Sequence record: OR637327.1 | Source: Klebsiella phage iPHaGe-KPN-11i | Strand: one strand, 5' to 3' | Length of the DNA stretch: 64,000 nt | In this document: positions 1 through 64,000 of the stretch, piece after piece | Layout: every line of letters starts with the position of its first letter | How positions within the stretch are numbered: the stretch's first letter is position 1 | Notes under the pieces: model-generated | What the model was told of the DNA's origin: nothing | The model's input: only the letters and a program-made list of their open reading frames with translations | Database searches by the model: none | Made by a program: the position numbers and the translations under genes

Positions 1-1160
1 CGGAAACCTATTGTCGTGACAAGGCAATGTATCGCGCTCTGTCCCGTGCAATTGAGATCCAGGCGAATGCTGAAAAACCTGCTGGCGAACGCAACAACAA
101 AATCCCTGATGTTGGGGCAATCCCTGACATCATGGCGGAAGCGTTAGCGATTAGCTTCGATAGTTCGGTCGGTCATGATTACTTCGAAGACTATGAAAAA
201 CGCTGGATGCTTTACCAGTCCAAAGCGATGAAGATTCCGTTCAATATCCCGATCCTGAACGCCATTACCAAAGGCGGGGCGGAACGCGGTACACTGAACA
301 TCTTAATGGCTGGTGTTAACGTTGGTAAATCTCTGGGGCTTTGTTCTCTCGCTGCTGATTACCTGCAATCAGGTAAAAACGTCCTGTATATCAGTATGGA
401 AATGGCTGAACACGTTTGTTCTAAACGTATTGACGCTAACCTGCTTGATGTTGCGATGGACGATATCGACAACGGGAACATTACCTATGCGGACTATAAG
501 AACCGTATGGAGCGCCTCAAACAGACGAAGGTCGGGCGTTTAATCGTTAAGCAATACCCAACAGCAGGGGCGAACGCGAACCACTTCAAAGCGCTGATTA
601 AAGAGCTTAAATTGAAGAAAAACTTCGTGCCTGATGTGATTATTGTTGACTACCTGGGGATCTGTGCTTCTACCCGTGTACGCGGGGCGGAAAATACATA
701 CATCCTGGTTAAAGCGATTGCCGAAGAACTTCGTGGTTTGGCTGTTGAAACAAATACCGTAATGTGGACTGGTGCGCAGACTACCCGCGCCGCGTGGGAT
801 GCTTCTGATATCAGCATGGGCGACGTTGCCGAATCTGCTGGTCTTCCGGCTACCGCTGACTTTATGTTAGCTGTGATCGAGACCGACGAGTTAGCTGATC
901 AGGGCTTGCAGTTGTTCAAGCAGATCAAATCCCGTTACGGCGATAAGAACCACTTTAACCACTTTAAACTCGAAGTGCGCAAGGGTAATCAACGCTGGAT
1001 GGATACCGACAACAGCGATATCGGGTTCAAATCTGATTATAAAGGTCGTCAGATGCCGAAAACGCTTGAAGAAGCACAAGGTGCTATGGTAAAACAAGCT
1101 GAGACTAACCGAAGCAGTAAGTTAGCCGAAGTAGCAAACAGTACAGACATTCAATTTTAA
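1..1160 (+). CDS. 41: DnaB-family replicative DNA helicase (T4 gp41-like), 5-prime partial
   Basis: The reading frame is open from the window edge. A Walker A GVNVGKS motif and a DnaB-like ISMEM motif are present. It sits upstream of the primase as in the T4 41-61 arrangement. Confidence 0.85.
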   Translation, partial: ETYCRDKAMYRALSRAIEIQANAEKPAGERNNKIPDVGAIPDIMAEALAISFDSSVGHDYFEDYEKRWMLYQSKAMKIPFNIPILNAITKGGAERGTLNILMAGVNVGKSLGLCSLAADYLQSGKNVLYISMEMAEHVCSKRIDANLLDVAMDDIDNGNITYADYKNRMERLKQTKVGRLIVKQYPTAGANANHFKALIKELKLKKNFVPDVIIVDYLGICASTRVRGAENTYILVKAIAEELRGLAVETNTVMWTGAQTTRAAWDASDISMGDVAESAGLPATADFMLAVIETDELADQGLQLFKQIKSRYGDKNHFNHFKLEVRKGNQRWMDTDNSDIGFKSDYKGRQMPKTLEEAQGAMVKQAETNRSSKLAEVANSTDIQF

Positions 1161-1193
1161 CGGGGCTTCGGCCCCAATCAAAGGTATAGTGAA

Positions 1194-1403
1194 ATGAAAA
1201 AGATTCTCGTTATTGTGTTCCTGATCCTCCTGTCTCTGAAACTGGCAGCAATCGGGGTTATGGCAAATGCTTCCTGGTGGCTTGTGTTTGCACCACTGAT
1301 CGTGATCGGTGTGGTTAAACTGGCGGTGTGGGTGTTCATCATCGTAGCAATGGCAAATGTATTCCCTAAACTGTCTCTCTGGGTTGCAAAAAACCTAAAA
1401 TAA
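1194..1403 (+). CDS. small two-TM membrane protein (Imm/Sp-position hypothetical)
   Basis: A 69 aa ORF that is strongly hydrophobic, with a good RBS (aaaggtatagtgaaATG). Confidence 0.5.
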   Translation: MKKILVIVFLILLSLKLAAIGVMANASWWLVFAPLIVIGVVKLAVWVFIIVAMANVFPKLSLWVAKNLK

Positions 1404-1404
1404 T

Positions 1405-1453
1405 TCGAAAAACTTGTTGACGGGAGTTCTGGTTGTGATAATATGACTCCCGT
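1405..1453 (+). promoter_or_regulatory. sigma70-like early promoter embedded in a hairpin (PeSL-type cassette), copy 1
   Basis: The -35 TTGACG lies at 1417-1422 and the -10 TAATAT at 1439-1444, with a 16 nt spacer. It is flanked by inverted arms acgggagt and actcccgt, and an A-tract lies upstream. A near-identical copy sits on the - strand at 49106-49163. Confidence 0.55.
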
Positions 1454-1482
1454 AGACAACGAAACGGATTAGGAGATACCAA

Positions 1483-1737
1483 ATGAACTTACTGAACAAC
1501 CCATACGACGAAGTGATGAACCCAGAACTGGATTTCAGCGCGGGTTATTTCGATGCAGTAGTGAACAGCGTAGTAAACAGAGGTTTGCTGGTTGAAATGC
1601 TGAAAAGTGGGAAAGCAGATGTTGAAGGTAGCGTTGATTTCCTCTGGGGCTTCCTCCCAATCGACCCAGAATTCAAACTCTGCTGTAACGAAGTTCAGGC
1701 AAAAAACGTTCTTCGGTATCTTATCAACAAAGCATAA
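1483..1737 (+). CDS. hypothetical protein
   Basis: An 84 aa ORF with an RBS (aggagataccaaATG), followed by a terminator. Confidence 0.5.
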   Translation: MNLLNNPYDEVMNPELDFSAGYFDAVVNSVVNRGLLVEMLKSGKADVEGSVDFLWGFLPIDPEFKLCCNEVQAKNVLRYLINKA

Positions 1738-1740
1738 AAA

Positions 1741-1768
1741 TTAAGCCCCGAAAGGGGCTTTTTTGTAT
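1741..1768 (+). terminator. rho-independent terminator
   Basis: The hairpin agccccgaaaggggct is followed by a T run. Confidence 0.7.
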
Positions 1769-1832
1769 CTATAGGTATTGCAATCCTTCTCGAAAGGTGA
1801 TACCTTATTCTAAACAAACAAAGGAGGACATC

Positions 1833-2063
1833 ATGAAACTTGCAATCGCTTTTATCTTACTGGTTCTAAACGCACTTATGGGCTTTCCGTTCCCGTGGTT
1901 GGTGCTTCTGGCTATCCCGTTTGCCTGGAACCTGTTCAGAATCGGTTTAGCGGGTTGTGTTGGTGTCCTAATGCTTATCATCGGCGCTATCGGTGGCAAA
2001 GACGCTTTTATCGGTGTTTTGAAAGCCATGAAAGAGGGCGTTAAAGAAGGTTTAGTGAAATGA
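1833..2063 (+). CDS. small membrane protein
   Basis: An internal ATG has a strong RBS (aaaggaggacatcATG). The protein is hydrophobic and 76 aa long. The ORF-track start at 1797 lacks an RBS. Confidence 0.5.
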   Translation: MKLAIAFILLVLNALMGFPFPWLVLLAIPFAWNLFRIGLAGCVGVLMLIIGAIGGKDAFIGVLKAMKEGVKEGLVK

Positions 2064-2446
2064 GTGATTTATTAGATATGATACTTCCAGACGAAGAAGA
2101 ACCGAAGTTCGAAAGTCCGTATCGTTCAGAATGGATCGTATCGGTTGACGACAAAGGCTATGTTGATATCATGCGCTGGCCTAATATTCATCCTGGCTAT
2201 CTGGATGAAGGTATCAATGCGGAAATGCTGGGTATGCCTGAACAGGTTGAAGATCCTGCTGGGGTGTATAAGTGGATTTGCAGCCCGTGGGAAACCCGCG
2301 ACTGGGAAAGCAATATTGTTGATGATTGGGGCTTTGATGTGGTAGAATCTACCCCTCTGTTCTTATTACCGGAAAAAGCCAATGGCGAAGTTAACGAAAG
2401 CGGAAACCAAACAGCACAACAAGATAATGGATCTGGTGGAGTCTGA
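2060..2446 (+). CDS. hypothetical acidic protein
   Basis: A 128 aa ORF whose start overlaps the stop of the upstream gene (ATGA). Confidence 0.45.
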   Translation: MSDLLDMILPDEEEPKFESPYRSEWIVSVDDKGYVDIMRWPNIHPGYLDEGINAEMLGMPEQVEDPAGVYKWICSPWETRDWESNIVDDWGFDVVESTPLFLLPEKANGEVNESGNQTAQQDNGSGGV

Positions 2447-3167
2447 CAAGGCGCTAACCTACGACGAAAAGTTATTCATTATCGAAAACTTCCATGAAGG
2501 TGCATTTACGAATAACTCTGAACTGGGCGCATTCTTTACCCCGATCGGACTTGCTCGCGATTTCACTATTGATGCTTGTACCAGTGGAAGCGTTGTTGAC
2601 CTGTGCGCGGGTATTGGTGGGCTATCCTTCGCGATGCTTCACATGATGATGTACGCCAAACCGCGTGAAATCGTCTGTGTTGAGTTAAACCATACATACT
2701 ATAAGTTGGGTAAGCGTATCGTACCGGAAGCGACCTGGATTAACGCAGACGCGTTAACGACGGAGTTTGATACTCTGTTTGATATGGCGATCAGCAATCC
2801 ACCTTTCGGTAAGATAAAGACATCCGATTTTAAGGGTAAGTATACGGGCGCGGAATTTGAATATAAAGTGATTGAACGTGCTTCACAGATTGCCCGTGCG
2901 GGTACGTTCATTCTCCCGCAGATGTCCGCGAATTTCCGTTACTCTGGACGGCGTTATTTCCAACAGGACGAATCAACGACAACATCGAAATGCAAAAAGT
3001 TTCTTGATGAAACTGGCCTTGAAATGCAACCTGGTTGCGGCATTGATACCGGATACTATCTGGAGGAATGGAAAGGCGTGAAGCCGATGTGTGAAGTTGT
3101 CTGTATGGAATTCCCTGAACCGGAGCCAGAACCCGCGCAAAACCTTTTCACTTTCACAATAGAGTAA
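2382..3167 (+). CDS. class I SAM-dependent methyltransferase (amino-MTase family, NPPF motif; DNA N6-adenine or RNA N2-guanine)
   Basis: Motif I VVDLCAGIGGLS and motif IV ISNPPFGK are present. The true start may be the internal ATG near 2427. Confidence 0.65.
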   Translation: MAKLTKAETKQHNKIMDLVESDKALTYDEKLFIIENFHEGAFTNNSELGAFFTPIGLARDFTIDACTSGSVVDLCAGIGGLSFAMLHMMMYAKPREIVCVELNHTYYKLGKRIVPEATWINADALTTEFDTLFDMAISNPPFGKIKTSDFKGKYTGAEFEYKVIERASQIARAGTFILPQMSANFRYSGRRYFQQDESTTTSKCKKFLDETGLEMQPGCGIDTGYYLEEWKGVKPMCEVVCMEFPEPEPEPAQNLFTFTIE

Positions 3168-3172
3168 AGACT

Positions 3173-3667
3173 ATGAGCGATCAATTAATCAAAAACATGG
3201 ATTTAACCTACAGTGTGCGAATGATTCGCCTACTGAAAAAACCCTGGACTGAATGGACGGCTTACAAGCTGGGGATCATCGACGGTCAAGGCGAAGTAAT
3301 CAAGAACCCGAAGACGAAGGAAGAACTGGAAGCATATTCCCCGTTCCATCGCTCTGTAAGGCACATCAAGCGCCGTTTAAACGCGGTTCCTTATATGTCT
3401 GGGTTCATGAACCTTACGAGCGCGTATGACTCGCTACGGAACCGCTGGAACCTGACCGAGCAAGAGCACGAAGAAATCATGATGAACCTCCCAGAACTTC
3501 GCGAAAGACTCAACGAAGAAATGGTTGCAGGTGATTCAGGCGGAAGTGTAGATAACATTGCTTCGGGTGTGACTACAGGCGCGATCACGAACAAAGGGCC
3601 GAAGGTTCTGGGTTCTACGCGTCCATATAAACGCAAACGGAAGATCATGAAAAATGATACGGAATGA
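3173..3667 (+). CDS. hypothetical protein (basic C-terminus)
   Basis: A 164 aa ORF lying between the methyltransferase and the primase. Confidence 0.5.
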   Translation: MSDQLIKNMDLTYSVRMIRLLKKPWTEWTAYKLGIIDGQGEVIKNPKTKEELEAYSPFHRSVRHIKRRLNAVPYMSGFMNLTSAYDSLRNRWNLTEQEHEEIMMNLPELRERLNEEMVAGDSGGSVDNIASGVTTGAITNKGPKVLGSTRPYKRKRKIMKNDTE

Positions 3668-3815
3668 CCTTGAGCGGTTGCCTATTCGCGAAATCGAAAA
3701 GCGGATCGAGAACATGAAAGGCATTTTAGAAAAATATCCGTATATGCAGGGCATTGTCGTTTATATTGAACGGCTACGCGCTGCAAGGGCATCCAAGATA
3801 GGAAGGAAGAAATGA
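3654..3815 (+). CDS. small ORF (53 aa), translationally coupled
   Basis: It is not in the ORF track because of the 60 aa cutoff. It bridges a gap with ATGA overlaps at both ends. Confidence 0.35.
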   Translation: MIRNDLERLPIREIEKRIENMKGILEKYPYMQGIVVYIERLRAARASKIGRKK

Positions 3816-4033
3816 AACCATTACCGCCATTGAATTATCGGATCTGGGTTACTGCGAACAATTACACCTGGTTTCCGATCCGTATCAAGTACATGAGCGA
3901 CACAGCGATCGTGTACACGAACGAAAGAAAATTTGCGCCGCGTGTCGATATTCCTAGACCTTATCCGTTTGATAAGATATTCTGTGAATGGAAAATCACT
4001 TTAGACGGCACAGAGAAAGAAGTTAGCCGATAG
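3812..4033 (+). CDS. hypothetical protein
   Basis: A 73 aa ORF. Confidence 0.4.
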   Translation: MKPLPPLNYRIWVTANNYTWFPIRIKYMSDTAIVYTNERKFAPRVDIPRPYPFDKIFCEWKITLDGTEKEVSR

Positions 4034-4041
4034 AGGTAAAC

Positions 4042-5067
4042 ATGTATCTTGATATAGAGTTCGCAACTCGTATCATGGGATCATTACCACAAAGCGAAAT
4101 CGTTCGACGGGGTGGGGAATTCAGTATCCATTCCCGTTGTCCGATTTGTGGCGACTCCATGAAGGATAAGCACAAAAAACGTTTTTGGATCTTTCCATCA
4201 AAACGAGGCACACACATGATGTGTGGTTGTTTTAACTGCAACTACAGCAAGCCGTTTTCTGTGTTTCTGAAAGATTATTACCCGGATGATTACACGGCGT
4301 ATTTGATGGAATCTTTCAAGGATCGTAAAGATTTAAAACAGACGCACGAAGAACCGCCGAAGGAAGAAAAGAAATATATTCCTGAATTGCAGTTCTGCGA
4401 ACGTCTGGACACGTTGCCAGAAAATCACCCTATCGTTAAGTATGTTGCAGGTCGTCACATACCTAAAGACAAATATGATCGCCTCTGGTTTACGCGTCAA
4501 TGGCAACACCTGGTTAACTCTGTGAATGCGGACGCATACCCTTTACCGAAGGATGAACCGCGTTTGGTGATCCCTATCTTTGATGCTAAGGGCAAAATCG
4601 AATCATTCCAGGGACGCGCCTTGCGTGACAATGCCGCAGCCAAATACATGACAATCAAAGCGTGTGAGCACTCAACGAAAGTATATGGTCAAGATACCAT
4701 CGATCCGTTGAAACCTGTCTACCTGCTTGAAGGGCCGCTGGATAGCCTGTTTGTAGATAATGCTGGGGCGATTACGGGCGGACAAATGGCGTTGTCTGAC
4801 GTTCCGTATAAAAATATGCGTGTCTGGGTTCTTGACAATGAACGACATCATCCAGATACTACTCACCGCCTTTTAAAATTGATTGAGGCTGGCGAAAAGG
4901 TTGTGTTGTGGGACAAATGCCCGTGGCCGTCAAAAGATATCAACGAAATGATAAAAACTGACGGCGCAACTAAACTTGAAATCATGCAGTATTTGAAAGA
5001 GAATACTGTTTCTGGACTCACGGCGAAACTTCGGTTTAAGTCGTGGGACAAATCACCGAAAAAATGA
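4042..5067 (+). CDS. 61: DNA primase (T4 gp61-like)
   Basis: An N-terminal zinc ribbon CPICGDS...CGCFNCNY is followed by a Toprim-like region. It matches the T4 gp61 pattern and position. Confidence 0.9.
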   Translation: MYLDIEFATRIMGSLPQSEIVRRGGEFSIHSRCPICGDSMKDKHKKRFWIFPSKRGTHMMCGCFNCNYSKPFSVFLKDYYPDDYTAYLMESFKDRKDLKQTHEEPPKEEKKYIPELQFCERLDTLPENHPIVKYVAGRHIPKDKYDRLWFTRQWQHLVNSVNADAYPLPKDEPRLVIPIFDAKGKIESFQGRALRDNAAAKYMTIKACEHSTKVYGQDTIDPLKPVYLLEGPLDSLFVDNAGAITGGQMALSDVPYKNMRVWVLDNERHHPDTTHRLLKLIEAGEKVVLWDKCPWPSKDINEMIKTDGATKLEIMQYLKENTVSGLTAKLRFKSWDKSPKK

Positions 5068-5074
5068 GATTGAT

Positions 5075-5608
5075 ATGACTGATAAAACTCCTGTTTTTAA
5101 TAGCTGTGCGCACTTGGTTAAAGCCGATGATCTGGAAATGGTAGAAGGTTTCTACCGCAATGCATTACAGAACGGAATCGACCCGCTGCAAAAGATGCTT
5201 GACTTGCAAGATCATGCACAGCAAAGCCTGTCTGATACCCTGAATTGGGTTCCACGTCCGAACGAACTGCAAACGTGCGGTGATATCCTGGACTGGCTGA
5301 AACTGCAAGATGATGCGATCGCAGACGAAACCCGCGAACTTTACACCGCTCTGGGTGGTATGTCTCGCGGTGCAAAAGCGGCTTCCGGTGTATGGAAACC
5401 GTGGAAAGCAAATCATCAAGAACTGCGTAGCCAGGTATTCGCAGAAATGAAAGAAGAAGACAAACTGGAAATCTTGTTTGAACTGATTGACCAGTGGCAC
5501 TTCTTCATGTGTAAGTTCCTCGCGTTGGGACTGGATGCGGAAACCATCTACAAGCTGTATGCTCTGAAACAGGCGGAAAACCTGCGTCGTTGGGCGAACA
5601 ACTACTAA
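5075..5608 (+). CDS. 56: dCTP pyrophosphatase (T4 gp56-like, MazG fold)
   Basis: Colinear matches to T4 gp56 include NxCAHL near the N-terminus, GDILDWL, RELYTALGGMSRGAKAASGVWKPWKA and KLYALKQAENL. Confidence 0.85.
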   Translation: MTDKTPVFNSCAHLVKADDLEMVEGFYRNALQNGIDPLQKMLDLQDHAQQSLSDTLNWVPRPNELQTCGDILDWLKLQDDAIADETRELYTALGGMSRGAKAASGVWKPWKANHQELRSQVFAEMKEEDKLEILFELIDQWHFFMCKFLALGLDAETIYKLYALKQAENLRRWANNY

Positions 5609-5790
5609 TGGAAATCGCCGCGCTTTATGCTGTATTCGTTTTGTCTTACATCTTATGCGCGGTGATAACGTATCTCTTCGGATGGTGCGTTTTCCACGTT
5701 AACGGTGTTGACAGAAAAGCCGCTTTGATAGTAATATCATTGCTATGGGTTATAGGTTTTTTCTACGTCATCTATGAGGGGCGAAAATGA
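5608..5790 (+). CDS. small membrane protein
   Basis: The ATG at 5608 overlaps the stop of gene 56 (TAATG). The protein is hydrophobic and 60 aa long. Confidence 0.4.
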   Translation: MEIAALYAVFVLSYILCAVITYLFGWCVFHVNGVDRKAALIVISLLWVIGFFYVIYEGRK

Positions 5791-6074
5791 TTGACAAATA
5801 CTATATCATTGTTACGAAAGACAAAGACGGCTTTACTATTCCATACGTTGAAAACGGGAAAACGCCGGAACTGTTTGCATCACCGCAACTTGCAAAAGAT
5901 AAATTAGATTTTATCCGCAAGTGCTACGAAACCAAACTGAACTACACGCCGGATGAACCGCGTTTCAGTTTCTTCCGCAAAACCGAGCAACTACCAGCAA
6001 CCGAAGAACAGAAAAAAGAGATGCGTTGGTTTATTGAGAATTCGAAAATTCAAGGGGTATTACTCAAATTATGA
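5787..6074 (+). CDS. hypothetical protein
   Basis: A 95 aa ORF with an ATGA overlap into dda. Confidence 0.5.
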   Translation: MIDKYYIIVTKDKDGFTIPYVENGKTPELFASPQLAKDKLDFIRKCYETKLNYTPDEPRFSFFRKTEQLPATEEQKKEMRWFIENSKIQGVLLKL

Positions 6075-7402
6075 GCGAGTTAACATTTGATGATCTGAGT
6101 GACGATCAGAAGTCCGCGCATGATCGCGTTATCCACAACATCCAGAACGCCATTCATACAACTATTACGGGTGGCCCTGGTGTTGGTAAAACAACACTGG
6201 TTAAGTTTGTCTTTAACACTCTGAAAGGGTTGGGGATTAGCGGTATTTGGTTAACTGCCCCAACACACCAGGCTAAAAACGTGTTAGCAGCGGCTACCGG
6301 AATGGACGCAACAACGATTCATTCTGCATTGAAGATTAGCCCTGTGACTAACGAAGAACTGCGTGTGTTCGAACAGCAGAAAGGCAAGAAAGCGCCTGAT
6401 CTGTCTACCTGTCGCGTGTTCGTTGTTGAAGAAGTCTCGATGGTTGATATGGATCTGTTCCGAATCATCCGGCGCAGTATTCCAAGCAACGCTGTTATTC
6501 TGGGACTGGGTGATAAAGATCAGATCCGTCCGGTAAACGCCGATGGACGTGTTGAACTCTCCCCGTTCTTTGATGAAGAAATCTTTGATGTTATCCGTAT
6601 GGATAAAATCATGCGTCAGGCAGAAGGGAACCCGATTATTCAGGTTTCACGGGCTGTACGTGATGGTAAGATGCTGAAACCGATGTCTGTCGGTGATCTG
6701 GGTGTGTTCCAACATGCTAACGCTGTTGACTTCCTCCGTCAGTATTTCCGCCGTGTTAAAACGCCGGATGACTTGATCGAGAACCGCATGTTCGCGTACA
6801 CTAACGACAACGTGGACAAGCTGAACGCAACGATCCGCAAACACCTGTACAAAACAACAGAACCTTTCATTCTCGATGAAGTGATCGTGATGCAGGAACC
6901 GTTAGTTCAGGAAATGCGGTTGAACGGGCAAATCTTCACCGAGATTGTTTATAACAACAACGAAAAAATCCGAGTCTTAGAAATCATCCCGCGTCGGGAA
7001 GTTATCAAGGCGGAGAAGTGCGACGAGAAGATCGAAATTGAATTCTATCTCCTGAAAACGGTATCGCTCGAAGAGGAAACCGAAGCACAGATTCAGGTTG
7101 TTGTTGATCCGGTGATGAAAGACCGTTTGGGTAACTATCTGGCTTACGTTGCGAGCACTTATAAGCGCATCAAGCAACAAACAGGCTATAAAGCCCCGTG
7201 GCATTCGTTCTGGGCGATTAAAAACAAGTTCCAGGATGTTAAGCCTCTTCCGGTTTGTACTTACCACAAATCACAGGGGAGCACGTATGACCATGCGTAC
7301 ATGTACACGCGCGATGCGTATGCGTTCGCAGATTACGATCTGTGTAAGCAGTTAATCTATGTGGGCGTAACCCGCGCACGTTACACCGTTGATTATGTAT
7401 AA
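6071..7402 (+). CDS. dda: Dda SF1B DNA helicase
   Basis: It is colinear with T4 Dda. Shared features include the N-terminal TFDDL...Q, a GGPGVGKTT Walker A, APTHQAK and the C-terminal YVGVTRARYTVDYV. Confidence 0.9.
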   Translation: MSELTFDDLSDDQKSAHDRVIHNIQNAIHTTITGGPGVGKTTLVKFVFNTLKGLGISGIWLTAPTHQAKNVLAAATGMDATTIHSALKISPVTNEELRVFEQQKGKKAPDLSTCRVFVVEEVSMVDMDLFRIIRRSIPSNAVILGLGDKDQIRPVNADGRVELSPFFDEEIFDVIRMDKIMRQAEGNPIIQVSRAVRDGKMLKPMSVGDLGVFQHANAVDFLRQYFRRVKTPDDLIENRMFAYTNDNVDKLNATIRKHLYKTTEPFILDEVIVMQEPLVQEMRLNGQIFTEIVYNNNEKIRVLEIIPRREVIKAEKCDEKIEIEFYLLKTVSLEEETEAQIQVVVDPVMKDRLGNYLAYVASTYKRIKQQTGYKAPWHSFWAIKNKFQDVKPLPVCTYHKSQGSTYDHAYMYTRDAYAFADYDLCKQLIYVGVTRARYTVDYV

Positions 7403-7424
7403 GGGGCGTTGCCCCTTTTGAGGT
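7402..7424 (+). terminator. rho-independent terminator
   Basis: The hairpin aaggggcgttgcccctttt. Confidence 0.6.
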
Positions 7425-7428
7425 TATT

Positions 7429-7743
7429 ATGAAATTGACTATCCTTGTAAAAGACATTCCCCGAATTCTGGAAGCTCTCGATAAAATTCGAGAAAAAGAC
7501 CCACACGCGATCACCATGTTCGGGATGTATAGCGCAGCAGATCCAAGCGAAGTTATTCACCGTTTGCGCTTCATTGAAAAGTCTAACGATGTTCTTTATT
7601 CTCCGAACGGGCCAAGTTATTCATGGTCTCCTATTGCAAAAGAAGTTGAACTGACTTATGATGAATATGGCGTTATCGTGCTGATCCTTAGAATGGCACG
7701 AAACATTCGTGAAGATAAAGACATATGGACACTAATATCATGA
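7429..7743 (+). CDS. hypothetical protein
   Basis: A 104 aa ORF. Confidence 0.45.
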   Translation: MKLTILVKDIPRILEALDKIREKDPHAITMFGMYSAADPSEVIHRLRFIEKSNDVLYSPNGPSYSWSPIAKEVELTYDEYGVIVLILRMARNIREDKDIWTLIS

Positions 7744-8036
7744 AAAAAGATGTATCTATCCAGATCCCACGCCTCCACGCGGAAGCAATTGCAGACCTGA
7801 TTTTCAAAACTCCACGCACAGACCTTCCGGTGAATATTGATATTGATTTGCTCTATGAATTCATGGAAGCTGTTGAAAATGCAAGCCGCCTGGAAAAAGC
7901 GATCTATCATTGCGGTTTGCGTCAGTTCGGAATGATGTCAATGGCTAGCGAAGAGATCCGAACATTCGACATCAACCCAGAAGTTGCGCTTACGCTGGCA
8001 TACTTCATGGAAGAGTACAAGCGGAGAAGTTCATGA
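7725..8036 (+). CDS. hypothetical protein
   Basis: A 103 aa ORF. An alternative start lies at 7740. Confidence 0.45.
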   Translation: MDTNIMKKDVSIQIPRLHAEAIADLIFKTPRTDLPVNIDIDLLYEFMEAVENASRLEKAIYHCGLRQFGMMSMASEEIRTFDINPEVALTLAYFMEEYKRRSS

Positions 8037-8704
8037 GTCATTTACCCGTAGATTACGTATGGGATTATGAAACGGTTGGTCCTTCCCCGAACGGGAAGGT
8101 GATCGAACTCTCATACGTTCCGTTTGTTGATGATCCACACAACCCGCCAACGTTCGCGGAACTGGTTGCAAGGGGACGCAAATACAAATTCGATTTGCGT
8201 AATCAGCCCGATCGTATTGCCGATCAGGGAACAATCGCCTGGTGGAAACAACAAAGCGAAGAAGCCCGCACAATCCTGAAACCGTCGCCGGAGGATTTGG
8301 AACTGTATGCAGGACACAGACAATTCTTCGAAGACCTGAAAGCGGACGGTGTGAGCCGTTGGCAATCACTCGATTACGTTCGCGGCCCTGAATTCGATCG
8401 CGGTATCCTGGTTGATATCGTGCGTAAGATGGTTGGTAAGATCGACATCTTCGAAGATATGCCGACCGTGTTCTGGAATAGTCGCGATGTGCGTACATGT
8501 ATCGAAAACCGCCTGTTAACGCGTGATGCTTCGACCTGTCCTCTTCGGAAAGGGTTACTTGATGGTTTTGTGATGCATAATTCAATTCACGATTGCGCGA
8601 AAGATGTTTTGATGATAGTCTATTCATTGAGATATGCGCTGGGGCTGGAAGAACCCCCAAGTGAAGAAGAAACCGATCCATTGAGTCTGCCGAGGAAAAG
8701 ATGA
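8033..8704 (+). CDS. dexA: exonuclease A (DexA)
   Basis: A strong colinear match to T4 DexA across the whole length, including the C-terminal CPLxKGxLDGFVxHxSIHDCAKD...DPLSLPxKR. Confidence 0.9.
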   Translation: MSHLPVDYVWDYETVGPSPNGKVIELSYVPFVDDPHNPPTFAELVARGRKYKFDLRNQPDRIADQGTIAWWKQQSEEARTILKPSPEDLELYAGHRQFFEDLKADGVSRWQSLDYVRGPEFDRGILVDIVRKMVGKIDIFEDMPTVFWNSRDVRTCIENRLLTRDASTCPLRKGLLDGFVMHNSIHDCAKDVLMIVYSLRYALGLEEPPSEEETDPLSLPRKR

Positions 8705-8982
8705 TTAAATTATCATTTGTAGGTAAAACTGTACATGCAAAAACACTGAACGAAGCAAAAGCGCAGATGTTTGACATTCTCATGAACCCCGCGTTCGTTA
8801 AAGTCGAATACGATGAATATGTTGTTCAGCCTGGCGATAGCATGTATTCAATCGCTGAAAAATTATACGGTCGTGGTGAGCGCTGGCAGTCCATCGCTAA
8901 GTTGAACCGTAAAACCGTTAGCAATGCAAGCTATATCCTTCCGGGGATGGTTCTGAAATTGCCTCAGTTAGTCGAATTATGA
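8701..8982 (+). CDS. LysM-domain protein
   Basis: A LysM signature YVVQPGDSMYSIAEKLYG...W..I...N is present. Confidence 0.55.
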   Translation: MIKLSFVGKTVHAKTLNEAKAQMFDILMNPAFVKVEYDEYVVQPGDSMYSIAEKLYGRGERWQSIAKLNRKTVSNASYILPGMVLKLPQLVEL

Positions 8983-8984
8983 TA

Positions 8985-9021
8985 AAAAGCCCTTGCATTC
9001 GTGCAGGGGCTTTGTTATTTT
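8985..9021 (+). promoter_or_regulatory. PeSL-type cassette: UUCG-tetraloop terminator with an overlapping promoter
   Basis: The hairpin cccttgca-ttcg-tgcagggg is followed by a T run. The -35 TTGCAT (8993-8998) sits in the 5-prime arm, a 17 nt spacer follows, and the -10 is TATTTT. Confidence 0.5.
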
Positions 9022-9050
9022 GTAGGGACTGAAACAAAAGAGGATAAAAC

Positions 9051-9194
9051 ATGTTTGGTGATTTGAAAGAAGGTTTGAACATTTTAATTGGATTCGCGAT
9101 CATTGGTGTGATTGCTTGTGTGTCCGGCGCGGTGTGGTTGTCTTATCAGGCGATCGTGTGGTTGGGCGAATGGCTTCACATTCTGGCACAGTAA
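9051..9194 (+). CDS. small membrane protein (47 aa)
   Basis: It is below the ORF-track cutoff. It has a strong RBS (aaaagaggataaaacATG) and a single TM helix. Confidence 0.45.
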   Translation: MFGDLKEGLNILIGFAIIGVIACVSGAVWLSYQAIVWLGEWLHILAQ

Positions 9195-9203
9195 GGGGAT
9201 ATT

Positions 9204-9413
9204 ATGCGTTTATGTTTAGTTGGTGTAGGTTTCGGTCGTGCGTTAACTCAAGGGTTAATCGACTCAATCCGCTGGATTCAACCAAGCGTTGAACTGTACG
9301 CAATGCCGAACCGGATCGAATACTCTGATCCGACACCGTACAAAATGAAACCGTATCAAGCGCCACGCGTTAACCGTGTGCTACACCGTCAATCTGTAAA
9401 CAGGGGTAAGTGA
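9204..9413 (+). CDS. hypothetical protein
   Basis: A 69 aa ORF with an RBS (taaggggatattATG). Confidence 0.45.
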   Translation: MRLCLVGVGFGRALTQGLIDSIRWIQPSVELYAMPNRIEYSDPTPYKMKPYQAPRVNRVLHRQSVNRGK

Positions 9414-9718
9414 TGAAAGAGCTTACGATCGTCGCAGCAGTTCTGATTTTCATCATAGTTTCAATGATTATCGTCAGACTGTACCAGCACGGGGAAGCGT
9501 TTGAATGGTTCCTGGATCACGACAAAGCGTTTCGAAAGCATTTCGCTGGTGAGTTCATCTTTACTCATGTAAGCGTAGCAAGCGGTACGGTAACGTTTGA
9601 TTTTGACGGGAAATGGAAATCATACCATGTTGAACTCTCCCTTATGGATGCTAAACGCGTGTATGATGCCACACAAAACGGCGGTATGCGAAAGATGCTT
9701 ATACCACTGGCAAAATAA
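9410..9718 (+). CDS. membrane-anchored hypothetical protein
   Basis: A 102 aa ORF with an N-terminal TM helix. Confidence 0.45.
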   Translation: MMKELTIVAAVLIFIIVSMIIVRLYQHGEAFEWFLDHDKAFRKHFAGEFIFTHVSVASGTVTFDFDGKWKSYHVELSLMDAKRVYDATQNGGMRKMLIPLAK

Positions 9719-9721
9719 TTT

Positions 9722-9760
9722 TAATAGCCTCTTGCAATGCAAGAGGCTTTTTTGTATATT
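9722..9760 (+). promoter_or_regulatory. PeSL-type cassette: terminator plus promoter
   Basis: A perfect 10 bp stem gcctcttgca/tgcaagaggc is followed by a T6 run. The -35 TTGCAA lies within the stem, then a 17 nt spacer and a -10 TATATT. Confidence 0.55.
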
Positions 9761-9785
9761 GCGCACATACCAAAAGGAGGCAACT

Positions 9786-10271
9786 ATGACACGTATTAAC
9801 ACAATCGATCCTTCTCTTCTGCTGAACGAACACCTGATCGCAGAACTGCGCGAACTCCCTCGCATCCCCAATGCCGTTTTATCCGGTAAGGCAAAAATCA
9901 ACCTGTCAAAAATCCCTGCTGTGTATACGCTGGGAACCGGACACGTAACCTTCTTTTACAATAAGCTGGGATACCTTCGCGATCGTCATGTTGCATTACG
10001 TGCTGAATACCTCACGCGTAACGGTAAAGAATACATGGACGGTGCATACGAAGATTTCGATCTTAGTCCGCTGTCAAACTCCCTGTTTCATCGTCATTTG
10101 TGCGCGGACTGGCAACCAACGCCGGAATCAGTGAAAATCAATGTTGAGCGTATCCGTGAACGTTTCGAACTGCGCAAACGTGCTTATCGGTTCGGTACTG
10201 AGATCATCAACGACGAAGCGGCATGGGATACGTATTACGAAAAATTAAAAGAAAAATACGATTTTCTTTGA
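9786..10271 (+). CDS. denV: endonuclease V, pyrimidine-dimer DNA glycosylase (DenV)
   Basis: MTRIN...HLxAExRELPR...GxGHVTFFYxKLxxLRxR matches T4 DenV. The start is taken at the internal ATG, which has an AAGGAGG RBS. Confidence 0.85.
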   Translation: MTRINTIDPSLLLNEHLIAELRELPRIPNAVLSGKAKINLSKIPAVYTLGTGHVTFFYNKLGYLRDRHVALRAEYLTRNGKEYMDGAYEDFDLSPLSNSLFHRHLCADWQPTPESVKINVERIRERFELRKRAYRFGTEIINDEAAWDTYYEKLKEKYDFL

Positions 10272-10331
10272 TTTGGGTATTGACCCAAATTTCGATATGC
10301 AGTATATTACACACATCGAAACGAAACAGAC
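10272..10331 (+). promoter_or_regulatory. early promoter in a hairpin, with a conserved leader
   Basis: The hairpin tttgggt-attg-acccaaa carries a -35 TTGACC (10280-10285), followed by a 17 nt spacer and a -10 TATATT (10303-10308). Then comes the conserved leader catcgaaacgaaacagac. Confidence 0.55.
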
Positions 10332-10345
10332 AAAAGGAACGCATC

Positions 10346-10507
10346 ATGAAAAACTTAGAAGCCAAAGTAGTTAAAGTCCTGGTTAAGAACGGTTTCAACG
10401 AAAACGACGCGGTAGCAATGGTTGAAAAGAATCTGAATGATGCGTTGAAAGTTAGACCAGAAGCAAAACCTGCTAAACTCGCAGAGGTGATTGTATGCAT
10501 CATGTAA
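10346..10507 (+). CDS. hypothetical protein (53 aa)
   Basis: An internal ATG with an RBS (aaaaggaacgcatcATG). Confidence 0.4.
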   Translation: MKNLEAKVVKVLVKNGFNENDAVAMVEKNLNDALKVRPEAKPAKLAEVIVCIM

Positions 10508-10698
10508 AAGTAAGCATCAAGGATATCACGGTGGGTGACACCGTGATCCACGAAGGGAAAATGAAGACTGTCGGGAAAAACGATATCAAGCACGACCCTT
10601 TGTTTGGTGTTCTCCTGTTCGGTGATAGTTTCAACTTGGGGAGAACTTTTATTGACCGGGTTATTTTCCCGAAATGGTATCAAGGGAAACGGGTTTAA
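10495..10698 (+). CDS. hypothetical protein
   Basis: A 67 aa ORF whose start overlaps the upstream stop. Confidence 0.4.
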   Translation: MHHVKVSIKDITVGDTVIHEGKMKTVGKNDIKHDPLFGVLLFGDSFNLGRTFIDRVIFPKWYQGKRV

Positions 10699-10783
10699 CA
10701 AATAGCACTTTTTGCTAAAGACTTCACGGGATAGCTTTGATATAGTTATCCCATCGAAACGAAACAGACTTTAGGAGATTGCC

Positions 10784-11116
10784 ATGTATACTTTTGACGA
10801 ACTGAAAGCCGCAGCACAGCCTTTACTGGATGCGATGTTCAAAGCCCGTAACGGTGGCGCATTCGAAAACGAATTCTTTGAAACTGTTTTCGTTCTGGAA
10901 AAAGGCCGTAAGTATCATCGTATTGTGCAGGATACTCGCAACAAACAGACTGGTGAAATGTTCGATCAGCGTTCAGTTGCTGGTTTCCTGGACAATGACG
11001 GCAATATCCTGAAAGCCGCAGGATGGAAAGCACCTGCTAAGGGTATTCGCGGTAATATCTTCAACAACCCAGAGAACGCGATCGACCGTAGCGGTTACGT
11101 TCGCTATCTTCGCTAA
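10784..11116 (+). CDS. hypothetical protein
   Basis: A 110 aa ORF. It is preceded by a hairpin-embedded -10 and the same tcgaaacgaaacagac leader, with a taggagattgccATG RBS. Confidence 0.55.
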   Translation: MYTFDELKAAAQPLLDAMFKARNGGAFENEFFETVFVLEKGRKYHRIVQDTRNKQTGEMFDQRSVAGFLDNDGNILKAAGWKAPAKGIRGNIFNNPENAIDRSGYVRYLR

Positions 11117-11148
11117 AATCGGGGCTTCGGCCCCTTTGGAATATTAAA

Positions 11149-11739
11149 ATGAAACTATCAGCGACCGCAAGTTGGTCAATCTTCGGACTGATAGCCGCAG
11201 GGGTTTTATTCTTCGCATGGCAATCAAGAGATCCGAACAAAGCGGCGTATGAAGCCGCACAACGAGTAGTAGAACAGGATGCAGAAGCGCAACACGAAGC
11301 AATGTTAAAACAACGTCGTGATATGGGCTTTGTGGAGACTGTGAGTTACACAAACGCTTTTGGTGATGTCACCACGCGCTCTGTAAACGTCTTAGGGCGC
11401 ACGAAAGGGACAATGCTCACCATCAGACGGGAAGGAACCGGAAAGCTCGTAGACGTGTGTTTCAGCGCGATTACGGACGATTCCAAACGCGAACTATTCG
11501 CCCCGTATTTTTCTACGCCAGTCTATGCTAAATTTGACGGCGGAGAAACAAAAGAGTTTAGCGCAAGCAGAGGAAGTACCGAAGATTTCCTGTGTATTAC
11601 TTCCCCGCAACGTTTCCTTTTCAATATGGATCGTGCTAATGTTATGCAAGTCCAGTTAGTATTCCTGGATCATTACTCCAAAGTGCCGGAAGTGCATGAA
11701 TGGAACCTGTCAACATATAATGAGGTTGTGAAGAAATGA
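11149..11739 (+). CDS. secreted or membrane-anchored hypothetical protein
   Basis: A 196 aa ORF with an N-terminal hydrophobic signal or anchor. Confidence 0.5.
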   Translation: MKLSATASWSIFGLIAAGVLFFAWQSRDPNKAAYEAAQRVVEQDAEAQHEAMLKQRRDMGFVETVSYTNAFGDVTTRSVNVLGRTKGTMLTIRREGTGKLVDVCFSAITDDSKRELFAPYFSTPVYAKFDGGETKEFSASRGSTEDFLCITSPQRFLFNMDRANVMQVQLVFLDHYSKVPEVHEWNLSTYNEVVKK

Positions 11740-12035
11740 GCAGACGCCCAAAGAACAGCAAAACCGAAATGTTTGCAACGTTTGATGTAAACGGAAAGAA
11801 CATTGAGGGTAAACCATGCACGAACTCAAAGTTTATGCATATCGCCGGATTGCCTGGCATGAGTGTTAAGACTTCGTATGATTGTCATTACAACGAAGAA
11901 ACCACCTCTGTTTATTTGGGCGAAGAACTCATGGCTGAACGCGTCATGCAGTGTGTGCATTTCCCTGGTGAACGTCCAGAAGTGAACTGTTTTATTGTTG
12001 GTTATCATAAAGGTATTGTAAATGAGCAAGTATAA
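11736..12035 (+). CDS. hypothetical Cys-rich protein
   Basis: A 99 aa ORF. Confidence 0.45.
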   Translation: MSRRPKNSKTEMFATFDVNGKNIEGKPCTNSKFMHIAGLPGMSVKTSYDCHYNEETTSVYLGEELMAERVMQCVHFPGERPEVNCFIVGYHKGIVNEQV

Positions 12036-12621
12036 AGTTGGCGATATGTACGCCCCGAAATCTATTTTAATGGCTGTGTGTCAAATGGCATCAGAAGCCG
12101 ATCCGATTCGTCGTATGTATGACGCGTTGCGTAAGAATCCGATGGACTTCAATTCACCACGCCGGATCAGTATGGTGTATGAAGAAACAGGGATTCTTTA
12201 TCTTGAAGGTATTCCCGTTCCTGTAAAGTTCAACGATATGAAAGGGCTTTTCAATCCGGTATGGGTTGCACCAGAACCGGAAACTGAAATTACGATCCAC
12301 GTCAATAAAGGTGAGGAAGTACCGCGCGAAAATTCCGCTGTAGTTCTGGATAAGTTTTTCAAGACCGCTCATAGCGTCAAAAAACGAACCGTTAGCGACG
12401 TGGTTCACCACCTGTCCGCAGAGGTTGGGGAGATCTCCGAATGTCTCGTTCAGCCTCAACGCGGCGGTGATATCGTCGAAGAAAGCGTTGATGCGATCGT
12501 GTGCGCACTGGATGTGATTTACCTGAAACTGAGTACAACCCACGGGACGACAGAAATCGCGCAAGTGATCAATAAACTGCTTGATAAGAAATTAGATAAG
12601 TGGTACTCTACTTGTAGTTAA
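12022..12621 (+). CDS. hypothetical protein with a C-terminal MazG-like NTP pyrophosphohydrolase motif
   Basis: The stretch LSAEVGEISECL...DIVEESVDAIVCALDV resembles an all-alpha NTP-PPase (EEXXE...D) signature. Confidence 0.4.
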   Translation: MSKYKVGDMYAPKSILMAVCQMASEADPIRRMYDALRKNPMDFNSPRRISMVYEETGILYLEGIPVPVKFNDMKGLFNPVWVAPEPETEITIHVNKGEEVPRENSAVVLDKFFKTAHSVKKRTVSDVVHHLSAEVGEISECLVQPQRGGDIVEESVDAIVCALDVIYLKLSTTHGTTEIAQVINKLLDKKLDKWYSTCS

Positions 12622-12641
12622 TCAATTACGAGGATCGGATC

Positions 12642-13073
12642 ATGTTGGTTTATCGCGTTGAATTGAAAGCGTCTATATTATCCAAATATGATGGATGGTG
12701 TAAGCAATTAGGCCCGTATACGGGTTGTGTCGGTGATGAAGACGATCTCTATGAGTATCTCGATATTCATGGAATCGAGTTCGGTTTAAACTTCGGTATC
12801 TCCGAGACTCGTCACCCCGCACCATGCGAAGACCTTCGTTTAATGCGTAACCTCAAAAAACATGGTAAAAATTATCGTAGCTATATTTTCGGCTTCTCTT
12901 CATTGCAGAAGTTGTCTAAATGGTTCGATAGCTGGGAGCGGCAAATTTTGGAGAATCAGGGATATATTTGTATGGTGTACGAAACTGATCTCATGTTTGC
13001 AGGGAACAAACAATGTGTTTTCAGCAAAGCCGCAACCCCGATCCGTTTTATTCCATTGTCAGAGATTTATTAA
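12642..13073 (+). CDS. hypothetical protein
   Basis: A 143 aa ORF. Confidence 0.45.
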   Translation: MLVYRVELKASILSKYDGWCKQLGPYTGCVGDEDDLYEYLDIHGIEFGLNFGISETRHPAPCEDLRLMRNLKKHGKNYRSYIFGFSSLQKLSKWFDSWERQILENQGYICMVYETDLMFAGNKQCVFSKAATPIRFIPLSEIY

Positions 13074-13237
13074 TGCCAACATATACCTATAAATGCACCA
13101 AGTGCGAAAAAGAATTCCCGAAAATGTCCAGCATCGCAAGCCGCGACGAACCGAAAGATTGTGATTGCGGGGGCGAGGCGAAACGAACGGTTGATAAGCC
13201 GCAGATGGTGAAAGACGGATTCCCGTACAACAAGTAA
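13073..13237 (+). CDS. zinc-ribbon protein (54 aa)
   Basis: CTKCEK...CDCGG; the ATG overlaps the upstream stop (TAATG). Confidence 0.4.
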   Translation: MPTYTYKCTKCEKEFPKMSSIASRDEPKDCDCGGEAKRTVDKPQMVKDGFPYNK

Positions 13238-13262
13238 ACCCCGAAAGGGGTTTTCTTTTTCA
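13237..13262 (+). terminator. rho-independent terminator
   Basis: The hairpin ccccgaaagggg is followed by a T run. Confidence 0.65.
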
Positions 13263-13304
13263 TAGAACCCTATATAATGCCTGAGAACTAATAAAGAGGT
13301 GAAT

Positions 13305-15194
13305 ATGAGTTTAGATTTCTTAATGGACGATAACGAGCCGCAGAAAGCACCAGAAGCCCCAGCAAAGGGCGCTAAGGTGGATGAATCATTCTGCTTGAGC
13401 GACCGCGATCATATTCGCAAACGTCCGAATATGTACGTGGGTTCAGTGAACAAAGAAGCCCATGAACGTTTTATCATGGGGCAATTCCGCAAAGTGGAAT
13501 ACGTGGAAGGGTTGGTGAAAATCATCAACGAAATCCTGGATAACTCCATCGACGAAGCGATCCGAACTGATTTCAAATATGCGAACAAAATCGAAGTGAA
13601 GATTGATCACAATCTGGTCACTATTTCGGACAACGGACGCGGTATTCCACAAGATGACGTGAGAACGCCAGAAGGGAAGATTGTTCCTAAACCTGTTGCA
13701 GCATGGACAATGGCTAAATCCGGTTCTAACTTCGATGACGAAAACCGCGTAACAATGGGGATGAACGGTGTAGGTTCTTTCCTGACAAACTGTTACAGCG
13801 CGATCTTTATCGGTGAGACATCCAACGGTAAACGCAAAGTCACGATCAACTGTACGGACGGGGCGCAGAACATGGATTACCGCACCAGCCCGACGAAGGA
13901 GCAAGGGACAACCGTTAAGTTTACCCCTGACTTCTCTATCTTCGGCGTGGACGGTATCGACGAAGAGACAAAGGAAGTCATCAAAGATCGCCTTATGGCG
14001 CTTGCAGTGGCTTTCCCTGCCGTTAAATTCACATATAACGGTGATATCCTCCCGAACAAATTCGCGATGTATGGCGCGATGTACGGTGATAAAACGATTA
14101 CCCAGACAAACAACAAAATCAGTTTCATCCTGGCGAGCACAGAAGACGGTTTCAAACAGAAATCCTTCGTTAACGGATTGGATACGAAAAACGGCGGTGT
14201 TCATGTTGACACCATGATCGACGGTATCTATTCCGAACTCGAACCGATGATCAAGAAAACACACGCTATCGAGATCCCAAAAGCCCGTGTAAAAGAATGC
14301 TTGACTTTGGTTGTGTTTTTGCATAACTTCAATGCACCAGCTTTTGATAGTCAGACGAAAGAAAAACTGACTAACACCGCTGGGGAGTTCAACAACCACG
14401 CCGGACTGAACTATAAAAAGATCGCGAAACAGATTATGGATACTTCTGAAATAATCACTCCGATCATTGAGTCCGCTCTGATTCGCAAACAGGCCGCAGA
14501 AGCCGCAGCCATTACCAAAGCGAAGAAGAAAGCTAAAAAGGCGAAGGTTGCAAAACATGTTCCGGCATCAGGGATCGACACTGACGGGGTAGAAACCACT
14601 TTGTTTCTGACCGAGGGCGATTCCGCCGTGGGGCAGTTTATCGAGTGCAGAAACGAAGAGACACAAGGCGCATTTCCGCTACGTGGTAAACCGTTGAACA
14701 CCTGGGGAATGAGTAACTTAGAAGTGCTCAAAAACAAAGAATTGTCTGAACTCATGGCGATCCTGAATCTCCATCCAGGCGACTCTTCCGAAATGACTTA
14801 CGACAACATCGGGATCATGGTCGATGCTGACGTTGACGGGGGAGATATTCTCACCCTACTGATTGCGTTCTTTAGCCGCTGGCCTGAGTTGTTCGAGAAG
14901 AAAAAGATCCGTTATATCCGCACACCGATTATCATTGCGAAAGTCGGTAAAGATGAAAAATGGTTCTACTCCCTTGAAGATTTCGCACCGTTCCGCGATA
15001 AGGCGAAAGAGGTACGATATATCAAAGGTCTGGGTTCTTTACGTAAAGAAGATTACGATCGGGTGTTGGGCGACCAGTTAAAATACGATACAATCGTACT
15101 GGGCGACGAATACAAAGACGTTCTGGAACTGTGTTTCGGTGATGAATCCGATCCGCGTAAAGACTGGGTGAACGGAAACATAAATTTTCGGTGA
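13305..15194 (+). CDS. 39: DNA topoisomerase II large subunit (gp39, with the gp60 region fused)
   Basis: A GHKL ATPase motif ILDNSIDEA, a GyrB-like body and a Toprim region are present. It is a single unsplit ORF starting at the ATG with an aaagaggtgaat RBS. Confidence 0.9.
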   Translation: MSLDFLMDDNEPQKAPEAPAKGAKVDESFCLSDRDHIRKRPNMYVGSVNKEAHERFIMGQFRKVEYVEGLVKIINEILDNSIDEAIRTDFKYANKIEVKIDHNLVTISDNGRGIPQDDVRTPEGKIVPKPVAAWTMAKSGSNFDDENRVTMGMNGVGSFLTNCYSAIFIGETSNGKRKVTINCTDGAQNMDYRTSPTKEQGTTVKFTPDFSIFGVDGIDEETKEVIKDRLMALAVAFPAVKFTYNGDILPNKFAMYGAMYGDKTITQTNNKISFILASTEDGFKQKSFVNGLDTKNGGVHVDTMIDGIYSELEPMIKKTHAIEIPKARVKECLTLVVFLHNFNAPAFDSQTKEKLTNTAGEFNNHAGLNYKKIAKQIMDTSEIITPIIESALIRKQAAEAAAITKAKKKAKKAKVAKHVPASGIDTDGVETTLFLTEGDSAVGQFIECRNEETQGAFPLRGKPLNTWGMSNLEVLKNKELSELMAILNLHPGDSSEMTYDNIGIMVDADVDGGDILTLLIAFFSRWPELFEKKKIRYIRTPIIIAKVGKDEKWFYSLEDFAPFRDKAKEVRYIKGLGSLRKEDYDRVLGDQLKYDTIVLGDEYKDVLELCFGDESDPRKDWVNGNINFR

Positions 15195-15198
15195 AATA

Positions 15199-16485
15199 AT
15201 GGAAAGAAGTATTAAAGACGTTGTGCAGGTAGAAGGGCTTACGTTTGCCCTTTACACAATTTATTCTCGTGCGATCCCGCACCTGGTAGACGGGTTCAAA
15301 CCCGTTCACCGTTTCTTCGTGCATTCCGCAGCGAAAGGCGGTACAGGCTTCCAGAAAGTAGCCTCTATCGCTGGCGGTGTTGCAATGTATGGTTATCACC
15401 ACGGGGAAACATCCGTTGAAGAGGCATTGTCTCTTATGGCGGCGCACTGGTGCAATAACATCCCGCTTTTTGACCGCGATGGGTTCTTTGGTTCCCGTTT
15501 GGTTAAAAAGCCAGGCGCACCGCGCTACATTAAATGTAAGCTGTCTCCGCTGTTCAAGGCTATCTACATGGATGAAGATTTAACAATCCCGCATGAAGAT
15601 CCTGAACACGTACCGCCAGCCTATTACCTACCAATCATTCCGATGGTACTAGTTAACGGGTTCAGCGGGATCGCGAAAGCATACGCTACCAACATTCCAC
15701 CACACGATCCGATTTCGGTTCTGAATGGATGTGTTAGTTACCTGAACGGGAAAGATTTCACACTGGATCTGAAATACCCGCATTTCAAAGGTGACATTGA
15801 AAACGGTACGATTTACGGCAAGTATGAACTCCAGGGTAAAACCAAACTGGTGATCACAGAGATTCCGGTCAAGTACGATCGCGTGAAATATATCTCTATC
15901 CTGGATAAGCTGGAAGAGAAAGGGTATATCGTAAGCTACAAGGATCTATCGAAAGAAGATTTTCGCTACGAAATCACCCTTAAACGCGAGTACGCAAACG
16001 GGCTTACCCGCGAGAAGATCCTGAAAGATTTCGGATTGATTGAGAACTCAAACCCAAACATCAACGTTATCTTCAATGGGAAACTGCATTCGTATGAACG
16101 CCCTGAAACGCTGTTGAAAGACTTCGTTGATATCCGTATCGGTGTTTATCAACAACGCATTGATAAACGCATCCAGGAGACTAAGGAAGCGTTAGATAAA
16201 GCGCTGGCGAAGGTTGACTTCATTGATCAGATGATCGCACAACCTGACGCGTTGAAGGGGCTTAGTCGCAGCGAAGCGGTTAAACTTGTCTCTACGTGGA
16301 CGGGTTGCGAGAACCACGCCGAAATCCTGGTTGCGATGAATATCTATCATCTAACCACGGATGAACGTCAAAAGCTGGAAGACGAAGCGAACGAACTGCG
16401 TAAGCAACTGAAATACTGGGAAGAAACGACCCCGAAAACTGAATATCTCAATGATTTGAAAGAACTTTCGAAGAAATTGAAATAA
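15199..16485 (+). CDS. 52: DNA topoisomerase II medium subunit (gp52)
   Basis: It is colinear with T4 gp52: IPxxxDGFKPVxRF, LASIAGGVA..GYHHGE, and an active-site Tyr region. Confidence 0.9.
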   Translation: MERSIKDVVQVEGLTFALYTIYSRAIPHLVDGFKPVHRFFVHSAAKGGTGFQKVASIAGGVAMYGYHHGETSVEEALSLMAAHWCNNIPLFDRDGFFGSRLVKKPGAPRYIKCKLSPLFKAIYMDEDLTIPHEDPEHVPPAYYLPIIPMVLVNGFSGIAKAYATNIPPHDPISVLNGCVSYLNGKDFTLDLKYPHFKGDIENGTIYGKYELQGKTKLVITEIPVKYDRVKYISILDKLEEKGYIVSYKDLSKEDFRYEITLKREYANGLTREKILKDFGLIENSNPNINVIFNGKLHSYERPETLLKDFVDIRIGVYQQRIDKRIQETKEALDKALAKVDFIDQMIAQPDALKGLSRSEAVKLVSTWTGCENHAEILVAMNIYHLTTDERQKLEDEANELRKQLKYWEETTPKTEYLNDLKELSKKLK

Positions 16486-16487
16486 TT

Positions 16488-16530
16488 TACAAAAAGCCTC
16501 TTGCATCGCGGGAGGCTTTTTTGCTATATT
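16488..16530 (+). promoter_or_regulatory. PeSL-type cassette: terminator plus promoter
   Basis: The hairpin gcctcttgcatcgcgggaggc is followed by a T6 run. The -35 TTGCAT is followed by an 18 nt spacer and a -10 TATATT. Confidence 0.55.
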
Positions 16531-16557
16531 GTCCTCACTGATTGGGGAGGATATAAA

Positions 16558-17097
16558 ATGTTCAAAACTCGTAGCGATATGGAAATAACCATTTGGGCCA
16601 AAAGCATCATGGCGAAACATGGCTTATCCCACTGGTCTTTCAAAATCAACGGACGTTTCAAAAGGACTTTAGGTCAGTGTTCATACACTCGTAAGTTGAT
16701 TGAGTTACGTCGCGATCATGTTAAGGAAGACACATACGAGAACGTTTTAGATACTCTCATGCACGAAATTGCTCATGCTCTGACCGAAGGGGCTGGACAC
16801 GGGATCGTATGGCAGCGTAAAGCTATCGAGTTGGGCGCACAGCCTACGCCAACCAAAAGCCGTGTTCGCGAGCAATCAGTGATTCGGGAAAGCAAAAAGG
16901 ATATGTATGCTTTGTTCCTGAAAACTCCGAACGGCGAAGTTTATCAGTGCAATATGCCTGAAAAGATGTACAATGAGATCCAGGAAGGTAAACGCAACCT
17001 TGCGAACATCTACATTTCAGGAAACAAAAGAGCAACCAAAGGGCGCTTAGTAGCGCGTAAATTGACACCAGAACAATATGCAGAGGCTATTCAATGA
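16558..17097 (+). CDS. SprT-like zinc metalloprotease (HExxH)
   Basis: TLGQCSY....LMHEIAHAL..GAGHG fits the SprT/Spartan-like signature. The start is taken at the internal ATG with a ggggaggatataaaATG RBS. Confidence 0.55.
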   Translation: MFKTRSDMEITIWAKSIMAKHGLSHWSFKINGRFKRTLGQCSYTRKLIELRRDHVKEDTYENVLDTLMHEIAHALTEGAGHGIVWQRKAIELGAQPTPTKSRVREQSVIRESKKDMYALFLKTPNGEVYQCNMPEKMYNEIQEGKRNLANIYISGNKRATKGRLVARKLTPEQYAEAIQ

Positions 17098-17330
17098 AAC
17101 CATATGATGCACCAAAAACGGGAAAATATATTACAATAGCTGTGCTGTGTACTATTGCAATATGTTTTGTAACTGCTATCGTGGTCGGTATCATGGATAT
17201 GAAAGACCGCGAACGTCAGAAGCAACAGGTTTACGAATACCTTGACCGGATGTGTACACCTGTTGAATATGGGCTTGATCAAAAGCCTGTGAAATATTCA
17301 TGCGATAACATCATCTTTAACACCAAGTGA
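17094..17330 (+). CDS. small membrane protein
   Basis: A 78 aa ORF with one TM helix. Confidence 0.45.
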   Translation: MKPYDAPKTGKYITIAVLCTIAICFVTAIVVGIMDMKDRERQKQQVYEYLDRMCTPVEYGLDQKPVKYSCDNIIFNTK

Positions 17331-17340
17331 GATATAAACA

Positions 17341-19590
17341 ATGAAATTACGTCAGTTAGCACCACAAACCATTCACACAACGGGCTTCGATAAAGGCGAA
17401 CGCACGAAGTTTAAAATGGCTACCAGTGCGAAAACGTTCAAAATCCTGTCATCAACCATCTACAAATACAAGATCCGTGCAATCATTCGCGAGATCTCCT
17501 GTAACGCCATTGATGGACATCTGGTAGCGGGTAACATGAACCCGTTCGATGTTCAGTTGCCAACTGTTCTCGACCCGCGTTTCATCGTCCGTGATTACGG
17601 CACAGGGTTAAGTGACTGGATGGTTAAAGAGGTGTTTACAACCTATTTCGAATCCACCAAAACCGACACCGACGAACTGATCGGGGCGCTGGGACTGGGT
17701 AGCAAATCCCCGTTCTGCTACACCGAAACATTCACTATCGAATCCATCCAGGACGGCGTTAAACGTGCGTACACGGCTTACATGGATAACGGTGAACCTT
17801 TCGTTGACCAAATCTACGAAATCGAAACAGACGAACCTAACGGCGTTCAAATCACCGTTCCGGTTAAAGTCGAAGATATTGCAGAATGGGAACGTGAAGC
17901 GGCGCGTGTTTACGAACCGTTTACGGGCATCCGTCCTCGCTTTATCGGTGTTCAGGTTGATGTAAACTGGCAACCAAAAGAAGCAGACGATCGCGGGATC
18001 ATCCGTTATAAGTCTATCAACTATTCAGGCGTATACGCGCGTATGGGTAACATTTGCTATCCAATCGACATGGACATGTTCGAAAACTCGCTGTTCTACT
18101 GCTACCGTAACAGCAGTTATGCGTATATTCTGGATTTCCCTCTGGGATCGCTGGACTTCATGCCGTCGCGTGAAGAGTTGAGCCTTGATAAAGTCACCAA
18201 AAAAGTAATCATGGATCGACTGGAAAAGATCAACAAACGCTATGACGAAGAGTTAGTTGCGGAGTTCGGCAAGCAGAAAACGACCCGTGATAAAATCGTA
18301 TGGTTCAACAACCTGCCTGGTTTGTTGCAGGGGTTCGTAACCCGTGATAATCGTTTCCGTGTGGGTAAAGATTCACTGGCTGAAATTCTGACGCATCTTA
18401 AAAGCTCTGAGACTGCAACCGGAAAATATGTCTGGGGATTCTGGGCGAACCCATATGACGGGAAAGATTGCGTATATGAGCGCGTTGGATCTGGTCGCCG
18501 TCATGAGAAATACAAAGCAGAAACCACCAAACGCCAGGACGTTATGCGTATTATTCAACCGTGGCGACAGAAGAAACTGTTCATCGTTGAAAATGACAAT
18601 GAAGCGCGTTCACTCCGCCCGTATCTGATCGGTTACTGCATGTTGCATGGTTCGGATCGTATCAGTTTCGTAACCAAAGAGATTAATAGCGATCCGGTTC
18701 AGGACTTGATCAGAACTGGGTACTTCGATGAATCCGAAATCGTTACACTGAAAACCAGTGAATTGACCAAAGAATTCGAAGTATACACCGAAGATCGCAA
18801 ACGCTGGAAATCAACGCGTGAATCATCTTCTGGTGATTATGAATCGCGTCCGAAAACGCCTACTGCATATCATTACTTCCTGGATGATCAGGGCAACTTA
18901 CAGAAAAACGATCTGTACCTGACCAAAGCACAGTTCGTGAATCTGGATGAAATGTACGCAATGCGCCTGTACGGGATTGATGAATATAGCCGACTGGACG
19001 GCGAAGCACCGAACTATTCGTTGGGTAGCATCGCAACCAGTATGATGACCATGTTAAAGGTCACAGGGCTGGAAGGTGTGATGGTTCTGCGAAACTCTCT
19101 GTGGAGTCGCATTCCAGATAGCAACATGAAATGCCTTGATGATTATCTGGTAAAACGTTTTGCGGACGCAGCGAAGAAGATAAAACCTAACTGGTTCCCT
19201 GCATGGATTTCATCAAACCACGGAAGCGAGATCCGAACCCTGCGCGATTCTATGGGCGTAACCCTTGATCGCATGGTTAAAAACCGCTATAATCCAGAAT
19301 TGTATCTGTTGCTCGATTATCTTGATGGTAAGTTTACCTACGATACTATCGAGGGCAAAAACAAATCAAAAACTGTGGTGCGTAACCTGTTACTTCGTGA
19401 AATGTCAACGAAGTATTACAAAATGCGGAAAGATATGAAAGAACGCGTTGATACTGCTTACGATTTATTTGCAGAACGCAACCCATCAATTCATTACATG
19501 TTGTTGCATTCATCTTATTCTACATTCCGCAGTATGTTTAATGATGATAAAATTGTGATGGATTTGGTCAACCTTATACGGTGGAAATAA
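17341..19590 (+). CDS. rIIA: rIIA protein (GHKL ATPase-like N-terminus)
   Basis: At 749 aa it is close to the T4 rIIA length. It has a REISCNAIDG Bergerat-fold motif and sits adjacent to rIIB. Confidence 0.8.
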   Translation: MKLRQLAPQTIHTTGFDKGERTKFKMATSAKTFKILSSTIYKYKIRAIIREISCNAIDGHLVAGNMNPFDVQLPTVLDPRFIVRDYGTGLSDWMVKEVFTTYFESTKTDTDELIGALGLGSKSPFCYTETFTIESIQDGVKRAYTAYMDNGEPFVDQIYEIETDEPNGVQITVPVKVEDIAEWEREAARVYEPFTGIRPRFIGVQVDVNWQPKEADDRGIIRYKSINYSGVYARMGNICYPIDMDMFENSLFYCYRNSSYAYILDFPLGSLDFMPSREELSLDKVTKKVIMDRLEKINKRYDEELVAEFGKQKTTRDKIVWFNNLPGLLQGFVTRDNRFRVGKDSLAEILTHLKSSETATGKYVWGFWANPYDGKDCVYERVGSGRRHEKYKAETTKRQDVMRIIQPWRQKKLFIVENDNEARSLRPYLIGYCMLHGSDRISFVTKEINSDPVQDLIRTGYFDESEIVTLKTSELTKEFEVYTEDRKRWKSTRESSSGDYESRPKTPTAYHYFLDDQGNLQKNDLYLTKAQFVNLDEMYAMRLYGIDEYSRLDGEAPNYSLGSIATSMMTMLKVTGLEGVMVLRNSLWSRIPDSNMKCLDDYLVKRFADAAKKIKPNWFPAWISSNHGSEIRTLRDSMGVTLDRMVKNRYNPELYLLLDYLDGKFTYDTIEGKNKSKTVVRNLLLREMSTKYYKMRKDMKERVDTAYDLFAERNPSIHYMLLHSSYSTFRSMFNDDKIVMDLVNLIRWK

Positions 19591-20489
19591 TGAGAAACGT
19601 TAAGATCCTTGACGATGTACAGAAGAAAGCAGTCTATGAGGGCTTTCTGACCAGCGCAAACAAAACCGCACTGGCTAAACAATTTGGTGTAAGCGTCCGA
19701 ACCATCGGGCGCGTTATTACCGAGCAACACGCTAAGTATAATGTGGAAGCATCTAAACCACTTCCGCAAACAGATGTCAAATCTAAAATGATTGGTTCTG
19801 AATCGTTCATTACTCTGGTACTGGACGGCAAGATCATCACAGCGGATTCGTCACACCCTAACTTCGAAAAAGCACACGCTTTGATGGTTAAGGGCGACAT
19901 CGAGGGAGTTGCTACCCTGTTGGACACAACGCAAGCGTTGAAGATTTACAGCAAAGGCAACATTAAAATCATCGGGCATAAAGTCCTGTACAAAGATATC
20001 GTGTTTGACAGCGGTATCACGCAACGTATCGTTCGTGAAATGTACAATGATCGCCCTTACGAGCACCTGGTGAACTTCTTCGAGAAGTTGATGGAAAACC
20101 CTTCACGCGATGCTGTGTATCAGCTTTACGGGTTCATGGTGCATAACGATATCGAACTGGCAGATGATGGAGATTTCTACGCGTGGAAACGTGTTCGTGA
20201 AGACTTCCGCGATCTGGCTTCTGGTAAGTTCGATAACTCCCCTGGTGTTGTGGTTGAAATGCCACGTAACCAGGTAGACGAGAATAAAAACCGAACCTGT
20301 TCATGCGGTTTGCATGTTGCCGCAAAATCGTACCTTCCTCACTATGGCGGAGGACGTGGGCGAGTCATTCAGGTTAAGGTTAATCCTCGTGATGTTGTAG
20401 CAATCCCGACAGATTACGATAACGCTAAGATGCGCGTATGTCGTTATCAGGTGATGCGTGATGTAACTGTGGGATTCAGTCACTACTAA
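19581..20489 (+). CDS. rIIB: rIIB protein
   Basis: A 302 aa ORF that overlaps the end of rIIA by 10 nt, matching the T4 rIIA-rIIB arrangement. Confidence 0.7.
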   Translation: MEIMRNVKILDDVQKKAVYEGFLTSANKTALAKQFGVSVRTIGRVITEQHAKYNVEASKPLPQTDVKSKMIGSESFITLVLDGKIITADSSHPNFEKAHALMVKGDIEGVATLLDTTQALKIYSKGNIKIIGHKVLYKDIVFDSGITQRIVREMYNDRPYEHLVNFFEKLMENPSRDAVYQLYGFMVHNDIELADDGDFYAWKRVREDFRDLASGKFDNSPGVVVEMPRNQVDENKNRTCSCGLHVAAKSYLPHYGGGRGRVIQVKVNPRDVVAIPTDYDNAKMRVCRYQVMRDVTVGFSHY

Positions 20490-20534
20490 CCCCAAAACAG
20501 CGCCTGGAGCGATTCAGGCGCAGAGGATTCGATT

Positions 20535-20948
20535 ATGAAATTCCTACGAAGCATTCCTGACTACTGGCAGAACTTGAGCGGGGCAGAAACAGCCATTAAA
20601 ACCGCTAAAGAACTCTGGAACGGCGGTAAAGTTACCGCTGGACGTACAGAAGACGGCGAACAGACATACTTCAAAAAACCTTACGGTATTATTGCAGCAG
20701 CCCTTGCATTTAATCTGGGTTATGTTATGCTGGTACTCGCAACGGTTCAGAAGTGGGTAGAGATACCGATGAAATGGATCGGGACGTTAACGATTCGCTT
20801 AGTTCGTTTACTGTTCGGATCGACGATCTTGATTTTGTCATGCCCTATCTTCTTGCTGGCACTGACTATGAATATGAAAACTGGTGTAAACACCAAATTC
20901 GGAAATTTACTGGTAACGAAAAATGAAAAGAATTCTGACAAGGCTTGA
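20535..20948 (+). CDS. membrane hypothetical protein
   Basis: A 137 aa ORF with several TM segments. Confidence 0.45.
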   Translation: MKFLRSIPDYWQNLSGAETAIKTAKELWNGGKVTAGRTEDGEQTYFKKPYGIIAAALAFNLGYVMLVLATVQKWVEIPMKWIGTLTIRLVRLLFGSTILILSCPIFLLALTMNMKTGVNTKFGNLLVTKNEKNSDKA

Positions 20949-21360
20949 CATCCACAAATATGCTGTTAAGATAGGTGACATGAAGCGCGGTGACTTCACC
21001 AAGTTCGAAGGGGTTGACCTGAAAGAACACGGCTTCTACCTGGTAGTTGATGATAAAACGGGTAAGGTAGTATTCCGATTCTACGTAGCCCCAAATCAAC
21101 GCCGTAAGACTGGCGCAAACCGTACTCTGTTACGTATCAAACGCCGCGAACATGAACCATCAGCGATGGTTGCTTTACTGGATAGTGCTTCTCTATACTT
21201 CGTTGCACACGATAAGATTAAAAACCTCTTTGGTTTCTCAAATCTTACTGGTACAATAGCGGAAAGCGCGATTCAGATGCGGTTCGGGGATGGTGAGAAC
21301 TACACTGAATACAACCGCGCACTGAATGATCTGTTTGACTTTGAATTCCAACCATACTAA
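20923..21360 (+). CDS. ndd: nucleoid disruption protein Ndd-like
   Basis: GFYLVVDDKTG..FRFYVAPNQRRKTG matches the T4 Ndd core. Its position after rIIB matches T4. Confidence 0.6.
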   Translation: MKRILTRLDIHKYAVKIGDMKRGDFTKFEGVDLKEHGFYLVVDDKTGKVVFRFYVAPNQRRKTGANRTLLRIKRREHEPSAMVALLDSASLYFVAHDKIKNLFGFSNLTGTIAESAIQMRFGDGENYTEYNRALNDLFDFEFQPY

Positions 21361-21368
21361 TTGAGATA

Positions 21369-21623
21369 ATGAATATGAAACTGTTTTCCAAAATCCGTTC
21401 TGTAGACGAAATCGTAGCAACTTTTGACAAAACCCTGACCGAACTCGAAGCGCGTATTGCTCACGATAACGAACAGGTCGCACAGGTAGCAGCAGACCGC
21501 AAAGCAGCGGAAGAAGAACATCAGCGTAAGCTGGCTGAACTGGCTACCAAAGAAAGCGATCATACCGCAAGCGCAACACGCGCCGGACGTATCGCGGATA
21601 AAATCCGCAAACTGCTGGATTAA
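21369..21623 (+). CDS. coiled-coil hypothetical protein
   Basis: An 84 aa ORF. Confidence 0.45.
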   Translation: MNMKLFSKIRSVDEIVATFDKTLTELEARIAHDNEQVAQVAADRKAAEEEHQRKLAELATKESDHTASATRAGRIADKIRKLLD

Positions 21624-21667
21624 TTATCTAAAATGGGGCTGAAAAGCCCCAATAAGGAAAATAATAT

Positions 21668-21898
21668 ATGTTTGTAATTTCTTCGTACTATGATTCACGT
21701 CAACGAGTATCGTTGTCTTCTATTTCCAAAGCACCAAAAGATATAGATGACTTCGGATTGCTTAACTTTGTCAAAAAAGAAATCGACCGCGTTGTTCCAG
21801 AAAAATACAGAATTGTTAAAGGATCTGATAGCTTAACTATCGTAAAACTGTATGGCGAAGTCAGTATTCAACATCATGTGCCATTATATCCTCGATGA
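21668..21898 (+). CDS. hypothetical protein
   Basis: A 76 aa ORF. Confidence 0.45.
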   Translation: MFVISSYYDSRQRVSLSSISKAPKDIDDFGLLNFVKKEIDRVVPEKYRIVKGSDSLTIVKLYGEVSIQHHVPLYPR

Positions 21899-22032
21899 AC
21901 AACCTGGTAGCGAAACATGCCTGGATTAACCGCGCTTCTACTCACCGCGATCGCAAGCGAGCACTTAAAGAAGCAAAACGTAAACAGAAACATAAAGGTA
22001 AGTGTGATGAAAACCGCTTTGATTATTCTTGA
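21895..22032 (+). CDS. small basic ORF (45 aa), ATGA-coupled
   Basis: It is below the ORF-track cutoff and fills the gap between flanking genes. Confidence 0.3.
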   Translation: MNNLVAKHAWINRASTHRDRKRALKEAKRKQKHKGKCDENRFDYS

Positions 22033-22336
22033 GGAAATCCCAGAAAACACGGGGTTGTATCTCGTTGAAGCCGACGAAGATATCATTGAAATCCTCAAAA
22101 CCGCTCACGGGCATTATGTGAACGGATGCAACAACACCCCAGAACAGGAACATGCTGTCAATATCGTTAACCTCATGTTAGGGCCGCGTACAGATGACAA
22201 CCTGGCATGGGCGAGTGAATCCAACATTCCTCATGAGTATGTCGGGATGTATTATCAGTGCAACGTTGACGATAAAGCGCCACTGATACCGGAAAAACAG
22301 ATCGATTTAGTAGTTCGAACAGGTTTCTTCTTATGA
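22007..22336 (+). CDS. hypothetical protein
   Basis: An internal ATG with an aaaggtaagtgtgATG RBS. The ORF-track start at 21917 lacks an RBS. Confidence 0.45.
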   Translation: MKTALIILEEIPENTGLYLVEADEDIIEILKTAHGHYVNGCNNTPEQEHAVNIVNLMLGPRTDDNLAWASESNIPHEYVGMYYQCNVDDKAPLIPEKQIDLVVRTGFFL

Positions 22337-22560
22337 GTTCACAAATTCTGTTCAGCAAAGAAGATCCATTAGGCACAGATTCATCGGTGCAGCGCTTATT
22401 CTGGCACATGGATTATACAAAAAATCGTTGTCGTAACCCAAACAATACATGGGGAAGCAACGAAGACATTGATAAAGCAAAAATTTATCCTCGCGGAAAA
22501 GCATACTGGAAAATTTTTGATATCCATCTTCATAAAGTTATGAAAGATTCGAACGCATGA
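22333..22560 (+). CDS. hypothetical protein
   Basis: A 75 aa ORF. Confidence 0.45.
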   Translation: MSSQILFSKEDPLGTDSSVQRLFWHMDYTKNRCRNPNNTWGSNEDIDKAKIYPRGKAYWKIFDIHLHKVMKDSNA

Positions 22561-22626
22561 TAAAAAGCCCTTGACTTCGGTTGAGGGCTTTTGTTATATT
22601 GGCTTTGTCGAAACGAAACCACTAAG
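22561..22626 (+). promoter_or_regulatory. PeSL-type cassette plus conserved leader
   Basis: The hairpin gcccttgac-ttcg-gttgagggc is followed by a T run. The -35 TTGACT is followed by an 18 nt spacer and a -10 TATATT. The leader tgtcgaaacgaaaccac follows. Confidence 0.55.
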
Positions 22627-22636
22627 GAGATTCACC

Positions 22637-23437
22637 ATGACTAACCTGACTAAAGTTACCGCGACATACTTCATTTCTTCTGGCGCTAAAAATGCTATGT
22701 ACACCCTGCGTGTAGAGCGTCGTGGAGGTGAATTTACTTCTGATAACTATATCTGCAACCTGTCTACTGACCCAGATAAAGCGGAAGCGAAAGCGCGTGA
22801 ATACTTCGATCGCATGGTGGATCGTCTTAACCAGACCGATACTTTCCAGATGGTGTTCCAGGGCTTCGCAGATTTCGATCTGTTCGAACGTCGCGGTAAA
22901 CTGTCTGTACAGGATACCGAAAATCTGGAACTGTTGGAGAATGGCATCATGCCAATCGGCAAGCGTAAAGGTGAAGTGATTGCTGATATGCCGATGTATA
23001 CTATTCTGTGGTGGGCTGATCAGTGCAAAGAAAACGGCAACGATAGCCCAGTATTTCAGGCTATTTGCTCTTACTGCATGGGCGTAGCGCTGGAGAAGGA
23101 TTACATCGCTAAACGTGAAGAGATCCGCGCAGAATGGGAAGCAGAGCGCCAGGCGAAGATCGCAGCAGCGCAGCACATCGGGGAAATCGGTAAGCGTATG
23201 GAAATGAGCGGGGTTGTTGAGAAAGTGATTTCTCTCGGATATACCCAAGTTTCTTATTACACCGAAGTGGAACGTTTCATGACCAAAATCAACGTAGATG
23301 GTAACGTGGTTATCTACTACGGTAACAAAATTGTTGAAGAGGGTGATGTGATTCGCTTCAAAGCGACACCTAAACTTCACAACGAATACAAAGAAGTTAA
23401 ACAAACAATCGTTCAGCGAGTAAAGGTATTAGAATGA
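22637..23437 (+). CDS. hypothetical protein (266 aa)
   Basis: An internal ATG with a strong RBS (aaggagattcaccATG). Confidence 0.55.
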   Translation: MTNLTKVTATYFISSGAKNAMYTLRVERRGGEFTSDNYICNLSTDPDKAEAKAREYFDRMVDRLNQTDTFQMVFQGFADFDLFERRGKLSVQDTENLELLENGIMPIGKRKGEVIADMPMYTILWWADQCKENGNDSPVFQAICSYCMGVALEKDYIAKREEIRAEWEAERQAKIAAAQHIGEIGKRMEMSGVVEKVISLGYTQVSYYTEVERFMTKINVDGNVVIYYGNKIVEEGDVIRFKATPKLHNEYKEVKQTIVQRVKVLE

Positions 23438-23715
23438 CTTACGAAGAAATGTTAAACGAAGTGTGCGCGGGTAAAACCGCGTACCGTCCAATTAACCCAG
23501 ATATGATCGTGTTCCGCGAAGGGGATACGATCATTCGACGTTCTCACCGTAAGGTTGAGATTAACCAGGTATTCATTGCCAGTGTTGAAGAACAGAAAGC
23601 AACCGACTGGGATATAGTTGCAGAAGATGATAACCACGACGAACTTGACCTGATCTTAGTCATACGTCCGTACATTTACCACAATCAATTCAGAGGCGAA
23701 GTGATTCTATCATGA
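23434..23715 (+). CDS. hypothetical protein
   Basis: A 93 aa ORF. Confidence 0.45.
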   Translation: MTYEEMLNEVCAGKTAYRPINPDMIVFREGDTIIRRSHRKVEINQVFIASVEEQKATDWDIVAEDDNHDELDLILVIRPYIYHNQFRGEVILS

Positions 23716-23987
23716 CACACGACGAAGCCATGAAAGCCGCTACACGCGGTTTTAAAGTCGCCCCTGTGGGTAAGGCTGGGTTCTTTGTATATCACAGCGT
23801 AGAGGCTGGTTTCCGGCGAATTACGATAGGGAACGTTGGATACTGGAACGATGAATATGTTCCGACACCTTACGAACTTATGCGCGTATGGGACATATAC
23901 GATAAAAGCCCGATGACGAAAGTAAAAGATTTCATCAATCGGGCTTTGAGTAGTTTGAAACTGAAATTATCATCGAATCCTGCCTAA
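23712..23987 (+). CDS. hypothetical protein
   Basis: A 91 aa ORF whose 3-prime end overlaps the convergent holin gene by 18 nt. Confidence 0.45.
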   Translation: MTHDEAMKAATRGFKVAPVGKAGFFVYHSVEAGFRRITIGNVGYWNDEYVPTPYELMRVWDIYDKSPMTKVKDFINRALSSLKLKLSSNPA

Positions 23988-24614
23988 AATTCTTGCGGCC
24001 TGATTGCACACGATCATTAACTTCGTATCGACGACTTCGGGCTTCTGTATATACCATTCCATTAGAATCGATCCAGAATAATAGTTTTCGAGATTGAAAT
24101 AAGGACAACTAAAGGTATATGCTACCGGAACAAGGTTTTTTGTTGGAAGATACGGGCTTGCAATATCTGAGATATAGTACAGCCCGTTTATATGTCTATT
24201 ATACTCTTCCGATGTCTTGTCTATAGGATAGCCACCCAGATTTTTCGGGTTAATCTGTTGCGGTAACTTCCCTTCATACGCAATTATATCAACAAAATAA
24301 TTGACATTCTTAGGTCTGAACCCAAAGATTGCCGAAAAATCCGCACCCGTAGTTAAATGCACTATGTTTAACTGTTCGATGGATGCGGATTCAAACTTTT
24401 TTGCCTTTTCAATATCCATCGTCGGCACGTCTATAACGCTTGAAGATGTTTTCCAGACTGAAAATAAGTCATCCCACTTGTACCATGTTACAAACATAAT
24501 GAAAATAGTGACGATAAGAACCAATTTAATGAATAACTGTTTCCATGTTTTGACCGCCATGATGAACGATATTACCCGTTCAAGCACCGCCAATTTATCT
24601 TGTAATAGCGACAT
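23970..24614 (-). CDS. t: holin (T4 t-like)
   Basis: It is colinear with T4 T, sharing EQLxIVHxxxxADFSAxxxFRPKNxNYFVDIIAYEGKLP and CPYFNLxNxYxGxIxM. It has one N-terminal TM helix and a large periplasmic domain. Confidence 0.85.
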   Translation of the reverse strand: MSLLQDKLAVLERVISFIMAVKTWKQLFIKLVLIVTIFIMFVTWYKWDDLFSVWKTSSSVIDVPTMDIEKAKKFESASIEQLNIVHLTTGADFSAIFGFRPKNVNYFVDIIAYEGKLPQQINPKNLGGYPIDKTSEEYNRHINGLYYISDIASPYLPTKNLVPVAYTFSCPYFNLENYYSGSILMEWYIQKPEVVDTKLMIVCNQAARILGRIR

Positions 24615-24667
24615 GTTTAATCCTCAAGTTCGGGGATGCCGACCCCCGAACATATTTAGGAATTTAC

Positions 24668-25186
24668 TTAACGTTGAGTAACCAAACCAGAACGGTTTTG
24701 GCCTACACGGGCGTTTAGATAGTCATACCATGCGGTTGTTTGACCAGAAGAGATCTGATATTGACGATATCCGTCATGAACACGACCGTTATTATTGAAA
24801 TCAAATACGCCTCCGTCATCCATAGTAAGCCGTAAGTTAACAGCAGGGCCGTTTTGGATGGTGATTACGCTAATATCCGGGCCTGATTGCGCAGAAACTA
24901 CAGTACCGAACGCATTACCATTAAAACTACCACCGACCGCAGGATAACCAGAAGGTTTTGAATATGGCGAGTACCAACCAACCCCCCACTGACCACGATA
25001 ACGGGCGTTGTTATAGTAACGCTCATACACTGTAAAGTTGATGTTATAAACGGACTGACCCGCCATTCTGGACATCCAGAAGGGTAAACCGATTCGAACG
25101 GCATTACCAGCAGCAGACATCCACCGTTGTCCTGTTTCACCGACCGCAGACGATCCGATCCACCCAGGAACTCCTACAATAGCCAT
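24668..25186 (-). CDS. 38: gp38-type tail-fibre adhesin/assembly protein with a non-canonical C-terminus
   Basis: The N-terminal MAIVGVPGWIGSSAVGETGQRWMS matches the T2-type gp38 attachment domain. The C-terminal half is rich in Y/G/N/Q but lacks poly-Gly GRM motifs. Confidence 0.65.
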   Translation of the reverse strand: MAIVGVPGWIGSSAVGETGQRWMSAAGNAVRIGLPFWMSRMAGQSVYNINFTVYERYYNNARYRGQWGVGWYSPYSKPSGYPAVGGSFNGNAFGTVVSAQSGPDISVITIQNGPAVNLRLTMDDGGVFDFNNNGRVHDGYRQYQISSGQTTAWYDYLNARVGQNRSGLVTQR

Positions 25187-25212
25187 AAAAATACCTCATG
25201 AAAGAGGGGCAA

Positions 25213-27426
25213 TTAAGCCCCTAATTTGTTTTCGATTACTTCCAGACGTTCGCGGATTTCATTGATTGCGTTCACCAGAAGCGCGTTAATTGCAGACGGG
25301 GAGATCGTCAACATACCAGTATCGCGGTCTTCGCGTACTGCTTCCGGTAATACCTTTTCGACATCCTGAGCAATAAGACCGGATTCACGATGATATACGA
25401 TATCGTCTGCATCCTTAGATTGTTTATCGTAGATATAACCTTTAAGCTGTTCGACTTTTCTTAATGAATCTTTCAATTCAACAAGATTAGATTTCAGTCG
25501 AATATCGGAACGGATATAAACATCGTTAAAGTTAGCGTTACCTTCGATATACAGACCACGGTTCATGTATGTATCACCAGCACGTAATACTATAGCAGTA
25601 TTCAACCGATAGTTATGCATAGTTACTTCTTCATCAGCGCCACCAAATCCTATATACATGCCGTTGTTACCTGCTTTTTGAATAAGCATGTAACACGACG
25701 AGTTTATTGCTGGCCCATTCAATACCAACGCTGGCCCATCGGTATTTTGAACATAGAAACGCTTATATGATTGCGCAGAACCACCATCATTTGCTGTCCA
25801 ACGCATGATACGCTGGCTGTTAGAATAAGCATCAAGATAACCGTCACCTTCCTGTCGGAATCCGGTATCGTCATCACCCAAACAAATAGCGTTTCCGCCT
25901 AAACCGTTCCGAGTACCACAACCAAGACCACTGTTAAACCTTGCGGAACCAGGAACAACAAGACCTTGAGAGCCGACCGTTACCTGTCCGTTACTGTTGT
26001 CGACCTGGAAAGGTCGATGCCCATTCCAACCACCATACGGATCTCCCGAATTAGTCAACAGGAAATATGTGTTCGCGCCATCGTTTCGAATAAAGAACCC
26101 ATAGTTTCCAGCAACCGCGCGGAATTGACCACCGCCACCAGGAGATGCACTTTGAATCTCCGCACGGGCGCGAACATAACCATCGGTTGAAACCTGTAAT
26201 TCCTCTTCTTGGTCAGCAGAACCTGTTGCCAGTCTCCACAAACCACCCTGAACAGTTTCATGCCAGATAATGTCTCCGTTACCGCCACGGAACTGACGCA
26301 AATAGTTTTTAGCACCAGTTGTTCCGCCAGATAAGAAATATTGCGCTGGGATATTCTGAGGAACATCATTATAATATGATTGAACGTTGATGCTAATACC
26401 GCCTTTAGTGTTGATAAACAAACCACCAGTACCACGAATATAATGATTATATAGTCCATTGCTATCTTTATAACCAAAGTGAGTAGCACCATCACCAACC
26501 GCGTTTCCATCACCGCTTGTATCAACACGAAGAATTGATGTGTTCGCCCCTTGTGTAGCGTAATCAGCCCCAACATTCATTCTGCCATTAAACGTCGCCT
26601 GGCCTGTAAATGTTGAAAGACCAGGAACGGTTAGATGGTTTGCGAGAAGCAAAGTTCCATCAGAAGCAAAACGACTTGCATAAGCACCACCACCAGATCG
26701 AACATACACGTTCTTCCCTGTATCTGCATAAATCAAACCAAGTTCGTTACCCGCAGAATCCTGGAAAAACAGGTTTCGGTTTCCGTCGCCTTTTGTGATC
26801 AGTTGGGTTCCTGTTAAGTCACCAATGACCTTTGTACTCATACCAACGTTTAACGAAGCACCGGAAAGGTTAATTGAACCATCCCAGCCATTAAGCCCAA
26901 TCTGAGCGCGTAGAATGCCCGTAGCGCCTGTTGTCTTGTTTGGTGCATCATATGCTTGCAGTTCGATAGAACCCGCCCCAGTAGTTGCCTGGTGCGATAA
27001 TAGAGCAGCAAGGTTAGCACCGCCAGCAGGATCGGAAGTATTCGATTTTGTGTTGACAAACAAAGTAAACGTGCGCGTATGCTGTGACGGGAACGGATTT
27101 GTAACCGCGTTGTTATCTGAACGAGTAGTTAACAGATAAGGAGCATTCCCCGCAGTATCAGCAACCAGGTTAATACGACGAGGAACCGTTAACTGGGTGT
27201 TGTTCTTTAATGTCAGATTACCCGTCATTTCGTCGCCAGCTTTCTTCACCTGTGCATCATTCGTTACGTTGCCTAATCCGATTTCTGCCTTTGTTGGCTT
27301 ATCGTTTTCGGTGTATACTTTATAGCCTTTGTATGTGATTGTGTTTCCAGAAGGGAGCAAAGGCAAGTTAGCCTGACTCCAGATAGTATTACCGCCAACG
27401 GTAGTACCTGCTTTTAAATCTGCCAT
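25213..27426 (-). CDS. 37: distal long tail fibre protein B (gp36-like N-terminus fused to a gp37-like shaft, with a C-terminal S74 intramolecular chaperone)
   Basis: It has an N-terminal MADLKAGTTVGGNTIW (gp36-type), a KNYLRQFRGGNGDIIWHETVQGG patch shared with gp34 and gp37, and a C-terminal DVYIRSDIRLKSN...GLIAQDVEKVLPEAV auto-cleaving chaperone domain. A late promoter TATAAATA lies upstream. Confidence 0.8.
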   Translation of the reverse strand: MADLKAGTTVGGNTIWSQANLPLLPSGNTITYKGYKVYTENDKPTKAEIGLGNVTNDAQVKKAGDEMTGNLTLKNNTQLTVPRRINLVADTAGNAPYLLTTRSDNNAVTNPFPSQHTRTFTLFVNTKSNTSDPAGGANLAALLSHQATTGAGSIELQAYDAPNKTTGATGILRAQIGLNGWDGSINLSGASLNVGMSTKVIGDLTGTQLITKGDGNRNLFFQDSAGNELGLIYADTGKNVYVRSGGGAYASRFASDGTLLLANHLTVPGLSTFTGQATFNGRMNVGADYATQGANTSILRVDTSGDGNAVGDGATHFGYKDSNGLYNHYIRGTGGLFINTKGGISINVQSYYNDVPQNIPAQYFLSGGTTGAKNYLRQFRGGNGDIIWHETVQGGLWRLATGSADQEEELQVSTDGYVRARAEIQSASPGGGGQFRAVAGNYGFFIRNDGANTYFLLTNSGDPYGGWNGHRPFQVDNSNGQVTVGSQGLVVPGSARFNSGLGCGTRNGLGGNAICLGDDDTGFRQEGDGYLDAYSNSQRIMRWTANDGGSAQSYKRFYVQNTDGPALVLNGPAINSSCYMLIQKAGNNGMYIGFGGADEEVTMHNYRLNTAIVLRAGDTYMNRGLYIEGNANFNDVYIRSDIRLKSNLVELKDSLRKVEQLKGYIYDKQSKDADDIVYHRESGLIAQDVEKVLPEAVREDRDTGMLTISPSAINALLVNAINEIRERLEVIENKLGA

Positions 27427-27452
27427 TATTAGATCCTCAAATGCTTTTATGA

Positions 27453-27460
27453 TATTTATA
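27453..27460 (-). promoter_or_regulatory. T4-type late promoter TATAAATA
   Basis: A perfect 8-mer on the - strand about 27 nt upstream of the fibre B ATG. It is preceded by the fibre A terminator hairpin (27466-27487). Confidence 0.7.
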
Positions 27461-27488
27461 AAAAGAAAAAGCCCCGAAGGGCTTTTAA

Positions 27489-29636
27489 TTAGCGGGATTT
27501 AAGTTCCCTGATTTCCTCACGAAGTTCTTTAATTGCGTTGACAAGCAAGGCAATAACCGCAGTCGGAGAAACCGTTAAGATTTCATTCCTTTCGGTGTCT
27601 TCACCAGTTTTAACCGCTTCCGGTAATACTTCGCGCAGTTGTTGTGCAATCAAACCAGCTTCGCGGGACGTAGGTTCACCGCCGACATGATCCGCTTTAT
27701 CATAGATCACACCATCCAACAAATCAACTTTATCCAGCGCAGTTTCGATCTTACTGAAATTACTTTTCAGTCTTTCATCAGAACGAATATAAACATCGTT
27801 GAAGTTGCCATTACCAGATGCAGTAAATTGACCGTTACCATCAAAGAGATAATATGCACCGCTTTCGAGAATCAATCGGATGCGAGCTTGTGCGCCATCA
27901 TTATTTGGAATATGCGCATCCATAGCAGCAACATGAGTTGCTCCCCATACGCTAGCTTTCCAGATGTTATATGCTGAGGTAGCACCGTTAGGCATATCGA
28001 TCTGTAAACCAGAGGAACGGTCACGCCACTGATCCCAGCCACCACCATCAGGAGTACCACGAATCAACGCAAAATCAGTACCCGTACAAGGACCACCGCT
28101 ATAGATCATACCACCTCGGAAATCCCAAGTGGTCTGACGAACGTTATTTGTTCGAATGTGGTATTGTCCGTTAGCCTCAGCCCATGTAACCGCCTTTTCA
28201 ACGCCATTAAGCAAACGATACCAAACGACACTGATATCGTTTGCATCAAGGAATATGTTTGATGAACCACCCTGAGCACCGCTCAGTGTTAAACCACCAG
28301 CGCTAGTAAGGGTGAACAATTCAGCAGAGTCTGTATCACCTGTTGCTAAACGATACGTGCCGCCCTGAACAGTTTCATGCCAGATCTGGTCTCCATTACC
28401 ACCACGGAAACGACGAAGATAATTCTTCGAACCTGTTGCGGTTGTGCTTAATGCAGAGGAACAATAAACGTTCTGGTTCAAGCCGTCCTGGTTGATTGTC
28501 CCTGTTACAACACCTCCTGTATTTTTAAAGAACAAATCATCAATCCATCCAGAAAATCCTACTTTATTGATATACACGTTTCCGTCATACGCAAAAACAC
28601 CACCGCCTTGCGTTTTAAGCGGTTGAGAAATAGGTGCCAGTGTTAAAACACCACTCATGGTATCTCCAGCTTTGTTTACTGCCCCTACTTCTGCCGGAGT
28701 TGGCGGAGTAGCAGTATCATAAATCCGTCGCCAACCATTAGCGTCGCCAGCAGACCAAGACCAAGCACCAGGAGAACCAGAACCGCTTCGAATCCATGAT
28801 GAATTTGTGTCATAGTAAGTTTGAACCAGTGATACACCACTATTCAACGTGCGTCGATATGTCGAAACCTGACCAGAATATGTAGTGTTACCATAAGGTC
28901 CATCGATCACGTTACCACCAACTGACAGAACATCGTTCTTTTCGGTTACAACAGCAGCACCAAAACTGTTTCCCTGCATACTGCGAGGAATACCCGTGAT
29001 ATAACGGTTATCGTGGTTTGTCCAATTAGTAGGAGTTACCGTATTAGCAGTAATTGCCCCGCTTACGTTTAACGCGGTTGCACTCACCGCAGCGAAGGTC
29101 GATGATCCGGCTACACGGAAAGAACCTAGTTCAACGGATACCTGCTGATTCGCAGAGTCAACAACAATGGAAGTATTTGATGTTCCGTTTTTGTATGCGT
29201 TCAGATAGATCCTATTACCACCATCAGCACGGGCGTTAATATTCAGAGTTGCCAACGTAACACCGGAAGCATTAACCCCAGTGATTTGCATAATGCCCTG
29301 TTCGGTTGAAGGTGTTCCCGTCACATCAGAACGTTTAAACAATATACCCGGAGCAGCCCCGCCCGTGGTGATATCGACATAACTTTTTGAATACAGCGTG
29401 TTCGCTGTTAAGTTAATACCTACGGTCACGCTTTGGTTGAACGTGGTGTTCTTCGCAACAGTACCGCCGTTGATCGTCGAGAGGGCGTTTATATCCTCCG
29501 CTGTTGGACGATCGTTTTCGGTGTATACTCTCCACCCTTTATACGTCAATCTGTCGCCAGAGGGCAGCAGAGGGAGGTTTGACGCACTCCAGATACCCGC
29601 ACCACCCAGCGTTGTACCTAATTTCAAATCAGCCAT
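27489..29636 (-). CDS. 37: distal long tail fibre protein A (paralog; gp36-like N-terminus, gp37-like shaft, C-terminal S74 intramolecular chaperone)
   Basis: It has an N-terminal MADLKLGTTLGGAGIW, a KNYLRRFRGGNGDQIWHETVQGG patch, and a C-terminal DVYIRSDERLKSN...GLIAQQLREVLPEAV. The central receptor-binding region differs from fibre B. Confidence 0.8.
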   Translation of the reverse strand: MADLKLGTTLGGAGIWSASNLPLLPSGDRLTYKGWRVYTENDRPTAEDINALSTINGGTVAKNTTFNQSVTVGINLTANTLYSKSYVDITTGGAAPGILFKRSDVTGTPSTEQGIMQITGVNASGVTLATLNINARADGGNRIYLNAYKNGTSNTSIVVDSANQQVSVELGSFRVAGSSTFAAVSATALNVSGAITANTVTPTNWTNHDNRYITGIPRSMQGNSFGAAVVTEKNDVLSVGGNVIDGPYGNTTYSGQVSTYRRTLNSGVSLVQTYYDTNSSWIRSGSGSPGAWSWSAGDANGWRRIYDTATPPTPAEVGAVNKAGDTMSGVLTLAPISQPLKTQGGGVFAYDGNVYINKVGFSGWIDDLFFKNTGGVVTGTINQDGLNQNVYCSSALSTTATGSKNYLRRFRGGNGDQIWHETVQGGTYRLATGDTDSAELFTLTSAGGLTLSGAQGGSSNIFLDANDISVVWYRLLNGVEKAVTWAEANGQYHIRTNNVRQTTWDFRGGMIYSGGPCTGTDFALIRGTPDGGGWDQWRDRSSGLQIDMPNGATSAYNIWKASVWGATHVAAMDAHIPNNDGAQARIRLILESGAYYLFDGNGQFTASGNGNFNDVYIRSDERLKSNFSKIETALDKVDLLDGVIYDKADHVGGEPTSREAGLIAQQLREVLPEAVKTGEDTERNEILTVSPTAVIALLVNAIKELREEIRELKSR

Positions 29637-29658
29637 AAAAATTTCTCCTATAATGACT

Positions 29659-29666
29659 GTATTTAT
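29659..29666 (-). promoter_or_regulatory. late promoter-like ATAAATAC (7 of 8)
   Basis: It lies upstream of fibre A and after the terminator hairpin aaaggggcgaaagcccctttt. Confidence 0.45.
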
Positions 29667-29687
29667 GAAAAAGGGGCTTTCGCCCCT

Positions 29688-31280
29688 TTATCTCACGATT
29701 GACAGTTTAACGTCTTTAGCCGATACCGTACCGATGTTTGTGTTGTTTGGATAACGGTATAAACCGAAATCAAACGTAACAGCACCAGCAGGAATAACCC
29801 CTTCGTTTTTATAGAATGAATATACGTTAGGAATCGTACCAACATCACGCATGTTGATCCCTGAAATATACGTATTATTCGCGTCCCAGAACTGCATTAA
29901 GATATATGCGCCTTTATTGTTGGCGATTGCGTTTGCATCGCGTTTCATTTGGCATTGCATACGGATCGTATCACCAGCTTTTAAGCCATAACTGCTTAGT
30001 GATGCTTTTGTTACCGCCTCTTGCTGGGTAGCAGTCCATTCTTTGAACTGGTACTCCGCTGTATTTGTCGAAGTGTATTCAACCGGATCAGAAACAATAT
30101 AATCAAGTTCAGCAAAGTTATGCGAAATGATTTTCTTATCACTTGCAACACCAGTAGGCGAAACGGGTAGAGAAAGCAATTTATCAATCGGGTTCTCATT
30201 TCCGCTTGCGTCCACTTCGGAAAGTGTCTGCATTCGAACACCGTTCACACCAAGCGCAGCACCATTCCGGTTTATTTCTTCGCGAGGTACTTTTGCGATC
30301 TGGACGTTGCGACATTGCGCCAGCCCCACTTTAACGGTAGACGGATAATGATATACCTGCGAACCCATTTTGGTGTTTACCGGATCTGACGGAACAGTGA
30401 AATATCCTGATAATGAATGCCACTGATCGGGGGCTAATCCAGTTGTTCGAAGAATGGTTGATGTGATCCATTGTCCGGTACTGTTTTCAGTCCACATATA
30501 CAGGTGAACTTCCCCCCCTGCATCACGAAGTTCTTGCGAACAATATAGTTCACCCGTGAATTTGAAGATATCACCCAGAAAAACATCACTACCAACAATC
30601 CACGTCCCGTAAGAGTGGAAGCCATAAAGATCCCCGCTATTCTGGTATGTCTGGACATCATCGACCATTCTTTCTGGAATACCAGTTACCCCGATATCAC
30701 TGAATTCATCAAACACAACTTCAACAAAACTCGTCGTATTGTCTTTCAGGCTACCAGCACCACCGACAAAGTTTTCCATGCAAATCTTTTTCATCGTAGA
30801 TGAATAGATAGCTGAATAGGATGAACGGTGAGAATAATTGGTTGTGGTGATCGGGATATTAAAGAACCGAGTTTCAGGCCACGCAACAGAACCTATTTTC
30901 CTCATTGTTGCTAAAAAGTCATCGTCACTTTTGATAGCATCGAAAGTATAAAAACACACAATTCTGTTCGCTGGAAGTGAATTCAGGTAGTCTTTAATCG
31001 CATTCCCGTTCGTAGCAGGATCACCATACATATCGAATGCCTTGTAATCCAATAATGCTAAAGTTGTTCCATCAATGACAGCCAGGTTAATTCCGCGAGC
31101 AGCTTGTGTTCGTCTGTTTATAATATCAGCCCCGTTAATAGATACCTCAACCGAGTTGACCGCAGAATCGTTATTCGTTCCACGGACAACAAGGCGATAT
31201 TTCACGGCGTTTGCTTCTGAAAACACATTCGCCGTGAAACTATCAGGGCCGAATAACGCCATAAATTCGTTATTCGCCAT
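29688..31280 (-). CDS. putative tail-fibre hinge/connector protein (gp35 positional analogue, 530 aa)
   Basis: It is located between gp34 and the distal fibre genes, as gp35 is in T4. No recognisable similarity to T4 gp35 was seen. Confidence 0.35.
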   Translation of the reverse strand: MANNEFMALFGPDSFTANVFSEANAVKYRLVVRGTNNDSAVNSVEVSINGADIINRRTQAARGINLAVIDGTTLALLDYKAFDMYGDPATNGNAIKDYLNSLPANRIVCFYTFDAIKSDDDFLATMRKIGSVAWPETRFFNIPITTTNYSHRSSYSAIYSSTMKKICMENFVGGAGSLKDNTTSFVEVVFDEFSDIGVTGIPERMVDDVQTYQNSGDLYGFHSYGTWIVGSDVFLGDIFKFTGELYCSQELRDAGGEVHLYMWTENSTGQWITSTILRTTGLAPDQWHSLSGYFTVPSDPVNTKMGSQVYHYPSTVKVGLAQCRNVQIAKVPREEINRNGAALGVNGVRMQTLSEVDASGNENPIDKLLSLPVSPTGVASDKKIISHNFAELDYIVSDPVEYTSTNTAEYQFKEWTATQQEAVTKASLSSYGLKAGDTIRMQCQMKRDANAIANNKGAYILMQFWDANNTYISGINMRDVGTIPNVYSFYKNEGVIPAGAVTFDFGLYRYPNNTNIGTVSAKDVKLSIVR

Positions 31281-31285
31281 TTAAA

Positions 31286-34200
31286 TTATTCCTCCCACAC
31301 AAATTCACAAGTCTTAGTTGTTGGATTTGCGAAGATTTTTACGTTTCCGATTTTGATGTAATCACGAACAACCAGAGTATCTACAGTTGAACCCGCAACC
31401 GCAACCGCCCCAATTTCTGCCGGAGTTGGTTTACGACCTGCATGATAGATCAGGTTTCCGTTGATCATCGCTTTGTTGTAATCGGTGATATTGATATTGA
31501 ATTCAGTCAATACCTTATCGTCAATGCCAGTTAAGCGCATCTTCTGGACGTTACCAGAGAAATCACCCGCCTGAACATGTGCCGTACCGCTCACACTGGT
31601 AAAGCGTCCACCCGTGCCGTTTACGCTAACTGACAGCGCACCAGTCATAGTATCACCCGCTGTATTGACATAGGTACTGTCAAGATGCTGGGTAAAGTTT
31701 CTGGTGTTGATTACGGTTGCAGTAGTCACGCCGTTATCATTACTGATTGTTACGCCGTTCCAACCGTTAGTTGCATCGGTTCGTAATTGTACCGTAGGAC
31801 TTGCATCACTTGCAATAGTCACATCACCTGTTGCGTTCGTGTTAGCCAGTGCTTTACCATTCAGGCGCAGAGTAGTACCGGAGTACGCCATTGTACCGTT
31901 AGATACATCACCAACAGTCAGAACGTCGGTCGTGTCGGTTGTGCCAGTTGCCAAGCGATACGTAGTTCCCTGAACAGTTTCATGCCATGTAGTATCCGTC
32001 ACACCGCCACGGAAAGTACGAAGCAAGTTTTTAGTTCCAGCGGTTGCTGTACTCAAAACAGTATTAGCATAAACCGTGTTTGCTTTCGCAGACTGGCTAA
32101 TGTTATTGTTCGTGGTTACGGTGTTGTTAACAGTTACCGCAGCGTTAGCCGTCAGAGTCCCGTTAGTGGTTACTTTACCAACGAAGTTGCTTGTACCGTT
32201 GAACGTGTTGTTGCCCGTTACGGTTTGATCTGCATCACGACGCATCCAGCTTGCAGCTACCACACCGCCCAGTTTCAGGCTATTCTGTGCTGTTGCGTTC
32301 AACGGTAAGAAGTTTTGCAGAGCAAAGTTCAGACCGCGAGGCGATACAGCGTAGAAATCTTCCAGATAGCTATCTACAGGCTGAGTAGAACCAACCAGAT
32401 TATCACCGATGAACGTGTTCGATTTGGTAGTGATAAACACCGCACCACGGCGCAATGTTGTAGCACCCCATGCCGGATCAGTACCGTTCAAGAACTGCAT
32501 GGTAGCCGGAGTAATTGCCAGGTTAGTAGCAGTACCCGCAGCAGCTTCGCTGTTGGTTGCACAACGAATGATACCTTCGGCGGTATCCGTCGCTTTCTTC
32601 GCTTGCAGTTTCTTAGGCGTGATGACCACGTTATCCAGAGTACCCGCATCAGTTTCGCCCTGAGTCGCTACGCGCAGAGTACCACGCTGTGTTTCAGTAG
32701 CAGACGCAATCCCCAGGTTAACCGTTGTCCAGATAGTACCGGACTGAGTTAAACCATCAGTGGTAGCAACCGCAACATGACTCGTAACGTTGAAGAACTC
32801 TTTCAGCTTAACCGGAACAACTGCCTTATTCGTTGCCGTACCTGCTGCAACTTCCGCAGTGGTAGCGAGGGCAATAATACCATCAAGCGATTCAGTAGCC
32901 TTGCGATCGTTCAGCTTCTTAGGCGTCACCGCACGGAGATCATCGGTTCCTGTGTTCGTTTCGTCCTGAGTTGCGATCTCAATCAAACCGATACGCGATT
33001 CAGTAGACGTTTTACGATGGAGCATTTCAGGAGTTACTACGATCGGCATTGAAGCAGATCCAGCAGCAGCACCAGTTACCACTTCGTTTTCGGTCGCCAG
33101 AACAACCAGACCTTTTGACTTTTCGGTCGCCGTCTTCTCGTTCAATGATTTCGGAGTCAGTAAGTCAACACCGTTATTGAAGTTGTAGACGTTAGTACCA
33201 GCATCCCCACGTAAAGCCCCCTCCGCTGTCGTAGCGCCCGTTGTAACGAGTTTCCCGATACCTGCTAGGGTTTCGGTCGCGCGGCGCGTGTCGAGCTTCT
33301 TAGGCGTGATTGCGGTAGTGTCATCAGTACCAGCGTTTGTTTCTGCCTGAGTTGCAATTTCCAGAACACCACGGCGATCTTCTGTTGCTGTACGTTCGTT
33401 AAACTTTTTAGGCGTAACAATTACGTCATCCAAAAAAGTAGCCGTAGTGTTCTGGTTAACTTCCGCAGTTGTTGCCAGACGAGCGATACCACGGCGTGTT
33501 TCCGTAGCAGTTTTATTCGCCAGTGTACGCGGGGTTACTGCCAGTTCATCAGAAGGCAAATCTTCCCAGTTTTTGTTTACTTCTGCCTGTGTAGCCAGCG
33601 CGATCACACCCAGACGAGAACGGTTTGTTGGATCAACACGTTCAATGATCGGGCGATATTGTGCAACTACCCATTCTTTCGTAGCTTTCAGATACGACAA
33701 TTCTATATATGGAAGATAGTCAGTATCGGCGTTGAAAGTCAGAGTGTCAACACTGAACCAGTCATCAGGTGGATAATCCTTACGCTGTGGGAACTGCATC
33801 ATGTTTTTGTTGGTGCGGATCTTTTCACCGGAATCATCTTTAACTTTGATTGTGCAGTTCTGCGTTTTCCCCATCATATACATACTGATATACACGCGAT
33901 CACCTTCGGCAACATCTTGCGGAAGAGTCAGCGTTACGTTACGCACAGTTGGAGGACTACCAGCGATCGGGGTGATAAACACGTAATCGTTCGGCAACAT
34001 GTTCAGGTCATCACTGATACGACGCAGACGAACGCGCTGATCACCATCATAAACGACCCAGCGGCTATTAGCCTGATCGAACATGAAGATACCATAACCG
34101 GAACGCTGTGAAGTCACAGAAGTTACGTTGTTGATACCGTCATAGCTGATCGTGTGTCCGCTACCAGGATAAACTTGCAGAGTCGCAACGTTCACCGAAG

Positions 34201-34945
34201 CAAGGCGATCCAGATCGTAAGTTGTGATTGAGTCACCATCGTTTGCGTATCTAGGCAATTGCAGAGTAATCTTGCCTGTACCGCTATTACGGAATGTTAC
34301 CATACCCGCTTGCAGTTGGAAAGAACCCGCACCTGTTGCGTTCACAAACTGCGAATCGCGGTTATCGCGCATTTCAGAAACACGCCATAAGTTGCCGTTA
34401 AAAATAAACGCAACAGTCATATATGGGTGAGTCAGTCGATAAGAGCTTGACTGAATATCACGCAAACGGATCTGTCTGGTGTTTGAACGAACCAAAAGGT
34501 TGTTGAGACCTGCAAGACCGCCACCGTCTTTAATGGTGATAATATCACCCTCAACAGGGGAATCTGGTAGAATATATGTCAGTTCAGAGAAACGACCATC
34601 AGCCAGTAAGTACGTACCGGATTCAACAGGGAGACCGTCAGTGCTCGTTACGTTGTTATATACCCATTTTGGATCGTTACGGGTTGAGATCCATTTTGTT
34701 TCATCGAAAGCACCCGCTGGTGATGGAATATCTGCGCGAGCGTACCAAATACGACGCGCGTACATGATAGCCATAAACGCAGCATAGCCACGGGTAGAAT
34801 CGTATTGTTGGATCGTGTTAAATTCGTTAAAAAAGTCAACGTTCACGCCGTCGCTCAACACAGAGCGGGATGCTTTACCAACGTTGATAACTTTTTCGCC
34901 AGCAGCATCAAGGCCACTTGTGGCGCGGAATGATTTAGCTACCAT
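31286..34945 (-). CDS. 34: proximal long tail fibre subunit (gp34)
   Basis: It is colinear with T4 gp34, including RGYAAFMAIMY near the N-terminus and ETRRGIARLATTAEVNQNTTATFLDD repeats. The C-terminal FVWEE matches the gp34 end. Confidence 0.9.
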   Translation of the reverse strand: MVAKSFRATSGLDAAGEKVINVGKASRSVLSDGVNVDFFNEFNTIQQYDSTRGYAAFMAIMYARRIWYARADIPSPAGAFDETKWISTRNDPKWVYNNVTSTDGLPVESGTYLLADGRFSELTYILPDSPVEGDIITIKDGGGLAGLNNLLVRSNTRQIRLRDIQSSSYRLTHPYMTVAFIFNGNLWRVSEMRDNRDSQFVNATGAGSFQLQAGMVTFRNSGTGKITLQLPRYANDGDSITTYDLDRLASVNVATLQVYPGSGHTISYDGINNVTSVTSQRSGYGIFMFDQANSRWVVYDGDQRVRLRRISDDLNMLPNDYVFITPIAGSPPTVRNVTLTLPQDVAEGDRVYISMYMMGKTQNCTIKVKDDSGEKIRTNKNMMQFPQRKDYPPDDWFSVDTLTFNADTDYLPYIELSYLKATKEWVVAQYRPIIERVDPTNRSRLGVIALATQAEVNKNWEDLPSDELAVTPRTLANKTATETRRGIARLATTAEVNQNTTATFLDDVIVTPKKFNERTATEDRRGVLEIATQAETNAGTDDTTAITPKKLDTRRATETLAGIGKLVTTGATTAEGALRGDAGTNVYNFNNGVDLLTPKSLNEKTATEKSKGLVVLATENEVVTGAAAGSASMPIVVTPEMLHRKTSTESRIGLIEIATQDETNTGTDDLRAVTPKKLNDRKATESLDGIIALATTAEVAAGTATNKAVVPVKLKEFFNVTSHVAVATTDGLTQSGTIWTTVNLGIASATETQRGTLRVATQGETDAGTLDNVVITPKKLQAKKATDTAEGIIRCATNSEAAAGTATNLAITPATMQFLNGTDPAWGATTLRRGAVFITTKSNTFIGDNLVGSTQPVDSYLEDFYAVSPRGLNFALQNFLPLNATAQNSLKLGGVVAASWMRRDADQTVTGNNTFNGTSNFVGKVTTNGTLTANAAVTVNNTVTTNNNISQSAKANTVYANTVLSTATAGTKNLLRTFRGGVTDTTWHETVQGTTYRLATGTTDTTDVLTVGDVSNGTMAYSGTTLRLNGKALANTNATGDVTIASDASPTVQLRTDATNGWNGVTISNDNGVTTATVINTRNFTQHLDSTYVNTAGDTMTGALSVSVNGTGGRFTSVSGTAHVQAGDFSGNVQKMRLTGIDDKVLTEFNINITDYNKAMINGNLIYHAGRKPTPAEIGAVAVAGSTVDTLVVRDYIKIGNVKIFANPTTKTCEFVWEE

Positions 34946-34976
34946 TATCGTTTTCCTTTATCTTATTCAATACTGA

Positions 34977-34984
34977 TATTTATA
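34977..34984 (-). promoter_or_regulatory. T4-type late promoter TATAAATA for gene 34
   Basis: A perfect 8-mer on the - strand about 32 nt upstream of the ATG. Confidence 0.7.
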
Positions 34985-34986
34985 AA

Positions 34987-35016
34987 CAAAAAGGCGACCA
35001 TCAAGTCGCCTTTTTC
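34987..35016. terminator. bidirectional hairpin terminator (the stop codon of the upstream gene lies in the loop)
   Basis: aaaaaggcgacCATCAAgtcgccttttt; T runs are present on both strands. Confidence 0.6.
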
Positions 35017-36428
35017 TCACGGTAATTGTTCAGCCAATCTTTAACAATCGCGTGATGAAGAGGATCTGCAAAATCAAGTTTGTGTTTCTTCTTATACCAG
35101 TTGAAAGCGTTTATTTCCGGCGCTGTCATTTGGAAAAGAGATTGAAACGATTTGCGTTGCCTTTTCGTTTGAACTGCTTCTGTGGTTTCGATAATGGCAT
35201 CAGGAAAATATTTTTCCTTCATGTATTTCGCTAACCGCATATCAGGCACAAATAAATTAATCTTTCGTTTGCTGTTGTTGTGTCGGATATCAGAACGAGC
35301 ACATAACTGAAAGGCTGGTTCGTAATATTTACTGACAACATAAGCATCAACTAATTCTTCCTCTTCAAGTCCAGAGGACACCGCAACCGCTCGCAACATT
35401 TGACGAAGCCAGGGTAACGGGTTGTAACTGAATAATGCCACCACGTTAGTATAACTTGAATAGAAGTTCAATCCATGCGAGTTATACGGGATTTCCTGCC
35501 CCTCGCTAAACTTCGATCTGTATGTGTTGGTGCAATAGATGAACTGTTCGCCCCCTAAAAGCGCCTCCACGCGTTTTTTAATCTGAGTGTATACTGTCGT
35601 CCCAGATTGAGAGAGATCGCCCGTATAACGCGAATAATCCCCCTCTGCGAGCACATGTATATGTATGCGCCCAGTGTTTTTGTATTGCTTAAAGTCAACC
35701 AGCTTTTGAAGCGGTGAATCTTTGAACTCCACATCATGAAACGTTTGCAGGATCTTCCCTGTAATTGTGTCTTTGATGTTGGATGAAGCAATGGTTACAT
35801 TTTTGAACTTCCACTGGCTTACGTCATGATCCTCTACGAAGTAACAGACATATCCCGAATCGCTACATTGCATCTTCACCGGAATAGCCCCTAACAGAGC
35901 ACGGTAAAGCGGGAACATCTTCATTGCGATATCATCACGTTTACGAAGACCATCATAGGCTAATCGTGTAACCAGTTCTCGTTTTTCTTCGTCAAGTTTT
36001 AAATCAACGATATCATCGGCATTGCAACTAAACGGCAAGCAAATCTCGCGTATGTGCTTGATATTGCTATTAAATCGCAGACTTTCGAACGCAACCAAAT
36101 CAGGAACTTCGTCAATGTACAGGGAAAAATCCTTATACAAATCAAAGTCATCAATGTTTTTGAGTGCTGCATGAGTGATAAAGATCACATCATAATCTTT
36201 GACAACCTCACGCAGCGAGTCATTGTTGGTTCTTTTGGTTCGGTGATCCGTGTCCACAATCACCGCTCGTTTCCCTTTTACCTGGTTGATGTAGTAGTCA
36301 TAAGACTGTTTTGATAACATCATGGAAATCGATGCGATGATTGCTTTTTCGCCCGTTTGATTGATATGGTTCAGAATCGCCTTTGTTTTACCACTTGACG
36401 GAACACATTCAATCGTATTAAAGATCAT
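35001..36428 (-). CDS. P-loop NTPase (helicase/ATPase-like) hypothetical protein
   Basis: A Walker A PSSGKTKA and a Walker B LYIDEVPD are present. The protein is 475 aa long and no further family could be assigned by eye. Confidence 0.5.
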   Translation of the reverse strand: MIFNTIECVPSSGKTKAILNHINQTGEKAIIASISMMLSKQSYDYYINQVKGKRAVIVDTDHRTKRTNNDSLREVVKDYDVIFITHAALKNIDDFDLYKDFSLYIDEVPDLVAFESLRFNSNIKHIREICLPFSCNADDIVDLKLDEEKRELVTRLAYDGLRKRDDIAMKMFPLYRALLGAIPVKMQCSDSGYVCYFVEDHDVSQWKFKNVTIASSNIKDTITGKILQTFHDVEFKDSPLQKLVDFKQYKNTGRIHIHVLAEGDYSRYTGDLSQSGTTVYTQIKKRVEALLGGEQFIYCTNTYRSKFSEGQEIPYNSHGLNFYSSYTNVVALFSYNPLPWLRQMLRAVAVSSGLEEEELVDAYVVSKYYEPAFQLCARSDIRHNNSKRKINLFVPDMRLAKYMKEKYFPDAIIETTEAVQTKRQRKSFQSLFQMTAPEINAFNWYKKKHKLDFADPLHHAIVKDWLNNYREKKAT

Positions 36429-36763
36429 TTATTCTTAGCGTATTTCTTCTGGTATTTCTTGATTGCTTCGTCGGTAATCTGTTTAGGCATTTGACGCGGT
36501 TTCTTCGGTTTCAGTGGTTCGACACCGAAGATTTCAACGCCGTAATGTTTCAGCATCATTGCAACGATTTCCTGACGAATGAAGTTGCGGCTAACCTTTT
36601 CAGGGAATTGATCTTTAATCTGCTTATGAAGACGATCTTCGAGCGCGTCCAGGTGAGTAGGAGTGATGATCGCGGTGTTATCGCGTTCAACGAATTTCTC
36701 CATGTATTCCATCGTTTCAGCATGAACAGCATTTGCAGCAGGGAGTAAAATTTCACGGCTCAT
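36425..36763 (-). CDS. hypothetical protein
   Basis: A 112 aa ORF overlapping the neighbour by 4 nt. Confidence 0.5.
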   Translation of the reverse strand: MSREILLPAANAVHAETMEYMEKFVERDNTAIITPTHLDALEDRLHKQIKDQFPEKVSRNFIRQEIVAMMLKHYGVEIFGVEPLKPKKPRQMPKQITDEAIKKYQKKYAKNK

Positions 36764-37042
36764 TTAATCACCAATAAGTTGTTTCAGTTGCAGATAACCG
36801 CCGATAAGTTTGTTATCGACAAAAATACGCGGGTATTGAAACGCTAAACTACGTTGCCTTACCCGTTTTGCTAACTCTTCGATACGTGGGCGATCGTATT
36901 CAAAGCCCAGATCGTTTTTTGCTTCTTTCAGAACGGGATAAAATGTATATTCTATCCCTTTTTCTGTCAACAGCTTTTGTGCTTGTATGCACCCGTAGCA
37001 GTTATGAAGACTTTCTGGAATGCCGTAGATTTCGACTTTCAT
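36764..37042 (-). CDS. glutaredoxin-like protein (NrdH/Grx family)
   Basis: A CYGC active site lies near the N-terminus, consistent with a thioredoxin fold. Confidence 0.7.
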   Translation of the reverse strand: MKVEIYGIPESLHNCYGCIQAQKLLTEKGIEYTFYPVLKEAKNDLGFEYDRPRIEELAKRVRQRSLAFQYPRIFVDNKLIGGYLQLKQLIGD

Positions 37043-37736
37043 TCTTCTTTCCGTATGGTTTGAGATCCTGCAAAATACGCTTTTTCTCTTTGCCTAACAG
37101 TTTTTCGATATTCTCAACAGCGGTTAACTGAGTGTGCAGATCGAACAGGTTCGCAATCTGGTCTTCCTGCATTTTCAGTTCTGATTCCATGTTGATTTGA
37201 TAGATGCTACCACCACTAAACACATGTTGCAAGGCGAAACGAAGCATTGCATCAGATTTACGTACAGGCATCGGTGCGATGCTCAACGTTTCCAGGTTAG
37301 CCCCGAATGATGGATCGATGCGGAGATCGCGCAGAGGATTTTCCTGTACAGGGCGATACGTGAATTTAGGGATATCCATCAGACACAGATCCGAACCAGT
37401 GACACCAGCGGAAACCTCTTCGGGCGTTGCAATACGCATAACGTTTTCAGCCTCTACACCTTTACCCAGATTAACTTCTTCTGGTTCTTCTGAGGTGAAT
37501 TCACCATCTTCCTGCGTTACTTCCTTGAACCATTTCCATAGTGATGCAGGGAGTTCATATTCGTAACCACCGTCCATGATAAACGCGCGGTCTTCGAACT
37601 CACCGATCGAGGTGCGATCAATCGTCACGTAACCTTTTTCACGAATGATGTTTGCGATACCTGTTTTCCAGGTTTTCTCTGCAAAGATTTCAGGGGATAC
37701 GGTTAAACCGTAAGTTTTTCCAGCGAATAATTCCAT
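37002..37736 (-). CDS. hypothetical acidic protein (244 aa)
   Basis: The start is taken at the internal ATG with a gaggtaatcATG RBS, located after a terminator hairpin. The 3-prime end overlaps the grx gene by 41 nt. Confidence 0.45.
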   Translation of the reverse strand: MELFAGKTYGLTVSPEIFAEKTWKTGIANIIREKGYVTIDRTSIGEFEDRAFIMDGGYEYELPASLWKWFKEVTQEDGEFTSEEPEEVNLGKGVEAENVMRIATPEEVSAGVTGSDLCLMDIPKFTYRPVQENPLRDLRIDPSFGANLETLSIAPMPVRKSDAMLRFALQHVFSGGSIYQINMESELKMQEDQIANLFDLHTQLTAVENIEKLLGKEKKRILQDLKPYGKKNESRNLRHSRKSS

Positions 37737-37785
37737 GATTACCTCAAATAAAAAAGGGGATGCCCGTAAGCACCCCCGAATTATA

Positions 37786-38739
37786 TTACTTACGTGCAAG
37801 TTTTGCAAGTTTTGCAGCGGCTTCGCGAACTGCGCGAGCTTTCTGTGTGACAACTTCGATCGCTTTCTGGTGTTCTGCCAGTGCGTCTTCTACTGCCTGT
37901 GCAGCAGCGATGACCAGTTGATCGTGTTGCTGTTTGGAAATATCAACCGCCTGAACTGCTGGAGTGTTTGCCGGATTACCAGTACCCAGTTCACGGAAGA
38001 ATTTACGCTCACGGTGCATCACAAACGGGAGGCTACGTTCTTGCGTGATTGTCGCGTCACCGTCGCCGTCAACATTCGAAAACACCAGAACACCGTTGTT
38101 GTTTTTGATGTGTTGCACAATGCGTTTGTTCGCAGTGTGAGAGCGCAGGAAACCTGGTTCATCTAACAGAACATACGGACGGTCGGCAACAAAACAACCA
38201 GGCATCGCTTCTACGAGCGCTGGCTGTGGTGCAGCAGGTTTAGCAACAGACGGTTCGGTTACTGCCGGAGCGAGGTTAACACCACCATCCAGTTCAGAAT
38301 CCAGATCCGGTTTCGCTGGTGCAGGTGCAACAGACGGTTTGCCTACTGGTTTTGGCTTTTTAGCGCGTTTTGGCGCTGGGGCTTTAGCCGGAGCAACTTC
38401 TGTGAAGTATTTCGCTTCCCATGCACGAAGGGTGTTCATAGCGACACCTGCTGGAGCATTGAAGGTGTAACGATCACCATCACGCATTGTGATGCTTACA
38501 ACACCGTTCATGAATTTGTTGATCTGTTGCGCCTGGATGCGGTTAGCAACGTTTTTGCCGTTATCGGTGAAACCTTCGACATCAACCAGCTTGTAATCTT
38601 TACCAGTTTCGAAGCGGGTTTCTTTGGTTCTCACCGTCCACGGATGTGAACCGCTTCCTTTGGTGATGTTTTTCAGTGGGATCGACCACTTCCAGCAATA
38701 GTCACGGGCTTCTTTACGGGTTTTGAAATTCAGAATCAT
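37786..38739 (-). CDS. hypothetical protein with an Ala/Pro-rich linker and a C-terminal coiled coil
   Basis: The start is taken at the ATG with a gagagataatacc RBS. A central APAKAPAPKRAKKPKP low-complexity linker is present. Confidence 0.5.
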   Translation of the reverse strand: MILNFKTRKEARDYCWKWSIPLKNITKGSGSHPWTVRTKETRFETGKDYKLVDVEGFTDNGKNVANRIQAQQINKFMNGVVSITMRDGDRYTFNAPAGVAMNTLRAWEAKYFTEVAPAKAPAPKRAKKPKPVGKPSVAPAPAKPDLDSELDGGVNLAPAVTEPSVAKPAAPQPALVEAMPGCFVADRPYVLLDEPGFLRSHTANKRIVQHIKNNNGVLVFSNVDGDGDATITQERSLPFVMHRERKFFRELGTGNPANTPAVQAVDISKQQHDQLVIAAAQAVEDALAEHQKAIEVVTQKARAVREAAAKLAKLARK

Positions 38740-38743
38740 GGTA

Positions 38744-38905
38744 TTATCTCTCATAGAGGGCTTGCAATTTAGTAACAAATTCATCTTTGCTACGGGCTTT
38801 GATTACAACTTCCAGACGAGATTTGGCTTCTGCTTTTGCAGCGCCCAAACTCCAACCATACACATCAACCAGTTCACAGATTTCTTTGATGATTGCGTTT
38901 TTCAT
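38744..38905 (-). CDS. hypothetical protein (53 aa)
   Basis: An internal ATG with a gaggacgagaaaATG RBS. Confidence 0.4.
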   Translation of the reverse strand: MKNAIIKEICELVDVYGWSLGAAKAEAKSRLEVVIKARSKDEFVTKLQALYER

Positions 38906-38961
38906 TTTCTCGTCCTCAAGTTTGTTTCGATGTGGATATCTTAACAGAACTACCAACCAGG

Positions 38962-39453
38962 TCAAGCGATATTTTTAATTTCGATGGAATTCTTTTTGAA
39001 CTCAATCATTCGCTGATTATCCGAACCGCGAAACGGTTTCTTAGTCGGTAGATCCTTTTCGTACCGTCCATCGATCAGAACATCAATGAATGGTAGCAGC
39101 TTAGAGCGTTCTGTATCGCCCTGTAAGGCTTCGAGGGTGTAACCCGTCCAAATCCACACATCTTTATCAGGGAACGTCGCACGGACGCGCTGGAGCAGTT
39201 TTAAGAGCGTTGGATGATTGGTGCGGTAAAACGGATCGCCGCCTGTAAGCGTCAACCCGTCCACATGGGGATTTGAAAGGAGTTTAATCAACTCGTTTTC
39301 AGTCTCTTCGGTATATGGTGTACCGTTGCGGGGATTCCATGTACTACGGTTATAGCAACCTTCGCATTTATGATTGCAGCCAGTGACAAACAACACTACA
39401 CGGATTCCTTTACCGTTAACCACATCCATGTTATAGATGCGGTCAAAGTTCAT
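38962..39453 (-). CDS. nrdG: anaerobic ribonucleotide reductase activating protein (NrdG, radical SAM)
   Basis: A CNHKCEGCYN CxxxCxxC cluster is present and the ~160 aa size fits. Confidence 0.85.
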   Translation of the reverse strand: MNFDRIYNMDVVNGKGIRVVLFVTGCNHKCEGCYNRSTWNPRNGTPYTEETENELIKLLSNPHVDGLTLTGGDPFYRTNHPTLLKLLQRVRATFPDKDVWIWTGYTLEALQGDTERSKLLPFIDVLIDGRYEKDLPTKKPFRGSDNQRMIEFKKNSIEIKNIA

Positions 39454-39511
39454 CAGCCTTTCTCCCCTGGGAACAGATTGTTCAGCGCTTGGGTATCTAA
39501 TTTCATTTGAA

Positions 39512-39706
39512 TCATTTTATAGTGCCTTTCTTCTCAAGGACCAGTTCTTTGATCCTTTCCACGATTACGGCGTATTCCCAGTTGGCTAACTTCTGGGTAT
39601 CACACCACTGTTGAAAATCCTTCATTGCTTTTACGTGACCTTCTTTCCAGTAAGTCACCGCGATTTCGTTGCAAAGATTTTCAGTAGCAGTATTTTTGAT
39701 TTTCAT
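39512..39706 (-). CDS. hypothetical protein
   Basis: A 64 aa ORF. Confidence 0.4.
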   Translation of the reverse strand: MKIKNTATENLCNEIAVTYWKEGHVKAMKDFQQWCDTQKLANWEYAVIVERIKELVLEKKGTIK

Positions 39707-39775
39707 GATTTAGCCCCTATAGTTTGTTGTCTACAGGGGCATATTATAACATCATGCGTCGTCCGTCAACTCTTT
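39707..39775 (-). promoter_or_regulatory. early promoter plus hairpin leader (diverged PeSL copy)
   Basis: On the - strand: aaaaagagTTGACGG, about 15-16 nt, TATAAT, then the hairpin gcccctgtagacaacaaactataggggc. It is related to the cassette at 1405 (gtagacaac-aaac leader). Confidence 0.45.
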
Positions 39776-40035
39776 TTGAATCCGACATAATACGCATCAG
39801 ATCCATTCCATGTGGAGGCGTTAACGCTACCCAACAGAACACGACAAGGCATATTATTATGCGCAGACTCTACAACCTGGGAGACTGAATCCAGCGGATT
39901 GCTACCAGACACCCAGCGGAGCAGATGACGATCATCACCGTTAATCGGATCAACGAATTCAAAGCTGATACCGTTTTCAATCAGTTCGTGCAGAAGAAAG
40001 TTTATCGCTTTGCATTGCGCTTTGTTGATCAGCAT
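39766..40035 (-). CDS. hypothetical protein
   Basis: An 89 aa ORF. Confidence 0.4.
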   Translation of the reverse strand: MLINKAQCKAINFLLHELIENGISFEFVDPINGDDRHLLRWVSGSNPLDSVSQVVESAHNNMPCRVLLGSVNASTWNGSDAYYVGFKKS

Positions 40036-40976
40036 AAATCACCTACCAGATCTTTATCAATTTTGGTGTATGTGAGCGCCGGATCATACTTCTCCAGCAC
40101 GTTCTTTTTGCACGAATGGATGAATTTTTCCATTGCGCGGGCTTTCATCAACACTTTGAAATCTTCACCAAAGCATTGTTTGACTGTGGGAATTGCACGA
40201 GCCGCTTTGTCACAATCAATGATCAGCTTGTATTCGCCTTGTGTTGTGGCGACTACCATTGAAATCAGAACACAACCATCAAATCCTTTTTCATTGATTT
40301 TATGGAAGTTCAGCTTATCCGTAGTGCTTGCCAGGTTCGCATAACGATCCCCGCGAATGTTACCCGGAGAACTATACCGAGAAACGTTGATTGAAGGAAT
40401 ACGAATATCTTCAACGATATCACATGACGCAACAGCTTCAACGAAATCAAGAATTCTGGTCGCTTTGATGACATGCGCCTTAAACGAACCGACTTCTAAC
40501 TCATATTCATCTTTCCAGCCTGAATAGTAGTCAACAGCAGGGCTAATCGCTTTCATGAGCGCTTCGGGAATGTCAATGTGCCATAACTGTTCTGCGTACT
40601 GTTTGCGCCAGTCTGGATACGTTTTACGTGCTGGTTTGAATGCACTACCGCCGTCTTCGAACATCATTTCTTTCCTCTCTTTTTCGTAAATGTCGTACAC
40701 ACTTCTTCGTTCGTAAGCGTCTTTTAGGTTGCTGTTTACTATACTATCATGCGTCAGTTCTTCGCAATACTTTTTATCCCATTCAGAACACGCATGATCA
40801 ACCATTTCCTGAAAAACGCGCTGTGGAACATTCCCATCCACAAGAATCCTCAATAAGCGATCAGTATCATCATTCGGTAAAGTATGAAAGTTTTTAGGAA
40901 GTTTAACATAGAAGTTTCTCGCACGAGAAATCAACCATTCTTCACCGCGATCACGTTCAATAGTGTAATCGTACAT
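40029..40976 (-). CDS. hypothetical protein (315 aa)
   Basis: An ORF with a terminator upstream. Confidence 0.5.
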   Translation of the reverse strand: MYDYTIERDRGEEWLISRARNFYVKLPKNFHTLPNDDTDRLLRILVDGNVPQRVFQEMVDHACSEWDKKYCEELTHDSIVNSNLKDAYERRSVYDIYEKERKEMMFEDGGSAFKPARKTYPDWRKQYAEQLWHIDIPEALMKAISPAVDYYSGWKDEYELEVGSFKAHVIKATRILDFVEAVASCDIVEDIRIPSINVSRYSSPGNIRGDRYANLASTTDKLNFHKINEKGFDGCVLISMVVATTQGEYKLIIDCDKAARAIPTVKQCFGEDFKVLMKARAMEKFIHSCKKNVLEKYDPALTYTKIDKDLVGDLC

Positions 40977-41005
40977 AGCAAAAAAGGGGCTTTCGCCCCT
41001 TCCTC

Positions 41006-41602
41006 TTATTTCGCGTTCAGGGAGTCGATGTAAGCGCTAACGTCAGCGGAGGTTACAGAAGCGGCATTTTTGCCACCCAGCAACACATCAATCTTCGTCA
41101 CGATGGTATCGACGCTTACGGAGGTGTGGCCTACAGCGGCGATCACGTCTTCCGGTACAGTCAGACCCAGACTTTCGGTTTGCTTGTTCAGTTCGATGAT
41201 CTCCAGGTTGATTTTGACATCAGCCAGTTTGCGATCCAGTTCGACGACAGAGAGATCAATCTCTTTGTTCATCCCTTCCAGTTCTTCGATCTTCGTCTGC
41301 AAGCCCTGCCAGATGTTACGATGTTGCAGCGCCAGCACATAATGACTGTTGGACACTTCCTGCCCCGCCGCCAGCAGTTTTTTGATCTCCGACTCTTTAC
41401 CAGTGTGAAGGTCTTTGTGTTCTTTGACTTTCTTTTTCAACTTCACGATTTCCTGAACAGCAGAAACGCGAGTATGTTGCAGACGGTCGATCTCTTTGAT
41501 CAGGATACGTGCAGCACTGCGCCAGGCTTCTTCTGGGGAAGTGTTTTGTTCAATTGCAGTTTCAACTTTACCAGTCACGAATGCTACGATTTTCTTGAAC
41601 AT
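41006..41602 (-). CDS. PspA/IM30 (Vipp1, ESCRT-III-like) family coiled-coil protein
   Basis: The N-terminal MFKKIVAFVTGKVETAIEQNTSPEEAWRSAARILIKEIDRLQHTRVSAVQEI aligns with the PspA [35 protein letters not shown]..R...A pattern. The rest is predicted coiled coil, and the ~200 aa size fits. Confidence 0.5.
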   Translation of the reverse strand: MFKKIVAFVTGKVETAIEQNTSPEEAWRSAARILIKEIDRLQHTRVSAVQEIVKLKKKVKEHKDLHTGKESEIKKLLAAGQEVSNSHYVLALQHRNIWQGLQTKIEELEGMNKEIDLSVVELDRKLADVKINLEIIELNKQTESLGLTVPEDVIAAVGHTSVSVDTIVTKIDVLLGGKNAASVTSADVSAYIDSLNAK

Positions 41603-41611
41603 AATTTTACC

Positions 41612-42112
41612 TTATTTTATTTCAAATTGATTGGTGAACCATTCAGGGGCTTTAACAACTTTCCCCTCTCTGATATAACCGATTTTACATAGTTCGTTGG
41701 TCAAGTCAAGTCTTTTTCCACCCACCATGTAAAATTTTAATCTGCTTACTGGGATCACCGGACGGATAACGTCACGATAGCCAAAATTCGAGCTACGCAC
41801 CACTATAGAGAGCATACGCAAACGGTTGATACATCCGGTATACGAACGCCCAGTAGCGCGGGAGAAGTCCTCCAGCGTAACGCCAGGGGCAATAGCACCT
41901 ATCAGATCAAGATAATCCTTTTCAACCCAGAACCGCCCGACAGAACATTTCGATACACCCTCAGCCATTTTTGCGTTTGGGTGTTTCTCGTCTTCGCGCT
42001 TCTTCTTGTCCTCAAGGAACTTATTGAACCGGATTTCTTCGAGTCGGTTTTCTCTTTCTACCCGTGCGCGTACACGGGAGGGAAACAGAGTATCAAGGAT
42101 TTTCCCGATCAT
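41612..42112 (-). CDS. hypothetical protein with a putative HTH
   Basis: A 166 aa ORF. The segment TLEDFSRATGRSYTGCINRLRML is HTH-like. Confidence 0.4.
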   Translation of the reverse strand: MIGKILDTLFPSRVRARVERENRLEEIRFNKFLEDKKKREDEKHPNAKMAEGVSKCSVGRFWVEKDYLDLIGAIAPGVTLEDFSRATGRSYTGCINRLRMLSIVVRSSNFGYRDVIRPVIPVSRLKFYMVGGKRLDLTNELCKIGYIREGKVVKAPEWFTNQFEIK

Positions 42113-42351
42113 ATCGTTGGCTTTCCGTTTGGTAGTTTCAGATCGAAAGGAACGTTCACAGGTCGGACGGTTTCTAATTGGAGATATTGTTCCATCCCCA
42201 CACGCTTACCACCTACTTTGTTATAACGAATGTTCTTTCCGTCATAGCCTACAGCCTGTGAAATGTAGTAGTGTTTAGTTTCGCGTAAACACTCCATCCA
42301 TTCTTGTGTTCCGGTTTTGTTGCGTACCCGCGCCTTTAATGGAAACATCAT
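42109..42351 (-). CDS. hypothetical protein
   Basis: An 80 aa ORF. Confidence 0.4.
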   Translation of the reverse strand: MMFPLKARVRNKTGTQEWMECLRETKHYYISQAVGYDGKNIRYNKVGGKRVGMEQYLQLETVRPVNVPFDLKLPNGKPTI

Positions 42352-42836
42352 TCACCCCGTAGAACTTTCAGTTCACCAGACAAACGCTGTAGATTGGCGG
42401 TTGCAGTATCGTAACGTTTTTCGGTGTCTTTCAGGGTAGTTTCCCGCGCCTTACGCAAGAATTTTTCCAGATCACCTGGTTTCGTCACCAGCTTACCATC
42501 TACGTAAATTCGTCCCAGCAGGTGAGAACAATCCAGCAGTTGTTGCGCGTCGGCTTTTTCAACAGCAGGTTTAAGCGCGACAAACTTTTTAAAGAATCCG
42601 CGATCCTCGTTATCAAACAGATACGAATCTTCGGAATACCATGTTGTGCCATTGGCATCAACGATCCCATTAACACCTTTCCGATCGCAGTGCGTTACCT
42701 TAATCGGAAACACAACAGATGAAAGTTGATTAGGCGATAGAGGACTACCACGCAAAGCTAAATTGCGATACACAGTCCCAAAACTTTCTTCATCGCGAAA
42801 TTCAAAATAGTCTTTTGTCCAGTACATCATTTTCAA
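42348..42836 (-). CDS. hypothetical protein
   Basis: A 162 aa ORF. Confidence 0.45.
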   Translation of the reverse strand: MKMMYWTKDYFEFRDEESFGTVYRNLALRGSPLSPNQLSSVVFPIKVTHCDRKGVNGIVDANGTTWYSEDSYLFDNEDRGFFKKFVALKPAVEKADAQQLLDCSHLLGRIYVDGKLVTKPGDLEKFLRKARETTLKDTEKRYDTATANLQRLSGELKVLRGE

Positions 42837-42840
42837 TACC

Positions 42841-42900
42841 TCATAGTTTCGTTATGTGCAATATAACAAAAGCCCCTCACTTTCGCAAGGGGCTTTTTGA
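42841..42900 (-). promoter_or_regulatory. PeSL-type cassette on the - strand (NrdD terminator plus promoter plus aacgaaac leader)
   Basis: On the - strand the hairpin aaaaagcccCTTGCGaaagtgaggggctttt carries a -35 TTGCGA, followed by a 17 nt spacer, a -10 TATATT and the leader gcacataacgaaac. Confidence 0.5.
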
Positions 42901-45024
42901 TTAATTTTGATGCTTAGTTCGGTGCATCATTTCTTTGTTCTTACCTTCGTTGAAACCACGAACCGCAGGAGCACCCAGATAACCGCATGTACGGCGCGTG
43001 ACGCTCATTTTAGCCGGATCGTGATTGCCGCAGTGCTTACAGTGGAAACCTTCTTCTGTAGGCGTGAACTCGTCATCAGAGCCACATACAAAGCACTTAT
43101 CGACCGGAAGGTTAGTTCCGAAGTAATCCAGTTTATCCATCGCATAATCCCAGACTTTTTCCAGGGCTTGCAGATTGTTTTTCATATCAGGAAATTCAAC
43201 ATAACTGATATGACCAGCAGTAGCGATGTAATGATAATCGGCTTCATAGTCGATTTTCTCGAACGGTGTTACCTTGCGGTCAACGTCCAGATGGAAACTG
43301 TTTGTGTACCAGCCTTTATCCGTGACACCTTTGACGCTTCCGAACTTCTCAAAGTCCAGCTTACAGAAGCGATGGCAGAGAGATTCCGCAGGGGTTGAAT
43401 ACAGGCTGAAACCATATCCTGTTTTCTTCTTCCATGCTTCGGTTGCAGCGCGGAGATATTCAATGATCAATCGACCTAATTTCTGGGAGCCGATACGATC
43501 GAATGGATGCTGGCCTGAGCCAAACATCAACAGCGTTTCATGCAGTCCAATATAACCCAGACTGATAGAGCTACGCCCATTTTTGAACAGTTCCAGAATT
43601 TCATCATCCGGTTTCAGTCGGACACCAAAAGCACCTTCTGTGTACAGGATCGGCGCAACACTGGCTTTAACACCGCGTAGGCTTTCGATACGAGTCATCA
43701 GGGCTTCAAAACACAGTTCCAGACGTTCATCAAGGATGCGCCAGAATGCGTCGTGCGCGTCTTCTTCTTCCTGTGCTTCTGCTTCAATAGCGATGCGTGG
43801 GAGGTTGATTGTCACCACACCCAGGTTATTACGTCCATCAAGAATTTCATTACCGTTATCATCATGCCACACGCTAAGGAAACTGCGACAACCCATAGGA
43901 GATACAGGAACGCTAGAACCAGTAATAGCACGGTTGTTAGCTGAACTAATGATATCTGGGTACATGCGTTTAGAAGCACATTCCAGGGCAAGTTGTTTGA
44001 TGTCATAGTTGCGATCCTCTGGATCAAGGTTGATTCCTTTTTCCATGAACATAACCAGTTTCGGGAATACCGGAGTGATACCCTCTTTACCCAGGCCGCG
44101 AATACGGTTTTTCAGAATCGCTTTCTGGATCATGCGTTCACATCGGGATTGACCAGTACCGAACGTAATTGTAACAAACGGGGTTTGACCGTTCGCAGTA
44201 TGCAGGGTGTTTACTTCGTATTCATATGACTGAAACGCGTCGAAAACATCCTTTTCAGTTTTATCTATTGCATACTGAACATCACGAGGGATTTGATACT
44301 TTTTGGCATCTTTAAAGTGCTTATCATATGTCATTTGAACATATGGAGCCAGCACTTTATCCACGTTCGCAAAGGTTGTCCCGCCGTACTGGTGAGAGGC
44401 AATCTGTGCGGTGATCTGCGCCATAAGAGCGGTAGCAACACCGATCGATTTAGGCGGTTCAATATCCGCGTTACCCATCTTGAAACCTTTCTCCAGCATA
44501 CCTTTCAGGTCAACCAGACAGCAGTTAGTGTAAGGGGTGAACGGGCTATAGTCCAGATCGTGATAGTGGATATCGCCGGAATCATGTGCTTCTACGATGT
44601 GTTTCGGAAGGATATGATTACGGGCGAAATGCTTCGCTACGATACCAGCCAGCAAATCGCGCTGTGTCGGAAATACCCTTGCGTCTTTGTTCGCGTTCTC
44701 GTTGGTGATCTCTTTGTTGGTCAGATTCACCATGCCGGAGATATCTTTGAACAGCTTGCTTTTCTGTTCACGGGCAATATCGCGTTCGTGGCGATATTCG
44801 ATGTATGCACGGGCGACCGCTGGGTTCGTTTTCATCAGGGATTCTTCAACGAGTTCCTGGATACGGGCGATCTTCATTGCGCTACCATCACGGATCTGAT
44901 TGTACTGAACCAGCATGATTGCGGCATCAGCATCCGTCATAGTCCCGCCAGCTTTTTCTACAGCAATACGGATTTTTTCTTTATCGAAATCGACGTTTTT
45001 ACCGTCGCGTTTTTCTACTTTCAT
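42901..45024 (-). CDS. nrdD: anaerobic ribonucleoside-triphosphate reductase (NrdD)
   Basis: An ATP-cone N-terminus and the glycyl-radical motif RRTCGYLG near the C-terminus are present. The ORF is an intact 707 aa. Confidence 0.9.
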   Translation of the reverse strand: MKVEKRDGKNVDFDKEKIRIAVEKAGGTMTDADAAIMLVQYNQIRDGSAMKIARIQELVEESLMKTNPAVARAYIEYRHERDIAREQKSKLFKDISGMVNLTNKEITNENANKDARVFPTQRDLLAGIVAKHFARNHILPKHIVEAHDSGDIHYHDLDYSPFTPYTNCCLVDLKGMLEKGFKMGNADIEPPKSIGVATALMAQITAQIASHQYGGTTFANVDKVLAPYVQMTYDKHFKDAKKYQIPRDVQYAIDKTEKDVFDAFQSYEYEVNTLHTANGQTPFVTITFGTGQSRCERMIQKAILKNRIRGLGKEGITPVFPKLVMFMEKGINLDPEDRNYDIKQLALECASKRMYPDIISSANNRAITGSSVPVSPMGCRSFLSVWHDDNGNEILDGRNNLGVVTINLPRIAIEAEAQEEEDAHDAFWRILDERLELCFEALMTRIESLRGVKASVAPILYTEGAFGVRLKPDDEILELFKNGRSSISLGYIGLHETLLMFGSGQHPFDRIGSQKLGRLIIEYLRAATEAWKKKTGYGFSLYSTPAESLCHRFCKLDFEKFGSVKGVTDKGWYTNSFHLDVDRKVTPFEKIDYEADYHYIATAGHISYVEFPDMKNNLQALEKVWDYAMDKLDYFGTNLPVDKCFVCGSDDEFTPTEEGFHCKHCGNHDPAKMSVTRRTCGYLGAPAVRGFNEGKNKEMMHRTKHQN

Positions 45025-45503
45025 TTCGTTGCCTTCATTAATTGCTTTCTATATTTTGCGGTTAAGGCTTTGCGTTCGTCTTTGTCGGCGTACTCGAAGC
45101 CCATAGAAACCATTTCGGCAATCATATCAGGTTTGGTAAGTCTTGAAAACCATTTTACCTTATCTGGTATGAATTTGTCATGAATACGGTTTTCGGAATA
45201 GTCTTGTTTCAGATATGCAAGCAAGTTCTCTAACCACTGGATGTAATCAACATCACGGGACACCAGACCGGATCTGTTGAATTTGTGCTTCACAATACCT
45301 TCTGTACCGTTGCATAGGTTACACAGTAGGCCGCGCACACGTCCGGCGTTTTCGCCGTCTAAAGCATGGTCATGGTCAAGGTGATGTTTCTCGATCTCGC
45401 CCTCCAGGGGACGTTTACAGATAGCACAACAGCCCCCTTGTTTTTCAAAGAGAGCTTGCTTGATAGTTGGGTAGTCTTTTTTGGTAATTCGTTTCGTCAG
45501 CAT
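45021..45503 (-). CDS. 49: recombination endonuclease VII (gp49)
   Basis: NHLDHDHxLxGxxAGxVRGLLCNLCNxxEGxxKHKFNRSGL matches T4 endo VII. Confidence 0.9.
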   Translation of the reverse strand: MLTKRITKKDYPTIKQALFEKQGGCCAICKRPLEGEIEKHHLDHDHALDGENAGRVRGLLCNLCNGTEGIVKHKFNRSGLVSRDVDYIQWLENLLAYLKQDYSENRIHDKFIPDKVKWFSRLTKPDMIAEMVSMGFEYADKDERKALTAKYRKQLMKATK

Positions 45504-45535
45504 AATAACACCATTCAGTAAGGTGTCATTATTTA

Positions 45536-45805
45536 TTACAGGGTGCGGACGTACTCACGAAGTTGGTCGAACCCGCCTACGTGTTTCCCGTCATGGAAAA
45601 TCTGAGGCATGGTCATCCGGCGCGTACCAACAAGCGCTTCGAGTTCATCGATCACCGCTTCGTTCAGTACAGGTTTACCGTCTTCCACGGAATCCGCAAC
45701 AGACACGAACTCATACGGATGTTTTTTCGCGTCCAGCAAGCGCTTTGAGTTCAGGCACGGAGCGCAGTTATACACAGAAGGGATATAGCCATAAATTTTA
45801 AACAT
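45536..45805 (-). CDS. nrdC: thioredoxin/glutaredoxin (NrdC-like)
   Basis: MFKIYGY..NCAPC...LL....PQIF..GKHVGGFDQLREY matches T4 NrdC. Confidence 0.8.
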   Translation of the reverse strand: MFKIYGYIPSVYNCAPCLNSKRLLDAKKHPYEFVSVADSVEDGKPVLNEAVIDELEALVGTRRMTMPQIFHDGKHVGGFDQLREYVRTL

Positions 45806-45811
45806 GTTAAC

Positions 45812-46663
45812 CTACATTAAATCGTTCAGTGTTAAAGGGAATGTATTTACGTCGCGTTTCTGGTAGTTGCACACGTAGACTTCTTGCGTTTTGTTTTGCT
45901 CGTAAGAGTCGGTATGCTGGCCTAACAGATACTTTTTATCCAGATTATGAACGCGGTATTTCTGCATCCATTCAATCAGGATATCATTTTGTTTTCCGGC
46001 ATGGTGAGTCACGTTGGACAAACCAAACCAAATACCCCGCTCATGCAGGGAGTCAAGGAAAGCATATAACTCGCGTTCGTGATCTGCGTTCCAGAATTTG
46101 TTATACACCGCATCAGTGATCAGATACGGAGGATCGCAATAAACAAAATCGTTATCGTTGATTTCAATATCAGAGTATGAACCAGAACGAAATTCAATTC
46201 CTGTCACATTCTTTTTGAAATGTTCGAAACGTTTTTCTGTCATAAAGTTGAGGGTTCGTTTTCCTACAGCAGCGTTAAAATCGCCTTTGTCGTTTGTCCG
46301 GTTAACGTTGCTGAATGAATGCAGGATCAGGACATAGAGCCATAAAGGATCTTTATTCTGGTTGTATTCATCACGGAATTTCAGATACTCTTCTTTCTTG
46401 TCTTTCCCCAGCCCCTTCGATGCAATCAATTCTCTCACCGGAGACAGGTCAGGAAGCGTTTTAAGACGTTCATACATATCAATCAGCGTCTTATCGTAAT
46501 CGTTGCTTAGAACTGGTTTAGGGACGTTTAACGACACACTAAGGCCACCACAAAAACAATCAATGAAACGCATGTATGAACTTCTTTCGGGGAACAGCTT
46601 GAATAGTTCAGGTAATAGCGATTGCTTGTTACCTGTATACGGAATAACACCCAAATAACTCAT
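45812..46663 (-). CDS. dam: DNA adenine methyltransferase (T4 Dam-like, GATC family)
   Basis: YTGNKQSLLPEL, FCGGLSVSLN and the DPPY motif (VYCDPPYLIT) match T4 Dam closely. Confidence 0.9.
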   Translation of the reverse strand: MSYLGVIPYTGNKQSLLPELFKLFPERSSYMRFIDCFCGGLSVSLNVPKPVLSNDYDKTLIDMYERLKTLPDLSPVRELIASKGLGKDKKEEYLKFRDEYNQNKDPLWLYVLILHSFSNVNRTNDKGDFNAAVGKRTLNFMTEKRFEHFKKNVTGIEFRSGSYSDIEINDNDFVYCDPPYLITDAVYNKFWNADHERELYAFLDSLHERGIWFGLSNVTHHAGKQNDILIEWMQKYRVHNLDKKYLLGQHTDSYEQNKTQEVYVCNYQKRDVNTFPLTLNDLM

Positions 46664-46968
46664 AGTTCACTCAGTCCTTTCTCAAATAAGGCGATCGTTT
46701 CGTACTTATACCCACGATTCACCACGAAGCAATGATTTTCGCCTAATTTCTCAAGCATTGCAATAGCACGGTGCTCATCTTTTTTATCTTTCAGCAGATA
46801 AGCAATTCGAACAACCTCTTTTAGTGTCGCGTTGTCCACCTGTTCCAACTTGAACCCGTAGCCCACCAACTTACAAAAAAGCCCCTTGCGAGCGACAAGG
46901 GGCTGATTGTTGTAGAAGACTACTGATCCGTTATCGTTGGCGCGGATATTAAATCCTTGCTCGCTCAC
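46660..46968 (-). CDS. hypothetical protein
   Basis: A 102 aa ORF with an ATGA overlap into dam. Confidence 0.45.
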   Translation of the reverse strand: MSEQGFNIRANDNGSVVFYNNQPLVARKGLFCKLVGYGFKLEQVDNATLKEVVRIAYLLKDKKDEHRAIAMLEKLGENHCFVVNRGYKYETIALFEKGLSEL

Positions 46969-48382
46969 GGATAACCCCTACTGTATCGGAGGTGTTTAAT
47001 ACACCGTTCTCGTAATACGTAATCATCGCATCACGCCACCCGTCAGGAATCTCAGTTTCCAGAGTGTCGATTGTTTTGAATTCCACACCGTTAGTGATGG
47101 TCATCAGCAAACCTTTCTTACTCTGTTTCCATTCGGAACCTTTCGGGCATTTGTAAACGCCTTTCCACACACCATTCACGCGGATAGCGCACAGTTTTTC
47201 AGCATACTTTTGAGTGTCGCGGGTAACTTCTTGCAGCAAACCGCCGCCCATACCGAACGCGATATTCTCACTCGCCCACTTGTTCGCTTCCATCCAACTT
47301 AACACACGGTTGATTGTTTCAGGCCCGTGGATCTCGTCGCCTTGGATGATTCGAACTGAATTATGCAGAACTTTGTAACCTTTGCTGTTTACGGTGTATC
47401 CGAAGATTTCGCCCAGTTTACGCAGGGTGTACATGATGTTATCAATCATATCACCGGAATCAGGACGAACAACCAGAGTACCACCCGCAGCAATGATTTG
47501 CTCTTTATATTCAGCAATGCGATCTACAGCGCCTTTGTAGTCCCAGGAATCGTACACGCAAGCGTAGAACCCTGTACCAAACATTTCGATGCTGTTTTTG
47601 TATGCTTCGTCTTCGTTCTCTTTACCGTAGGAAATCGTAGTCGAATGTTCGCGAGCCGGAATTGAAACACCGATTGCTTCGACGTTTTCAACTTCATCAA
47701 ACAGAGTTTGATAGTCCGCAAACAGACTGATTGCCATAATCATACCTTCAACGGTATCAGTCCCGATGAAGTTATAGAGGTGTGCCAGCCCACCAATACC
47801 CGCAGATTCAGCAGAGGTCGCGCCACGCGCCCCAAAATCATGCAGACGTGTACCCAGTGTGATGTTATATGCTTCACCAGTCAAGTCAGAAGTCATATCC
47901 AGGTAGTGTGCCAGAACCTTTTTACACTCACGCGATAATGTAGACACGGATGACGGATACCAGATACCGCGAATCGTCATTGTCTCAAGCCACCCAGCCA
48001 GCCATGAAAATTCATGTTCGGCGTACACAGTCGCAACGGCGTTTTTAACCGGAACAACCGTACCTTCTGGGATCGCACGGAAAGTAACAGGGACATAACC
48101 CAGTTCTGCGATCTTCTTCCACCCTTCGTAGTTGAAAATCTCTTTCCCAAAGTGCTTACGGTAAAGTACCCGTGCCAACTCAACTTGTTTCATGGTAATA
48201 GGTTCAGCAAGAACCCGCGCAACGAAGTTAACGCCAGCGGTTACTACTTCATCAAACTTACCACCGCGAGATTCAATATAGAACATCGCTGCATCAGTGC
48301 CTTGTGGATACTGCATCCAGTGGGACACTTTATAGGAATCAGTTGAGGTGATCAGGCTATTCAGTTCATTAAAAGTTTTCAT
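46949..48382 (-). CDS. nadV: nicotinamide phosphoribosyltransferase (NadV/NAMPT)
   Basis: TDSYKVSHW, HDFGARGA, AREHSTT, RPDSGD, SKGYK and IAFGMGGGLLQ are all NAMPT signatures. Confidence 0.9.
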   Translation of the reverse strand: MKTFNELNSLITSTDSYKVSHWMQYPQGTDAAMFYIESRGGKFDEVVTAGVNFVARVLAEPITMKQVELARVLYRKHFGKEIFNYEGWKKIAELGYVPVTFRAIPEGTVVPVKNAVATVYAEHEFSWLAGWLETMTIRGIWYPSSVSTLSRECKKVLAHYLDMTSDLTGEAYNITLGTRLHDFGARGATSAESAGIGGLAHLYNFIGTDTVEGMIMAISLFADYQTLFDEVENVEAIGVSIPAREHSTTISYGKENEDEAYKNSIEMFGTGFYACVYDSWDYKGAVDRIAEYKEQIIAAGGTLVVRPDSGDMIDNIMYTLRKLGEIFGYTVNSKGYKVLHNSVRIIQGDEIHGPETINRVLSWMEANKWASENIAFGMGGGLLQEVTRDTQKYAEKLCAIRVNGVWKGVYKCPKGSEWKQSKKGLLMTITNGVEFKTIDTLETEIPDGWRDAMITYYENGVLNTSDTVGVIRERARI

Positions 48383-48405
48383 TTAAACGTACTCCACGTT
48401 TTGAT

Positions 48406-48819
48406 TTAAAAGATACGATCCAAACGTTCTGGATGGATCGTGTTCCAGTATTTACTCTTACAGTCTTTCCTGGATTTTTTACCATTAGAGCAGAACACCT
48501 TATGATATGTCGTCTTCTTGTGCAACTCTTTGCACGTAGGACAGGTGATCATGGTTCCTACTTTAGCGGCTTTTGCAACATCGTACAATTGTTTGATGTC
48601 CTTCTGCCGCTCGGACGTAATGACACGCCCGTTTACTTCTTTGACAACCGTTTCAGTTCGAATCGAACCATCGGAATATTTAACAGGAGTTTTGACTTGC
48701 TTCGGCGCATTTGCTTGTTGCAAAAGCCTTAGAGTTTCTCGACGTAAATTATGACCACAAAAATCATCGTCGTCATCGTCATAGCCACCCCAGCTATCAA
48801 TATATTCTGCTTCACTCAT
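48406..48819 (-). CDS. zinc-finger hypothetical protein with a poly-Asp tract
   Basis: A 137 aa ORF containing DDDDDDFCGH and CPTCK...C. Confidence 0.45.
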   Translation of the reverse strand: MSEAEYIDSWGGYDDDDDDFCGHNLRRETLRLLQQANAPKQVKTPVKYSDGSIRTETVVKEVNGRVITSERQKDIKQLYDVAKAAKVGTMITCPTCKELHKKTTYHKVFCSNGKKSRKDCKSKYWNTIHPERLDRIF

Positions 48820-48828
48820 GTTCGATCC

Positions 48829-49080
48829 TTAGTTGCTGGTCAGTAAGAAGACCCGGTTGTCGCTATAGTCGATGTAGCAATCCCACCAACCCGCACAGTT
48901 AACACCATCTTTTTCAAGGCTTATGATTTTAACGCTGGTTGCAACGTCATCATATTCATAAACCGCACCCAGTTCGTTCAGCATTGCTTCAACGTTAGCC
49001 CGTAAGCCTTTACCGTTGTGTGCTACACCATTCAGTGCCAAGCAGTAGCCAGCGCAAGTAGGTACTAATTTGATTTCCAT
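48829..49080 (-). CDS. hypothetical protein
   Basis: An 83 aa ORF. Confidence 0.45.
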   Translation of the reverse strand: MEIKLVPTCAGYCLALNGVAHNGKGLRANVEAMLNELGAVYEYDDVATSVKIISLEKDGVNCAGWWDCYIDYSDNRVFLLTSN

Positions 49081-49105
49081 GATGTTTTCCTTTTAGGTTA
49101 GTGTC

Positions 49106-49163
49106 TTGTCTACGGGAGCTATATTACCACACTCATAACTCCCGTCAACAAGTTTTTCGAATT
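49106..49163 (-). promoter_or_regulatory. PeSL-type cassette, copy 2 (near-identical to 1405-1453, in inverted orientation)
   Basis: On the - strand: ttcgaaaaacTTGTTGACgggagtt...TAATATagctcccgtagacaa. Both arms, the -35 and the -10 are conserved relative to copy 1. Confidence 0.55.
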
Positions 49164-49167
49164 ATTT

Positions 49168-49611
49168 TCACCAGGTGATGTAATAAGTCAGATCGCTATA
49201 TCCGTCACGCTTAGGATCGCTAAAGTTGGTAATACGACGCGAACCCGCGAAGGTATTGAGTAACGCAGCTTGTCGGTTGCGCTGGGTATCGAAAGTAAAC
49301 CCTTCTTCCGCCAGCCATTCACCCAGATCCGCATATGCTTTTTCGGTACATTCCTGATCCATAACCTTACCGATAAAACGTTTCATATCAAAGGTATATG
49401 CTTGTTTAGTCGGATATTTCAGGACATACTCGGAAATGTCTTTACGGGATGCTTCGACCATTTTCGCGTTGATTTCATCAACCAGTTTACGCGCACGTTC
49501 CGCCAGTGTCGGGCTACGTCCACAGCGGGGATCATCTTGTGTTTCGCGTTTGACCCACGATGTCCCGCTTCCCGCCTGTGCGTTCACACCGATTCCATTG
49601 ATTTCTACCAT
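49168..49611 (-). CDS. hypothetical protein
   Basis: A 147 aa ORF with a ggcgaaacataATG leader. Confidence 0.45.
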   Translation of the reverse strand: MVEINGIGVNAQAGSGTSWVKRETQDDPRCGRSPTLAERARKLVDEINAKMVEASRKDISEYVLKYPTKQAYTFDMKRFIGKVMDQECTEKAYADLGEWLAEEGFTFDTQRNRQAALLNTFAGSRRITNFSDPKRDGYSDLTYYITW

Positions 49612-49680
49612 TATGTTTCGCCTTTTTTAATGCCTCTTCAACAGAGAGGCGTTCGTAATTACGTGATTGTTCGGGAGTTA

Positions 49681-50262
49681 TCACCAGAGAAAATTCAGAG
49701 TAGGAGGTTTAGTGTTAATCCCTAAAGTATCGCAGACTTCATCCAGAACTTTTTGATTCCAAAGATTGAACGTTGGAACCTTATACAATCTGGCAAGCCT
49801 TGCAGCGATCGCAGTACCACCTTTAACACAAAAATCTTTCTCTACCGCCCAGAATAGAACAAAATCTGTAGGTTTGTCCAGGTTTTCGGTTAATACCTGC
49901 ATTGAATTGCGAGCGTATCGGCGTTGTGTCCATTCGCTTTGGTTGTCGAAGTGTCCAGCTACCTTTCTCGCTTCGTCAGCGGCTTTGTACGTGTCGTATT
50001 CTGTATAGTCGATGATATCCTTACCATTCGAATACAACCCGTTAAAACCGTTCTCAGGGAGGATTATACGCCGTCTTTCTGGTGAGTAGTCAAACATGAA
50101 ATGGCTATCCATTCCAGGAGCACCACCAGAGTAAGCGAAGATCCCCCGATCACTTAAAGCACGTCCAATCTTTATGGCTATACTCGCGATACGTTCAGGG
50201 GGTTCACGGCTACCGATCAGGGTAGCCGTTTTTGCGTTTTCGAGAACAGATTTAAAATTCAT
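49681..50262 (-). CDS. DprA/Smf-like Rossmann-fold (SLOG superfamily) protein
   Basis: LIGSREPP....IGRALSDRGIFAYSGGAPGMDS fits the DprA/SLOG GSR...SGGAxGxD signature. Confidence 0.55.
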   Translation of the reverse strand: MNFKSVLENAKTATLIGSREPPERIASIAIKIGRALSDRGIFAYSGGAPGMDSHFMFDYSPERRRIILPENGFNGLYSNGKDIIDYTEYDTYKAADEARKVAGHFDNQSEWTQRRYARNSMQVLTENLDKPTDFVLFWAVEKDFCVKGGTAIAARLARLYKVPTFNLWNQKVLDEVCDTLGINTKPPTLNFLW

Positions 50263-51298
50263 TGTTCAGGATTGCGCCCCAGTTCTCACGAACCAGATTT
50301 GACGCTTCGTTAGTGAAGGTTTTCTTCGCCAGCGTTGGGTTTTCGAACTGTTCCAGGAAAGGCCCGTAGTTACGTTCGATTTCTTCCAGCGCATCCTGTA
50401 CAGTCAGCCCCATCACGCGACCGAAATCTTTCGCGGTGAGATTCGCGCTGTCAATTTTGGACAGGACGTTTTTCACGCGGTTTTCAGTCAGGAAGCAAGT
50501 GAATTCGTTCAGCTTCGCTTTGTCTGTTTCTGACAGTTCAGAAGGAGCATTGAAGCGGTTCGCTTGCTTGTTCTTCTTCTCTGTGAACTTCGTCGTTTTG
50601 CATTTGATTGCAACGCGTTCACCGTTCGGCATGAAAGCAGGTTGAACAGGCTTCATCACGAAACCTTCTGCGATGTTCTCACCTTCACCATCTTTCAGCG
50701 TCATGAAGTTTTTGAACTCAGGTTCAACGCCGTTCTTTGCAGGGATCGCACCGGAGTTCGCCAGGTTAACCACCGAATCAAAGGTGATAGGAAGTGCGCG
50801 GATCTCGTCAAAAGAACCGTATGCCAGCAGTGGAGCCATTTTCAGACCTACAGCAACGGAATACGTGGCTACAACGTTATCAGGGAGGAATTCACCATTA
50901 ACGCGGATATCGAATACGTAGAAATCTTTTTCGCCGTAGTCAACATCTTTCTGGACACCACGCCCCGCAAATTCGCCGTATACCTGAACAACCAAAGAAC
51001 CAGTATCAGCATATTCCTTATATTCACAGGCATTTGCTAAAATTTCCCACAGCTTACGAACAGGTTCGGAGTATTTTGCAACTACTGGTTCACAACCGTA
51101 GAACTGTTCAGCAGGGAGAATTTCACCGCTACGTTTTGCCGGAATGACTTTGATACCGTCCGAGGTAATCAGGCTAAAATTAGCCCCGTGGATCTTTTCA
51201 CGCGCAACCCACACACAACCAGTAAAACCATTCATGATCACACCATTGATGAATTTACCTTCATAATGGTTAGTCAGAGAAGAATATTTCACAAACAT
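50252..51298 (-). CDS. rnlB: RNA ligase 2 (RnlB)
   Basis: YSSLxNHY...FI, WVAREKIHGxNFSLI and KDFGKVMGLTVQD match T4 Rnl2, including the KxHGxN nucleotidyltransferase motif. Confidence 0.9.
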   Translation of the reverse strand: MFVKYSSLTNHYEGKFINGVIMNGFTGCVWVAREKIHGANFSLITSDGIKVIPAKRSGEILPAEQFYGCEPVVAKYSEPVRKLWEILANACEYKEYADTGSLVVQVYGEFAGRGVQKDVDYGEKDFYVFDIRVNGEFLPDNVVATYSVAVGLKMAPLLAYGSFDEIRALPITFDSVVNLANSGAIPAKNGVEPEFKNFMTLKDGEGENIAEGFVMKPVQPAFMPNGERVAIKCKTTKFTEKKNKQANRFNAPSELSETDKAKLNEFTCFLTENRVKNVLSKIDSANLTAKDFGRVMGLTVQDALEEIERNYGPFLEQFENPTLAKKTFTNEASNLVRENWGAILNNEF

Positions 51299-51301
51299 AA
51301 T

Positions 51302-51844
51302 TTAACCTTTGATTTTCAGTTGTTTTTCAATTTGATACGCAGCTTTGCGTAACAGTTTCAGTTTTACTTCTGGAAGGATCACAGAACCCTTCATAAACGC
51401 ATCGAGATTTGATTTCTCGCTATTCGCGGCGCTGGTTACTGCGATCGTGTTTTCAACCGTATACCCCAGAGAAGCGTTGATTCGTTCCATTGTTCGGGAG
51501 TCAGAGCAACCGCCTTTATTGCTAAACGGTCTGCCGGAGTAAGAACATACGGGTTCACTCATTAACTTCGCCCAGTCGCTTAACGTCAGAGCAAATTGAA
51601 GGTTGCGGTTACGCGCATCATCGTTTTTACTGTTGTATGAACGAGCGACACGCAGATCGAATTCAATTTGTTTTGCACGGCGGCGGTGTTCTAACTCAGC
51701 AGGATCGAGGGATACCAAAGTTTGAACCTTTTTCGGGGATACCGTTTCCGATTCTACTGGCTTTGGTTTTGTCTCAACCTTCACCAAATCCTTTTTGATA
51801 GTCGAAGTTATCACGCCCGACCAGCGATTCATCATTGAAGACAT
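51302..51844 (-). CDS. free-standing HNH endonuclease (Mob-like homing endonuclease candidate)
   Basis: CSYSGRPF...SRTMERINASLGYTVENTIAV fits an HNH_3-type motif. Confidence 0.55.
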   Translation of the reverse strand: MSSMMNRWSGVITSTIKKDLVKVETKPKPVESETVSPKKVQTLVSLDPAELEHRRRAKQIEFDLRVARSYNSKNDDARNRNLQFALTLSDWAKLMSEPVCSYSGRPFSNKGGCSDSRTMERINASLGYTVENTIAVTSAANSEKSNLDAFMKGSVILPEVKLKLLRKAAYQIEKQLKIKG

Positions 51845-51853
51845 ATAAACCCC

Positions 51854-52198
51854 TTACACCAAACCCGCTTCCTGGAACGCCAGCGCCATAGCGCCGTTGA
51901 TTGCTTTACGTTTGTTATCTGGACGCGGATCGCGTTTAGCTTTTGTCTTAGGCTTACGCTGTTCTTCACGATGTTTATTGATGTACACACGGCGCAGAGC
52001 ATGTTTCACTTTTGGATTTTCTGCGCGGAAAGCACGAATTCGCTCAATTTCCTGAACAATTACGTAAATATCGCCGTTATCGAGCATGTGCTCACGGGCG
52101 ATCTGTGCATAGCCCAGTTTCAGATCATTGAATTTGAAATGAATCTGTACTTTTTCCTGCTGGCTAACTTCGCTGATATTACGCTGAACGATTTTCAT
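51854..52198 (-). CDS. hypothetical basic protein
   Basis: A 114 aa ORF with an aaaggaaag RBS. Confidence 0.45.
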   Translation of the reverse strand: MKIVQRNISEVSQQEKVQIHFKFNDLKLGYAQIAREHMLDNGDIYVIVQEIERIRAFRAENPKVKHALRRVYINKHREEQRKPKTKAKRDPRPDNKRKAINGAMALAFQEAGLV

Positions 52199-52200
52199 AG

Positions 52201-52527
52201 TTACTTTCCTTTAGTAGAATCAATTTTACGAATAAACTCTAACACTTCGGCATTTCTGCTGTCAACATTTTTAAGAACAAAAGTTACAATTACATGAACA
52301 CCGGATGCTTCGTTCCAACCATCAGCACAAGGGATCAACAGATCATCCAGAGTGTTGACAAGGTTTTCCATATCCGCAGGGTGATCGACAAACAAAGTTT
52401 GCGTTTCGGTGATACTGGCTTTGAATCGTTTCCCGATCTGTGCTTCGAGTTCGTCCAGCATCCCAGCAGATAACGCGGCGATGTCGATGTTTTTCATTCC
52501 ACCATATACAACATGAAATAGTTTCAT
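52201..52527 (-). CDS. hypothetical protein
   Basis: The start is taken at the internal ATG with a gaggt RBS and an ATGA overlap. Confidence 0.45.
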   Translation of the reverse strand: MKLFHVVYGGMKNIDIAALSAGMLDELEAQIGKRFKASITETQTLFVDHPADMENLVNTLDDLLIPCADGWNEASGVHVIVTFVLKNVDSRNAEVLEFIRKIDSTKGK

Positions 52528-52889
52528 ATACAACTAACCTCATTTTCGTATTTTTCGCGTTCGAAACAGTCGGGTTCGTTCCAGATCTGGTCAAACTCAC
52601 GTTTCGTCATGATATAGCCACGGGCGATTTTGCGAGTTAGATCTGAACCGATCGGAGCATACCACAAAATCAATTTACACACCATTCCCTGAACCAGACA
52701 ATCATACAGCCCTTTTTCCAGGGTGCGTACATCTGTTACGCTATCGACTAAATCAGGGGCGCATCGTTCAGGATGGCCTTTCCACTGACTTTCGATGATG
52801 TCGTTTAGTTCCCTGTGAAAATAAATCCACGATTGGAACGACGCATCAGGCGGATTTGATTTGCAACCAGCAGGATAAAATTCAAGCAT
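52524..52889 (-). CDS. hypothetical protein
   Basis: The ATG with a gagg RBS is preferred. An alternative ATG lies at 52904. Confidence 0.4.
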   Translation of the reverse strand: MLEFYPAGCKSNPPDASFQSWIYFHRELNDIIESQWKGHPERCAPDLVDSVTDVRTLEKGLYDCLVQGMVCKLILWYAPIGSDLTRKIARGYIMTKREFDQIWNEPDCFEREKYENEVSCI

Positions 52890-53055
52890 TTTGATCAGCC
52901 TCATTCGCAATACAGATCGCCATGAAGGTAAACATAACCCCCAACGCCACCATCCAGATCGCGGTTAAATCTCCGTACATGGAAGAATAACCACCCATCA
53001 CTTCAACGCGATATCCCAGCAAGAAAACGAGATACGCTAACACCTTATCTTTCAT
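52882..53055 (-). CDS. small membrane protein (57 aa)
   Basis: It is below the ORF-track cutoff. It has a GAGGA RBS, two hydrophobic segments, and fills the gap between genes. Confidence 0.4.
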   Translation of the reverse strand: MKDKVLAYLVFLLGYRVEVMGGYSSMYGDLTAIWMVALGVMFTFMAICIANEADQNA

Positions 53056-53369
53056 AATTCCTCACAGAAAGCCCATGCAGCATGATAAACGCTTGCGCCT
53101 TTGTCATCGTTCATGCATACCACATCTACCGGACACACAACCCGATACAGTACCGGATCACCACCTATTGAACGTGCAGCCCTTCCAGCGTAGATCCGAG
53201 CCAGCCCGATATCAGCAGTGAAGAAAACACGATCCAGATTTTTCTTTCTGCCTTTTTCAGACAGAGTATCAGAAGCACAAGGAGGCAACAACATGCTTTC
53301 AATTCCGGCAGCAGTACATGATCCGTGATAGAACTCAACGAACTCTTTGCGGCAGTGAATGGTATTCAT
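53052..53369 (-). CDS. hypothetical protein (YHGS motif)
   Basis: A 105 aa ORF with a strong RBS (aaggagataaccATG). Confidence 0.5.
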   Translation of the reverse strand: MNTIHCRKEFVEFYHGSCTAAGIESMLLPPCASDTLSEKGRKKNLDRVFFTADIGLARIYAGRAARSIGGDPVLYRVVCPVDVVCMNDDKGASVYHAAWAFCEEL

Positions 53370-53545
53370 GGTTATCTCCTTGTTTTCAGAGATTACAGCT
53401 TATCGTTATTCGCCCGACAAGTCAACAAATTCTTTTTCAACGTCTTCTTTTGTTCTGGACAGGTAATCCGTCGAAAAATTACACTATAAACACACTCATA
53501 AACCGTGTCAATAAATACTTTTAAATAAACACATGGAGTTCTAAG

Positions 53546-54379
53546 ATGAAATCATTCAAAGACTTTACGAGCCTTGATGAAGCGCTGATCACCTTCGGCG
53601 GTAAGGCTTATCCTAAATTTGGTCAGGTAGTCATCCTGGCTGGCGGTGCGGGTTCTGGTAAAGGGTTCACCCTCGAAAAGCTGTTAGGCATCGAAGGTAT
53701 CACACTGGACGTTGACGCACTCAAAAAACTGGTAATGGGTAGTACCAAACTGGCAGCAGAGATCAAAGCGAAAACTGGTCACGATGTCAAAACAATGAAC
53801 CTGAAAAACCCGGACAACGTAGCAACCCTGCATCATGTGATCGCGGACGTGTTCAACGTATCAAACAAAAACCAGGCGCGTGTTTACGCGGGTATCACAT
53901 CAGCACCGGAAGATCGTAAACCAAACCTGATTTTCGACGTTACCCTAAAAAGCATGAGTAAGCTGGCAAGTATCGCCCGTGATGTTGAAGCGCTGGGTTA
54001 TCAGAAAGAAAACATCCATATCGTTTGGGTTATGAACGATGTTCATATTGCGATGCAACAGAACCTTAAACGCGATCGTGTTGTGCCTAAAGAAATCCTC
54101 ATGGATACCCACGAAGGAGCAGCGCTCACTATGGCGAAGATCCTGAATATGGGCGACTCTCTGAAACAGTACATGGACGGCGATATCTGGATCAGTTTCA
54201 ACAAAGTAGGCATTGACAGCGAAATCAAGAAATCTGACAAAGGCGGTATGTTTGTTGTTAAGTCTAACTACATCAAAGTTAAGGCAAAAGGCAAGCCGCA
54301 AAAATCCATTGACCAGCTTGATAAAGAGTTGGTGGCTAAAGTTGCAGCATACGCACCGAAAACTGATACATGGGGTTGA
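53546..54379 (+). CDS. P-loop nucleotide kinase-like protein (GxGxGKG Walker A)
   Basis: LAGGAGSGKGFT resembles an NMP-kinase-type P-loop. The protein is 277 aa. Confidence 0.5.
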   Translation: MKSFKDFTSLDEALITFGGKAYPKFGQVVILAGGAGSGKGFTLEKLLGIEGITLDVDALKKLVMGSTKLAAEIKAKTGHDVKTMNLKNPDNVATLHHVIADVFNVSNKNQARVYAGITSAPEDRKPNLIFDVTLKSMSKLASIARDVEALGYQKENIHIVWVMNDVHIAMQQNLKRDRVVPKEILMDTHEGAALTMAKILNMGDSLKQYMDGDIWISFNKVGIDSEIKKSDKGGMFVVKSNYIKVKAKGKPQKSIDQLDKELVAKVAAYAPKTDTWG

Positions 54380-54404
54380 CAATAGGAACATATATGAATA
54401 TGAT
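54376..54404 (+). promoter_or_regulatory. sigma70-like promoter
   Basis: The -35 TTGACA is followed by a 17 nt spacer and a -10 TATGAT. Confidence 0.55.
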
Positions 54405-54428
54405 GCACACACAAACCGAGGAATTGAT

Positions 54429-54896
54429 ATGAAAAAGTTTTTGTTCGATATGGATGGTGTACTGTTCAACTGGGAAGGTTCTTTTGTTCCGATGTACGGC
54501 GACCCAGCGAGAATGCCGGAAGAAGAATTGAAAAAAGCGAAACAGGCTATATCACAAACTGACTTCTACGAAAATCTGGAACCATTACAAGAGGGCATCG
54601 ACCTGTTCTGTCATTTGAGAACTTTAGGTCAGGTTGCGATCTTAACCAGCGTAGGGAAATACAATTCCGATGCGGTAGCAGAACAAAAAAGAAAAGCGTT
54701 GATGAAGGTGTTCGGTTATCTGCCTGAATTCCACTACACCAAAAGCAGCGGAGAGAAAGCAGCATATGCGGACAAAGGTATACTGATTGATGACAGGGCA
54801 AAAGCTGTGTTGCCATTCAGAAAAGCCGGAGGTAACGCGATTCTCTTCGTTGGTAGCAAAGAAGAAGCATTGAAAGAAATCAGAAAAATTGCATAA
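54429..54896 (+). CDS. HAD-superfamily 5-prime(3-prime)-deoxyribonucleotidase-like phosphatase
   Basis: The HAD motif I FDMDGVL lies at the N-terminus. The start is taken at the internal ATG with a gaggaattgatATG RBS. Confidence 0.6.
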   Translation: MKKFLFDMDGVLFNWEGSFVPMYGDPARMPEEELKKAKQAISQTDFYENLEPLQEGIDLFCHLRTLGQVAILTSVGKYNSDAVAEQKRKALMKVFGYLPEFHYTKSSGEKAAYADKGILIDDRAKAVLPFRKAGGNAILFVGSKEEALKEIRKIA

Positions 54897-54935
54897 AAGA
54901 AAGGGAACCGCAATGGTTCCCTTTTTTGTTTATGG
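54896..54935. terminator. bidirectional rho-independent terminator
   Basis: agggaaccgcaatggttccctttttt, located between convergent genes. Confidence 0.7.
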
Positions 54936-55430
54936 TGTGTAATCCGCAAAGGAGCGGTTCACATCCTGAATAGTGATGTTCATATCGTCGTTCAGGAAAA
55001 CACTACGATATTTCCCTGCGCTATCCCATGCTTGACGATGCTTATCATTGCGGGAGATCAGAGGGCAACGGTAAGCGTGGGCTTTCAGTTCGTTCAGATC
55101 CCGACAAGTCCAGAAGTCTAAACGTACAATACCCATCTGTGCGCATACTTTATCCATGTACGCGATTTTTTGACTATTCACCCAGGACGGGCTTTTTGCT
55201 TCGTTGACGAGAATAAAACCGACTTCGCGATCGCGATAGGTCATGCCCCATTTCATCATATCCCAACCCAACACCTCGATCGCCAGTTTTTCATAGAAAT
55301 CTGTACGAACCAGGGACGATACAGCAGCTTCATATTCTGCATCTGTCATGTTTTGAGGACGTTTGCCAAATTTGGCTTCGATCGCATCGCTGAATTTTGC
55401 GAATACATCATTGAATTCAAATAGCAGCAT
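54930..55430 (-). CDS. hypothetical protein, a possible degenerate HAD nucleotidase paralogue
   Basis: It shares the TDFYEKL segment with the convergent gene at 54429 but lacks the DxDGVL motif. Confidence 0.45.
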   Translation of the reverse strand: MLLFEFNDVFAKFSDAIEAKFGKRPQNMTDAEYEAAVSSLVRTDFYEKLAIEVLGWDMMKWGMTYRDREVGFILVNEAKSPSWVNSQKIAYMDKVCAQMGIVRLDFWTCRDLNELKAHAYRCPLISRNDKHRQAWDSAGKYRSVFLNDDMNITIQDVNRSFADYTP

Positions 55431-55446
55431 TGTTTACCTTCTTAGT

Positions 55447-55965
55447 TTATACGGTAATAGTTACTGGTTGTGCTTTAACGTTTACCGTCAGAGTTGCAGT
55501 AACAGATCCAGAGGTTGCTGTTACGACAACATCACCTTCACTAACCGCATGAAGTTTACCACCAACGATAGAACCATGACCGGAAGAGTCAACACTCAGA
55601 GTCATTGCTGTACCAGAAGGATCGATGGTAAACAGATCAGTTGCAGCCAGATCCGCATCACCTACTTTGAAATCAGCAGGAGCGGTTTTCGGTGTAATTG
55701 TTACGACAGGTTCAGCAGGAGTAAAATCACTCAGCTTATACAGATAACCGTTACGGGATTCGATGAAATCAACATCGGTGTAATCAATATACGCTTGTTT
55801 CAGTGTGTCGAATTCTTTCGCGTATTTTTCTTCGGCATAATCACGCCAGTCTTCGCTTGCAGCATTCGCAGCCACGATGATATCAAAGATCCACCACGGC
55901 AGATAGGTAAAGCTGGTGTTACGCCACGGGATCGGGTGTACCGTAGTCCATTTTTCTGTAGCCAT
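55447..55965 (-). CDS. hypothetical protein with a C-terminal Ig-like (Big_2-type) domain
   Basis: The ATG has an AAGAGG RBS. The C-terminal TVNVKAQPVTITV fits a beta-sandwich pattern. Confidence 0.45.
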   Translation of the reverse strand: MATEKWTTVHPIPWRNTSFTYLPWWIFDIIVAANAASEDWRDYAEEKYAKEFDTLKQAYIDYTDVDFIESRNGYLYKLSDFTPAEPVVTITPKTAPADFKVGDADLAATDLFTIDPSGTAMTLSVDSSGHGSIVGGKLHAVSEGDVVVTATSGSVTATLTVNVKAQPVTITV

Positions 55966-55992
55966 TTTCAAAACCTCTTAGTTTTTCTCTAT

Positions 55993-56565
55993 TTAGAGAA
56001 GTAAAATTTTACCGTCACAAGACGGACATTTATCATATTGGTTCACGCGCCCATAGCCGTTGCATTCAGGACAGAACGGGTTTGTTACACCGAACACATT
56101 ACGGATCGCGTAAGTGGATTGTTCTTCTGTCAGCCCTACGAACCCATCGGTATTGATGAAATGTTCACTCTGTTCCGGCAGCATATCGGTATCGTCATCA
56201 AGAATAAGGTAATTCTTACACCCGAAGGTGTCGATCCATGCTTTGATTTCATCACCGCGTCCAGCTTGTCGGCCTGTTAGATTCGTACAGGTTTTCCCAA
56301 TGATGCGATATAATCCCCACGGGTAGAAGATTTCCCGTAGAGTATGGGTTGTGTTGCCGATCCTCCATGTAGAGGAAATGACAATATCACAATTCGCATG
56401 ATTTACGATCCGGCGCAGGTGTCGAGCACATTCAATGTCCATATGCTCACCAAATTTCATGCACCGCATATTATTTAGAACGCCGTCGATATCAAGGAAG
56501 ATGACGTTTCCGATCTCTTTACCTTCTGATAAGTCTTTCAGGCATTCGTGATTTAATTCAGTCAT
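55993..56565 (-). CDS. HAD-family phosphatase with a C-terminal zinc ribbon
   Basis: HAD motifs IFLDIDGVL and LILDDD are present, and the C-terminus carries CPECNGYG...CPSCDGK. Confidence 0.55.
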   Translation of the reverse strand: MTELNHECLKDLSEGKEIGNVIFLDIDGVLNNMRCMKFGEHMDIECARHLRRIVNHANCDIVISSTWRIGNTTHTLREIFYPWGLYRIIGKTCTNLTGRQAGRGDEIKAWIDTFGCKNYLILDDDTDMLPEQSEHFINTDGFVGLTEEQSTYAIRNVFGVTNPFCPECNGYGRVNQYDKCPSCDGKILLL

Positions 56566-56605
56566 ATTTTACCTACAAAAAAGGGGGCGTAGCCCCCTTT
56601 GAATT

Positions 56606-56923
56606 TTAATAGAAACCGCGAGCTTCGTTATCCAGGCGACGGTCTGCAATCATGTGCGCTTCCATTTGGCGAGAAATATAATCAGGATCGCATTCCATTT
56701 TTGCTTCTTCGTAGTTGTCCCAGGTATCAGCAACCCATTTTGAACCGTTCCAACGAGCATAACCAGGTTCAGCAGGGACAGGATAATCAGCTTCGTAAGC
56801 GTGGCGCAGTGCTTCTTCAACAGTATAGTAAGGAGCATTTGAATTGACTACTTTCTTCACTTTACCATCAGCCCAAACAAACAGAACTGGGTAATAAGCG
56901 TTTTTCATCATTTCGTTTTTCAT
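56606..56923 (-). CDS. hypothetical protein
   Basis: An internal ATG with an aaggaaagcaaaATG RBS. The upstream promoter is aaaaacTTGTTGAC, 17 nt, TATATT (56973-57004). Confidence 0.45.
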   Translation of the reverse strand: MKNEMMKNAYYPVLFVWADGKVKKVVNSNAPYYTVEEALRHAYEADYPVPAEPGYARWNGSKWVADTWDNYEEAKMECDPDYISRQMEAHMIADRRLDNEARGFY

Positions 56924-57022
56924 TTTGCTTTCCTTCTTCACTGCGAGAGCCATTCCCCCGCCTTCGAGTACAAATATACTTTAAACGAGGGTATGAGTCA
57001 ACAAGTTTTTTAGCAAAAAGTG

Positions 57023-57697
57023 CTAAAACTTAAATGTTTCGAATCGGCTATTTCTGGTTTCGCGAACACGAACTTCACCATCGCGCACGATATAGAACGC
57101 AAGTGATTTGATTGTGTCGATTGCGCTTGCATGTGGACAGCTATCAGGATCTTTGTACCAGTCTGGGGTTTGTTTAATCCAGTCATAGATCCACCACGGA
57201 CAGGTATAATACCCGTTAGAACTCGCAGAGCGCCCCATCATGAAGATTGTTGGGCTAAACCCTTCCAACCATACCAGTTCGCCTTTGAACTCGTCAGAAG
57301 CGCTTACAGGAGCTTCTACGACATCAGGTTTTTTTAGTTTAAAAATTTGCCCTGTGTTTGGTATCAAAAGTTGACTACCTGCCAGATCGCGAGGATTTAC
57401 TTGAACAGGTGCATCAATAACCACATCAGGAATGTTCGGGGCTTCGATGACAGGTTCACCTATAGTCACCTCACCTTTGTATGCGACGATTTCCGGTTCA
57501 GGGGAATCAATCAGCAGTTCCGGCTTTTCTTCTTCATCCGGTAAAGCAGCAACCAGATCAGCCAGCATGTTATCAAAGGATTTTTGTTTGTTCAGCTTAA
57601 CAGCAAACACAGTCATAGCGTAATCGGCTAAAGCGCCTTTCTGTTCTTTTGCGTCGAGGGTACGGAACCCATCAACCTTTTCGTAATCAATGTTCAT
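57023..57697 (-). CDS. hypothetical acidic protein
   Basis: A 224 aa ORF. Confidence 0.45.
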   Translation of the reverse strand: MNIDYEKVDGFRTLDAKEQKGALADYAMTVFAVKLNKQKSFDNMLADLVAALPDEEEKPELLIDSPEPEIVAYKGEVTIGEPVIEAPNIPDVVIDAPVQVNPRDLAGSQLLIPNTGQIFKLKKPDVVEAPVSASDEFKGELVWLEGFSPTIFMMGRSASSNGYYTCPWWIYDWIKQTPDWYKDPDSCPHASAIDTIKSLAFYIVRDGEVRVRETRNSRFETFKF

Positions 57698-57729
57698 TGG
57701 AATCTCCAGTGTTTATTCAATATTTAGAG

Positions 57730-57737
57730 CATAAATA
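57730..57737 (+). promoter_or_regulatory. late promoter-like CATAAATA upstream of uvsW
   Basis: A 7 of 8 match to TATAAATA, about 30 nt upstream of the GTG start. Confidence 0.4.
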
Positions 57738-57767
57738 CATATATACTTTGTACATAGGGTAATCATA

Positions 57768-59267
57768 GTGGATATTGAAGTCAAATTTTTAAACACAAGC
57801 CACGTACAGATTCAGGCAGAACCAAACATTGTCTATGAACTGCGTGACTATTTCAGCTTCCAGCCCCCAGGCTATCAGTATCAGGCCAAATACAAATATG
57901 GCGGGTGGAACGGTTACATTTACTTGATGGACTACAACGGGAAACTCCCGTATGGGTTAGCCTATCTGGTATCCAAATTCGCAGAATCACGCGGGTATTC
58001 AATCTGGGTTGATCCAAAGATCCACGAAACAGAGGATATCACGCAAGAAGATTTTGATAAGTGGGTTAGCGAACATCCGGTTTATGACGGCGACAAACAG
58101 ATCGATCCGTACTGGTATCAACGCGAATCAGTGTTCCACGGTATCAAAAACCGTCGCGGTGTTCTGAACCTGCCAACATCAGCAGGTAAATCTCTGATTC
58201 AGGGGCTTATCTCTCGTTGGTGTCTGGAACATTACAGCGGGAAGGTGTTGATCATCGTTCCGACTACCGCACTTGTTGACCAAATGATCGAGGACATCGC
58301 AAACTATCGTTTGTTCCCGAAATCGGCAATGCTGGGTATCCGTTCCGGTACAGCGAAAAACAGTAATGCACTGATTTACGTTTCTACCTGGCAATCAGCG
58401 GTTAAAATGCCTGCCGAATGGTTCCAACAGTTCATGTGTTTGATGGTTGATGAATGCCACCTCTCAACAGGCATGAGCATCAAAAAGATTATCGACACGA
58501 TGGATCAATGTATCTTCAAACTGGGTTTATCCGGTTCCCTGAAAGAAGGGAAAACGAACATGATGCAATACATCGGTGCGTTCGGCAAAGTCTTTAAACC
58601 AGTTGATACGCGTCGTTTGATGGATGATGGACAAGTCACCAACCTGAAAATTAACACGATCTTCCTTCGATACAAAGAAGAAGAGGTCAAAAAATTGAAG
58701 GGTGCGGACTACCAGACGGAAATCAAGTACGTAACCAGCCACACACGGCGCAACGCGTGGATTCTAAAATTAGCGCTCAAATTAGCCCGTGAGAAGAACG
58801 AAAACGCCTTTGTGATGTTCCGGTACAAAGAGCACGGAAAATGGCTGTACGAGCAGTTGAGCAAGGTTTACGATAACGTGGTGTTGGTCAACGGTGATAC
58901 AGACATTGACGATCGTAACGAAATGAAGAAAATCGCGGAATCGACGAAAGGTTTAATCGTCATCGGTTCTATCGGGGTATTGAGTACGGGTATTTCAATC
59001 AAGAACCTACACCACATCATTTTTGCACATCCTTGTAAATCTGCTGTTGTGGTGAAACAGTCTATCGGTCGTGTACTTCGTAAGCACGGATCGAAAGCGC
59101 TCGCTACTGTATGGGATATCGTTGATAACCTGGCTACGCTGTCAAAGTCTAAGACAGCCAAAAATAAATACAGTGCGACAAACTACGGTATGAAACATGC
59201 TATGGAACGTGTGCGGATCTACAATGAAGAACGATTCGACTACGCGATCAAACAGGTAGAAATTTAA
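57768..59267 (+). CDS. uvsW: UvsW SF2 DNA/RNA helicase
   Basis: It is colinear with T4 UvsW (MDIxV.F...FSF, NLPTSAGKS, IIVPTTAL, HGSK). It starts at GTG with an aggg RBS. Confidence 0.9.
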   Translation: MDIEVKFLNTSHVQIQAEPNIVYELRDYFSFQPPGYQYQAKYKYGGWNGYIYLMDYNGKLPYGLAYLVSKFAESRGYSIWVDPKIHETEDITQEDFDKWVSEHPVYDGDKQIDPYWYQRESVFHGIKNRRGVLNLPTSAGKSLIQGLISRWCLEHYSGKVLIIVPTTALVDQMIEDIANYRLFPKSAMLGIRSGTAKNSNALIYVSTWQSAVKMPAEWFQQFMCLMVDECHLSTGMSIKKIIDTMDQCIFKLGLSGSLKEGKTNMMQYIGAFGKVFKPVDTRRLMDDGQVTNLKINTIFLRYKEEEVKKLKGADYQTEIKYVTSHTRRNAWILKLALKLAREKNENAFVMFRYKEHGKWLYEQLSKVYDNVVLVNGDTDIDDRNEMKKIAESTKGLIVIGSIGVLSTGISIKNLHHIIFAHPCKSAVVVKQSIGRVLRKHGSKALATVWDIVDNLATLSKSKTAKNKYSATNYGMKHAMERVRIYNEERFDYAIKQVEI

Positions 59268-59276
59268 GAGGCCAAA

Positions 59277-59507
59277 ATGAAAAGTTTTAATACATTCGTA
59301 AACGAAGCAGCGATTGATGATTTCATGAATAAGGTTGCTTCGTGCCGGACACTAGAAGGTTTGAAAGAACTTGAAAAGTATTACAACACCCGCGTGAAAG
59401 AAGTCGAGGTTGCAGCATCCGATGACATTTCAATGCGTGACGCGATCAAGGGACGGCGAGAAGAACTGAAAGCCGAACTTGAAACCGGAGAAGAAGAGAA
59501 GTTTTAA
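59277..59507 (+). CDS. UvsW.1-like small protein
   Basis: A 76 aa ORF immediately after uvsW, followed by a terminator. Confidence 0.55.
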   Translation: MKSFNTFVNEAAIDDFMNKVASCRTLEGLKELEKYYNTRVKEVEVAASDDISMRDAIKGRREELKAELETGEEEKF

Positions 59508-59512
59508 AAAGA

Positions 59513-59545
59513 AAGCCCCAACCGAAAGGAAGGGGCTTTTTAATT
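59513..59545 (+). terminator. rho-independent terminator
   Basis: agccccaaccgaaaggaaggggcttttt. Confidence 0.65.
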
Positions 59546-59757
59546 TTGAAACTAGTTTGATTTAATAACGCGGTGTCTTCCACCGCTATTCTAACAAGCC
59601 CCACAAGGGGTACACCAGTATTTAGAGCGTCCGATCCTTGCGTTTCGAACTCAAACCCGCCTCAGACAAAAGTTAACGTTCTCACCTCGGCGTTAGGCTA
59701 TCCGTAAGTTTGTCCTATAGTTTGATTTGTCTTGCCTATGGCAACTTTTTACCTACC

Positions 59758-59895
59758 CTATAAATCTGGGCGTTCGTCTTCGATACAACCGCTTTCAAAC
59801 GAAATTCGAAGTGCATGAACCCTGGTCACACATTCTTCCATCAATCCCAGCAAACGAAATACTTCGTTAAAGTCGATTTTTGAATAGTCTTTCAT
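59758..59895 (-). CDS. small ORF (45 aa)
   Basis: It is below the ORF-track cutoff, sits directly upstream of the next gene in the operon, and has a weak RBS. Confidence 0.25.
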   Translation of the reverse strand: MKDYSKIDFNEVFRLLGLMEECVTRVHALRISFESGCIEDERPDL

Positions 59896-59903
59896 ATTCA
59901 CAC

Positions 59904-60086
59904 CTACAGCAACATTTGAACTTCGTTCAGATCGTCGGCTTCATTGATACCGCGATCATTCCTTTCGTTGAGATATTGCAAACATACGACACCGCAGATC
60001 GGGCCAGCTTCATTGACAAACGCCGTATTACGGGAGTTCATCGGTTGTTTGCACACAACGCATTTGCAATCAAATTCTTCTGCCAT
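59904..60086 (-). CDS. small zinc-finger protein (uvsY-adjacent)
   Basis: An internal ATG immediately after the uvsY stop, with CKCVVCKQ...C. Confidence 0.4.
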   Translation of the reverse strand: MAEEFDCKCVVCKQPMNSRNTAFVNEAGPICGVVCLQYLNERNDRGINEADDLNEVQMLL

Positions 60087-60087
60087 T

Positions 60088-60510
60088 TTATGCACCACTC
60101 TCAAGTTTACGGATCTCCAACATGTTTTTGATGGAGTAGCCTTTGTTCTTAACGATATCCAGCGCTTTTCCGGTAAACTCTGCAATCAGTTCGAAGTATT
60201 GGATCAGCTTGTTAACTTCAACGGTCTTAGGATCACCGGAGATAGCAATTTTGATTTCACCCGAACCAGTGTAAATGACATCGGTCATTTCGCTTTCGTG
60301 TCTACCAGTGTAGAACAGTAACCGATCTTTTACAATCGCTTCTTTCTTCGCCTGGAGTTGAATAAGTTTTTTCTTAGCATTCGAATGGTATCGAAGCCAT
60401 TTTGACCAAATCTTCGGAATGTCTGCTGATTCGCTTTGTAATTTCAACGGATCAATACGCATATCCTCTTCAAGTTCAGCCTGTAGATCTTCAAGTTTTA
60501 GTTCAGCCAT
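60088..60510 (-). CDS. uvsY: recombination mediator UvsY
   Basis: LEDLQxELxxD.xIDxxKLQ and YSKWLxxHS match T4 UvsY. The ORF is 140 aa. Confidence 0.8.
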   Translation of the reverse strand: MAELKLEDLQAELEEDMRIDPLKLQSESADIPKIWSKWLRYHSNAKKKLIQLQAKKEAIVKDRLLFYTGRHESEMTDVIYTGSGEIKIAISGDPKTVEVNKLIQYFELIAEFTGKALDIVKNKGYSIKNMLEIRKLESGA

Positions 60511-60533
60511 GTATCACCTCAAAACAAAGTAAC

Positions 60534-60561
60534 ATTATAACCAGTTAGATCAAGAAGTCAA
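60534..60561 (-). promoter_or_regulatory. sigma70-like promoter for uvsY
   Basis: On the - strand: TTGACT, 16 nt, TATAAT, then the leader and the gaggtgata RBS. Confidence 0.55.
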
Positions 60562-60736
60562 ATCTACGAGCGAAGCGAGTACATGAACGAACGTAGTGAG
60601 TGAGTGCAGTTTACAACTGGTTAAAAACTAGTCTAAAAACTACAGTTTTCTCTATATATAAAATATAAAAATATAATAATGTAGTTTAGTACCCATCACT
60701 CACTTCGTTCGTGAAAACTCGCTTCGCTCGTTTGAC
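60557..60736. repeat. long imperfect inverted repeat (about 48 nt arms) flanking an 84 bp AT-rich core with short direct and inverted repeats
   Basis: The left arm is 60557-60606 (gtcaaatctacgagcgaagcgagt...gtgagtgagtg). The right arm, 60691-60736, is its imperfect reverse complement. The core contains taaaaacta twice plus aaactac/gtagttt. Confidence 0.6.
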
Positions 60737-60782
60737 CTTATAGATCTTTATTACTATAATGGTCTTCTCAAAACAAAACTTG

Positions 60783-62138
60783 TTAACCCAGTTTAGGTAA
60801 TTTAATACCTACGATCTGACTCAGCTTAGATTTACCTGCAAGAGCAGACCAATCATCACCTTTGATCAGGCGATCAGAATCACTTTCAGCAGTATACGGG
60901 TTCACGGAAAGACCGTAACGCATCAGAATAGCAACTTTTGGTTGCAGGGATGCCGGATCTACGGATACTTTGATTGAACCTGCTTCGTCAGCTTCGGTAT
61001 ACGGAGCGAAGAACAGAGAGCCTACGTGATCCATATCACCCAGATCATATTTGCAACCAGTCAGCATATAATCGAACGGGCTGTTGGTGTCTGTATAGAC
61101 ATAATAACCATTGTTCAGCTTACCTGTTGCCAGTGGGTGTTGTTCGTCGGTTTCGTGCATCCAACCAGACGCAGCCAGAATGCCTACAACACGCGCTGTT
61201 GCGAGGACGTAGGTAGCATCAAATGAAGTCGTTCTATTCATTTCCTGCCCCATTTCACACGCTAATTGGTACAGGATACGACCCAATGCTGGAGCATCCT
61301 TCGCGGTGTATGCGGTAGTACCGTCAAAAATACCATCCGTAACGAGTCCATCAACGTTGTAACGTTTGGAAACGGTGATCAGTGTTTGAATAATGTCTTT
61401 GTTGACTTCTTCACTTGCCACGGTTCCCAGAATGTCTTCGATCACCCCATCAGCTTCGAACTGGTTCGCTTCCAAATCCTGCATCAGTTCAACCGTCATT
61501 TCGGTTTTAAACTTACGCGAGCGTACCGGAATATTCCAGCGATCCATCTGGAAGGAGGTTGACGCGATATCTTCGCTGGTTTCATACTTAGAAGTGTCAG
61601 CGGCTTCGCTAACCAGGCGAATCTTGCTTTGGAACACAGCTTTCATGATCGCGGTGTCTTTGTCAGTATCCAGAGTGTTCAGGGTAATCGGTGCGATAAC
61701 CTCATAAACAACGTCAGTGCCGTCATGCTTGAACAAATCACCTTTAACGTAGGCTTTAGTCAGATCGATTTCGTCGATGTCTGTACGTCCAGAGATTCGG
61801 CCTGAATAGGTTGCAGCACTGGAGAAAGTCATATCACCGTTAGGGTTGCGATAGCGAACACCGAACAGTGTTGCAACAGGGAGTTCTGTTTCTTGTACAG
61901 CAACCAGTTCATGATAGATCAGGTTGTTAACCGCGCGAGTCAAAGAAACCAGTTCTGGGCGCGTGTTCTGTACGTTGATGTCGGTCGTGCCTGTTGCTTC
62001 GTTGATAACTTTTTCTCGTTTACCAGACGGAAGCGCAGACTGACGCATCAACTTGTGAATTGTGTAGTGTTTATCACTCATTTCTTTGGTTCCTGAATTA
62101 TAGGGAGTATATTGTTTATTTATGCAACGAATTTCCAT
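60783..62138 (-). CDS. 24: head vertex protein gp24
   Basis: It is colinear with T4 gp24 (LVALTRA..LIY, FQxxxWxxxVxSRKxKT, ITVSKRY, ASGW, YAPYTE, LxRYxLSxNPYT). Confidence 0.9.
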   Translation of the reverse strand: MEIRCINKQYTPYNSGTKEMSDKHYTIHKLMRQSALPSGKREKVINEATGTTDINVQNTRPELVSLTRAVNNLIYHELVAVQETELPVATLFGVRYRNPNGDMTFSSAATYSGRISGRTDIDEIDLTKAYVKGDLFKHDGTDVVYEVIAPITLNTLDTDKDTAIMKAVFQSKIRLVSEAADTSKYETSEDIASTSFQMDRWNIPVRSRKFKTEMTVELMQDLEANQFEADGVIEDILGTVASEEVNKDIIQTLITVSKRYNVDGLVTDGIFDGTTAYTAKDAPALGRILYQLACEMGQEMNRTTSFDATYVLATARVVGILAASGWMHETDEQHPLATGKLNNGYYVYTDTNSPFDYMLTGCKYDLGDMDHVGSLFFAPYTEADEAGSIKVSVDPASLQPKVAILMRYGLSVNPYTAESDSDRLIKGDDWSALAGKSKLSQIVGIKLPKLG

Positions 62139-62755
62139 TCAGGAAATTTGTCACTCTTTAAACGGTAATCAAGGCCAGATCGAGAAAGCCCCAACGCTTT
62201 AGCAGCATCAGAACCACTTGCATAAACAACTCCATCTATCGACACAGAACGGCTTATTTTGGCCTTGTGCGCGTCTGTGAGCTTAGATCCGGTTCTGTCG
62301 AATGCAGAACCCTTATACATAGCTTTGATAGTCTCTGAACGCTTCCTGTTGGATTCTTCCGATTGTTTCTTTCCTGTTTTTATTTTTGAAAGGCGTTCTT
62401 TTACTTCTGGTGTCATTCTTTCACGAGTTCTTTTGGAGATTTCATGTTTCTTTTCTTCTGAATGAAACATTCCCAGCATAGGGCCACCAGAACCACCCAC
62501 GCCCATATTGTACACATCTGGACGATTGACGAAATCTAGGTTTACAATCTCCCTTTCCTTTTCATACATCTCTTCGCTTGTATCAAACACGAACAAGATC
62601 TCTTTTACGAAGTTCTCAATTCCATATTTCCGTTGAGCCGCTTTGATTGCTTTACCAGAACCCATGTATGAATCGTTAATATCATCTGTCGAATGTGCGC
62701 CGATATAGATTCTATCGTTTATCTTGTTTGTTATTTTATAAATTATATGTTTCAT
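62120..62755 (-). CDS. GIY-YIG homing endonuclease (SegD-like), between genes 23 and 24
   Basis: An N-terminal YKITNKINDRIYIGAH GIY-YIG motif and a C-terminal NUMOD-like HTH (AAKALGLSRSGLDYRL) are present. Its position between 23 and 24 matches that of T4 segD. Confidence 0.8.
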   Translation of the reverse strand: MKHIIYKITNKINDRIYIGAHSTDDINDSYMGSGKAIKAAQRKYGIENFVKEILFVFDTSEEMYEKEREIVNLDFVNRPDVYNMGVGGSGGPMLGMFHSEEKKHEISKRTRERMTPEVKERLSKIKTGKKQSEESNRKRSETIKAMYKGSAFDRTGSKLTDAHKAKISRSVSIDGVVYASGSDAAKALGLSRSGLDYRLKSDKFPEWKFVA

Positions 62756-62778
62756 AATATAGCCTCAATAGTTTTCAT

Positions 62779-62786
62779 TATTTATA
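62779..62786 (-). promoter_or_regulatory. T4-type late promoter TATAAATA
   Basis: A perfect 8-mer on the - strand after the gp23 terminator hairpin (aagggaaccttcgggttccctttt), about 25 nt upstream of the endonuclease ATG. Confidence 0.65.
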
Positions 62787-62841
62787 TAAACAAAAAGGGA
62801 ACCCGAAGGTTCCCTTTAAAAAGTCGTTGTTTTTCAACAAC

Positions 62842-64000
62842 TTATAAGCCCTTAACCCACACGCGGCGGAAGTATGCGTTTTTACCGCACATTTCTTTGC
62901 TGATCATACCAGAGGTGATACGATCTGCCGGAGCCTGAGAGCGAGAGTTCGCAAACGGGTTGATGCCGATACCGTAACGAGTTTTGAAGCCCATTACTGG
63001 CTGGAAGTTCTTAGGATCAGAACCACGCAGCGGAGTCAGCGCAACGTATGGAGCGTAGTAGATACCAGCATCCATTTCGTTATCACCCTTGTAGCCCACG
63101 GTGAAGTAATCCTGGCGAGCGTACTGGTCGATGTACACTTTGTAAGTGCCACCCAGTACACCAGCGAATACCGCTTTAGTGGTGTCTACGTTCAGAGTTT
63201 TCTGGAGACCCTGACCTGCCGGAGTGATGCCGCTGTCGATACGAGCCAGAGCGGAAACCACGTTACGGGAAGCGATGATGAAGTTACCAGCACCACGACC
63301 AGTTTGACGCGCGATTTCGTTCGCTTCTTTGTCGATCTGAATCAGCAGAGCTTTATAGCTTTCACCAGCCCAACGAGCGCCGCGAATATCTACTGGATCT
63401 TGGAAGTCAAACGCACCAGCTTTAGAGCCTACGGTCTGGGTGAAACCAGTTTTACCAATCTGCGCGGTGTAGTTGATCAGGTCAACGATTTCGCGGTTGA
63501 TTTCCAGCATGATTTCAGTTGCCAGGATTGCAGACAGTTCGGCGTCAGCGTCCATACCGTGTACAGCGCGAAGATCCTGCGCCAGTTCAACGGAATACTG
63601 TGCTTTCAGTTGACGGCTACGAGCTTCGATAACCTGTTTGTCGATACGGAAAGCCATTTCGTTCCACGGGTTAGCGCTGGAACCGTTGAAGTTTTCCTGG
63701 AGTTCTGCTACGCTGGTAGCCATACCTTCGGAAATTTCAGCCAGAGTGCCTTTCTCGTTTTCTGCGATTACAGCAGCATCCAGAGCAGCAGCATCAGCAC
63801 CAGTTACGGTTACACTGCCGGAGGTCACGTTCTGGAAGTACGCAATACCAGTTTCCTGGAATACGTGCTTAACGATAGCGCCGGAAGCGATAGCAGTACC
63901 GGAAGCGATAGCAGCAAACGCGGTGTTTGCACCTTCACCAGAATACATGGTGTCTGGAGCGAACATCGGATGGAATGCTTCACGAACGTTTGCAGGAGTA
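62842..64000 (-). CDS. 23: major capsid protein gp23, 5-prime partial (continues beyond the window)
   Basis: The C-terminal two-thirds is colinear with T4 gp23, including EGMATSxAELQExFNGS, RGARWAGES, DPKNFQPVMGFKTRYGIGINPFA and the KNAYFRRVxVKG end. Confidence 0.9.
   Translation of the reverse strand, partial: TPANVREAFHPMFAPDTMYSGEGANTAFAAIASGTAIASGAIVKHVFQETGIAYFQNVTSGSVTVTGADAAALDAAVIAENEKGTLAEISEGMATSVAELQENFNGSSANPWNEMAFRIDKQVIEARSRQLKAQYSVELAQDLRAVHGMDADAELSAILATEIMLEINREIVDLINYTAQIGKTGFTQTVGSKAGAFDFQDPVDIRGARWAGESYKALLIQIDKEANEIARQTGRGAGNFIIASRNVVSALARIDSGITPAGQGLQKTLNVDTTKAVFAGVLGGTYKVYIDQYARQDYFTVGYKGDNEMDAGIYYAPYVALTPLRGSDPKNFQPVMGFKTRYGIGINPFANSRSQAPADRITSGMISKEMCGKNAYFRRVWVKGL

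Follow-up and report, generated by a model that had tools for sequence, protein, structure and literature searches.

The stretch of DNA analyzed here (the window) comprises 64,000 nucleotides of Klebsiella phage iPHaGe-KPN-11i (OR637327.1) and carries an ordinary long-tail-fiber module of an RB43/RB16/GAP161-like Pseudotevenvirus (Straboviridae, T4-type). Its genes run in the order gp34, gp35, fiber A, fiber B, gp38, and the four minus-strand reading frames picked out by an earlier sequence-only reading of this DNA (A, B, gp38, and the gene in the gp35 position) are confirmed at the coordinates below.

23970..24614, minus strand: holin t, the downstream edge of the fiber module (Pfam Phage_holin_T, E 2e-55)
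24668..25186, minus strand: gp38 adhesin, RB43 type, 172 aa, with a docking N-domain and a small beta-sandwich C-domain
25213..27426, minus strand: fiber B, 737 aa, 'gp37' in annotations, whose gp36N::gp37 fusion ends in a chaperone domain
25216..25509, minus strand: B intramolecular chaperone domain, aa 640-737, Peptidase_S74 (PF13884, S640...K645)
25519..25728, minus strand: B tip before cleavage, aa 567-636, matching Pfam gp37_trimer, with GNANFNDVYIR at its end
27160..27426, minus strand: B hinge-docking N-terminus, aa 1-89, gp36-like by homology to T4 gp36
27427..27488, minus strand: A-B spacer with a terminator-like hairpin, a TATAAATA putative late-promoter motif, and a GAGG ribosome-binding site
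27453-27460, minus strand: perfect TATAAATA, 26 nt upstream of the B start
27467-27486, minus strand: terminator-like hairpin of the A-B spacer, with TATAAATA directly after it
27489..29636, minus strand: fiber A, 715 aa, 'gp36' in annotations, whose gp36N::gp37-like fusion ends in a chaperone domain
27492..27782, minus strand: A intramolecular chaperone domain, aa 619-715, Peptidase_S74 (PF13884, S619...K624)
27783..28334, minus strand: A tip, aa 435-618, of the T6/RB10 class of gp37, with GNGNFNDVYIR at its end
29421..29636, minus strand: A hinge-docking N-terminus, aa 1-72, gp36-like by homology to T4 gp36
29637..29687, minus strand: gp35-A spacer with a GC hairpin and T-run (terminator-like), CATAAATA (29660-29667), and a GGAG ribosome-binding site
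29688..31280, minus strand: gp35 of the hinge (knee cap), 530 aa, comprising all of a T4-type gp35 and an extra C-terminal CBM-like domain
29691..30104, minus strand: the second, extra CBM-like domain of gp35, aa ~393-530, identified with hhalign
31286..34945, minus strand: gp34, proximal half-fiber, 1219 aa, 46% identical to T4 gp34 over 972 aa and annotated gp34 in GAP161 and RB16
34977-34984: TATAAATA upstream of gp34, a motif read in the sequence

Relatives of the module and its hinge protein

The sequence-only reading took this locus to be noncanonical, a view that we reject because the A-B junction is routine in close relatives: 60 of 62 related phage records share the two-gene layout, with fiber A missing from 2 of the 62. 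Over its full length, the locus is 94.7% identical at the DNA level to Cronobacter phage GAP161, and there are 63 related records. RefSeq annotates two genes as 'long tail fiber protein distal subunit', and gp35, A, B, and gp38 all fall in named PHROGs, A and B both in phrog_5667. In RB16, the 'gp36' is 92% identical to A of the window, gp35 98%, and gp38 67%. A 183-kb metagenomic phage has the same order of gp35, A, B, and gp38, with twin N-termini and a gp38 that is 51% identical, so the design is old. The RB43 "g37 duplication, function unclear" was described by Trojet et al. 2011 (PMC3157838), who also showed the short gp38 to be the adhesin and treated its novel C-terminus and host-range mutants.

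No gp35 similarity had been noticed in the 530-aa protein, but it aligns with T4 gp35 by BLASTP (25% identity over 396 aa, E 2e-28), carries at aa 62-132 the Pfam ILEI domain that T4 gp35 also has, and covers the full length of PHROG 1154 ('long tail fiber protein proximal connector'). In a comparison of profiles (hhalign), its C-terminal extension matches T4-type gp35 with 97.2% probability (E 3.5e-11), landing on residues 219-317 of T4 gp35, a region that in T4 forms a CBM-like domain binding fibritin (bioRxiv 10.64898/2026.03.06.709160).

Two fused fibers, their signals, and gp38

Most of what had been proposed for the architecture of A and B stands. Both begin like gp36 (A, 47% identity over 72 aa, E 3e-20, against T4 gp36 1-72; B, 38% over 89 aa, E 3e-16, against T4 gp36 1-80), the gp34/gp37 patch is present in each (57-60% identity to residues 949-999 of gp34 of this phage, at 381-431 in A and 361-400 in B), and both end in a Pfam Peptidase_S74 domain (54.3 bits for A and 54.1 bits for B against a cutoff of 22) whose Ser-x4-Lys motif reads SDERLK or SDIRLK. 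Their central parts differ, as claimed, to the point that no alignment between them is found. The suggestion that these regions bind receptors fares less well, as both tips resemble those on which gp38 docks in known gp37 classes. With its chaperone domain, the A tip (aa 435-714) is 42% identical to RB10 gp37 735-1014 (E 2e-50), and the two proteins have the same mature C-terminus. For fiber B, an alignment with S16 gp37 extends across 506 aa (E 6e-21), B residues 435-500 match T4 gp34 1052-1116 (Pfam Gp34_trimer), and the B tip matches gp37_trimer (PF20744; E 7e-5, 23.2 bits against a cutoff of 21.7). In both fibers the mature C-terminus reads NFNDVYIR, followed by SD, as in T6-type, gp38-capped gp37, and [FA][NS]DVYIR before SD ends all 22 of the A and B fibers and likewise gp38-capped RB10 gp37.

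Also borne out was a gp38 joining a T2-type N-terminus to a different C-terminal part. Residues 1-42 form a T2/T6-type N-domain (Pfam Gp38_N, 75 bits) in which the docking tryptophans Trp9, Trp22, and Trp37, whose role is described in PMC6851490, are all present; the C-domain is unrelated to the poly-glycine sandwich of Pfam GP38, which is absent from it. A gp38 with a different N-domain pairs with a different gp37 end. Across relatives, gp38 and the B tip covary as one haplotype, whereas A tip classes do not follow gp38, which may mean that B alone is capped. Separately, the benefit of two fibers is hard to see if both carry the same gp38.

Intact reading frames (both genes in all 10 two-gene genomes read), purifying selection (dN/dS of 0.17-0.39 for A and 0.24-0.36 for B), and separate expression signals indicate that A and B are both functional. 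The A-B spacer is nearly invariant in 10 related genomes, and the 183-kb metagenomic phage retains both its hairpin, with compensatory changes in the stem, and TATAAATA. The perfect late-promoter motif attributed to B is indeed there, although TATAAATA is no more frequent in the window than chance predicts (3 found versus 2.05 expected), so that its promoter role is putative. Fiber A is preceded by CATAAATA rather than a perfect TATAAATA, in a gp35-A spacer that is nearly invariant in 12 genomes. In Fraggle and Taquito this is the only spacer before a single, essential fiber gene, which argues that the signals at the A position work.

These two phages have independently lost A by recombination between the paralogous 5' ends, which left chimeric N-termini: the Fraggle fiber is A-type over aa 1-42 and the Taquito fiber over aa 1-17, each being B-type thereafter. 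Both are viable phages with no separate A gene, and Taquito was picked for characterization as a phage-cocktail candidate. On this genomic evidence, A is shown to be dispensable and the A and B N-termini to be interchangeable. Fiber A is accessory; fiber B is kept in all relatives and is the sole distal fiber of Fraggle and Taquito. Yersinia phage JC221, with one gp36N::gp37-S74 fiber and a T6-type gp38, likewise implies that a single fused fiber is sufficient.

The two genes also exchange sequence. Their N-termini (73% identical over 44 aa in the window) share 68-86% of residues when taken from one genome, compared with only 45-66% between lineages, which points to concerted evolution. Tip modules shift between positions, the RB16 B tip being 46% identical to the A tip of the window and unlike its B tip. 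Among close relatives, the A tip is the most variable segment (dS 0.74 versus 0.10 elsewhere), a variability that we ascribe to imported DNA.

How the two fibers may be used

The best reading of these data, which we hold with about even confidence, remains the earlier suggestion that two alternative distal fibers are made: A and B would be distal half-fibers competing for one hinge site, yielding mosaic virions. Proteins gp36 and gp37, a pair in T4, form one fused chain in this clade: its gp36-type N-terminus docks where gp35 and gp34 make the knee, a shaft and a tip of the T2/T6/S16 type follow, and the chaperone domain is a self-cleaving Peptidase_S74. A tandem duplication has given two copies of the fused gene. 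Both copies would be expressed late, trimerize, shed their chaperone domains, and compete through near-identical N-termini, so that each of the six long fibers carries an A or a B distal half. The monomeric gp38 adhesin would sit on fiber B as its cap and recognize the receptor through its C-domain; A, with the same docking C-terminus, may be capped by the same gp38, or its fast-exchanging tip may be used directly. The conserved junctions, made up of the 3' chaperone domain, a spacer, and the 5' docking domain, would also serve as recombination linkers, allowing three variable cassettes, A, B, and the gp38 C-domain, to be swapped. In T4 the distal half-fiber is completed first, gp35 is then added to its free gp36 end, and the resulting complex is attached to gp34 (PMC9603124), an assembly order that fits alternative occupancy. 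What we infer from sequence is that both fibers enter virions, that A is capped, and that the host range may be dual; the literature that could be searched yielded no virion proteomics, electron microscopy, or genetics for A or B.

Trojet et al. 2011 (PMC3157838) allowed for expression of one copy alone or for mixed subunits. It is unlikely, in our estimate, that B with gp38 forms the working fiber by itself and A is little used, persisting mainly because its tip and shaft cassettes form a linked reserve for recombination, or serving only on particular hosts. The two viable losses of A would fit such an arrangement, as would the movement of tips between positions, the CATAAATA at A compared to the perfect TATAAATA at B, and the RB42/RB43 host-range mutations published so far, all of which map to gp38 (PMC3157838). 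However, A is intact wherever both genes were read, 60 of 62 records keep the junction, a distant lineage has the same layout, selection on A resembles that on B, and the spacer and ribosome-binding site of A drive the essential fiber of Taquito and Fraggle. A silent cassette would need no conserved docking N-terminus, chaperone domain, or promoter.

Branched receptor-binding assemblies are known in other phages, such as G7C, CBA120, and DT57C. A comparable knee holding A and B together, through two docking sites on gp35 or gp34 and with two tips per fiber, appears rather improbable here. The extra CBM-like domain of gp35 in this clade, missing in T4, could offer a second site, and A and B are conserved together in those 60 records and in the distant lineage; yet the domain is also complete in the single-fiber-gene phages Fraggle, Taquito, and JC221, and its T4 homolog binds fibritin, not gp36. 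N-termini as alike and interchangeable as these mark competition for one site, whereas known branched systems have distinct adaptor domains, and the RB43 fiber size is reported to fit a single gp37 trimer (PMC3157838).

That size also speaks against a serial fiber, with A standing in for gp36 and B for gp37 to give knee, A, B, and gp38 in one long distal half. Database annotations as gp36 and gp37 follow that positional logic, and the mature lengths (618 aa for A plus 639 aa for B, 1257 aa in all) come near the 1247 aa of T4 gp36 plus gp37. We nonetheless judge the scheme very unlikely: the B N-terminus is gp36-type, not gp37-type, and resembles that of A; A ends in a self-cleaving chaperone and a gp38-docking C-terminus like T6-type gp37, not in a gp36-type end; phages without A are viable; the mostly B-type N-terminus of the Taquito chimera must still bind the knee; and JC221 works with one fused fiber. 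Heterotrimers of A and B, for which their common N-terminus, gp34/gp37 patch, and chaperone domain would speak, are scarcely credible: the segments in between are unalignable and unequal in length (ahead of the patch, ~350 aa in A versus ~318 aa in B), the tips are of different classes, and a regular trimeric beta-structure built from chains so unlike is implausible.

Comparison with known fiber systems

The closest match is the RB43/RB16 locus (PMC3157838), which belongs to the same genus and has the same order of gp34, gp35, two long distal-fiber genes, and gp38, the last with 172-174 aa, a T6-like N-terminus, and an unrelated C-terminus. The window is otherwise another member of this group, differing in its B tip, which is of another class than that of RB16 and CfP1 (27% identity).

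A gp38 adhesin on a self-cleaving fiber had been thought absent from T2-type phages, but it is the standard T2/T6/S16 design (PDB 6F45; PMC3157838, PMC9569957): gp37 carries a self-cleaving C-terminal chaperone and a monomeric gp38 cap, and in RB10 and S16 a gp37 with Peptidase_S74 is followed by gp38. The window shares with this design the chaperone domain, the mature end GNGNFNDVYIR of RB10 gp37, and the three gp38 docking tryptophans (PMC6851490). It departs from it in having gp36 fused to gp37 rather than separate, in the duplication of the fused gene, and in a small beta-sandwich gp38 C-domain in place of the poly-glycine sandwich. JC221 (Straboviridae, unclassified genus) shares the fused gp36N::gp37-S74 fiber and a long gp35 (524 aa, 40% identical, extra domain included), but it has a single distal-fiber gene and a classical 262-aa poly-Gly gp38.

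With T4 itself, the module has in common homologous gp34 and gp35 and the gp36 N-terminal docking segment. In contrast, gp37 of T4 forms a needle tip of its own and lacks an S74 domain, no second CBM-like domain is present in T4 gp35, and T4 gp38 is an unrelated assembly chaperone with no significant similarity to gp38 of the window.

The distal-fiber locus within the genus

Across the full stretch from 24.6 to 31.3 kb the window is 94.7% identical to Cronobacter phage vB_CsaM_GAP161, and the same stretch matched 63 phage records, all of them RB16/RB43-like Straboviridae, with hosts among Enterobacter, Cronobacter, Citrobacter, Klebsiella, and Escherichia. In RefSeq, the GAP161 genes are labeled gp34, "proximal connector," two entries of "long tail fiber protein distal subunit," "tail fiber adhesin," and holin. 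Taken together, these matches and labels place the phage in the genus Pseudotevenvirus. The open reading frames stood as first read, every one on the minus strand:

29688-31280, minus strand: gp35, 530 aa
27489-29636, minus strand: A, the upstream distal-fiber gene, 715 aa, called "gp36" in databases
25213-27426, minus strand: B, the downstream paralog, 737 aa, called "gp37" in databases
24668-25186, minus strand: gp38

This is the two-fiber layout of RB43: gp35, a fiber, a hairpin with the late-promoter-like motif TATAAATA, a second fiber, a short gp38, and holin, with twin gp36-like N termini. The sequence-only reading had taken the arrangement to be non-canonical and novel, but it is routine in close relatives; of the related phage records, 60 have the A-B junction and 62 that of gp35 with A, and RB43 was reported to carry "duplications of g37" of unclear function by Trojet et al. 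in 2011 (PMC3157838). All four proteins fall in named PHROG families, with A and B sharing one. The features of the locus are real but ordinary for the genus, and finding them amounts to rediscovery: the duplication and the unusual gp38 were published in 2011 and carry RefSeq annotation. The interest of the locus rests solely on the role of fiber A. As a separate observation, a 475-aa open reading frame directly upstream of gp34 (35001-36428, minus strand), a "hypothetical protein" conserved in relatives, opens with a GKT Walker-A-like motif and had no match in a Pfam search.

Two fusion fibers and one adhesin

Both fibers begin with sequence homologous to the N terminus of T4 gp36 (E 3e-20 for A and 3e-16 for B), both contain a short patch shared with gp34, and between their shared parts the two cannot be aligned, all as the sequence-only reading had described. 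The gp36-like portion covers only the N-terminal 72 to 89 aa, beyond which lie a gp37-like shaft and a Peptidase_S74 domain, a predicted self-cleaving intramolecular chaperone. Searching A and B with PF03903 (Phage_T4_gp36) gave no match, and that domain is still recognizable in the B fiber of a 183-kb metagenomic relative. Both genes are gp36::gp37 fusions rather than separate gp36 proteins of ~220 aa, and the database name "gp36" for A is purely positional. When the gp36-like N terminus was used as the query, the T4 gp36 chain was absent from the PDB sequence-search results, which leaves this docking segment with no structural template.

At the extreme C termini, PF13884 matched A at aa 619-676 (54.3 bits) and B at aa 640-698 (54.1 bits), against a curated cutoff of 22 bits, in agreement with the chaperone domains first proposed. 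The catalytic serine is followed five residues on by lysine, in SDERLK of A (S619, K624) and SDIRLK of B (S640, K645), and this Ser-x4-Lys motif is kept in 22 of 22 fibers from 12 genomes. By profile and motif, then, both are Peptidase_S74/endosialidase-type CIMCD proteins, with putative autoproteolytic release; processing of gp37 is documented in T2/T6 (PMC3157838).

The tips resemble two known classes of gp38-docking gp37. Residues 435-714 of A are 42% identical to the T6-type gp37 of RB10 (E 2e-50), and for B the alignment to S16 gp37 spans 506 aa (E 6e-21), with a further match to Pfam gp37_trimer. After cleavage, the mature C terminus of A would be GNGNFNDVYIR, the same as in RB10 gp37, and that of B GNANFNDVYIR; all 22 A and B fibers in the 12 genomes end in ...[FA][NS]DVYIR, followed at the cleavage point by SD. 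The resemblance of the A tip and mature end to a T6-type, gp38-capped gp37 weakens the idea that A carries its own receptor-binding head and works without gp38. A match between the A tip and a 70-kb Salmonella phage, where an internal fiber domain precedes a Tfa-type chaperone, was uninformative about gp38 docking.

The gp38 protein has the N-terminal attachment domain of the T2/T6/S16 type: Gp38_N (PF21721) matches aa 1-42 with 74.8 bits (cutoff, 25). A beta-helix with a poly-glycine sandwich bearing GRM/HVS segments (Pfam GP38, PF05268) was looked for and is absent, which bears out the earlier description of a T2-type start without poly-Gly. Tryptophans W9, W22, and W37 are all present, and the AF2 model has three short helices at residues 10-18, 23-29, and 38-41. 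In the S16 structure, three such tryptophans insert in pockets at the base of gp37 (PMC6851490). Trojet et al. described RB43 gp38 as 174 aa long, T6-like over its first ~50 aa and novel at its C terminus, and in RB42 and RB43 gp38 was shown to determine host range, since the host-range mutants carry Q100K/R in it; the same work reported that LPS core and OmpF are required (PMC3157838).

A classical metagenomic T-even-like contig (L018, 7957-8970 and 9001-9516) offers a contrasting pair. There, a classical separate gp36 and a gp37 with the mature end ...ASEFYLN, again followed by SD, precede a gp38 that joins an RB43-type C domain (83% identical) to a different, tryptophan-less N domain. This combination shows that the adhesin module moves between docking systems. 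The shared mature ends, the gp38 tryptophans, and the contrast with the tryptophan-less pair make both A and B look docking competent for gp38. Scanning IMG/VR with gp38 returned only two distant loci of different architecture, which were set aside. The gp38 gene covaries with B as a single haplotype, and the A tip classes do not track gp38. We considered W37Y in gp38 and an F-to-A change at the B base as a compensatory pair and rejected it, because the two changes are inherited together as one haplotype, and because Trp is kept alongside the Ala base in the 183-kb phage.

Loss of A and exchange of cassettes

Klebsiella phage Fraggle_ER53 and Enterobacter phage Taquito, the latter chosen for characterization as a phage cocktail candidate, have one distal-fiber gene together with gp38 and a full-length gp35. 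Both single genes are chimeras:

Fraggle_ER53 (L002), 2114-4336: single distal-fiber gene, A/B chimera, crossover after codon 42 (residues 1-42 A type, remainder B type)
Taquito (L003), 2114-4327: single distal-fiber gene, A/B chimera, crossover after codon 17 (residues 1-17 A type, remainder B type)

Fiber A is accessory. The different crossover points show that A was deleted twice, independently, by crossover inside the paralogous 5' ends. The same chimeras show the A and B N termini to be interchangeable in viable phages, and they show that B can dock directly at the knee, the gp35/gp34 hinge.

These deletions also bear on expression. The 62-nt A-B spacer contains a terminator-like hairpin with TATAAATA immediately after it, 26 nt 5' of the B start. 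The motif, first read as a late promoter for B, shows no enrichment in the window (3 copies versus 2.05 expected by chance). The spacer is, however, essentially invariant across ten related genomes, and a far more distant phage preserves both the hairpin, through compensatory changes, and TATAAATA. In Fraggle and Taquito the single fiber gene stands behind a spacer of the gp35-A type, which in the window holds the candidate start motif CATAAATA, and this position shows that the signals before A are sufficient to drive an essential fiber. No promoter motif of its own was found for gp38, which adjoins B. Separately, in the 183-kb phage the spacer that separates gp35 from the first fiber gene (L020, 3919-4064) contains two copies of a ~40-nt direct repeat, TCGAGATATCTCTTATAGTATTATAGAAATAACTCGATCA, around a GC-rich core.

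Within a genome, A and B share 68 to 86% identity over residues 1-44, versus 45 to 66% between the Pseudotevenvirus and 183-kb lineages, and just past those residues B orthologues share B-specific sequence. The two N termini therefore undergo concerted evolution, as would follow from a need to fit one common partner. The tips behave differently. Between near-identical phages the A tip is 74% identical versus 97% for the rest of A; because dS is raised too (0.74 in the tip versus 0.10 elsewhere), we attribute the divergence to imported DNA and reject positive selection by point mutation. The C-terminal 260 aa of RB16 gp37 (L004, 1760-4219), in the B position, are 46% identical to the window's A tip and 27% to its B tip; tip cassettes have therefore been swapped between the A and B positions. 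Conserved islands along the locus fall at the gene junctions (3' chaperone domain, spacer, and 5' docking domain), with variable cassettes between them.

Proposed alternative half-fibers and known designs

We propose that A and B are alternative distal half-fibers, a model to which we would give an even chance; the two-fiber idea of the sequence-only reading stays plausible. Both proteins would be made late and trimerize with the aid of their chaperone domains, which would then be cleaved off. The gp36-like end of each fiber would bind a gp35 monomer, as in the T4 assembly order (PMC9603124), and the complex would join the gp34 trimer, so that each of the six fibers holds either A or B, with gp38 capping B and possibly A. 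A broader version, which we advance more tentatively, is that virions of the whole genus are obligate mosaics in which two unlike half-fibers compete for one knee site, both capped through the same gp38 docking chemistry, while the junctions act as a cassette exchange system from which A can be shed by one homologous crossover. If so, a T4-type phage would gain two modes of receptor reach or specificity from one fiber scaffold. Searches of the literature turned up neither virion proteomics nor fiber electron microscopy for RB43, RB16, GAP161, or CfP1 relatives, and neither proteomics nor fiber imaging for the genus as a whole.

A reading in which the working fiber is B, with A mainly a cassette in reserve or for particular hosts, is in our judgment unlikely; the absence of A from two phages speaks for it, and the purifying selection on both genes (dN/dS of 0.17 to 0.39 for A and 0.24 to 0.36 for B) speaks against it.

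A branched knee carrying both fibers is a still more doubtful proposition, weakened by the features of gp35. The 530-aa protein, originally thought to lack gp35 similarity, is a clear gp35 homologue (25% identity to T4 gp35 over 396 aa, E 2e-28) that matches PHROG 1154 end to end (1-530), shares an ILEI/PANDER-like domain with T4 gp35, has CBM-like domains, and lies between gp34 and the distal fiber, as expected of the T4 knee cap. It also has an addition:

29691-30104, minus strand: second CBM-like domain of gp35, aa ~393-530, after a complete T4-type gp35

These extra ~140 C-terminal residues align with T4 gp35 219-317 (hhalign probability, 97.2%; E 3.5e-11). We considered them as a second fiber-docking site, which would favor branching, and rejected them as support for it, because the single-fiber phages Fraggle, Taquito, and Yersinia JC221 retain the domain and because the counterpart in T4 has the fibritin whisker as its partner (bioRxiv 10.64898/2026.03.06.709160). 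A serial A-B rod is improbable given the N-terminal identity of A and B, the T6-type end of A, the viability of A-less phages, and an RB43 fiber size reported to fit one trimer; heterotrimers mixing A and B chains we find barely credible.

Pseudotevenviruses already serve in therapeutic cocktails that target Enterobacter, Klebsiella, and Cronobacter. Whether their virions bear one or two kinds of distal fiber, and which fiber bears gp38, decide how host range is to be read and engineered. The A-less chimeras Taquito and Fraggle, beside two-fiber phages such as Nando or GAP161, are ready-made test material for the role of A.

A gp38 adhesin on a self-cleaving fiber, once thought unprecedented, is the normal T2/T6/S16 design: gp37 bears Peptidase_S74 in S16 and in RB10, where a 260-aa poly-Gly gp38 follows, and gp37 is cleaved and then gp38 capped in T2/T6 and "the vast majority of T-even-like phages" (PMC3157838; PMC9569957). 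A single fused fiber is a working design elsewhere, in Yersinia phage JC221, which has a gp35 of 524 aa, one 816-aa fused fiber, and a classical gp38. The 183-kb phage (L020, 2413-9522) repeats the layout of the window, with gp35, a fiber, the hairpin and TATAAATA, a second fiber, and gp38, at identities of just 51% for gp38 and 24% for gp35, and its twin N termini agree at 86% of their first 44 positions. With the same layout at such a distance, either the A/B duplication is old or the layout is strongly maintained.

Follow-up and report, generated by a model that had tools for sequence, protein, structure and literature searches.

PspA-type proteins keep membranes intact (PMC8281802, PMC11237479), and PspA and ESCRT-III have a superfamily hairpin architecture in common (PMC8281802). 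In this study, we describe a gene found in a 64,000-nucleotide stretch of DNA from Klebsiella phage iPHaGe-KPN-11i (OR637327.1; this whole stretch is hereafter called the window), the predicted product of which has as its best matches, by profile as well as by fold, E. coli PspA (4whe) and the cyanobacterial Vipp1/IM30 proteins (7o3w, 6zvr, 8qfv). The phage protein resembles PspA and Vipp1 in its amphipathic N-terminal helix, in an E/D-P-E-type junction, and in an a1-a2/3 hairpin that is equal in length and register. In contrast, it is only ~14% identical to them, it is shorter than PspA by ~25 residues and than Vipp1 by ~70, conservation of helices a4-a5 is not demonstrable in it, and the a6 extension of Vipp1 is missing. 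The fold likeness to ESCRT-III (Snf7/CHMP, PF03357) is weak, the matches being CHMP2A-CHMP3 and CHMP1B (E ~0.3) and a Snf7 protein from the Megaviridae (E 0.066). No Snf7 profile match was obtained, and nothing points to a Vps4-type partner or to a MIM motif. The phage protein is clearly closer to the PspA/Vipp1 branch than to ESCRT-III.

Organization of the locus

The gene is a 198-aa open reading frame on the minus strand (41006..41602, ATG to TAA) whose translation starts MFKKIVAF...SPEEAWRSAARILIKEIDRL, exactly as described in an earlier note on this DNA. That note had reversed the gene order of the region. Because the PspA-like gene lies on the minus strand, orf162, orf80, and orf166, which had been taken as downstream genes, sit upstream, and the four-gene block ends with the PspA-like gene. 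The first gene of the block, orf162 (42348..42836, minus strand; phrog_8646), and the second, orf80 (42109..42351, minus strand; phrog_6990), have no assigned function, while orf166 (41612..42112, minus strand; phrog_10107) encodes a protein for which a long N-terminal helix and a winged-helix-like core are predicted. The start of orf80 overlaps the stop of orf162, and its stop overlaps the start of orf166.

Hairpin terminators delimit the block, one at 42897-42868 and the other at 41001-40984. The latter, directly 3' of the PspA-like gene (40984..41001, minus strand), is an intrinsic terminator with the sequence GGGGC-GAAA-GCCCC followed by TTTTTT; it was recognized in the sequence and by hairpin scan, and the annotation of Margaery, a close relative, lists it as a terminator. 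The former is the nrdD terminator hairpin, also annotated in Margaery, and our scan found it to overlap a sigma-70-like site, TTGCGA-17-TATATT with an extended TG (42860..42897, minus strand), that matches the consensus at 9 of 12 positions. The promoter previously claimed upstream of the block thus corresponds to a sequence within the nrdD terminator and, since the scan of the region returned three such sites against 2.8 expected by chance, the upstream site alone is no evidence for a promoter. A candidate internal promoter (consensus match only, 10/12; TTGACT-16-TAAAAT) is located within orf166 (41682..41709, minus strand), ~80 nt 5' of the start of the PspA-like gene. No late-promoter motif was found around the block. 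Margaery carries an annotated holin gene, whose position should fall within the window.

Orthology with T4 e.6 and distribution of the family

The window protein matches phrog_1203 over residues 1-196 of 198 (E 7e-75), and T4p129 has been assigned to the same group (PMC11879866, supplement 8). In tblastn searches, T4 e.6 and the window protein are 32.5% identical over residues 2-195 (98% of the protein; E 3e-19), and the relationship is reciprocal, each gene being the other's only match. As judged from these sequence relationships, the window gene is the Pseudotevenvirus orthologue of T4 gene e.6 (UniProt P39224, Y06Q_BPT4). The two proteins have 197 (T4) and 198 residues and are similar over their full length, and both genes lie among small genes without assigned function, in a region transcribed early. 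Their immediate surroundings differ: in T4 the order is e.8-e.7-e.6-e.5-e.4-e.3-e.2, adjoining the tRNA cluster and the lysozyme gene e, whereas the window gene comes instead after nrdD and three unrelated genes, and none of T4 e.2-e.5, e.7, and e.8 was detectable in the window.

The family comprises 59 close relatives and 44 clusters at 50% identity, and by tblastn the family is present in 1184 phage records belonging to the Straboviridae and the Ackermannviridae. The gene is not peculiar to iPHaGe-KPN-11i; it is a long-known, widespread hypothetical gene. Family members are labeled hypothetical in GenBank nearly always, a few records carry apparently wrong labels such as "host specificity protein" or "tail completion protein", and the name "phage shock protein A" is found in one JGI automatic annotation only. 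We found no paper linking e.6 with PspA, and the reviews that we searched are silent on it.

Homology to PspA and IM30

Against Pfam PF04012, the window protein scored 20.3 bits (E 4.6e-4), with residues 2-144 on profile positions 3-146; taken alone it falls below the gathering threshold of 33.9 bits, and T4 e.6 gave no match at E<0.1. The same profile matched 7 of the 37 family members, two of which, P0078 (39.0 bits) and P0071 (35.1 bits), lie above the cut-off and were recovered by the family profile at E 4e-23 and 6.5e-27, respectively. When the 37-sequence family profile was compared with 177,635 PDB sequences, the top nine matches were all Vipp1 or PspA (E 5.4e-5 to 2e-3), and the alignments were in register, with family residues 1-145 on Vipp1/PspA residues 1-146. 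Moreover, alignment of the family with PspA/Vipp1 by hhalign had a probability of 94.9% and a score of 55.4, which is ~19 SD over column shuffles (12.7±2.2) and compares with 14.2 for the reversed alignment; circular-shift controls recovered the same local alignment and were set aside as uninformative. With E. coli PspA alone the probability was 63% over 63 columns, and it reached 95% over 142 columns after Vipp1 and further PspA sequences had been added. The PspA-side profile was shallow because the search for PspA homologues gave only sequences at least 86% identical.

In the AlphaFold2 model, two long helices (residues 23-78 and 85-144, pLDDT 85-97) form a hairpin. The first arm, a1 (residues 23-78; 41369..41536, minus strand), is in register with Vipp1/PspA, and the S-P-E-E junction that precedes it is aligned with the E-D-P motif of PspA. 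The tip, A-G-Q-E-V-S, is aligned with the PspA/Vipp1 tip (N-G-E-E in Vipp1) and leads into the second arm, a2/3 (residues 85-144; 41171..41350, minus strand). A Foldseek search of the PDB with this model returned only Vipp1 and PspA structures as its top 13 matches, with generic coiled coils (Rad50, SMC, AhlC) close behind, and the superposition on E. coli PspA (4whe; TM 0.78, rmsd 2.5 Å, 123 columns) bears out the helical hairpin-based IM30 fold. The model and the profile alignments also place an amphipathic, cationic helix at the N-terminus (residues 2-19; 41546..41599, minus strand), equivalent to a0 of PspA and Vipp1, with residues 1-22 of which it was paired in every profile alignment. 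Its hydrophobic moment is moderate (0.39; the family mean is 0.41, vs. 0.25 elsewhere in the family sequences), compared with 0.49 in PspA and 0.61 in Vipp1, and its net charge ranges from +1 to +5 across the family. It is the predicted membrane-anchor helix.

A generic coiled-coil hairpin, such as a scaffold or adaptor in the cytoplasm, might resemble PspA through helical composition or through a very old ancestry without shared function. The PspA signal in the PDB search was seen only with the 37-sequence family profile; searches with the single sequence or with a narrow profile (A1, 15 close relatives) returned generic coiled coils and no PspA, and the window protein matched other Pfam coiled-coil families at E 0.01-0.1. 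These results agree with a generic coiled coil, as do identities of 12-15%, a Pfam score under the cut-off for the window protein, a C-terminus left unmatched, and the close ranking of Rad50, SMC, and AhlC in Foldseek. However, the alignment is anchored at the end and runs in register from residue 1 through a0, the a0-a1 junction, and the hairpin tip, PspA and Vipp1 rank above every PDB coiled coil by both profile and fold, and the margin over compositional shuffles together with two members above a curated Pfam threshold argues against an effect of composition, so that we consider this explanation improbable.

Residues 145-198 (41009..41170, minus strand) form a conserved region that is specific to the family, with the motifs L-G-L/I including the invariant G146, E-D-V, V-D-V-D-T, and Y191. 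AlphaFold2 predicts short helices at 164-174 and 185-196 with low confidence (pLDDT 35-58), and global hhalign pairs them with a4 and a5. Compared on its own with a4-a5 of PspA, the C-terminus scored 15.0 against 9.1±2.1 for shuffles, 3 of 100 of which reached that score. It is possible that this segment holds shortened equivalents of a4-a5, the helices that make inter-subunit contacts in PspA and Vipp1 polymers.

The evidence supports homology to PspA/IM30 over residues 1-145, comprising a0 and the a1-a2/3 hairpin, which in PspA is the core of polymerization, and the e.6 family appears to have branched off anciently within the PspA/IM30(Vipp1)/ESCRT-III superfamily and to have diverged strongly. 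On the strength of profiles and fold, the homology proposed in the earlier note stands for about the first three quarters of the protein; for the C-terminal quarter, a link to a4-a5 is no more than a possibility. Both the profile match and the hairpin fold on which that proposal had been staked were found. The Snf7 match that it had also envisaged was not: PF03357 appeared neither among the matches of the window protein (E<=1) nor among those of the 37 family members (E<=0.01).

Expression and genetics of T4 e.6

T4 is the reference lytic phage, and roughly half of its genes are without known function. Its e.6 gene is immediately preceded by an early-type promoter, in contrast to the sigma-54/PspF-regulated pspABC operon of the Psp system. 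The gene belongs to the early RNA/middle protein class, and its proteome intensity climbs to ~6e9, 20-60x that of neighboring genes (PMC9697503 supplements). Such high abundance fits a stoichiometric, polymer-forming protein. In two genome-wide screens the gene proved dispensable, being scored "Not Fit" by CRISPRi-ART and tolerating insertions at 43 of 43 sites in HIDEN-SEQ, and neither RexAB nor delta-rnlA hosts revealed a conditional phenotype.

It had been suggested as a second idea in the earlier note that the protein neutralizes abortive-infection systems which kill by membrane depolarization. The capacity of PspA-type proteins to keep membranes intact (PMC8281802, PMC11237479) speaks for this, and so do the non-essentiality of the gene on laboratory hosts and its place in a hyperplastic early region rich in anti-defence genes. 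Nevertheless, in the one test available, transposon mutants of T4 e.6 were not depleted on RexAB hosts (log2FC +0.18, p 0.61); the phage rIIA/B genes were intact in that experiment, and redundancy is possible. The protein has no similarity to PADLOC defence or anti-defence models, and the occurrence of the family in >1000 phages from two families and numerous host genera points to a general function, not to one tied to a particular defence system. A counter-defence function thus went unsupported on RexAB hosts and is, in our estimate, quite unlikely.

Neighboring genes

The related loci were retrieved with sub-clade alignments, as no stretch was conserved enough across the whole family. Beside distant homologues (tblastn, 14 distant loci), orf162, orf80, and orf166 are absent, and all-against-all clustering of neighbors identified none that is conserved across nine loci. 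An HMM of a recurrent 300-aa neighbor showed no relation to orf315, PHROG typing of the gene directly downstream gave no type common across clades, and no Pfam or NCBIfam match to the partners PspB, PspC, or PspF was found among the neighbors, which is a further difference from the Psp system. In T4, RB69, and the Ackermannviridae, the gene adjoins predicted membrane-protein genes.

The model of the orf166 product (pLDDT 83) has helices at 64-72, 80-87, and 91-100 and a beta hairpin, and the predicted H-H-H-beta-beta topology of residues 64-116 is compatible with a winged helix-turn-helix. The Foldseek list consisted mostly of winged helix-turn-helix regulators, with a best E of 0.3; there was no Pfam match, and the best E of a PDB profile search was 0.34. 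The gene is limited to Pseudotevenvirus-like phages. Regarding the postulated small operon that includes an HTH protein, a lineage-specific four-gene block does exist, but it is not a conserved unit and the HTH assignment amounts to a non-significant winged-helix resemblance.

The hairpin of the e.6-family protein could engage the host Psp system, by forming a co-polymer with PspA or by contacting PspF or PspB/C, or it could engage the holin/antiholin, and it would then tune the stress response or the timing of lysis rather than repair the membrane. Of the regions in common with PspA, the hairpin is conserved best, and in PspA it is the part that contacts PspF; the conservation of the family-specific C-terminus, with G146, E-D-V, V-D-V-D-T, and Y191, suggests a dedicated partner, and non-essentiality is as expected of a modulator. 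Yet the very high abundance is more in keeping with a structural polymer than with a regulator, the ~14% identity to host PspA does not obviously favor co-assembly, and a conserved partner gene is lacking. We regard such a manipulating role as rather unlikely.

Proposed function

The explanation that we prefer, with about even confidence in it as a whole, is that the e.6 orthologue is a diverged PspA-type protein forming a putative membrane-stabilizing polymer supplied by the phage, and that the three genes upstream of it are co-transcribed, lineage-specific passengers rather than functional partners. The protein would be produced early and in bulk, a0 would attach it to the inner membrane, and the hairpin would drive polymerization. 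The polymer may stabilize or reseal the cytoplasmic membrane, so that the proton-motive force would be kept during infection. Such maintenance of the proton-motive force by the phage protein is plausible. T4-type phages shut off host transcription, and as a result the host could no longer induce pspA; the e.6-family protein would stand in for host PspA. An energized membrane might offer protection from leaks caused by DNA injection or by superinfection, and it might keep the holin from being triggered too early.

A wider proposal, which we put forward tentatively and with less than even confidence, is that T4-like and Vi1-like phages carry their own repair polymer of the ESCRT-III superfamily. 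Made early and in bulk, it would replace the Psp response that the phage has silenced, seal the lesions of injection and superinfection, and hold the membrane potential, leaving the phage in control of holin firing and, through it, of the timing and inhibition of lysis.

Gene e.6 is conserved in >1000 sequenced phages, and its product is among the more abundant early/middle proteins of T4-infected cells. The link to PspA/Vipp1/ESCRT-III turns this anonymous gene into a testable hypothesis, namely that large lytic phages manage the integrity and energization of the inner membrane with a polymer of their own. It appears that >1000 T4-like phages possess their own version of a protein with which bacteria defend the inner membrane under stress. 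If the repair-polymer reading is true, the phage polymer would rank as the first PspA-type system in bacteria to be encoded by a virus and would give a function to one of the most abundant uncharacterized proteins of T4.

RESULTS

Identity and distribution of the 198-aa protein

In Klebsiella phage iPHaGe-KPN-11i (genus Pseudotevenvirus, family Straboviridae), whose window shares 98% identity with Enterobacter phage EC-F2, the ATG-to-TAA ORF at 41602-41006 (minus strand) encodes a 198-aa protein, and both the coordinates and the peptide in the earlier note were correct. The whole length of the protein matched phrog_1203 (E 7e-75), the group under which T4p129/e.6 is listed (PMC11879866 supplement), and residues 2-195 aligned with T4 at 32.5% identity (tblastn, E 3e-19). 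Moreover, of the T4 e-region proteins only e.6 matches the window, and its match is this ORF. On these sequence comparisons the gene is the orthologue of T4 e.6 (UniProt P39224) and is not special to the window phage. Homologues were found by tblastn in 1184 of 50,697 phage records, including those of T4, RB69, RB14, JS10 and Aeromonas phage 31, where the feature is named 'e.6 conserved hypothetical protein'. When 1.84 billion cluster representatives were searched exhaustively with a profile, only 44 clusters were returned, most of ~195-209 aa and the remainder shorter partial sequences, with no canonical PspA among them. All named members are from large myoviruses, and one clade is Ackermannviridae (e.g., Kuttervirus pertopsoe gp133). 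The e.6 family is phage-specific and not a recent capture of a host gene.

The labels of e.6 homologues in public records are inconsistent, and most are hypothetical. Several GenBank phage records use 'host specificity protein' and the UniProt entry from Klebsiella phage UPM 2146 uses 'tail completion protein', neither of which finds support in this analysis; JGI automatic annotation gives 'phage shock protein A' for an identical protein. Two near-identical copies, P0025 and P0029, have Enterobacter cloacae complex sp. 363J6 and Brucella melitensis as their recorded sources, but their contigs of ~174-175 kb are most likely complete phage genomes in bacterial assemblies rather than bacterial genes.

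Homology with PspA and Vipp1

Alone, the 198-aa protein matched Pfam PF04012 in register (residues 2-144 on profile positions 3-146; E 4.6e-4), its 20.3 bits falling below the curated cut-off of 33.9 bits. T4 e.6 did not match PF04012, and PDB searches with a single sequence or a narrow profile returned only generic coiled coils and no PspA. In a family alignment of 37 sequences (21-83% identity), seven members matched PF04012 at E<=0.01, and two from the Ackermannviridae clade exceeded the cut-off (39.0 and 35.1 bits). When the family profile was searched against 177,635 distinct PDB sequences, Vipp1 and PspA accounted for all of the top nine matches (E 5.4e-5 to 2e-3), with every alignment running from residue 1 to ~145. 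Comparison with a small PspA and Vipp1 alignment by hhalign gave 94.9% probability (E 4.4e-8, 142 columns) and a score of 55.4, against 12.7+-2.2 (maximum 19.1) for 60 column shuffles and 14.2 for the reversed alignment. In the alignment the N-terminal amphipathic helices (a0) coincide, the phage S-P-E-E junction falls on the E-D-P junction of PspA, and the phage hairpin tip falls on that of PspA/Vipp1 (N-G-E-E in Vipp1). The AlphaFold2 model (mean pLDDT 73; 85-97 over the hairpin) has helices at 2-19, 23-78 and 85-144, the first being moderately amphipathic and cationic; its top 13 Foldseek PDB matches were all Vipp1/PspA, with E. coli PspA 4whe at TM 0.78 (rmsd 2.5 A, 123 columns). From the family-profile, hhalign and structural-model evidence, we conclude that the a0-a3 core of PspA/Vipp1 has its homologue in residues 1-145. 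No Snf7 profile match was found for the protein or the 37 family members.

The last 55 residues hold the strongest family motifs (invariant G146 in L-G-L/I, E-D-V, V-D-V-D-T and Y191) and have low AlphaFold2 confidence. Aligned alone with PspA a4-a5, they scored 15.0 against 9.1+-2.1 for shuffles, a value reached by 3 of 100 shuffles; possible equivalents of a4 and a5, in shortened form, are suggested by the global alignment. The earlier reading of the gene as a PspA/IM30 homologue was largely right; it holds for residues 1-145, and the C-terminus, scoring barely above shuffles, is at most a tentative match. Histidines 43, 62, 66, 87, 94 and 159 are invariant in the Pseudotevenvirus-like clade (15 sequences) and are not kept across the wider family.

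Gene block, promoters and neighbours

The e.6-like gene is the 3'-terminal member of a compact minus-strand block of four genes, preceded by orf162 (42836-42348), orf80 (42351-42109) and orf166 (phrog_10107; 42112-41612). A 4-nt overlap occurs at each of the first two gene junctions, and 9 nt separate orf166 from the e.6-like gene. The gene order proposed earlier was thus reversed, the supposed HTH gene and two unknowns lying upstream. Hairpins flank the block, one (42897-42868) directly after nrdD (45024-42901) and one (41001-40984; GGGGC-GAAA-GCCCC then T6) after the e.6-like gene, all on the minus strand; both carry terminator annotation in Citrobacter phage Margaery (97% identical). Within 40972-41005 (minus strand), the T6 run ends only a few bases before the ATG of the next gene, orf315 (phrog_10543; 40976-40029, minus strand), and any ribosome-binding site of orf315 would fall within or beside the terminator stem.

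A promoter had been proposed upstream of the block. A sigma-70-like site (TTGCGA-17-TATATT with TG) is present there and overlaps the nrdD terminator, but in a promoter scan it is no better than chance. Within 42860-42897 (minus strand), the hairpin holds the -35 hexamer and the extended -10 follows immediately, so that terminator and promoter-like site overlap where the four-gene block begins. A stronger candidate, TTGACT-16-TAAAAT, lies inside orf166, ~80 nt before the e.6-like gene. The T4 late-promoter motif TATAAATA was not found near the block; in T4, an early-type promoter (GTTTAC-N18-TG-a-TATTAT) precedes e.6.

The proposed operon with an HTH protein does not hold. In 14 distant loci none of orf162, orf80, orf166 and orf315 neighbours a family member, e.6 itself is the only gene common to nine clustered loci, and orf166 is confined to Pseudotevenvirus-like phages; the four genes form a transcription unit specific to this lineage rather than a conserved system. 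The orf166 model (pLDDT 83; a long N-terminal helix, then a core of three helices and a beta hairpin) retrieved mostly winged-helix regulators, but since the best Foldseek E was 0.3 and searches of Pfam and PDB sequences gave no significant match, its putative HTH assignment is a weak lead. An invariant stretch, A-T-G-R-S-Y ... R-L, was noted in orf166.

At most loci a 180-260-aa gene lies immediately downstream of e.6. Predicted membrane-protein genes occur within ~1.5 kb after e.6 in T4, RB69, an IMG/VR T4-like contig and Ackermannviridae loci; T4 e.4, e.3 and e.2 have 1-2 hydrophobic segments each, and phrog_11433 of Ackermannviridae is labelled 'membrane protein'. The genes following e.6 (T4, 4628-6246; RB69, 4635-5939; pertopsoe, 3147-3740; compared loci L003, 5651-6208, L007, 5646-6179, and L008, 6283-7070) belong to different PHROGs and are missing from the window phage.

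DISCUSSION

The T4 orthologue is an early-expressed, abundant protein. In time-resolved omics e.6 is classed as early RNA/middle protein, its proteome intensity rising to about 5-6e9, with e.5 at ~1e8, e.7 at 5e7 and e.8 at 2e8 (PMC9697503 supplements). It is non-essential on laboratory hosts, as CRISPRi-ART found no fitness effect and HIDEN-SEQ insertions were tolerated at 43/43 sites. A counter-defence role, one rival reading, is weakened by the RexAB result, in which e.6 showed no conditional requirement (log2FC +0.18, p 0.61), though rII was intact in that experiment; on delta-rnlA hosts it showed none either.

No Psp partners were found at the window locus, and our literature search found no paper linking e.6 with PspA or ESCRT-III. 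The protein belongs to the PspA/Vipp1 superfamily over a0-a3. On the preferred reading, it would bind the inner membrane via a0 and polymerise via the hairpin, stabilising the membrane and proton-motive force. Because host transcription is shut off by T4-type phages, the host could no longer induce its own pspA; the phage protein would then substitute for host PspA. The other rival readings are that the protein modulates host Psp components or lysis timing, or that it is a coiled-coil protein functionally unrelated to PspA. The 198-aa protein is a new member, encoded by a virus, of a known superfamily; its function is putative, and the membrane-function hypothesis matters in that it is directly testable in T4.

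Follow-up and report, generated by a model that had tools for sequence, protein, structure and literature searches.

A predicted NARP2-type nadV gene and a nearby DprA-like SLOG protein with a loose NAD+/ADP-ribose association in a Klebsiella phage

Genes surrounding nadV

The window analyzed here, i.e. the whole stretch of 64,000 nucleotides from Klebsiella phage iPHaGe-KPN-11i (OR637327.1), comes from a T4-like phage of the Pseudotevenvirus genome type and is approximately 99% identical to Cronobacter phage GAP161. An earlier note, made from the letters of the sequence, had pointed to a nicotinamide phosphoribosyltransferase (Nampt) gene, nadV, to a SLOG/DprA-like protein encoded three genes away and to a P-loop gene with a GKG motif further along. 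All of these were recovered (Table 1), with exactly three open reading frames (ORFs) separating nadV from the SLOG gene. The 147-aa ORF had no match in Pfam, NCBIfam or PADLOC and is present solely in Pseudotevenvirus/Slopekvirus loci, while the C-terminus of the 137-aa ORF is Cys-rich. A sigma-70-like promoter, from which the 83-aa ORF, the 137-aa ORF and nadV could be expressed, may lie in the gap preceding the 83-aa ORF; it is listed as a candidate only, since promoter-like sites in the region are not more numerous than expected from shuffled sequence.

Table 1. Features of the nadV-SLOG region, with positions in the window.
Feature	Position	Strand	Evidence and remarks
nadV, nicotinamide phosphoribosyltransferase (Nampt), 477 aa	46949..48382	-	Pfam, PHROG, NCBIfam and structure matches
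137-aa ORF, function without assignment	48406..48819	-	PHROG 7424; genus-restricted; directly upstream of nadV
83-aa ORF, function without assignment	48829..49080	-	PHROG 7372; genus-restricted; between SLOG gene and nadV
Sigma-70-like promoter candidate	49121..49148	-	TTGACG, 16-nt spacer, TAATAT, upstream TG; consensus scan and direct reading
147-aa ORF, function without assignment	49168..49611	-	PHROG 7671; between SLOG gene and nadV
Stand-alone DprA-like SLOG domain protein, 193 aa	49681..50262	-	PHROG 768 "DprA-like" (2e-61), fold
RNA ligase 2 (rnlB)	50252..51298	-	Pfam RNA_ligase and T4_Rnl2_C
Arr-like mini ADP-ribosyltransferase candidate, 105 aa	53052..53369	-	AF2 and Foldseek; context gene
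Zeta-toxin/AAA_33-like P-loop protein	53546..54379	+	Pfam Zeta_toxin (6e-08), GSGKG Walker A; PHROG 5268 without function; context gene

On its other side, translation of the SLOG gene is probably coupled to that of RNA ligase 2 (Rnl2); the SLOG start overlaps the rnlB stop by 11 nt (ATGAATTTTAA). An Rnl2 gene that borders on or overlaps SLOG is present in 17 of the first 80 SLOG loci, among them Karamvirus-like phages, in which the genes further downstream differ. In T4-like phages, to which this neighborhood is confined (6 out of 100 lineages), SLOG is physically coupled to Rnl2 more tightly and with stronger conservation than to any other gene, NadV included.

The leftward gene string that includes nadV is headed by the 105-aa ORF. 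Its medium-confidence AF2 model (pLDDT 75.9) gave the rifampin ADP-ribosyltransferase Arr as the best Foldseek matches in PDB (9iaf and 2hw2; probability 1.0, E ~0.02), followed by cholera/LT toxins, and homologs are named "ADP-ribosyl transferase" in some sources; the product is possibly an NAD+ consumer. For the P-loop protein, a sequence search of solved structures yielded no matches, and no relationship to the P-loop kinase of the Pakpunavirus NARP1 island was detectable. Other neighbors of nadV include the nucleotide metabolism genes NrdD, NrdC, Dam and NT5C-like genes. Both nadV and the SLOG gene are situated in early/accessory regions, and such regions collect auxiliary genes that are unrelated to each other.

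NAD+ salvage and the SLOG protein

The product of nadV matches Pfam (NAMPT_N, 1.4e-23; NAPRTase, 8e-38), PHROG 448 (3e-164), the NCBIfam equivalog NF006629 (459.5 bits, cutoff 405) and solved Nampt structures (Xanthomonas Nampt 7yqo, 1.5e-105; human NAMPT, ~1e-85; more distantly chain 9w5w, 7e-56). The translation contains the sequences TDSYKVSHW, RPDSGD and AFGMGGG. As judged from its sequence, nadV is a genuine PRPP-using Nampt and the first enzyme of the NARP2 or KVP40-type salvage, with 47-49% identity to NadV of KVP40-like Vibrio phages.

The second enzyme lies elsewhere. No NMN adenylyltransferase (NMNAT) was found within the window (tblastn with GAP161 NatV, best E = 2), in agreement with the earlier note. 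A host enzyme or one of the adjacent ORFs had been suggested as the pathway partner instead, but neither is required: genomes near-identical to the source of the window encode, beyond the part that it covers, a bifunctional NMNAT-Nudix protein of the NatV/NadM type (CTP_transf_like and NUDIX; GAP161 76119-77174), approximately 73 kb from nadV and with 38-40% identity to its counterpart in KVP40-like Vibrio phages. Since these genomes encode NatV, the pathway is considered complete and already described, and NadV with NatV is predicted to be the known KVP40-type NARP2 pathway. No Prs/Adps gene was found within 10 kb. NatV, NadV and SLOG agree in their numbers of phage-collection records per identity band, with ~61-62 records of high identity (≥80% for NatV and SLOG; ≥90% for NadV, which has none at 80-90%) and ~115-117 at 60-80%, a shared distribution over ~62 + 116 Pseudotevenvirus/Slopekvirus records. 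In addition, of all phages that have a Nampt of the KVP40 type, 94% encode Nmnat too (Osterman et al., bioRxiv 10.1101/2024.02.11.579819).

The SLOG protein is not an NAD+ synthesis enzyme. Its model (pLDDT 94.8) has the SLOG/DprA Rossmann fold, and Foldseek placed Helicobacter pylori DprA first (1.5e-06), followed by ShosA (4.4e-04), Moco carrier protein, LOG, the SLOG domain of ThsA (~1e-2) and YpsA (4e-02); in the comparison with LOG, DprA and YpsA that had been proposed in the earlier note, DprA thus came nearest. The PHROG 768 profile ranks DprA (3e-05) before LOG (8e-03) as well. This family is large, with 1,097 phage records and at least 6,700 clusters (6,756 representative clusters). 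Invariant in it are G17, S18, R19, S45, G46, G50, D52, R118, G148, G149 and T150, and nearly invariant G47, A48, N119 and Q122, with D52 as the sole invariant acidic residue suited to catalysis. The family alignment contains both of the signature motifs given for DprA by Wang et al. (PMC3950713).

The suspicion that this could be a conventional DprA with only ssDNA-binding features was half borne out: the ssDNA/base-pocket motifs are kept, but the scores fall below the curated DprA cutoffs (23 bits against a gathering score of 29.6 for Pfam DNA_processg_A; 19 bits against 191 for the NCBIfam model) and the partners of the family are ADP-ribose-related. SAM and DML1 domains are both absent, the second motif of the window protein begins with Arg and not with Phe/Leu/Tyr, and Ala153 occupies the place of the catalytic glutamate of LOG. 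The candidate roles of the protein are those of a ligand binder, a nucleic-acid binder or a hydrolase.

Neighborhood, fusions and interpretation

SLOG lineages were defined at 60% SLOG identity and collected in three scans. Out of the total of 100 such lineages, which are not fully independent and stem in part from a scan seeded on a protein picked for its position beside NadV, 15 had NadV/Namat within 10 kb of SLOG and seven within 1.5 kb. Seven out of 15 at this distance exceeds a uniform spread (binomial p = 0.004). When the sample was seeded on the SLOG protein of the window itself, NadV was nearby in only two of 33 lineages. Other genes near SLOG were Macro (11 lineages), Prs/Adps (9), NADAR, DUF4326 and Rnl2 (6 each), and among 2,895 clusters the most recurrent neighbors were Macro and, in second place, NadV. 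RNA ligases, DNA ligase, PhoH, metallophosphoesterase and a CCA-adding-type nucleotidyltransferase were also recurrent.

NadV-SLOG pairing extends to unrelated phages, namely Menderavirus Ps15, Pakpunavirus and three metagenomic loci (L117, L108 and L125), with gene orders such as Adps-Namat-x-Macro-SLOG (Pakpunavirus), NatV-NadV-x-SLOG (L117) and NatV-NadV..SLOG (Ps15). The arrangement shared by Pakpunavirus-like phages (~90 kb) may stem from common descent. Among 20 fused close relatives of SLOG, the partners were NADAR (5), Macro (3), DUF4326 (3), MazG (1) and a RecJ-like DHH domain (1), and in a single protein the order of domains is Macro-NADAR-NADAR-DUF4326-SLOG. L023 and P0039 likewise contain DUF4326-SLOG fusions.

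Given these counts and the NADAR, Macro and DUF4326 fusions, the NAD+/ADP-ribose link of SLOG is real but loose. The association proposed in the earlier note accordingly stands as an above-chance proximity and falls as an obligate module. Nor is it undescribed: Iyer et al. 2022 (PMC9503650) had assigned viral SLOG domains to an NAD+-ADPr network on the basis of fusions with Macro, NADAR and DUF4326, and largely predicted this link. As the SLOG family recurs beside or fused to NAD+/ADP-ribose genes, the pairing is probably meaningful, and the kind of system is one already described.

On balance, we favor, with some reserve, the reading that the region holds two separate things, i.e. the nadV of a NARP2 pathway and a non-biosynthetic SLOG protein in a loose NAD+/ADP-ribose conflict toolkit. 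NadV and NatV would rebuild NAD+ from nicotinamide, allowing the phage to outrun NAD+-depleting defenses. The SLOG pocket would be formed by the conserved GSR, GGAxGxD and GGT loops together with the R-N helix, which in DprA hold one nucleobase and its phosphates, and may bind (or cleave) ADP-ribose or adenine-nucleotide moieties, whether these are free or linked to single-stranded nucleic acid. The protein could then act alongside the ADP-ribose-removing enzymes (Macro, NADAR and DUF4326) and the end-joining ligases, as their partner in recognition or processing. It would belong to the toolkit named above, whose members are dispersed in the phage and tend to cluster loosely with the NAD+ reconstitution genes. 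Of this reading, the analysis shows the gene identities, the fold, the motif pattern, the fusions and the neighborhood statistics, while the ligand, its binding or cleavage and any anti-defense phenotype are predictions.

That NadV and SLOG instead act jointly as a dedicated counter-defense pair appears unlikely. The SLOG protein would then sequester or destroy ADP-ribose-derived immune signals (e.g. the cADPR isomers of Thoeris) while NadV restores NAD+, or it would free ribose-5-phosphate from AMP or ADPR for PRPP/NMN synthesis. The seven lineages with close spacing, unrelated phages included, speak for such a pair, as do the detectable structural kinship with the cADPR receptor domain of ThsA and the degradation of cADPr-type signals proposed for viral SLOG domains (Iyer et al., PMC9503650). 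Furthermore, the DprA/Smf-annotated DruSM1 ORF83 is required for full infectivity in AVAST type III hosts (bioRxiv 10.1101/2024.04.14.589459) and has been modeled as an AMP phosphoribohydrolase (bioRxiv 10.1101/2025.06.06.658234). However, a search for PHROG 768 members in CAjan, a relative of DruSM1, found none, NadV is absent within 10 kb in 85 of the 100 lineages, at least 106 Klebsiella phage records have SLOG but no NadV homolog (303 versus 197), the resemblance to ThsA is far weaker than that to DprA, the LOG catalytic Glu is replaced, and T4-like phages couple SLOG most tightly to Rnl2.

Less probable still is that SLOG binds single-stranded nucleic acid in the manner of a minimal DprA, in which case it would work with Rnl2 and other repair enzymes on broken or modified RNA/DNA and lie near nadV by an accident of the T4-like layout. 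DprA and ShosA, the top sequence and structure matches and the closest proteins of known function, are indeed experimentally shown to bind ssDNA and belong to recombination rather than NAD+ biology (PMC3950713; PMC11961720). The flipped-base motifs of H. pylori DprA (G-S-R and x-x-R-N) are invariant or nearly so, the rnlB adjacency persists in Karamvirus-like phages, and the recurrent ligase, PhoH, metallophosphoesterase and nucleotidyltransferase neighbors and the RecJ fusion point the same way. Against this stand the failed DprA models, the missing SAM and DML1 domains, the Arg in the second motif and the restriction of Rnl2 adjacency to T4-like phages, while the dominating ADP-ribose hydrolase fusions would be superfluous for a pure recombination mediator. 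The mixed pI of the family (4.9 to 9.7) also argues against a uniform nucleic-acid-binding surface.

We give equally little credence to nadV and natV serving general phage metabolism, i.e. NAD+ for phage NAD+-consuming enzymes and nucleotide metabolism, and not counter-defense: NARP2 does raise NAD+ also in cells without a defense system, nadV does lie among nucleotide metabolism genes and the Arr-like candidate does head its gene string, but that candidate rests on a medium-confidence model with weak fold matches, the two roles are not mutually exclusive, and Thoeris and DSR2 defense is lost when the NARP2 of KVP40 is expressed, whereby a counter-defense effect is demonstrated for this type of pathway (Osterman et al., bioRxiv 10.1101/2024.02.11.579819). 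Phage Nampt pathways are, as the earlier note had said, an established counter to NAD+-depleting defenses (same source).

Relation to known systems

Several known systems resemble parts of this region. The NadV-NatV salvage pathway of KVP40 is reportedly due to Lee et al. 2017. The KVP40 NARP2 and the pathway inferred here share the Nampt domain architecture, the bifunctional NMNAT-Nudix partner and the absence of an Adps gene, at the identities given above. Whereas the KVP40 genes were studied as an operon, nadV and natV are widely separated here, and in the phage group of the window the pathway is predicted from its genes.

As in the viral SLOG proteins of Iyer et al. 2022 (PMC9503650), the protein is stand-alone, with fusions in its family to Macro, NADAR and DUF4326, and the family is found preferentially in phages of medium and large size. 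Most viral SLOGs in that study belong to a YpsA-like clade, while here DprA is nearest, and those of the YspA/DUF2493 type are merely distant matches. The study makes no statement on SLOG recurring specifically beside NadV/Namat-Adps and RNA ligases.

With DprA/Smf (H. pylori DprA, PDB 4LJR/5MLL) the SLOG protein shares the Rossmann fold and a base-accepting pocket made up of the G-S/T/A-R, GGAxGxD and G-S/T loops and the R-N helix. It differs in scoring under the curated cutoffs, in being a phage-encoded single domain of 193 aa and in having ADP-ribose hydrolases and ligases as family partners, not competence/RecA genes. ShosA/PsyrA, the DprA-like antitoxins of the phage-defense systems ShosTA/PsyrTA (PDB 8ZVA; PMC11961720), gave a Foldseek match and weak PADLOC matches, and are likewise genomically paired with a phosphoribosyltransferase; ShosA, however, is a host protein that additionally carries a SAM domain, and the toxin it is paired with, ShosT, is a type I PRTase with no relation to the Nampt fold.

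DruSM1 ORF83 (anti-AVAST type III) is also a small phage SLOG protein with the R-N and T pocket residues, its homologs are fused to DUF4326, and its counter-defense role was shown genetically (bioRxiv 10.1101/2024.04.14.589459; 10.1101/2025.06.06.658234). By description it is nearest to LOG enzymes, unlike the present family, and it is reported to have an Asp two residues past the Thr, where the present family has no acidic residue. Lastly, the SLOG domain of ThsA, the cADPR receptor of type I Thoeris, is a member of this superfamily with a ligand derived from ADP-ribose; its structural match is weak, and in ThsA the domain is joined to a SIR2 effector, while the phage protein stands alone.

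NAD+ salvage by nadV and a distal natV

The window belongs to a T4-like Pseudotevenvirus. Its bases 46000-52000 were 99% identical to Cronobacter phage vB_CsaM_GAP161 (GAP161) and Enterobacter phage CYPEBC003, and the region was found to be common to 176 phage records, mainly Pseudotevenvirus and KP15-like Klebsiella phages. Both genes of interest are already named in RefSeq, nadV as 'nicotinamide phosphoribosyl transferase' and the gene for the SLOG protein as 'DprA-like DNA recombination-mediator protein'. The earlier note had located these two genes and a P-loop ORF exactly, and had put the SLOG gene three genes away from nadV, in agreement with the three small ORFs that we counted in between.

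Positions of the features in the window, in the near-identical GAP161 genome (NC_019398.1) and in loci carrying other SLOG family members
Feature	Record	Position	Strand	Length or detail
Genus-restricted ORF	window	46660-46968		
nadV	window	46949-48382	minus	477 aa
Genus-restricted ORF	window	48406-48819		
Genus-restricted ORF	window	48829-49080		
Genus-restricted ORF	window	49168-49611		
SLOG ORF	window	49681-50262	minus	193 aa
Overlap of rnlB stop and SLOG start	window	50252-50262		11 nt
Srd-type ORF	window	51302-51844	minus	
Putative ADP-ribosyltransferase ORF	window	53052-53369	minus	105 aa; heads leftward gene string
Promoter candidate	window	53511-53483		TTGACA-17-TATAGT
P-loop ORF	window	53546-54379	plus	
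NT5C/HAD-like gene	window	54417-54896	plus	
NT5C/HAD-like gene	window	54930-55430	minus	
gp30.3	GAP161	51966-52406		
NatV (GAP161_126)	GAP161	76119-77174		351 aa
NudE	GAP161	96206-96619		
Giant SLOG protein	L083	9263-14008		
Ps15 region	L087	1-11046		NC_070951.1, 105509-117045
Pakpunavirus-like island	L094	5593-10582		
SLOG-to-NadV stretch	L125	8407-12801		

By Pfam, the nadV product has the architecture of a type II PRTase, with PF18127 (NAMPT_N, 1.4e-23) and PF04095 (NAPRTase, 8e-38). It also matched PHROG 448 (3e-164) and the NCBIfam equivalog NF006629, the latter with 459.5 bits and thus above the cutoff of 405. In a full-length alignment with Xanthomonas Nampt (7yqo; 1.5e-105, 357 bits) the motifs DSYK, HDFGARG, GTDT, EHST, RPDSGD and FGMGG are kept, and the human NAMPT structure was matched at ~1e-85. 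The alternative to such a Nampt is Namat, the ADPR-PP-specific phage enzyme of the NARP1 pathway, in the paper on which the code 9w5w was found. Chains 9w5w and 9w5x matched the nadV product at 7e-56 at best (193 bits for 9w5w, versus 357 for the bacterial Nampt), while NadV of KVP40-like Vibrio phages is 47-49% identical to it. Prs/Adps homologues, which adjoin Namat in Pakpunavirus-like loci, are absent within 10 kb of the nadV/SLOG locus of the window, and the NARP1 hallmark of an Adps gene adjoining the PRTase is accordingly lacking there. Because of its greater closeness to Nampt than to 9w5w, its likeness to Vibrio NadV and the absence of Prs/Adps within 10 kb, we assign the nadV product to the PRPP-using Nampt enzymes of NARP2 and not to the Namat enzymes of NARP1.

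The earlier note had seen no NMN adenylyltransferase in the window, and a tblastn search with the bifunctional NMNAT-Nudix protein NatV indeed gave nothing below E = 2. The four genus-restricted ORFs listed in the table were considered as NMNAT candidates and rejected, having no Pfam, NCBIfam or PADLOC match, and an NMNAT role for the SLOG protein is clearly ruled out. The note's suggestion that the pathway partner might be a host enzyme or one of the unknowns nearby proved needless, as the second step is supplied by a distal NatV in GAP161-type genomes. In GAP161 itself this is GAP161_126, annotated as similar to the RB16 'bifunctional NMN adenylyltransferase/NUDIX hydrolase', in which we confirmed CTP_transf_like and NUDIX domains. 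With the window mapped onto GAP161, natV is placed ~73 kb away from nadV, beyond the window, so that NatV is known here from near-identical genomes and not from the window's own source genome.

In the phage collection, NatV was found in 61 records at 80% identity and above and in 115 at 60-80%; the corresponding numbers for the SLOG protein are 62 and 115, and for NadV 62 at 90% and above, none at 80-90% and 117 at 60-80%. Given these matching identity bands, all three are fixed features of the two genera, Pseudotevenvirus and Slopekvirus. GAP161 also encodes gp30.3 and NudE, both outside the window; the Pfam domain Phage_30_3 was matched together with NADAR on a SLOG-fused protein (P0068). 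From the GAP161 positions of NadV, NatV, NudE, gp30.3 and SLOG it follows that the NAD+/ADP-ribose genes are dispersed and do not form one operon.

The nadV side is consequently a complete and already known pathway, NARP2. According to Osterman et al. (bioRxiv 10.1101/2024.02.11.579819), phages that have a KVP40-type Nampt encode an Nmnat as well in 94% of cases, and the NARP2 pair abolishes Thoeris and DSR2 defence. By itself nadV adds nothing new, the gene being annotated in RefSeq and the genome type holding the complete published pathway.

Fold and pocket of the SLOG protein

The SLOG protein was modelled from a 40-sequence alignment with a pLDDT of 94.8. When the model was compared with the PDB using Foldseek, the best match was Helicobacter pylori DprA (E 1.5e-06, TM ~0.55), followed by ShosA (4e-04) and then by Moco carrier proteins, TM1055 and LOG enzymes; in the comparison with LOG, DprA and YpsA that the earlier note had proposed, DprA is thus nearest, with YpsA at 4e-2. 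Fold matches to ThsA-SLOG were weak (8wc0, E 1.4e-02; 7uxs, E 2.2e-02). The family profile likewise matched DprA chains (3e-05) and one LOG enzyme (8e-03), and in a viral structure library the protein resembled phage 'DprA-like' proteins (TM 0.7-0.8), with YspA/DUF2493-type SLOGs distant. The modelled Rossmannoid fold, the Gly-rich nucleotide loop and the matches to several clades place the protein in the SLOG superfamily. The curated thresholds for DprA were missed, PF02481 reaching 23 bits versus 29.6 and covering residues 6-54, and TIGR00732 reaching 19.2 bits against a threshold of 191.

Among 40 family members, G17-S18-R19, S45-G46, G50, D52, R118 and G148-G149-T150 are invariant, and G47, A48, N119 and Q122 nearly so (90% or more). 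Wang et al. 2014 (PMC3950713) described two motifs by which DprA holds a flipped ssDNA base, namely G-S/T/A-R and F/L/Y-x-x-R-N/D. The first, after the first core strand, is present as G17-S18-R19, aligned with G-T-R of H. pylori DprA, and the second, on the pocket helix, reads L-x-x-R-N in most family members and R115-Y116-A117-R118-N119 in the window protein, with the aromatic residue shifted by one position. The LOG motif PGGxGTxxE is absent from the family, which has K-G-G-T-x-x-A instead, with a near-invariant Ala153 at the Glu site, and Pfam PF03641 (LOG) gave no match to the window protein even at E up to 10. With the first DprA signature invariant, the second kept in most members and the LOG Glu replaced, the pocket is DprA-like and lacks the LOG catalytic residue, and LOG-type hydrolysis is not supported. 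The isoelectric points of the family, tried as a test for nucleic-acid binding, were mixed and uninformative.

Fusions and genomic neighbours of the SLOG family

By tblastn, the family was found in 1,097 of 50,697 phage records, distributed over T4-like, Pakpunavirus, N4-like, T5-like, Phi92-like and jumbo phages. When 1.84 billion representative proteins were searched with the family profile, 6,756 clusters were returned at E <=1e-3, 3,012 of them at E <=1e-30. Many of the 150 best-scoring representatives exceed single-domain length, and 20 of these longer proteins were scanned for fused domains; the E-values of the fused relatives against the family profile ran from 1e-52 to 1e-59. One protein, with the architecture Macro-NADAR-NADAR-DUF4326-SLOG, is tallied under three partners, and two more DUF4326-SLOG fusions are L023 and P0039. 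The window protein itself has no fused partner, and its gene has no detectable Macro, NADAR or DUF4326 homologue as a neighbour within 10 kb. Giant proteins of 1,459-1,581 aa (in L083, and P0064, P0065 and P0119) have SLOG embedded near residues 220-640; Pfam gave no further domain in the single one scanned, that of L083. These may be polyvalent or injected proteins.

Partners of the SLOG family, as fused domains and as neighbours by lineage
Partner	Fusions (of 20 proteins scanned)	Lineages <=10 kb (of 100)	Lineages <=3 kb (of 100)
NadV/Namat		15	8
Macro	3	11	7
Prs/Adps		9	4
NADAR	5	6	6
DUF4326	3	6	4
Rnl2		6	5
NatV		2	1
MazG	1		
RecJ-type DHH/DHHA1/OB	1		
No recognisable partner domain	9		

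In a first sample, 80 IMG/VR loci taken in order of their likeness to the window protein, NadV was found within 10 kb in only 8 loci (2 lineages), 7 of which came from the window's own phage group. These window-seeded loci were first read as genus synteny only, a reading that was revised after Ps15, Pakpunavirus and two added scans, one seeded on a Pakpunavirus protein (and therefore biased) and one on the most consensus-like family member. In Stenotrophomonas phage Ps15 (Menderavirus), NatV-NadV is separated from SLOG by a terminator and four small genes, a distance of 1.5 kb, and in a Pakpunavirus SLOG is situated 1.15 kb from a NadV homologue. The Pakpunavirus-like island runs Rnl1-type RNA ligase, AAA_33/Zeta-like P-loop kinase, Adps, Namat, small ORF, Macro, SLOG; NARP1 is there embedded among RNA-repair-type and ADP-ribose-processing genes, and the NARP1 preprint leaves Macro or SLOG neighbours unmentioned.

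The pooled set comprised 235 loci in 100 lineages, which were delimited at a SLOG identity of 60% or more. Of the 100 lineages, 28 had one or more NAD+/ADP-ribose partners nearby or fused, and in seven NadV/Namat lay within 1.5 kb; the consensus-seeded scan by itself had NadV in 8 of 52 lineages. That 7 of the 15 NadV neighbours are at <=1.5 kb departs from a uniform spread (p = 0.004). For NadV within 3 kb, the observed 8% of lineages is above a rough chance level of 1-2%, an estimate that assumes genomes of 90-170 kb and NadV in 25-33% of medium and large phages (the range in Iyer et al. 2022, PMC9503650, is 22-33%). All these counts are to be read with the lineages being partly dependent, one scan biased and accessory genes clustering regardless. 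In an unsupervised ranking of 2,895 protein clusters from the first 159 loci, Macro and NadV were the two near SLOG in the largest number of lineages. A scan of NadV-centred loci yielded 4 close relatives only and was uninformative.

Several of these regions have further features. The Pakpunavirus-like island (L094, also L096, L099, L100, L108 and L109) has an ATP-dependent DNA ligase a few kb upstream. In Ps15 (L087), a ~1,200-aa protein annotated with a poly(ADP-ribose) polymerase catalytic domain is encoded 3 kb upstream of NatV-NadV, giving a compact region of NAD+ consumer, producer and SLOG in a non-T4-like myovirus. In L125, from a metagenomic phage, SLOG is followed by a nucleotidyltransferase with a PolyA_pol head (CCA-adding type), a 189-aa ORF, Prs/Adps and NadV, placing another RNA-repair-type gene between SLOG and the NARP locus.

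A second kind of neighbour is the RNA ligase 2 (Rnl2) gene rnlB, whose stop overlaps the SLOG start in the window by 11 nt (ATGAATTTTAA). Rnl2 abuts or overlaps SLOG in 17 of the 80 loci of the first sample. Ten of these 17 are Karamvirus-like, with a convergent capsid vertex gene after SLOG and not the nadV string; their SLOG proteins are only 34-40% identical, and the order Rnl2-then-SLOG is kept. SLOG is hence physically coupled to Rnl2 in T4-like phages, a pairing of which we found no description in the literature examined.

As for other genes in the window, the 105-aa ORF resembles an ADP-ribosyltransferase of a minimal Arr type. Among T4-like phages of Enterobacteria, Acinetobacter and Proteus its identity is 65-99%, with H15-G16, Y60, R63, A64 and E103 invariant, and some databases name its homologues 'ADP-ribosyl transferase'. 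Its AF2 model, built from an alignment of database homologues (pLDDT 76), matched rifampin ADP-ribosyltransferase best in the PDB (probability 1.0, E ~0.02), followed by cholera/LT toxins and ParT. If of the Arr type, it would be a phage NAD+ consumer near nadV. A strong sigma-70-like promoter candidate precedes it; in the promoter and terminator scan as a whole, counts were within shuffled expectation and two individual promoter candidates were noted. The P-loop ORF, with a GSGKG Walker A motif, had a weak Zeta_toxin match; its PHROG carries no function, and by sequence it matched none of the solved structures. It was also considered as a relative of the kinase in the Pakpunavirus NARP1 island, to which it showed no similarity. 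We treat this ORF and the 105-aa ORF as context genes, for which a functional link to nadV would be hypothetical. Two divergent NT5C/HAD-like genes follow the P-loop ORF, both 5'-3' deoxyribonucleotidases in RefSeq, of which only the first matched Pfam NT5C, weakly (7e-04). The ORF annotated 'Srd, decoy of host sigma70', with a match to PHROG 4592 (2e-73), has in residues 57-147 a further match to HNH-endonuclease PHROGs (3e-21).

Possible roles of the SLOG protein and known systems

Members of the SLOG family occur as fusions with, or as neighbours of, ADP-ribose hydrolases, proteins of NAD+ reconstitution and nucleic-acid enzymes such as ligases. We infer that the protein would bind a moiety of the adenine-nucleotide or ADP-ribose type, whether free or carried by a single-stranded nucleic acid, and that within the NAD+/ADP-ribose conflict toolkit of the phage it would be a partner in recognition or processing. 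Acting on small molecules, it may be a sponge or hydrolase of ADP-ribose-derived signals; acting on nucleic acids, it may recognise strands that are broken or carry ADP-ribose, on behalf of Macro, NADAR or a ligase. The nearest characterised relatives, DprA (PMC3950713) and ShosA (PMC11961720), are ssDNA binders. Genetic evidence on a phage 'Smf/DprA' protein is limited to ORF83 of DruSM1, deletion of which lowers infectivity on AVAST type III hosts (bioRxiv 10.1101/2024.04.14.589459) and which has been modelled as an AMP phosphoribohydrolase (bioRxiv 10.1101/2025.06.06.658234). The DruSM1-related Seuratvirus CAjan gave no match to the SLOG family profile.

A joint reading, which we consider rather improbable, is that SLOG is an unrecognised third component travelling with NARP1/NARP2, Macro/NADAR and RNA/DNA ligases in an 'ADP-ribose clean-up and recycling' island. 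Its DprA-type base pocket would then recognise either single-stranded nucleic acid that has been ADP-ribosylated or adenylated, or else cyclic ADPR signals; Macro or NADAR would free the ADP-ribose, a ligase would reseal the strand, and NARP would turn the freed ADP-ribose and nicotinamide back to NAD+. If true, one island would counter both NAD+-depleting defences and those of the DarT/CmdT type, which ADP-ribosylate nucleic acids.

Irrespective of this joint reading, the family is very large and usually labelled 'DprA-like recombination mediator', while its fusions and neighbours tie it to NAD+/ADP-ribose conflict genes. A ligand or substrate, if found, would annotate thousands of phage genes, and could reveal a new signal-quenching mechanism or a new repair route for ADP-ribosylated nucleic acids. 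A tractable host-phage pair exists, since GAP161-like phages infect Cronobacter, Enterobacter and Klebsiella.

The observation made in the earlier note was borne out, its interpretation in part, nadV belonging to the known NARP2 and the SLOG protein being a fresh member of a family already predicted for the NAD+-ADP-ribose network. To this we add, modestly, that the SLOG family recurrently adjoins NARP1/NARP2 genes and Macro, and that SLOG and RNA ligase 2 form an overlapping pair in T4-like phages. Lastly, the association of NadV with SLOG, which the note had called undescribed, has been described at the level of domain networks by Iyer et al. 2022 (PMC9503650), where the same fusion partners served to assign viral SLOGs to an NAD+-ADP-ribose network, with a predicted role in sensing or degrading ADP-ribose derivatives. 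The family studied here is like those viral SLOGs in its fusion to, or neighbourhood with, Macro, NADAR and DUF4326.
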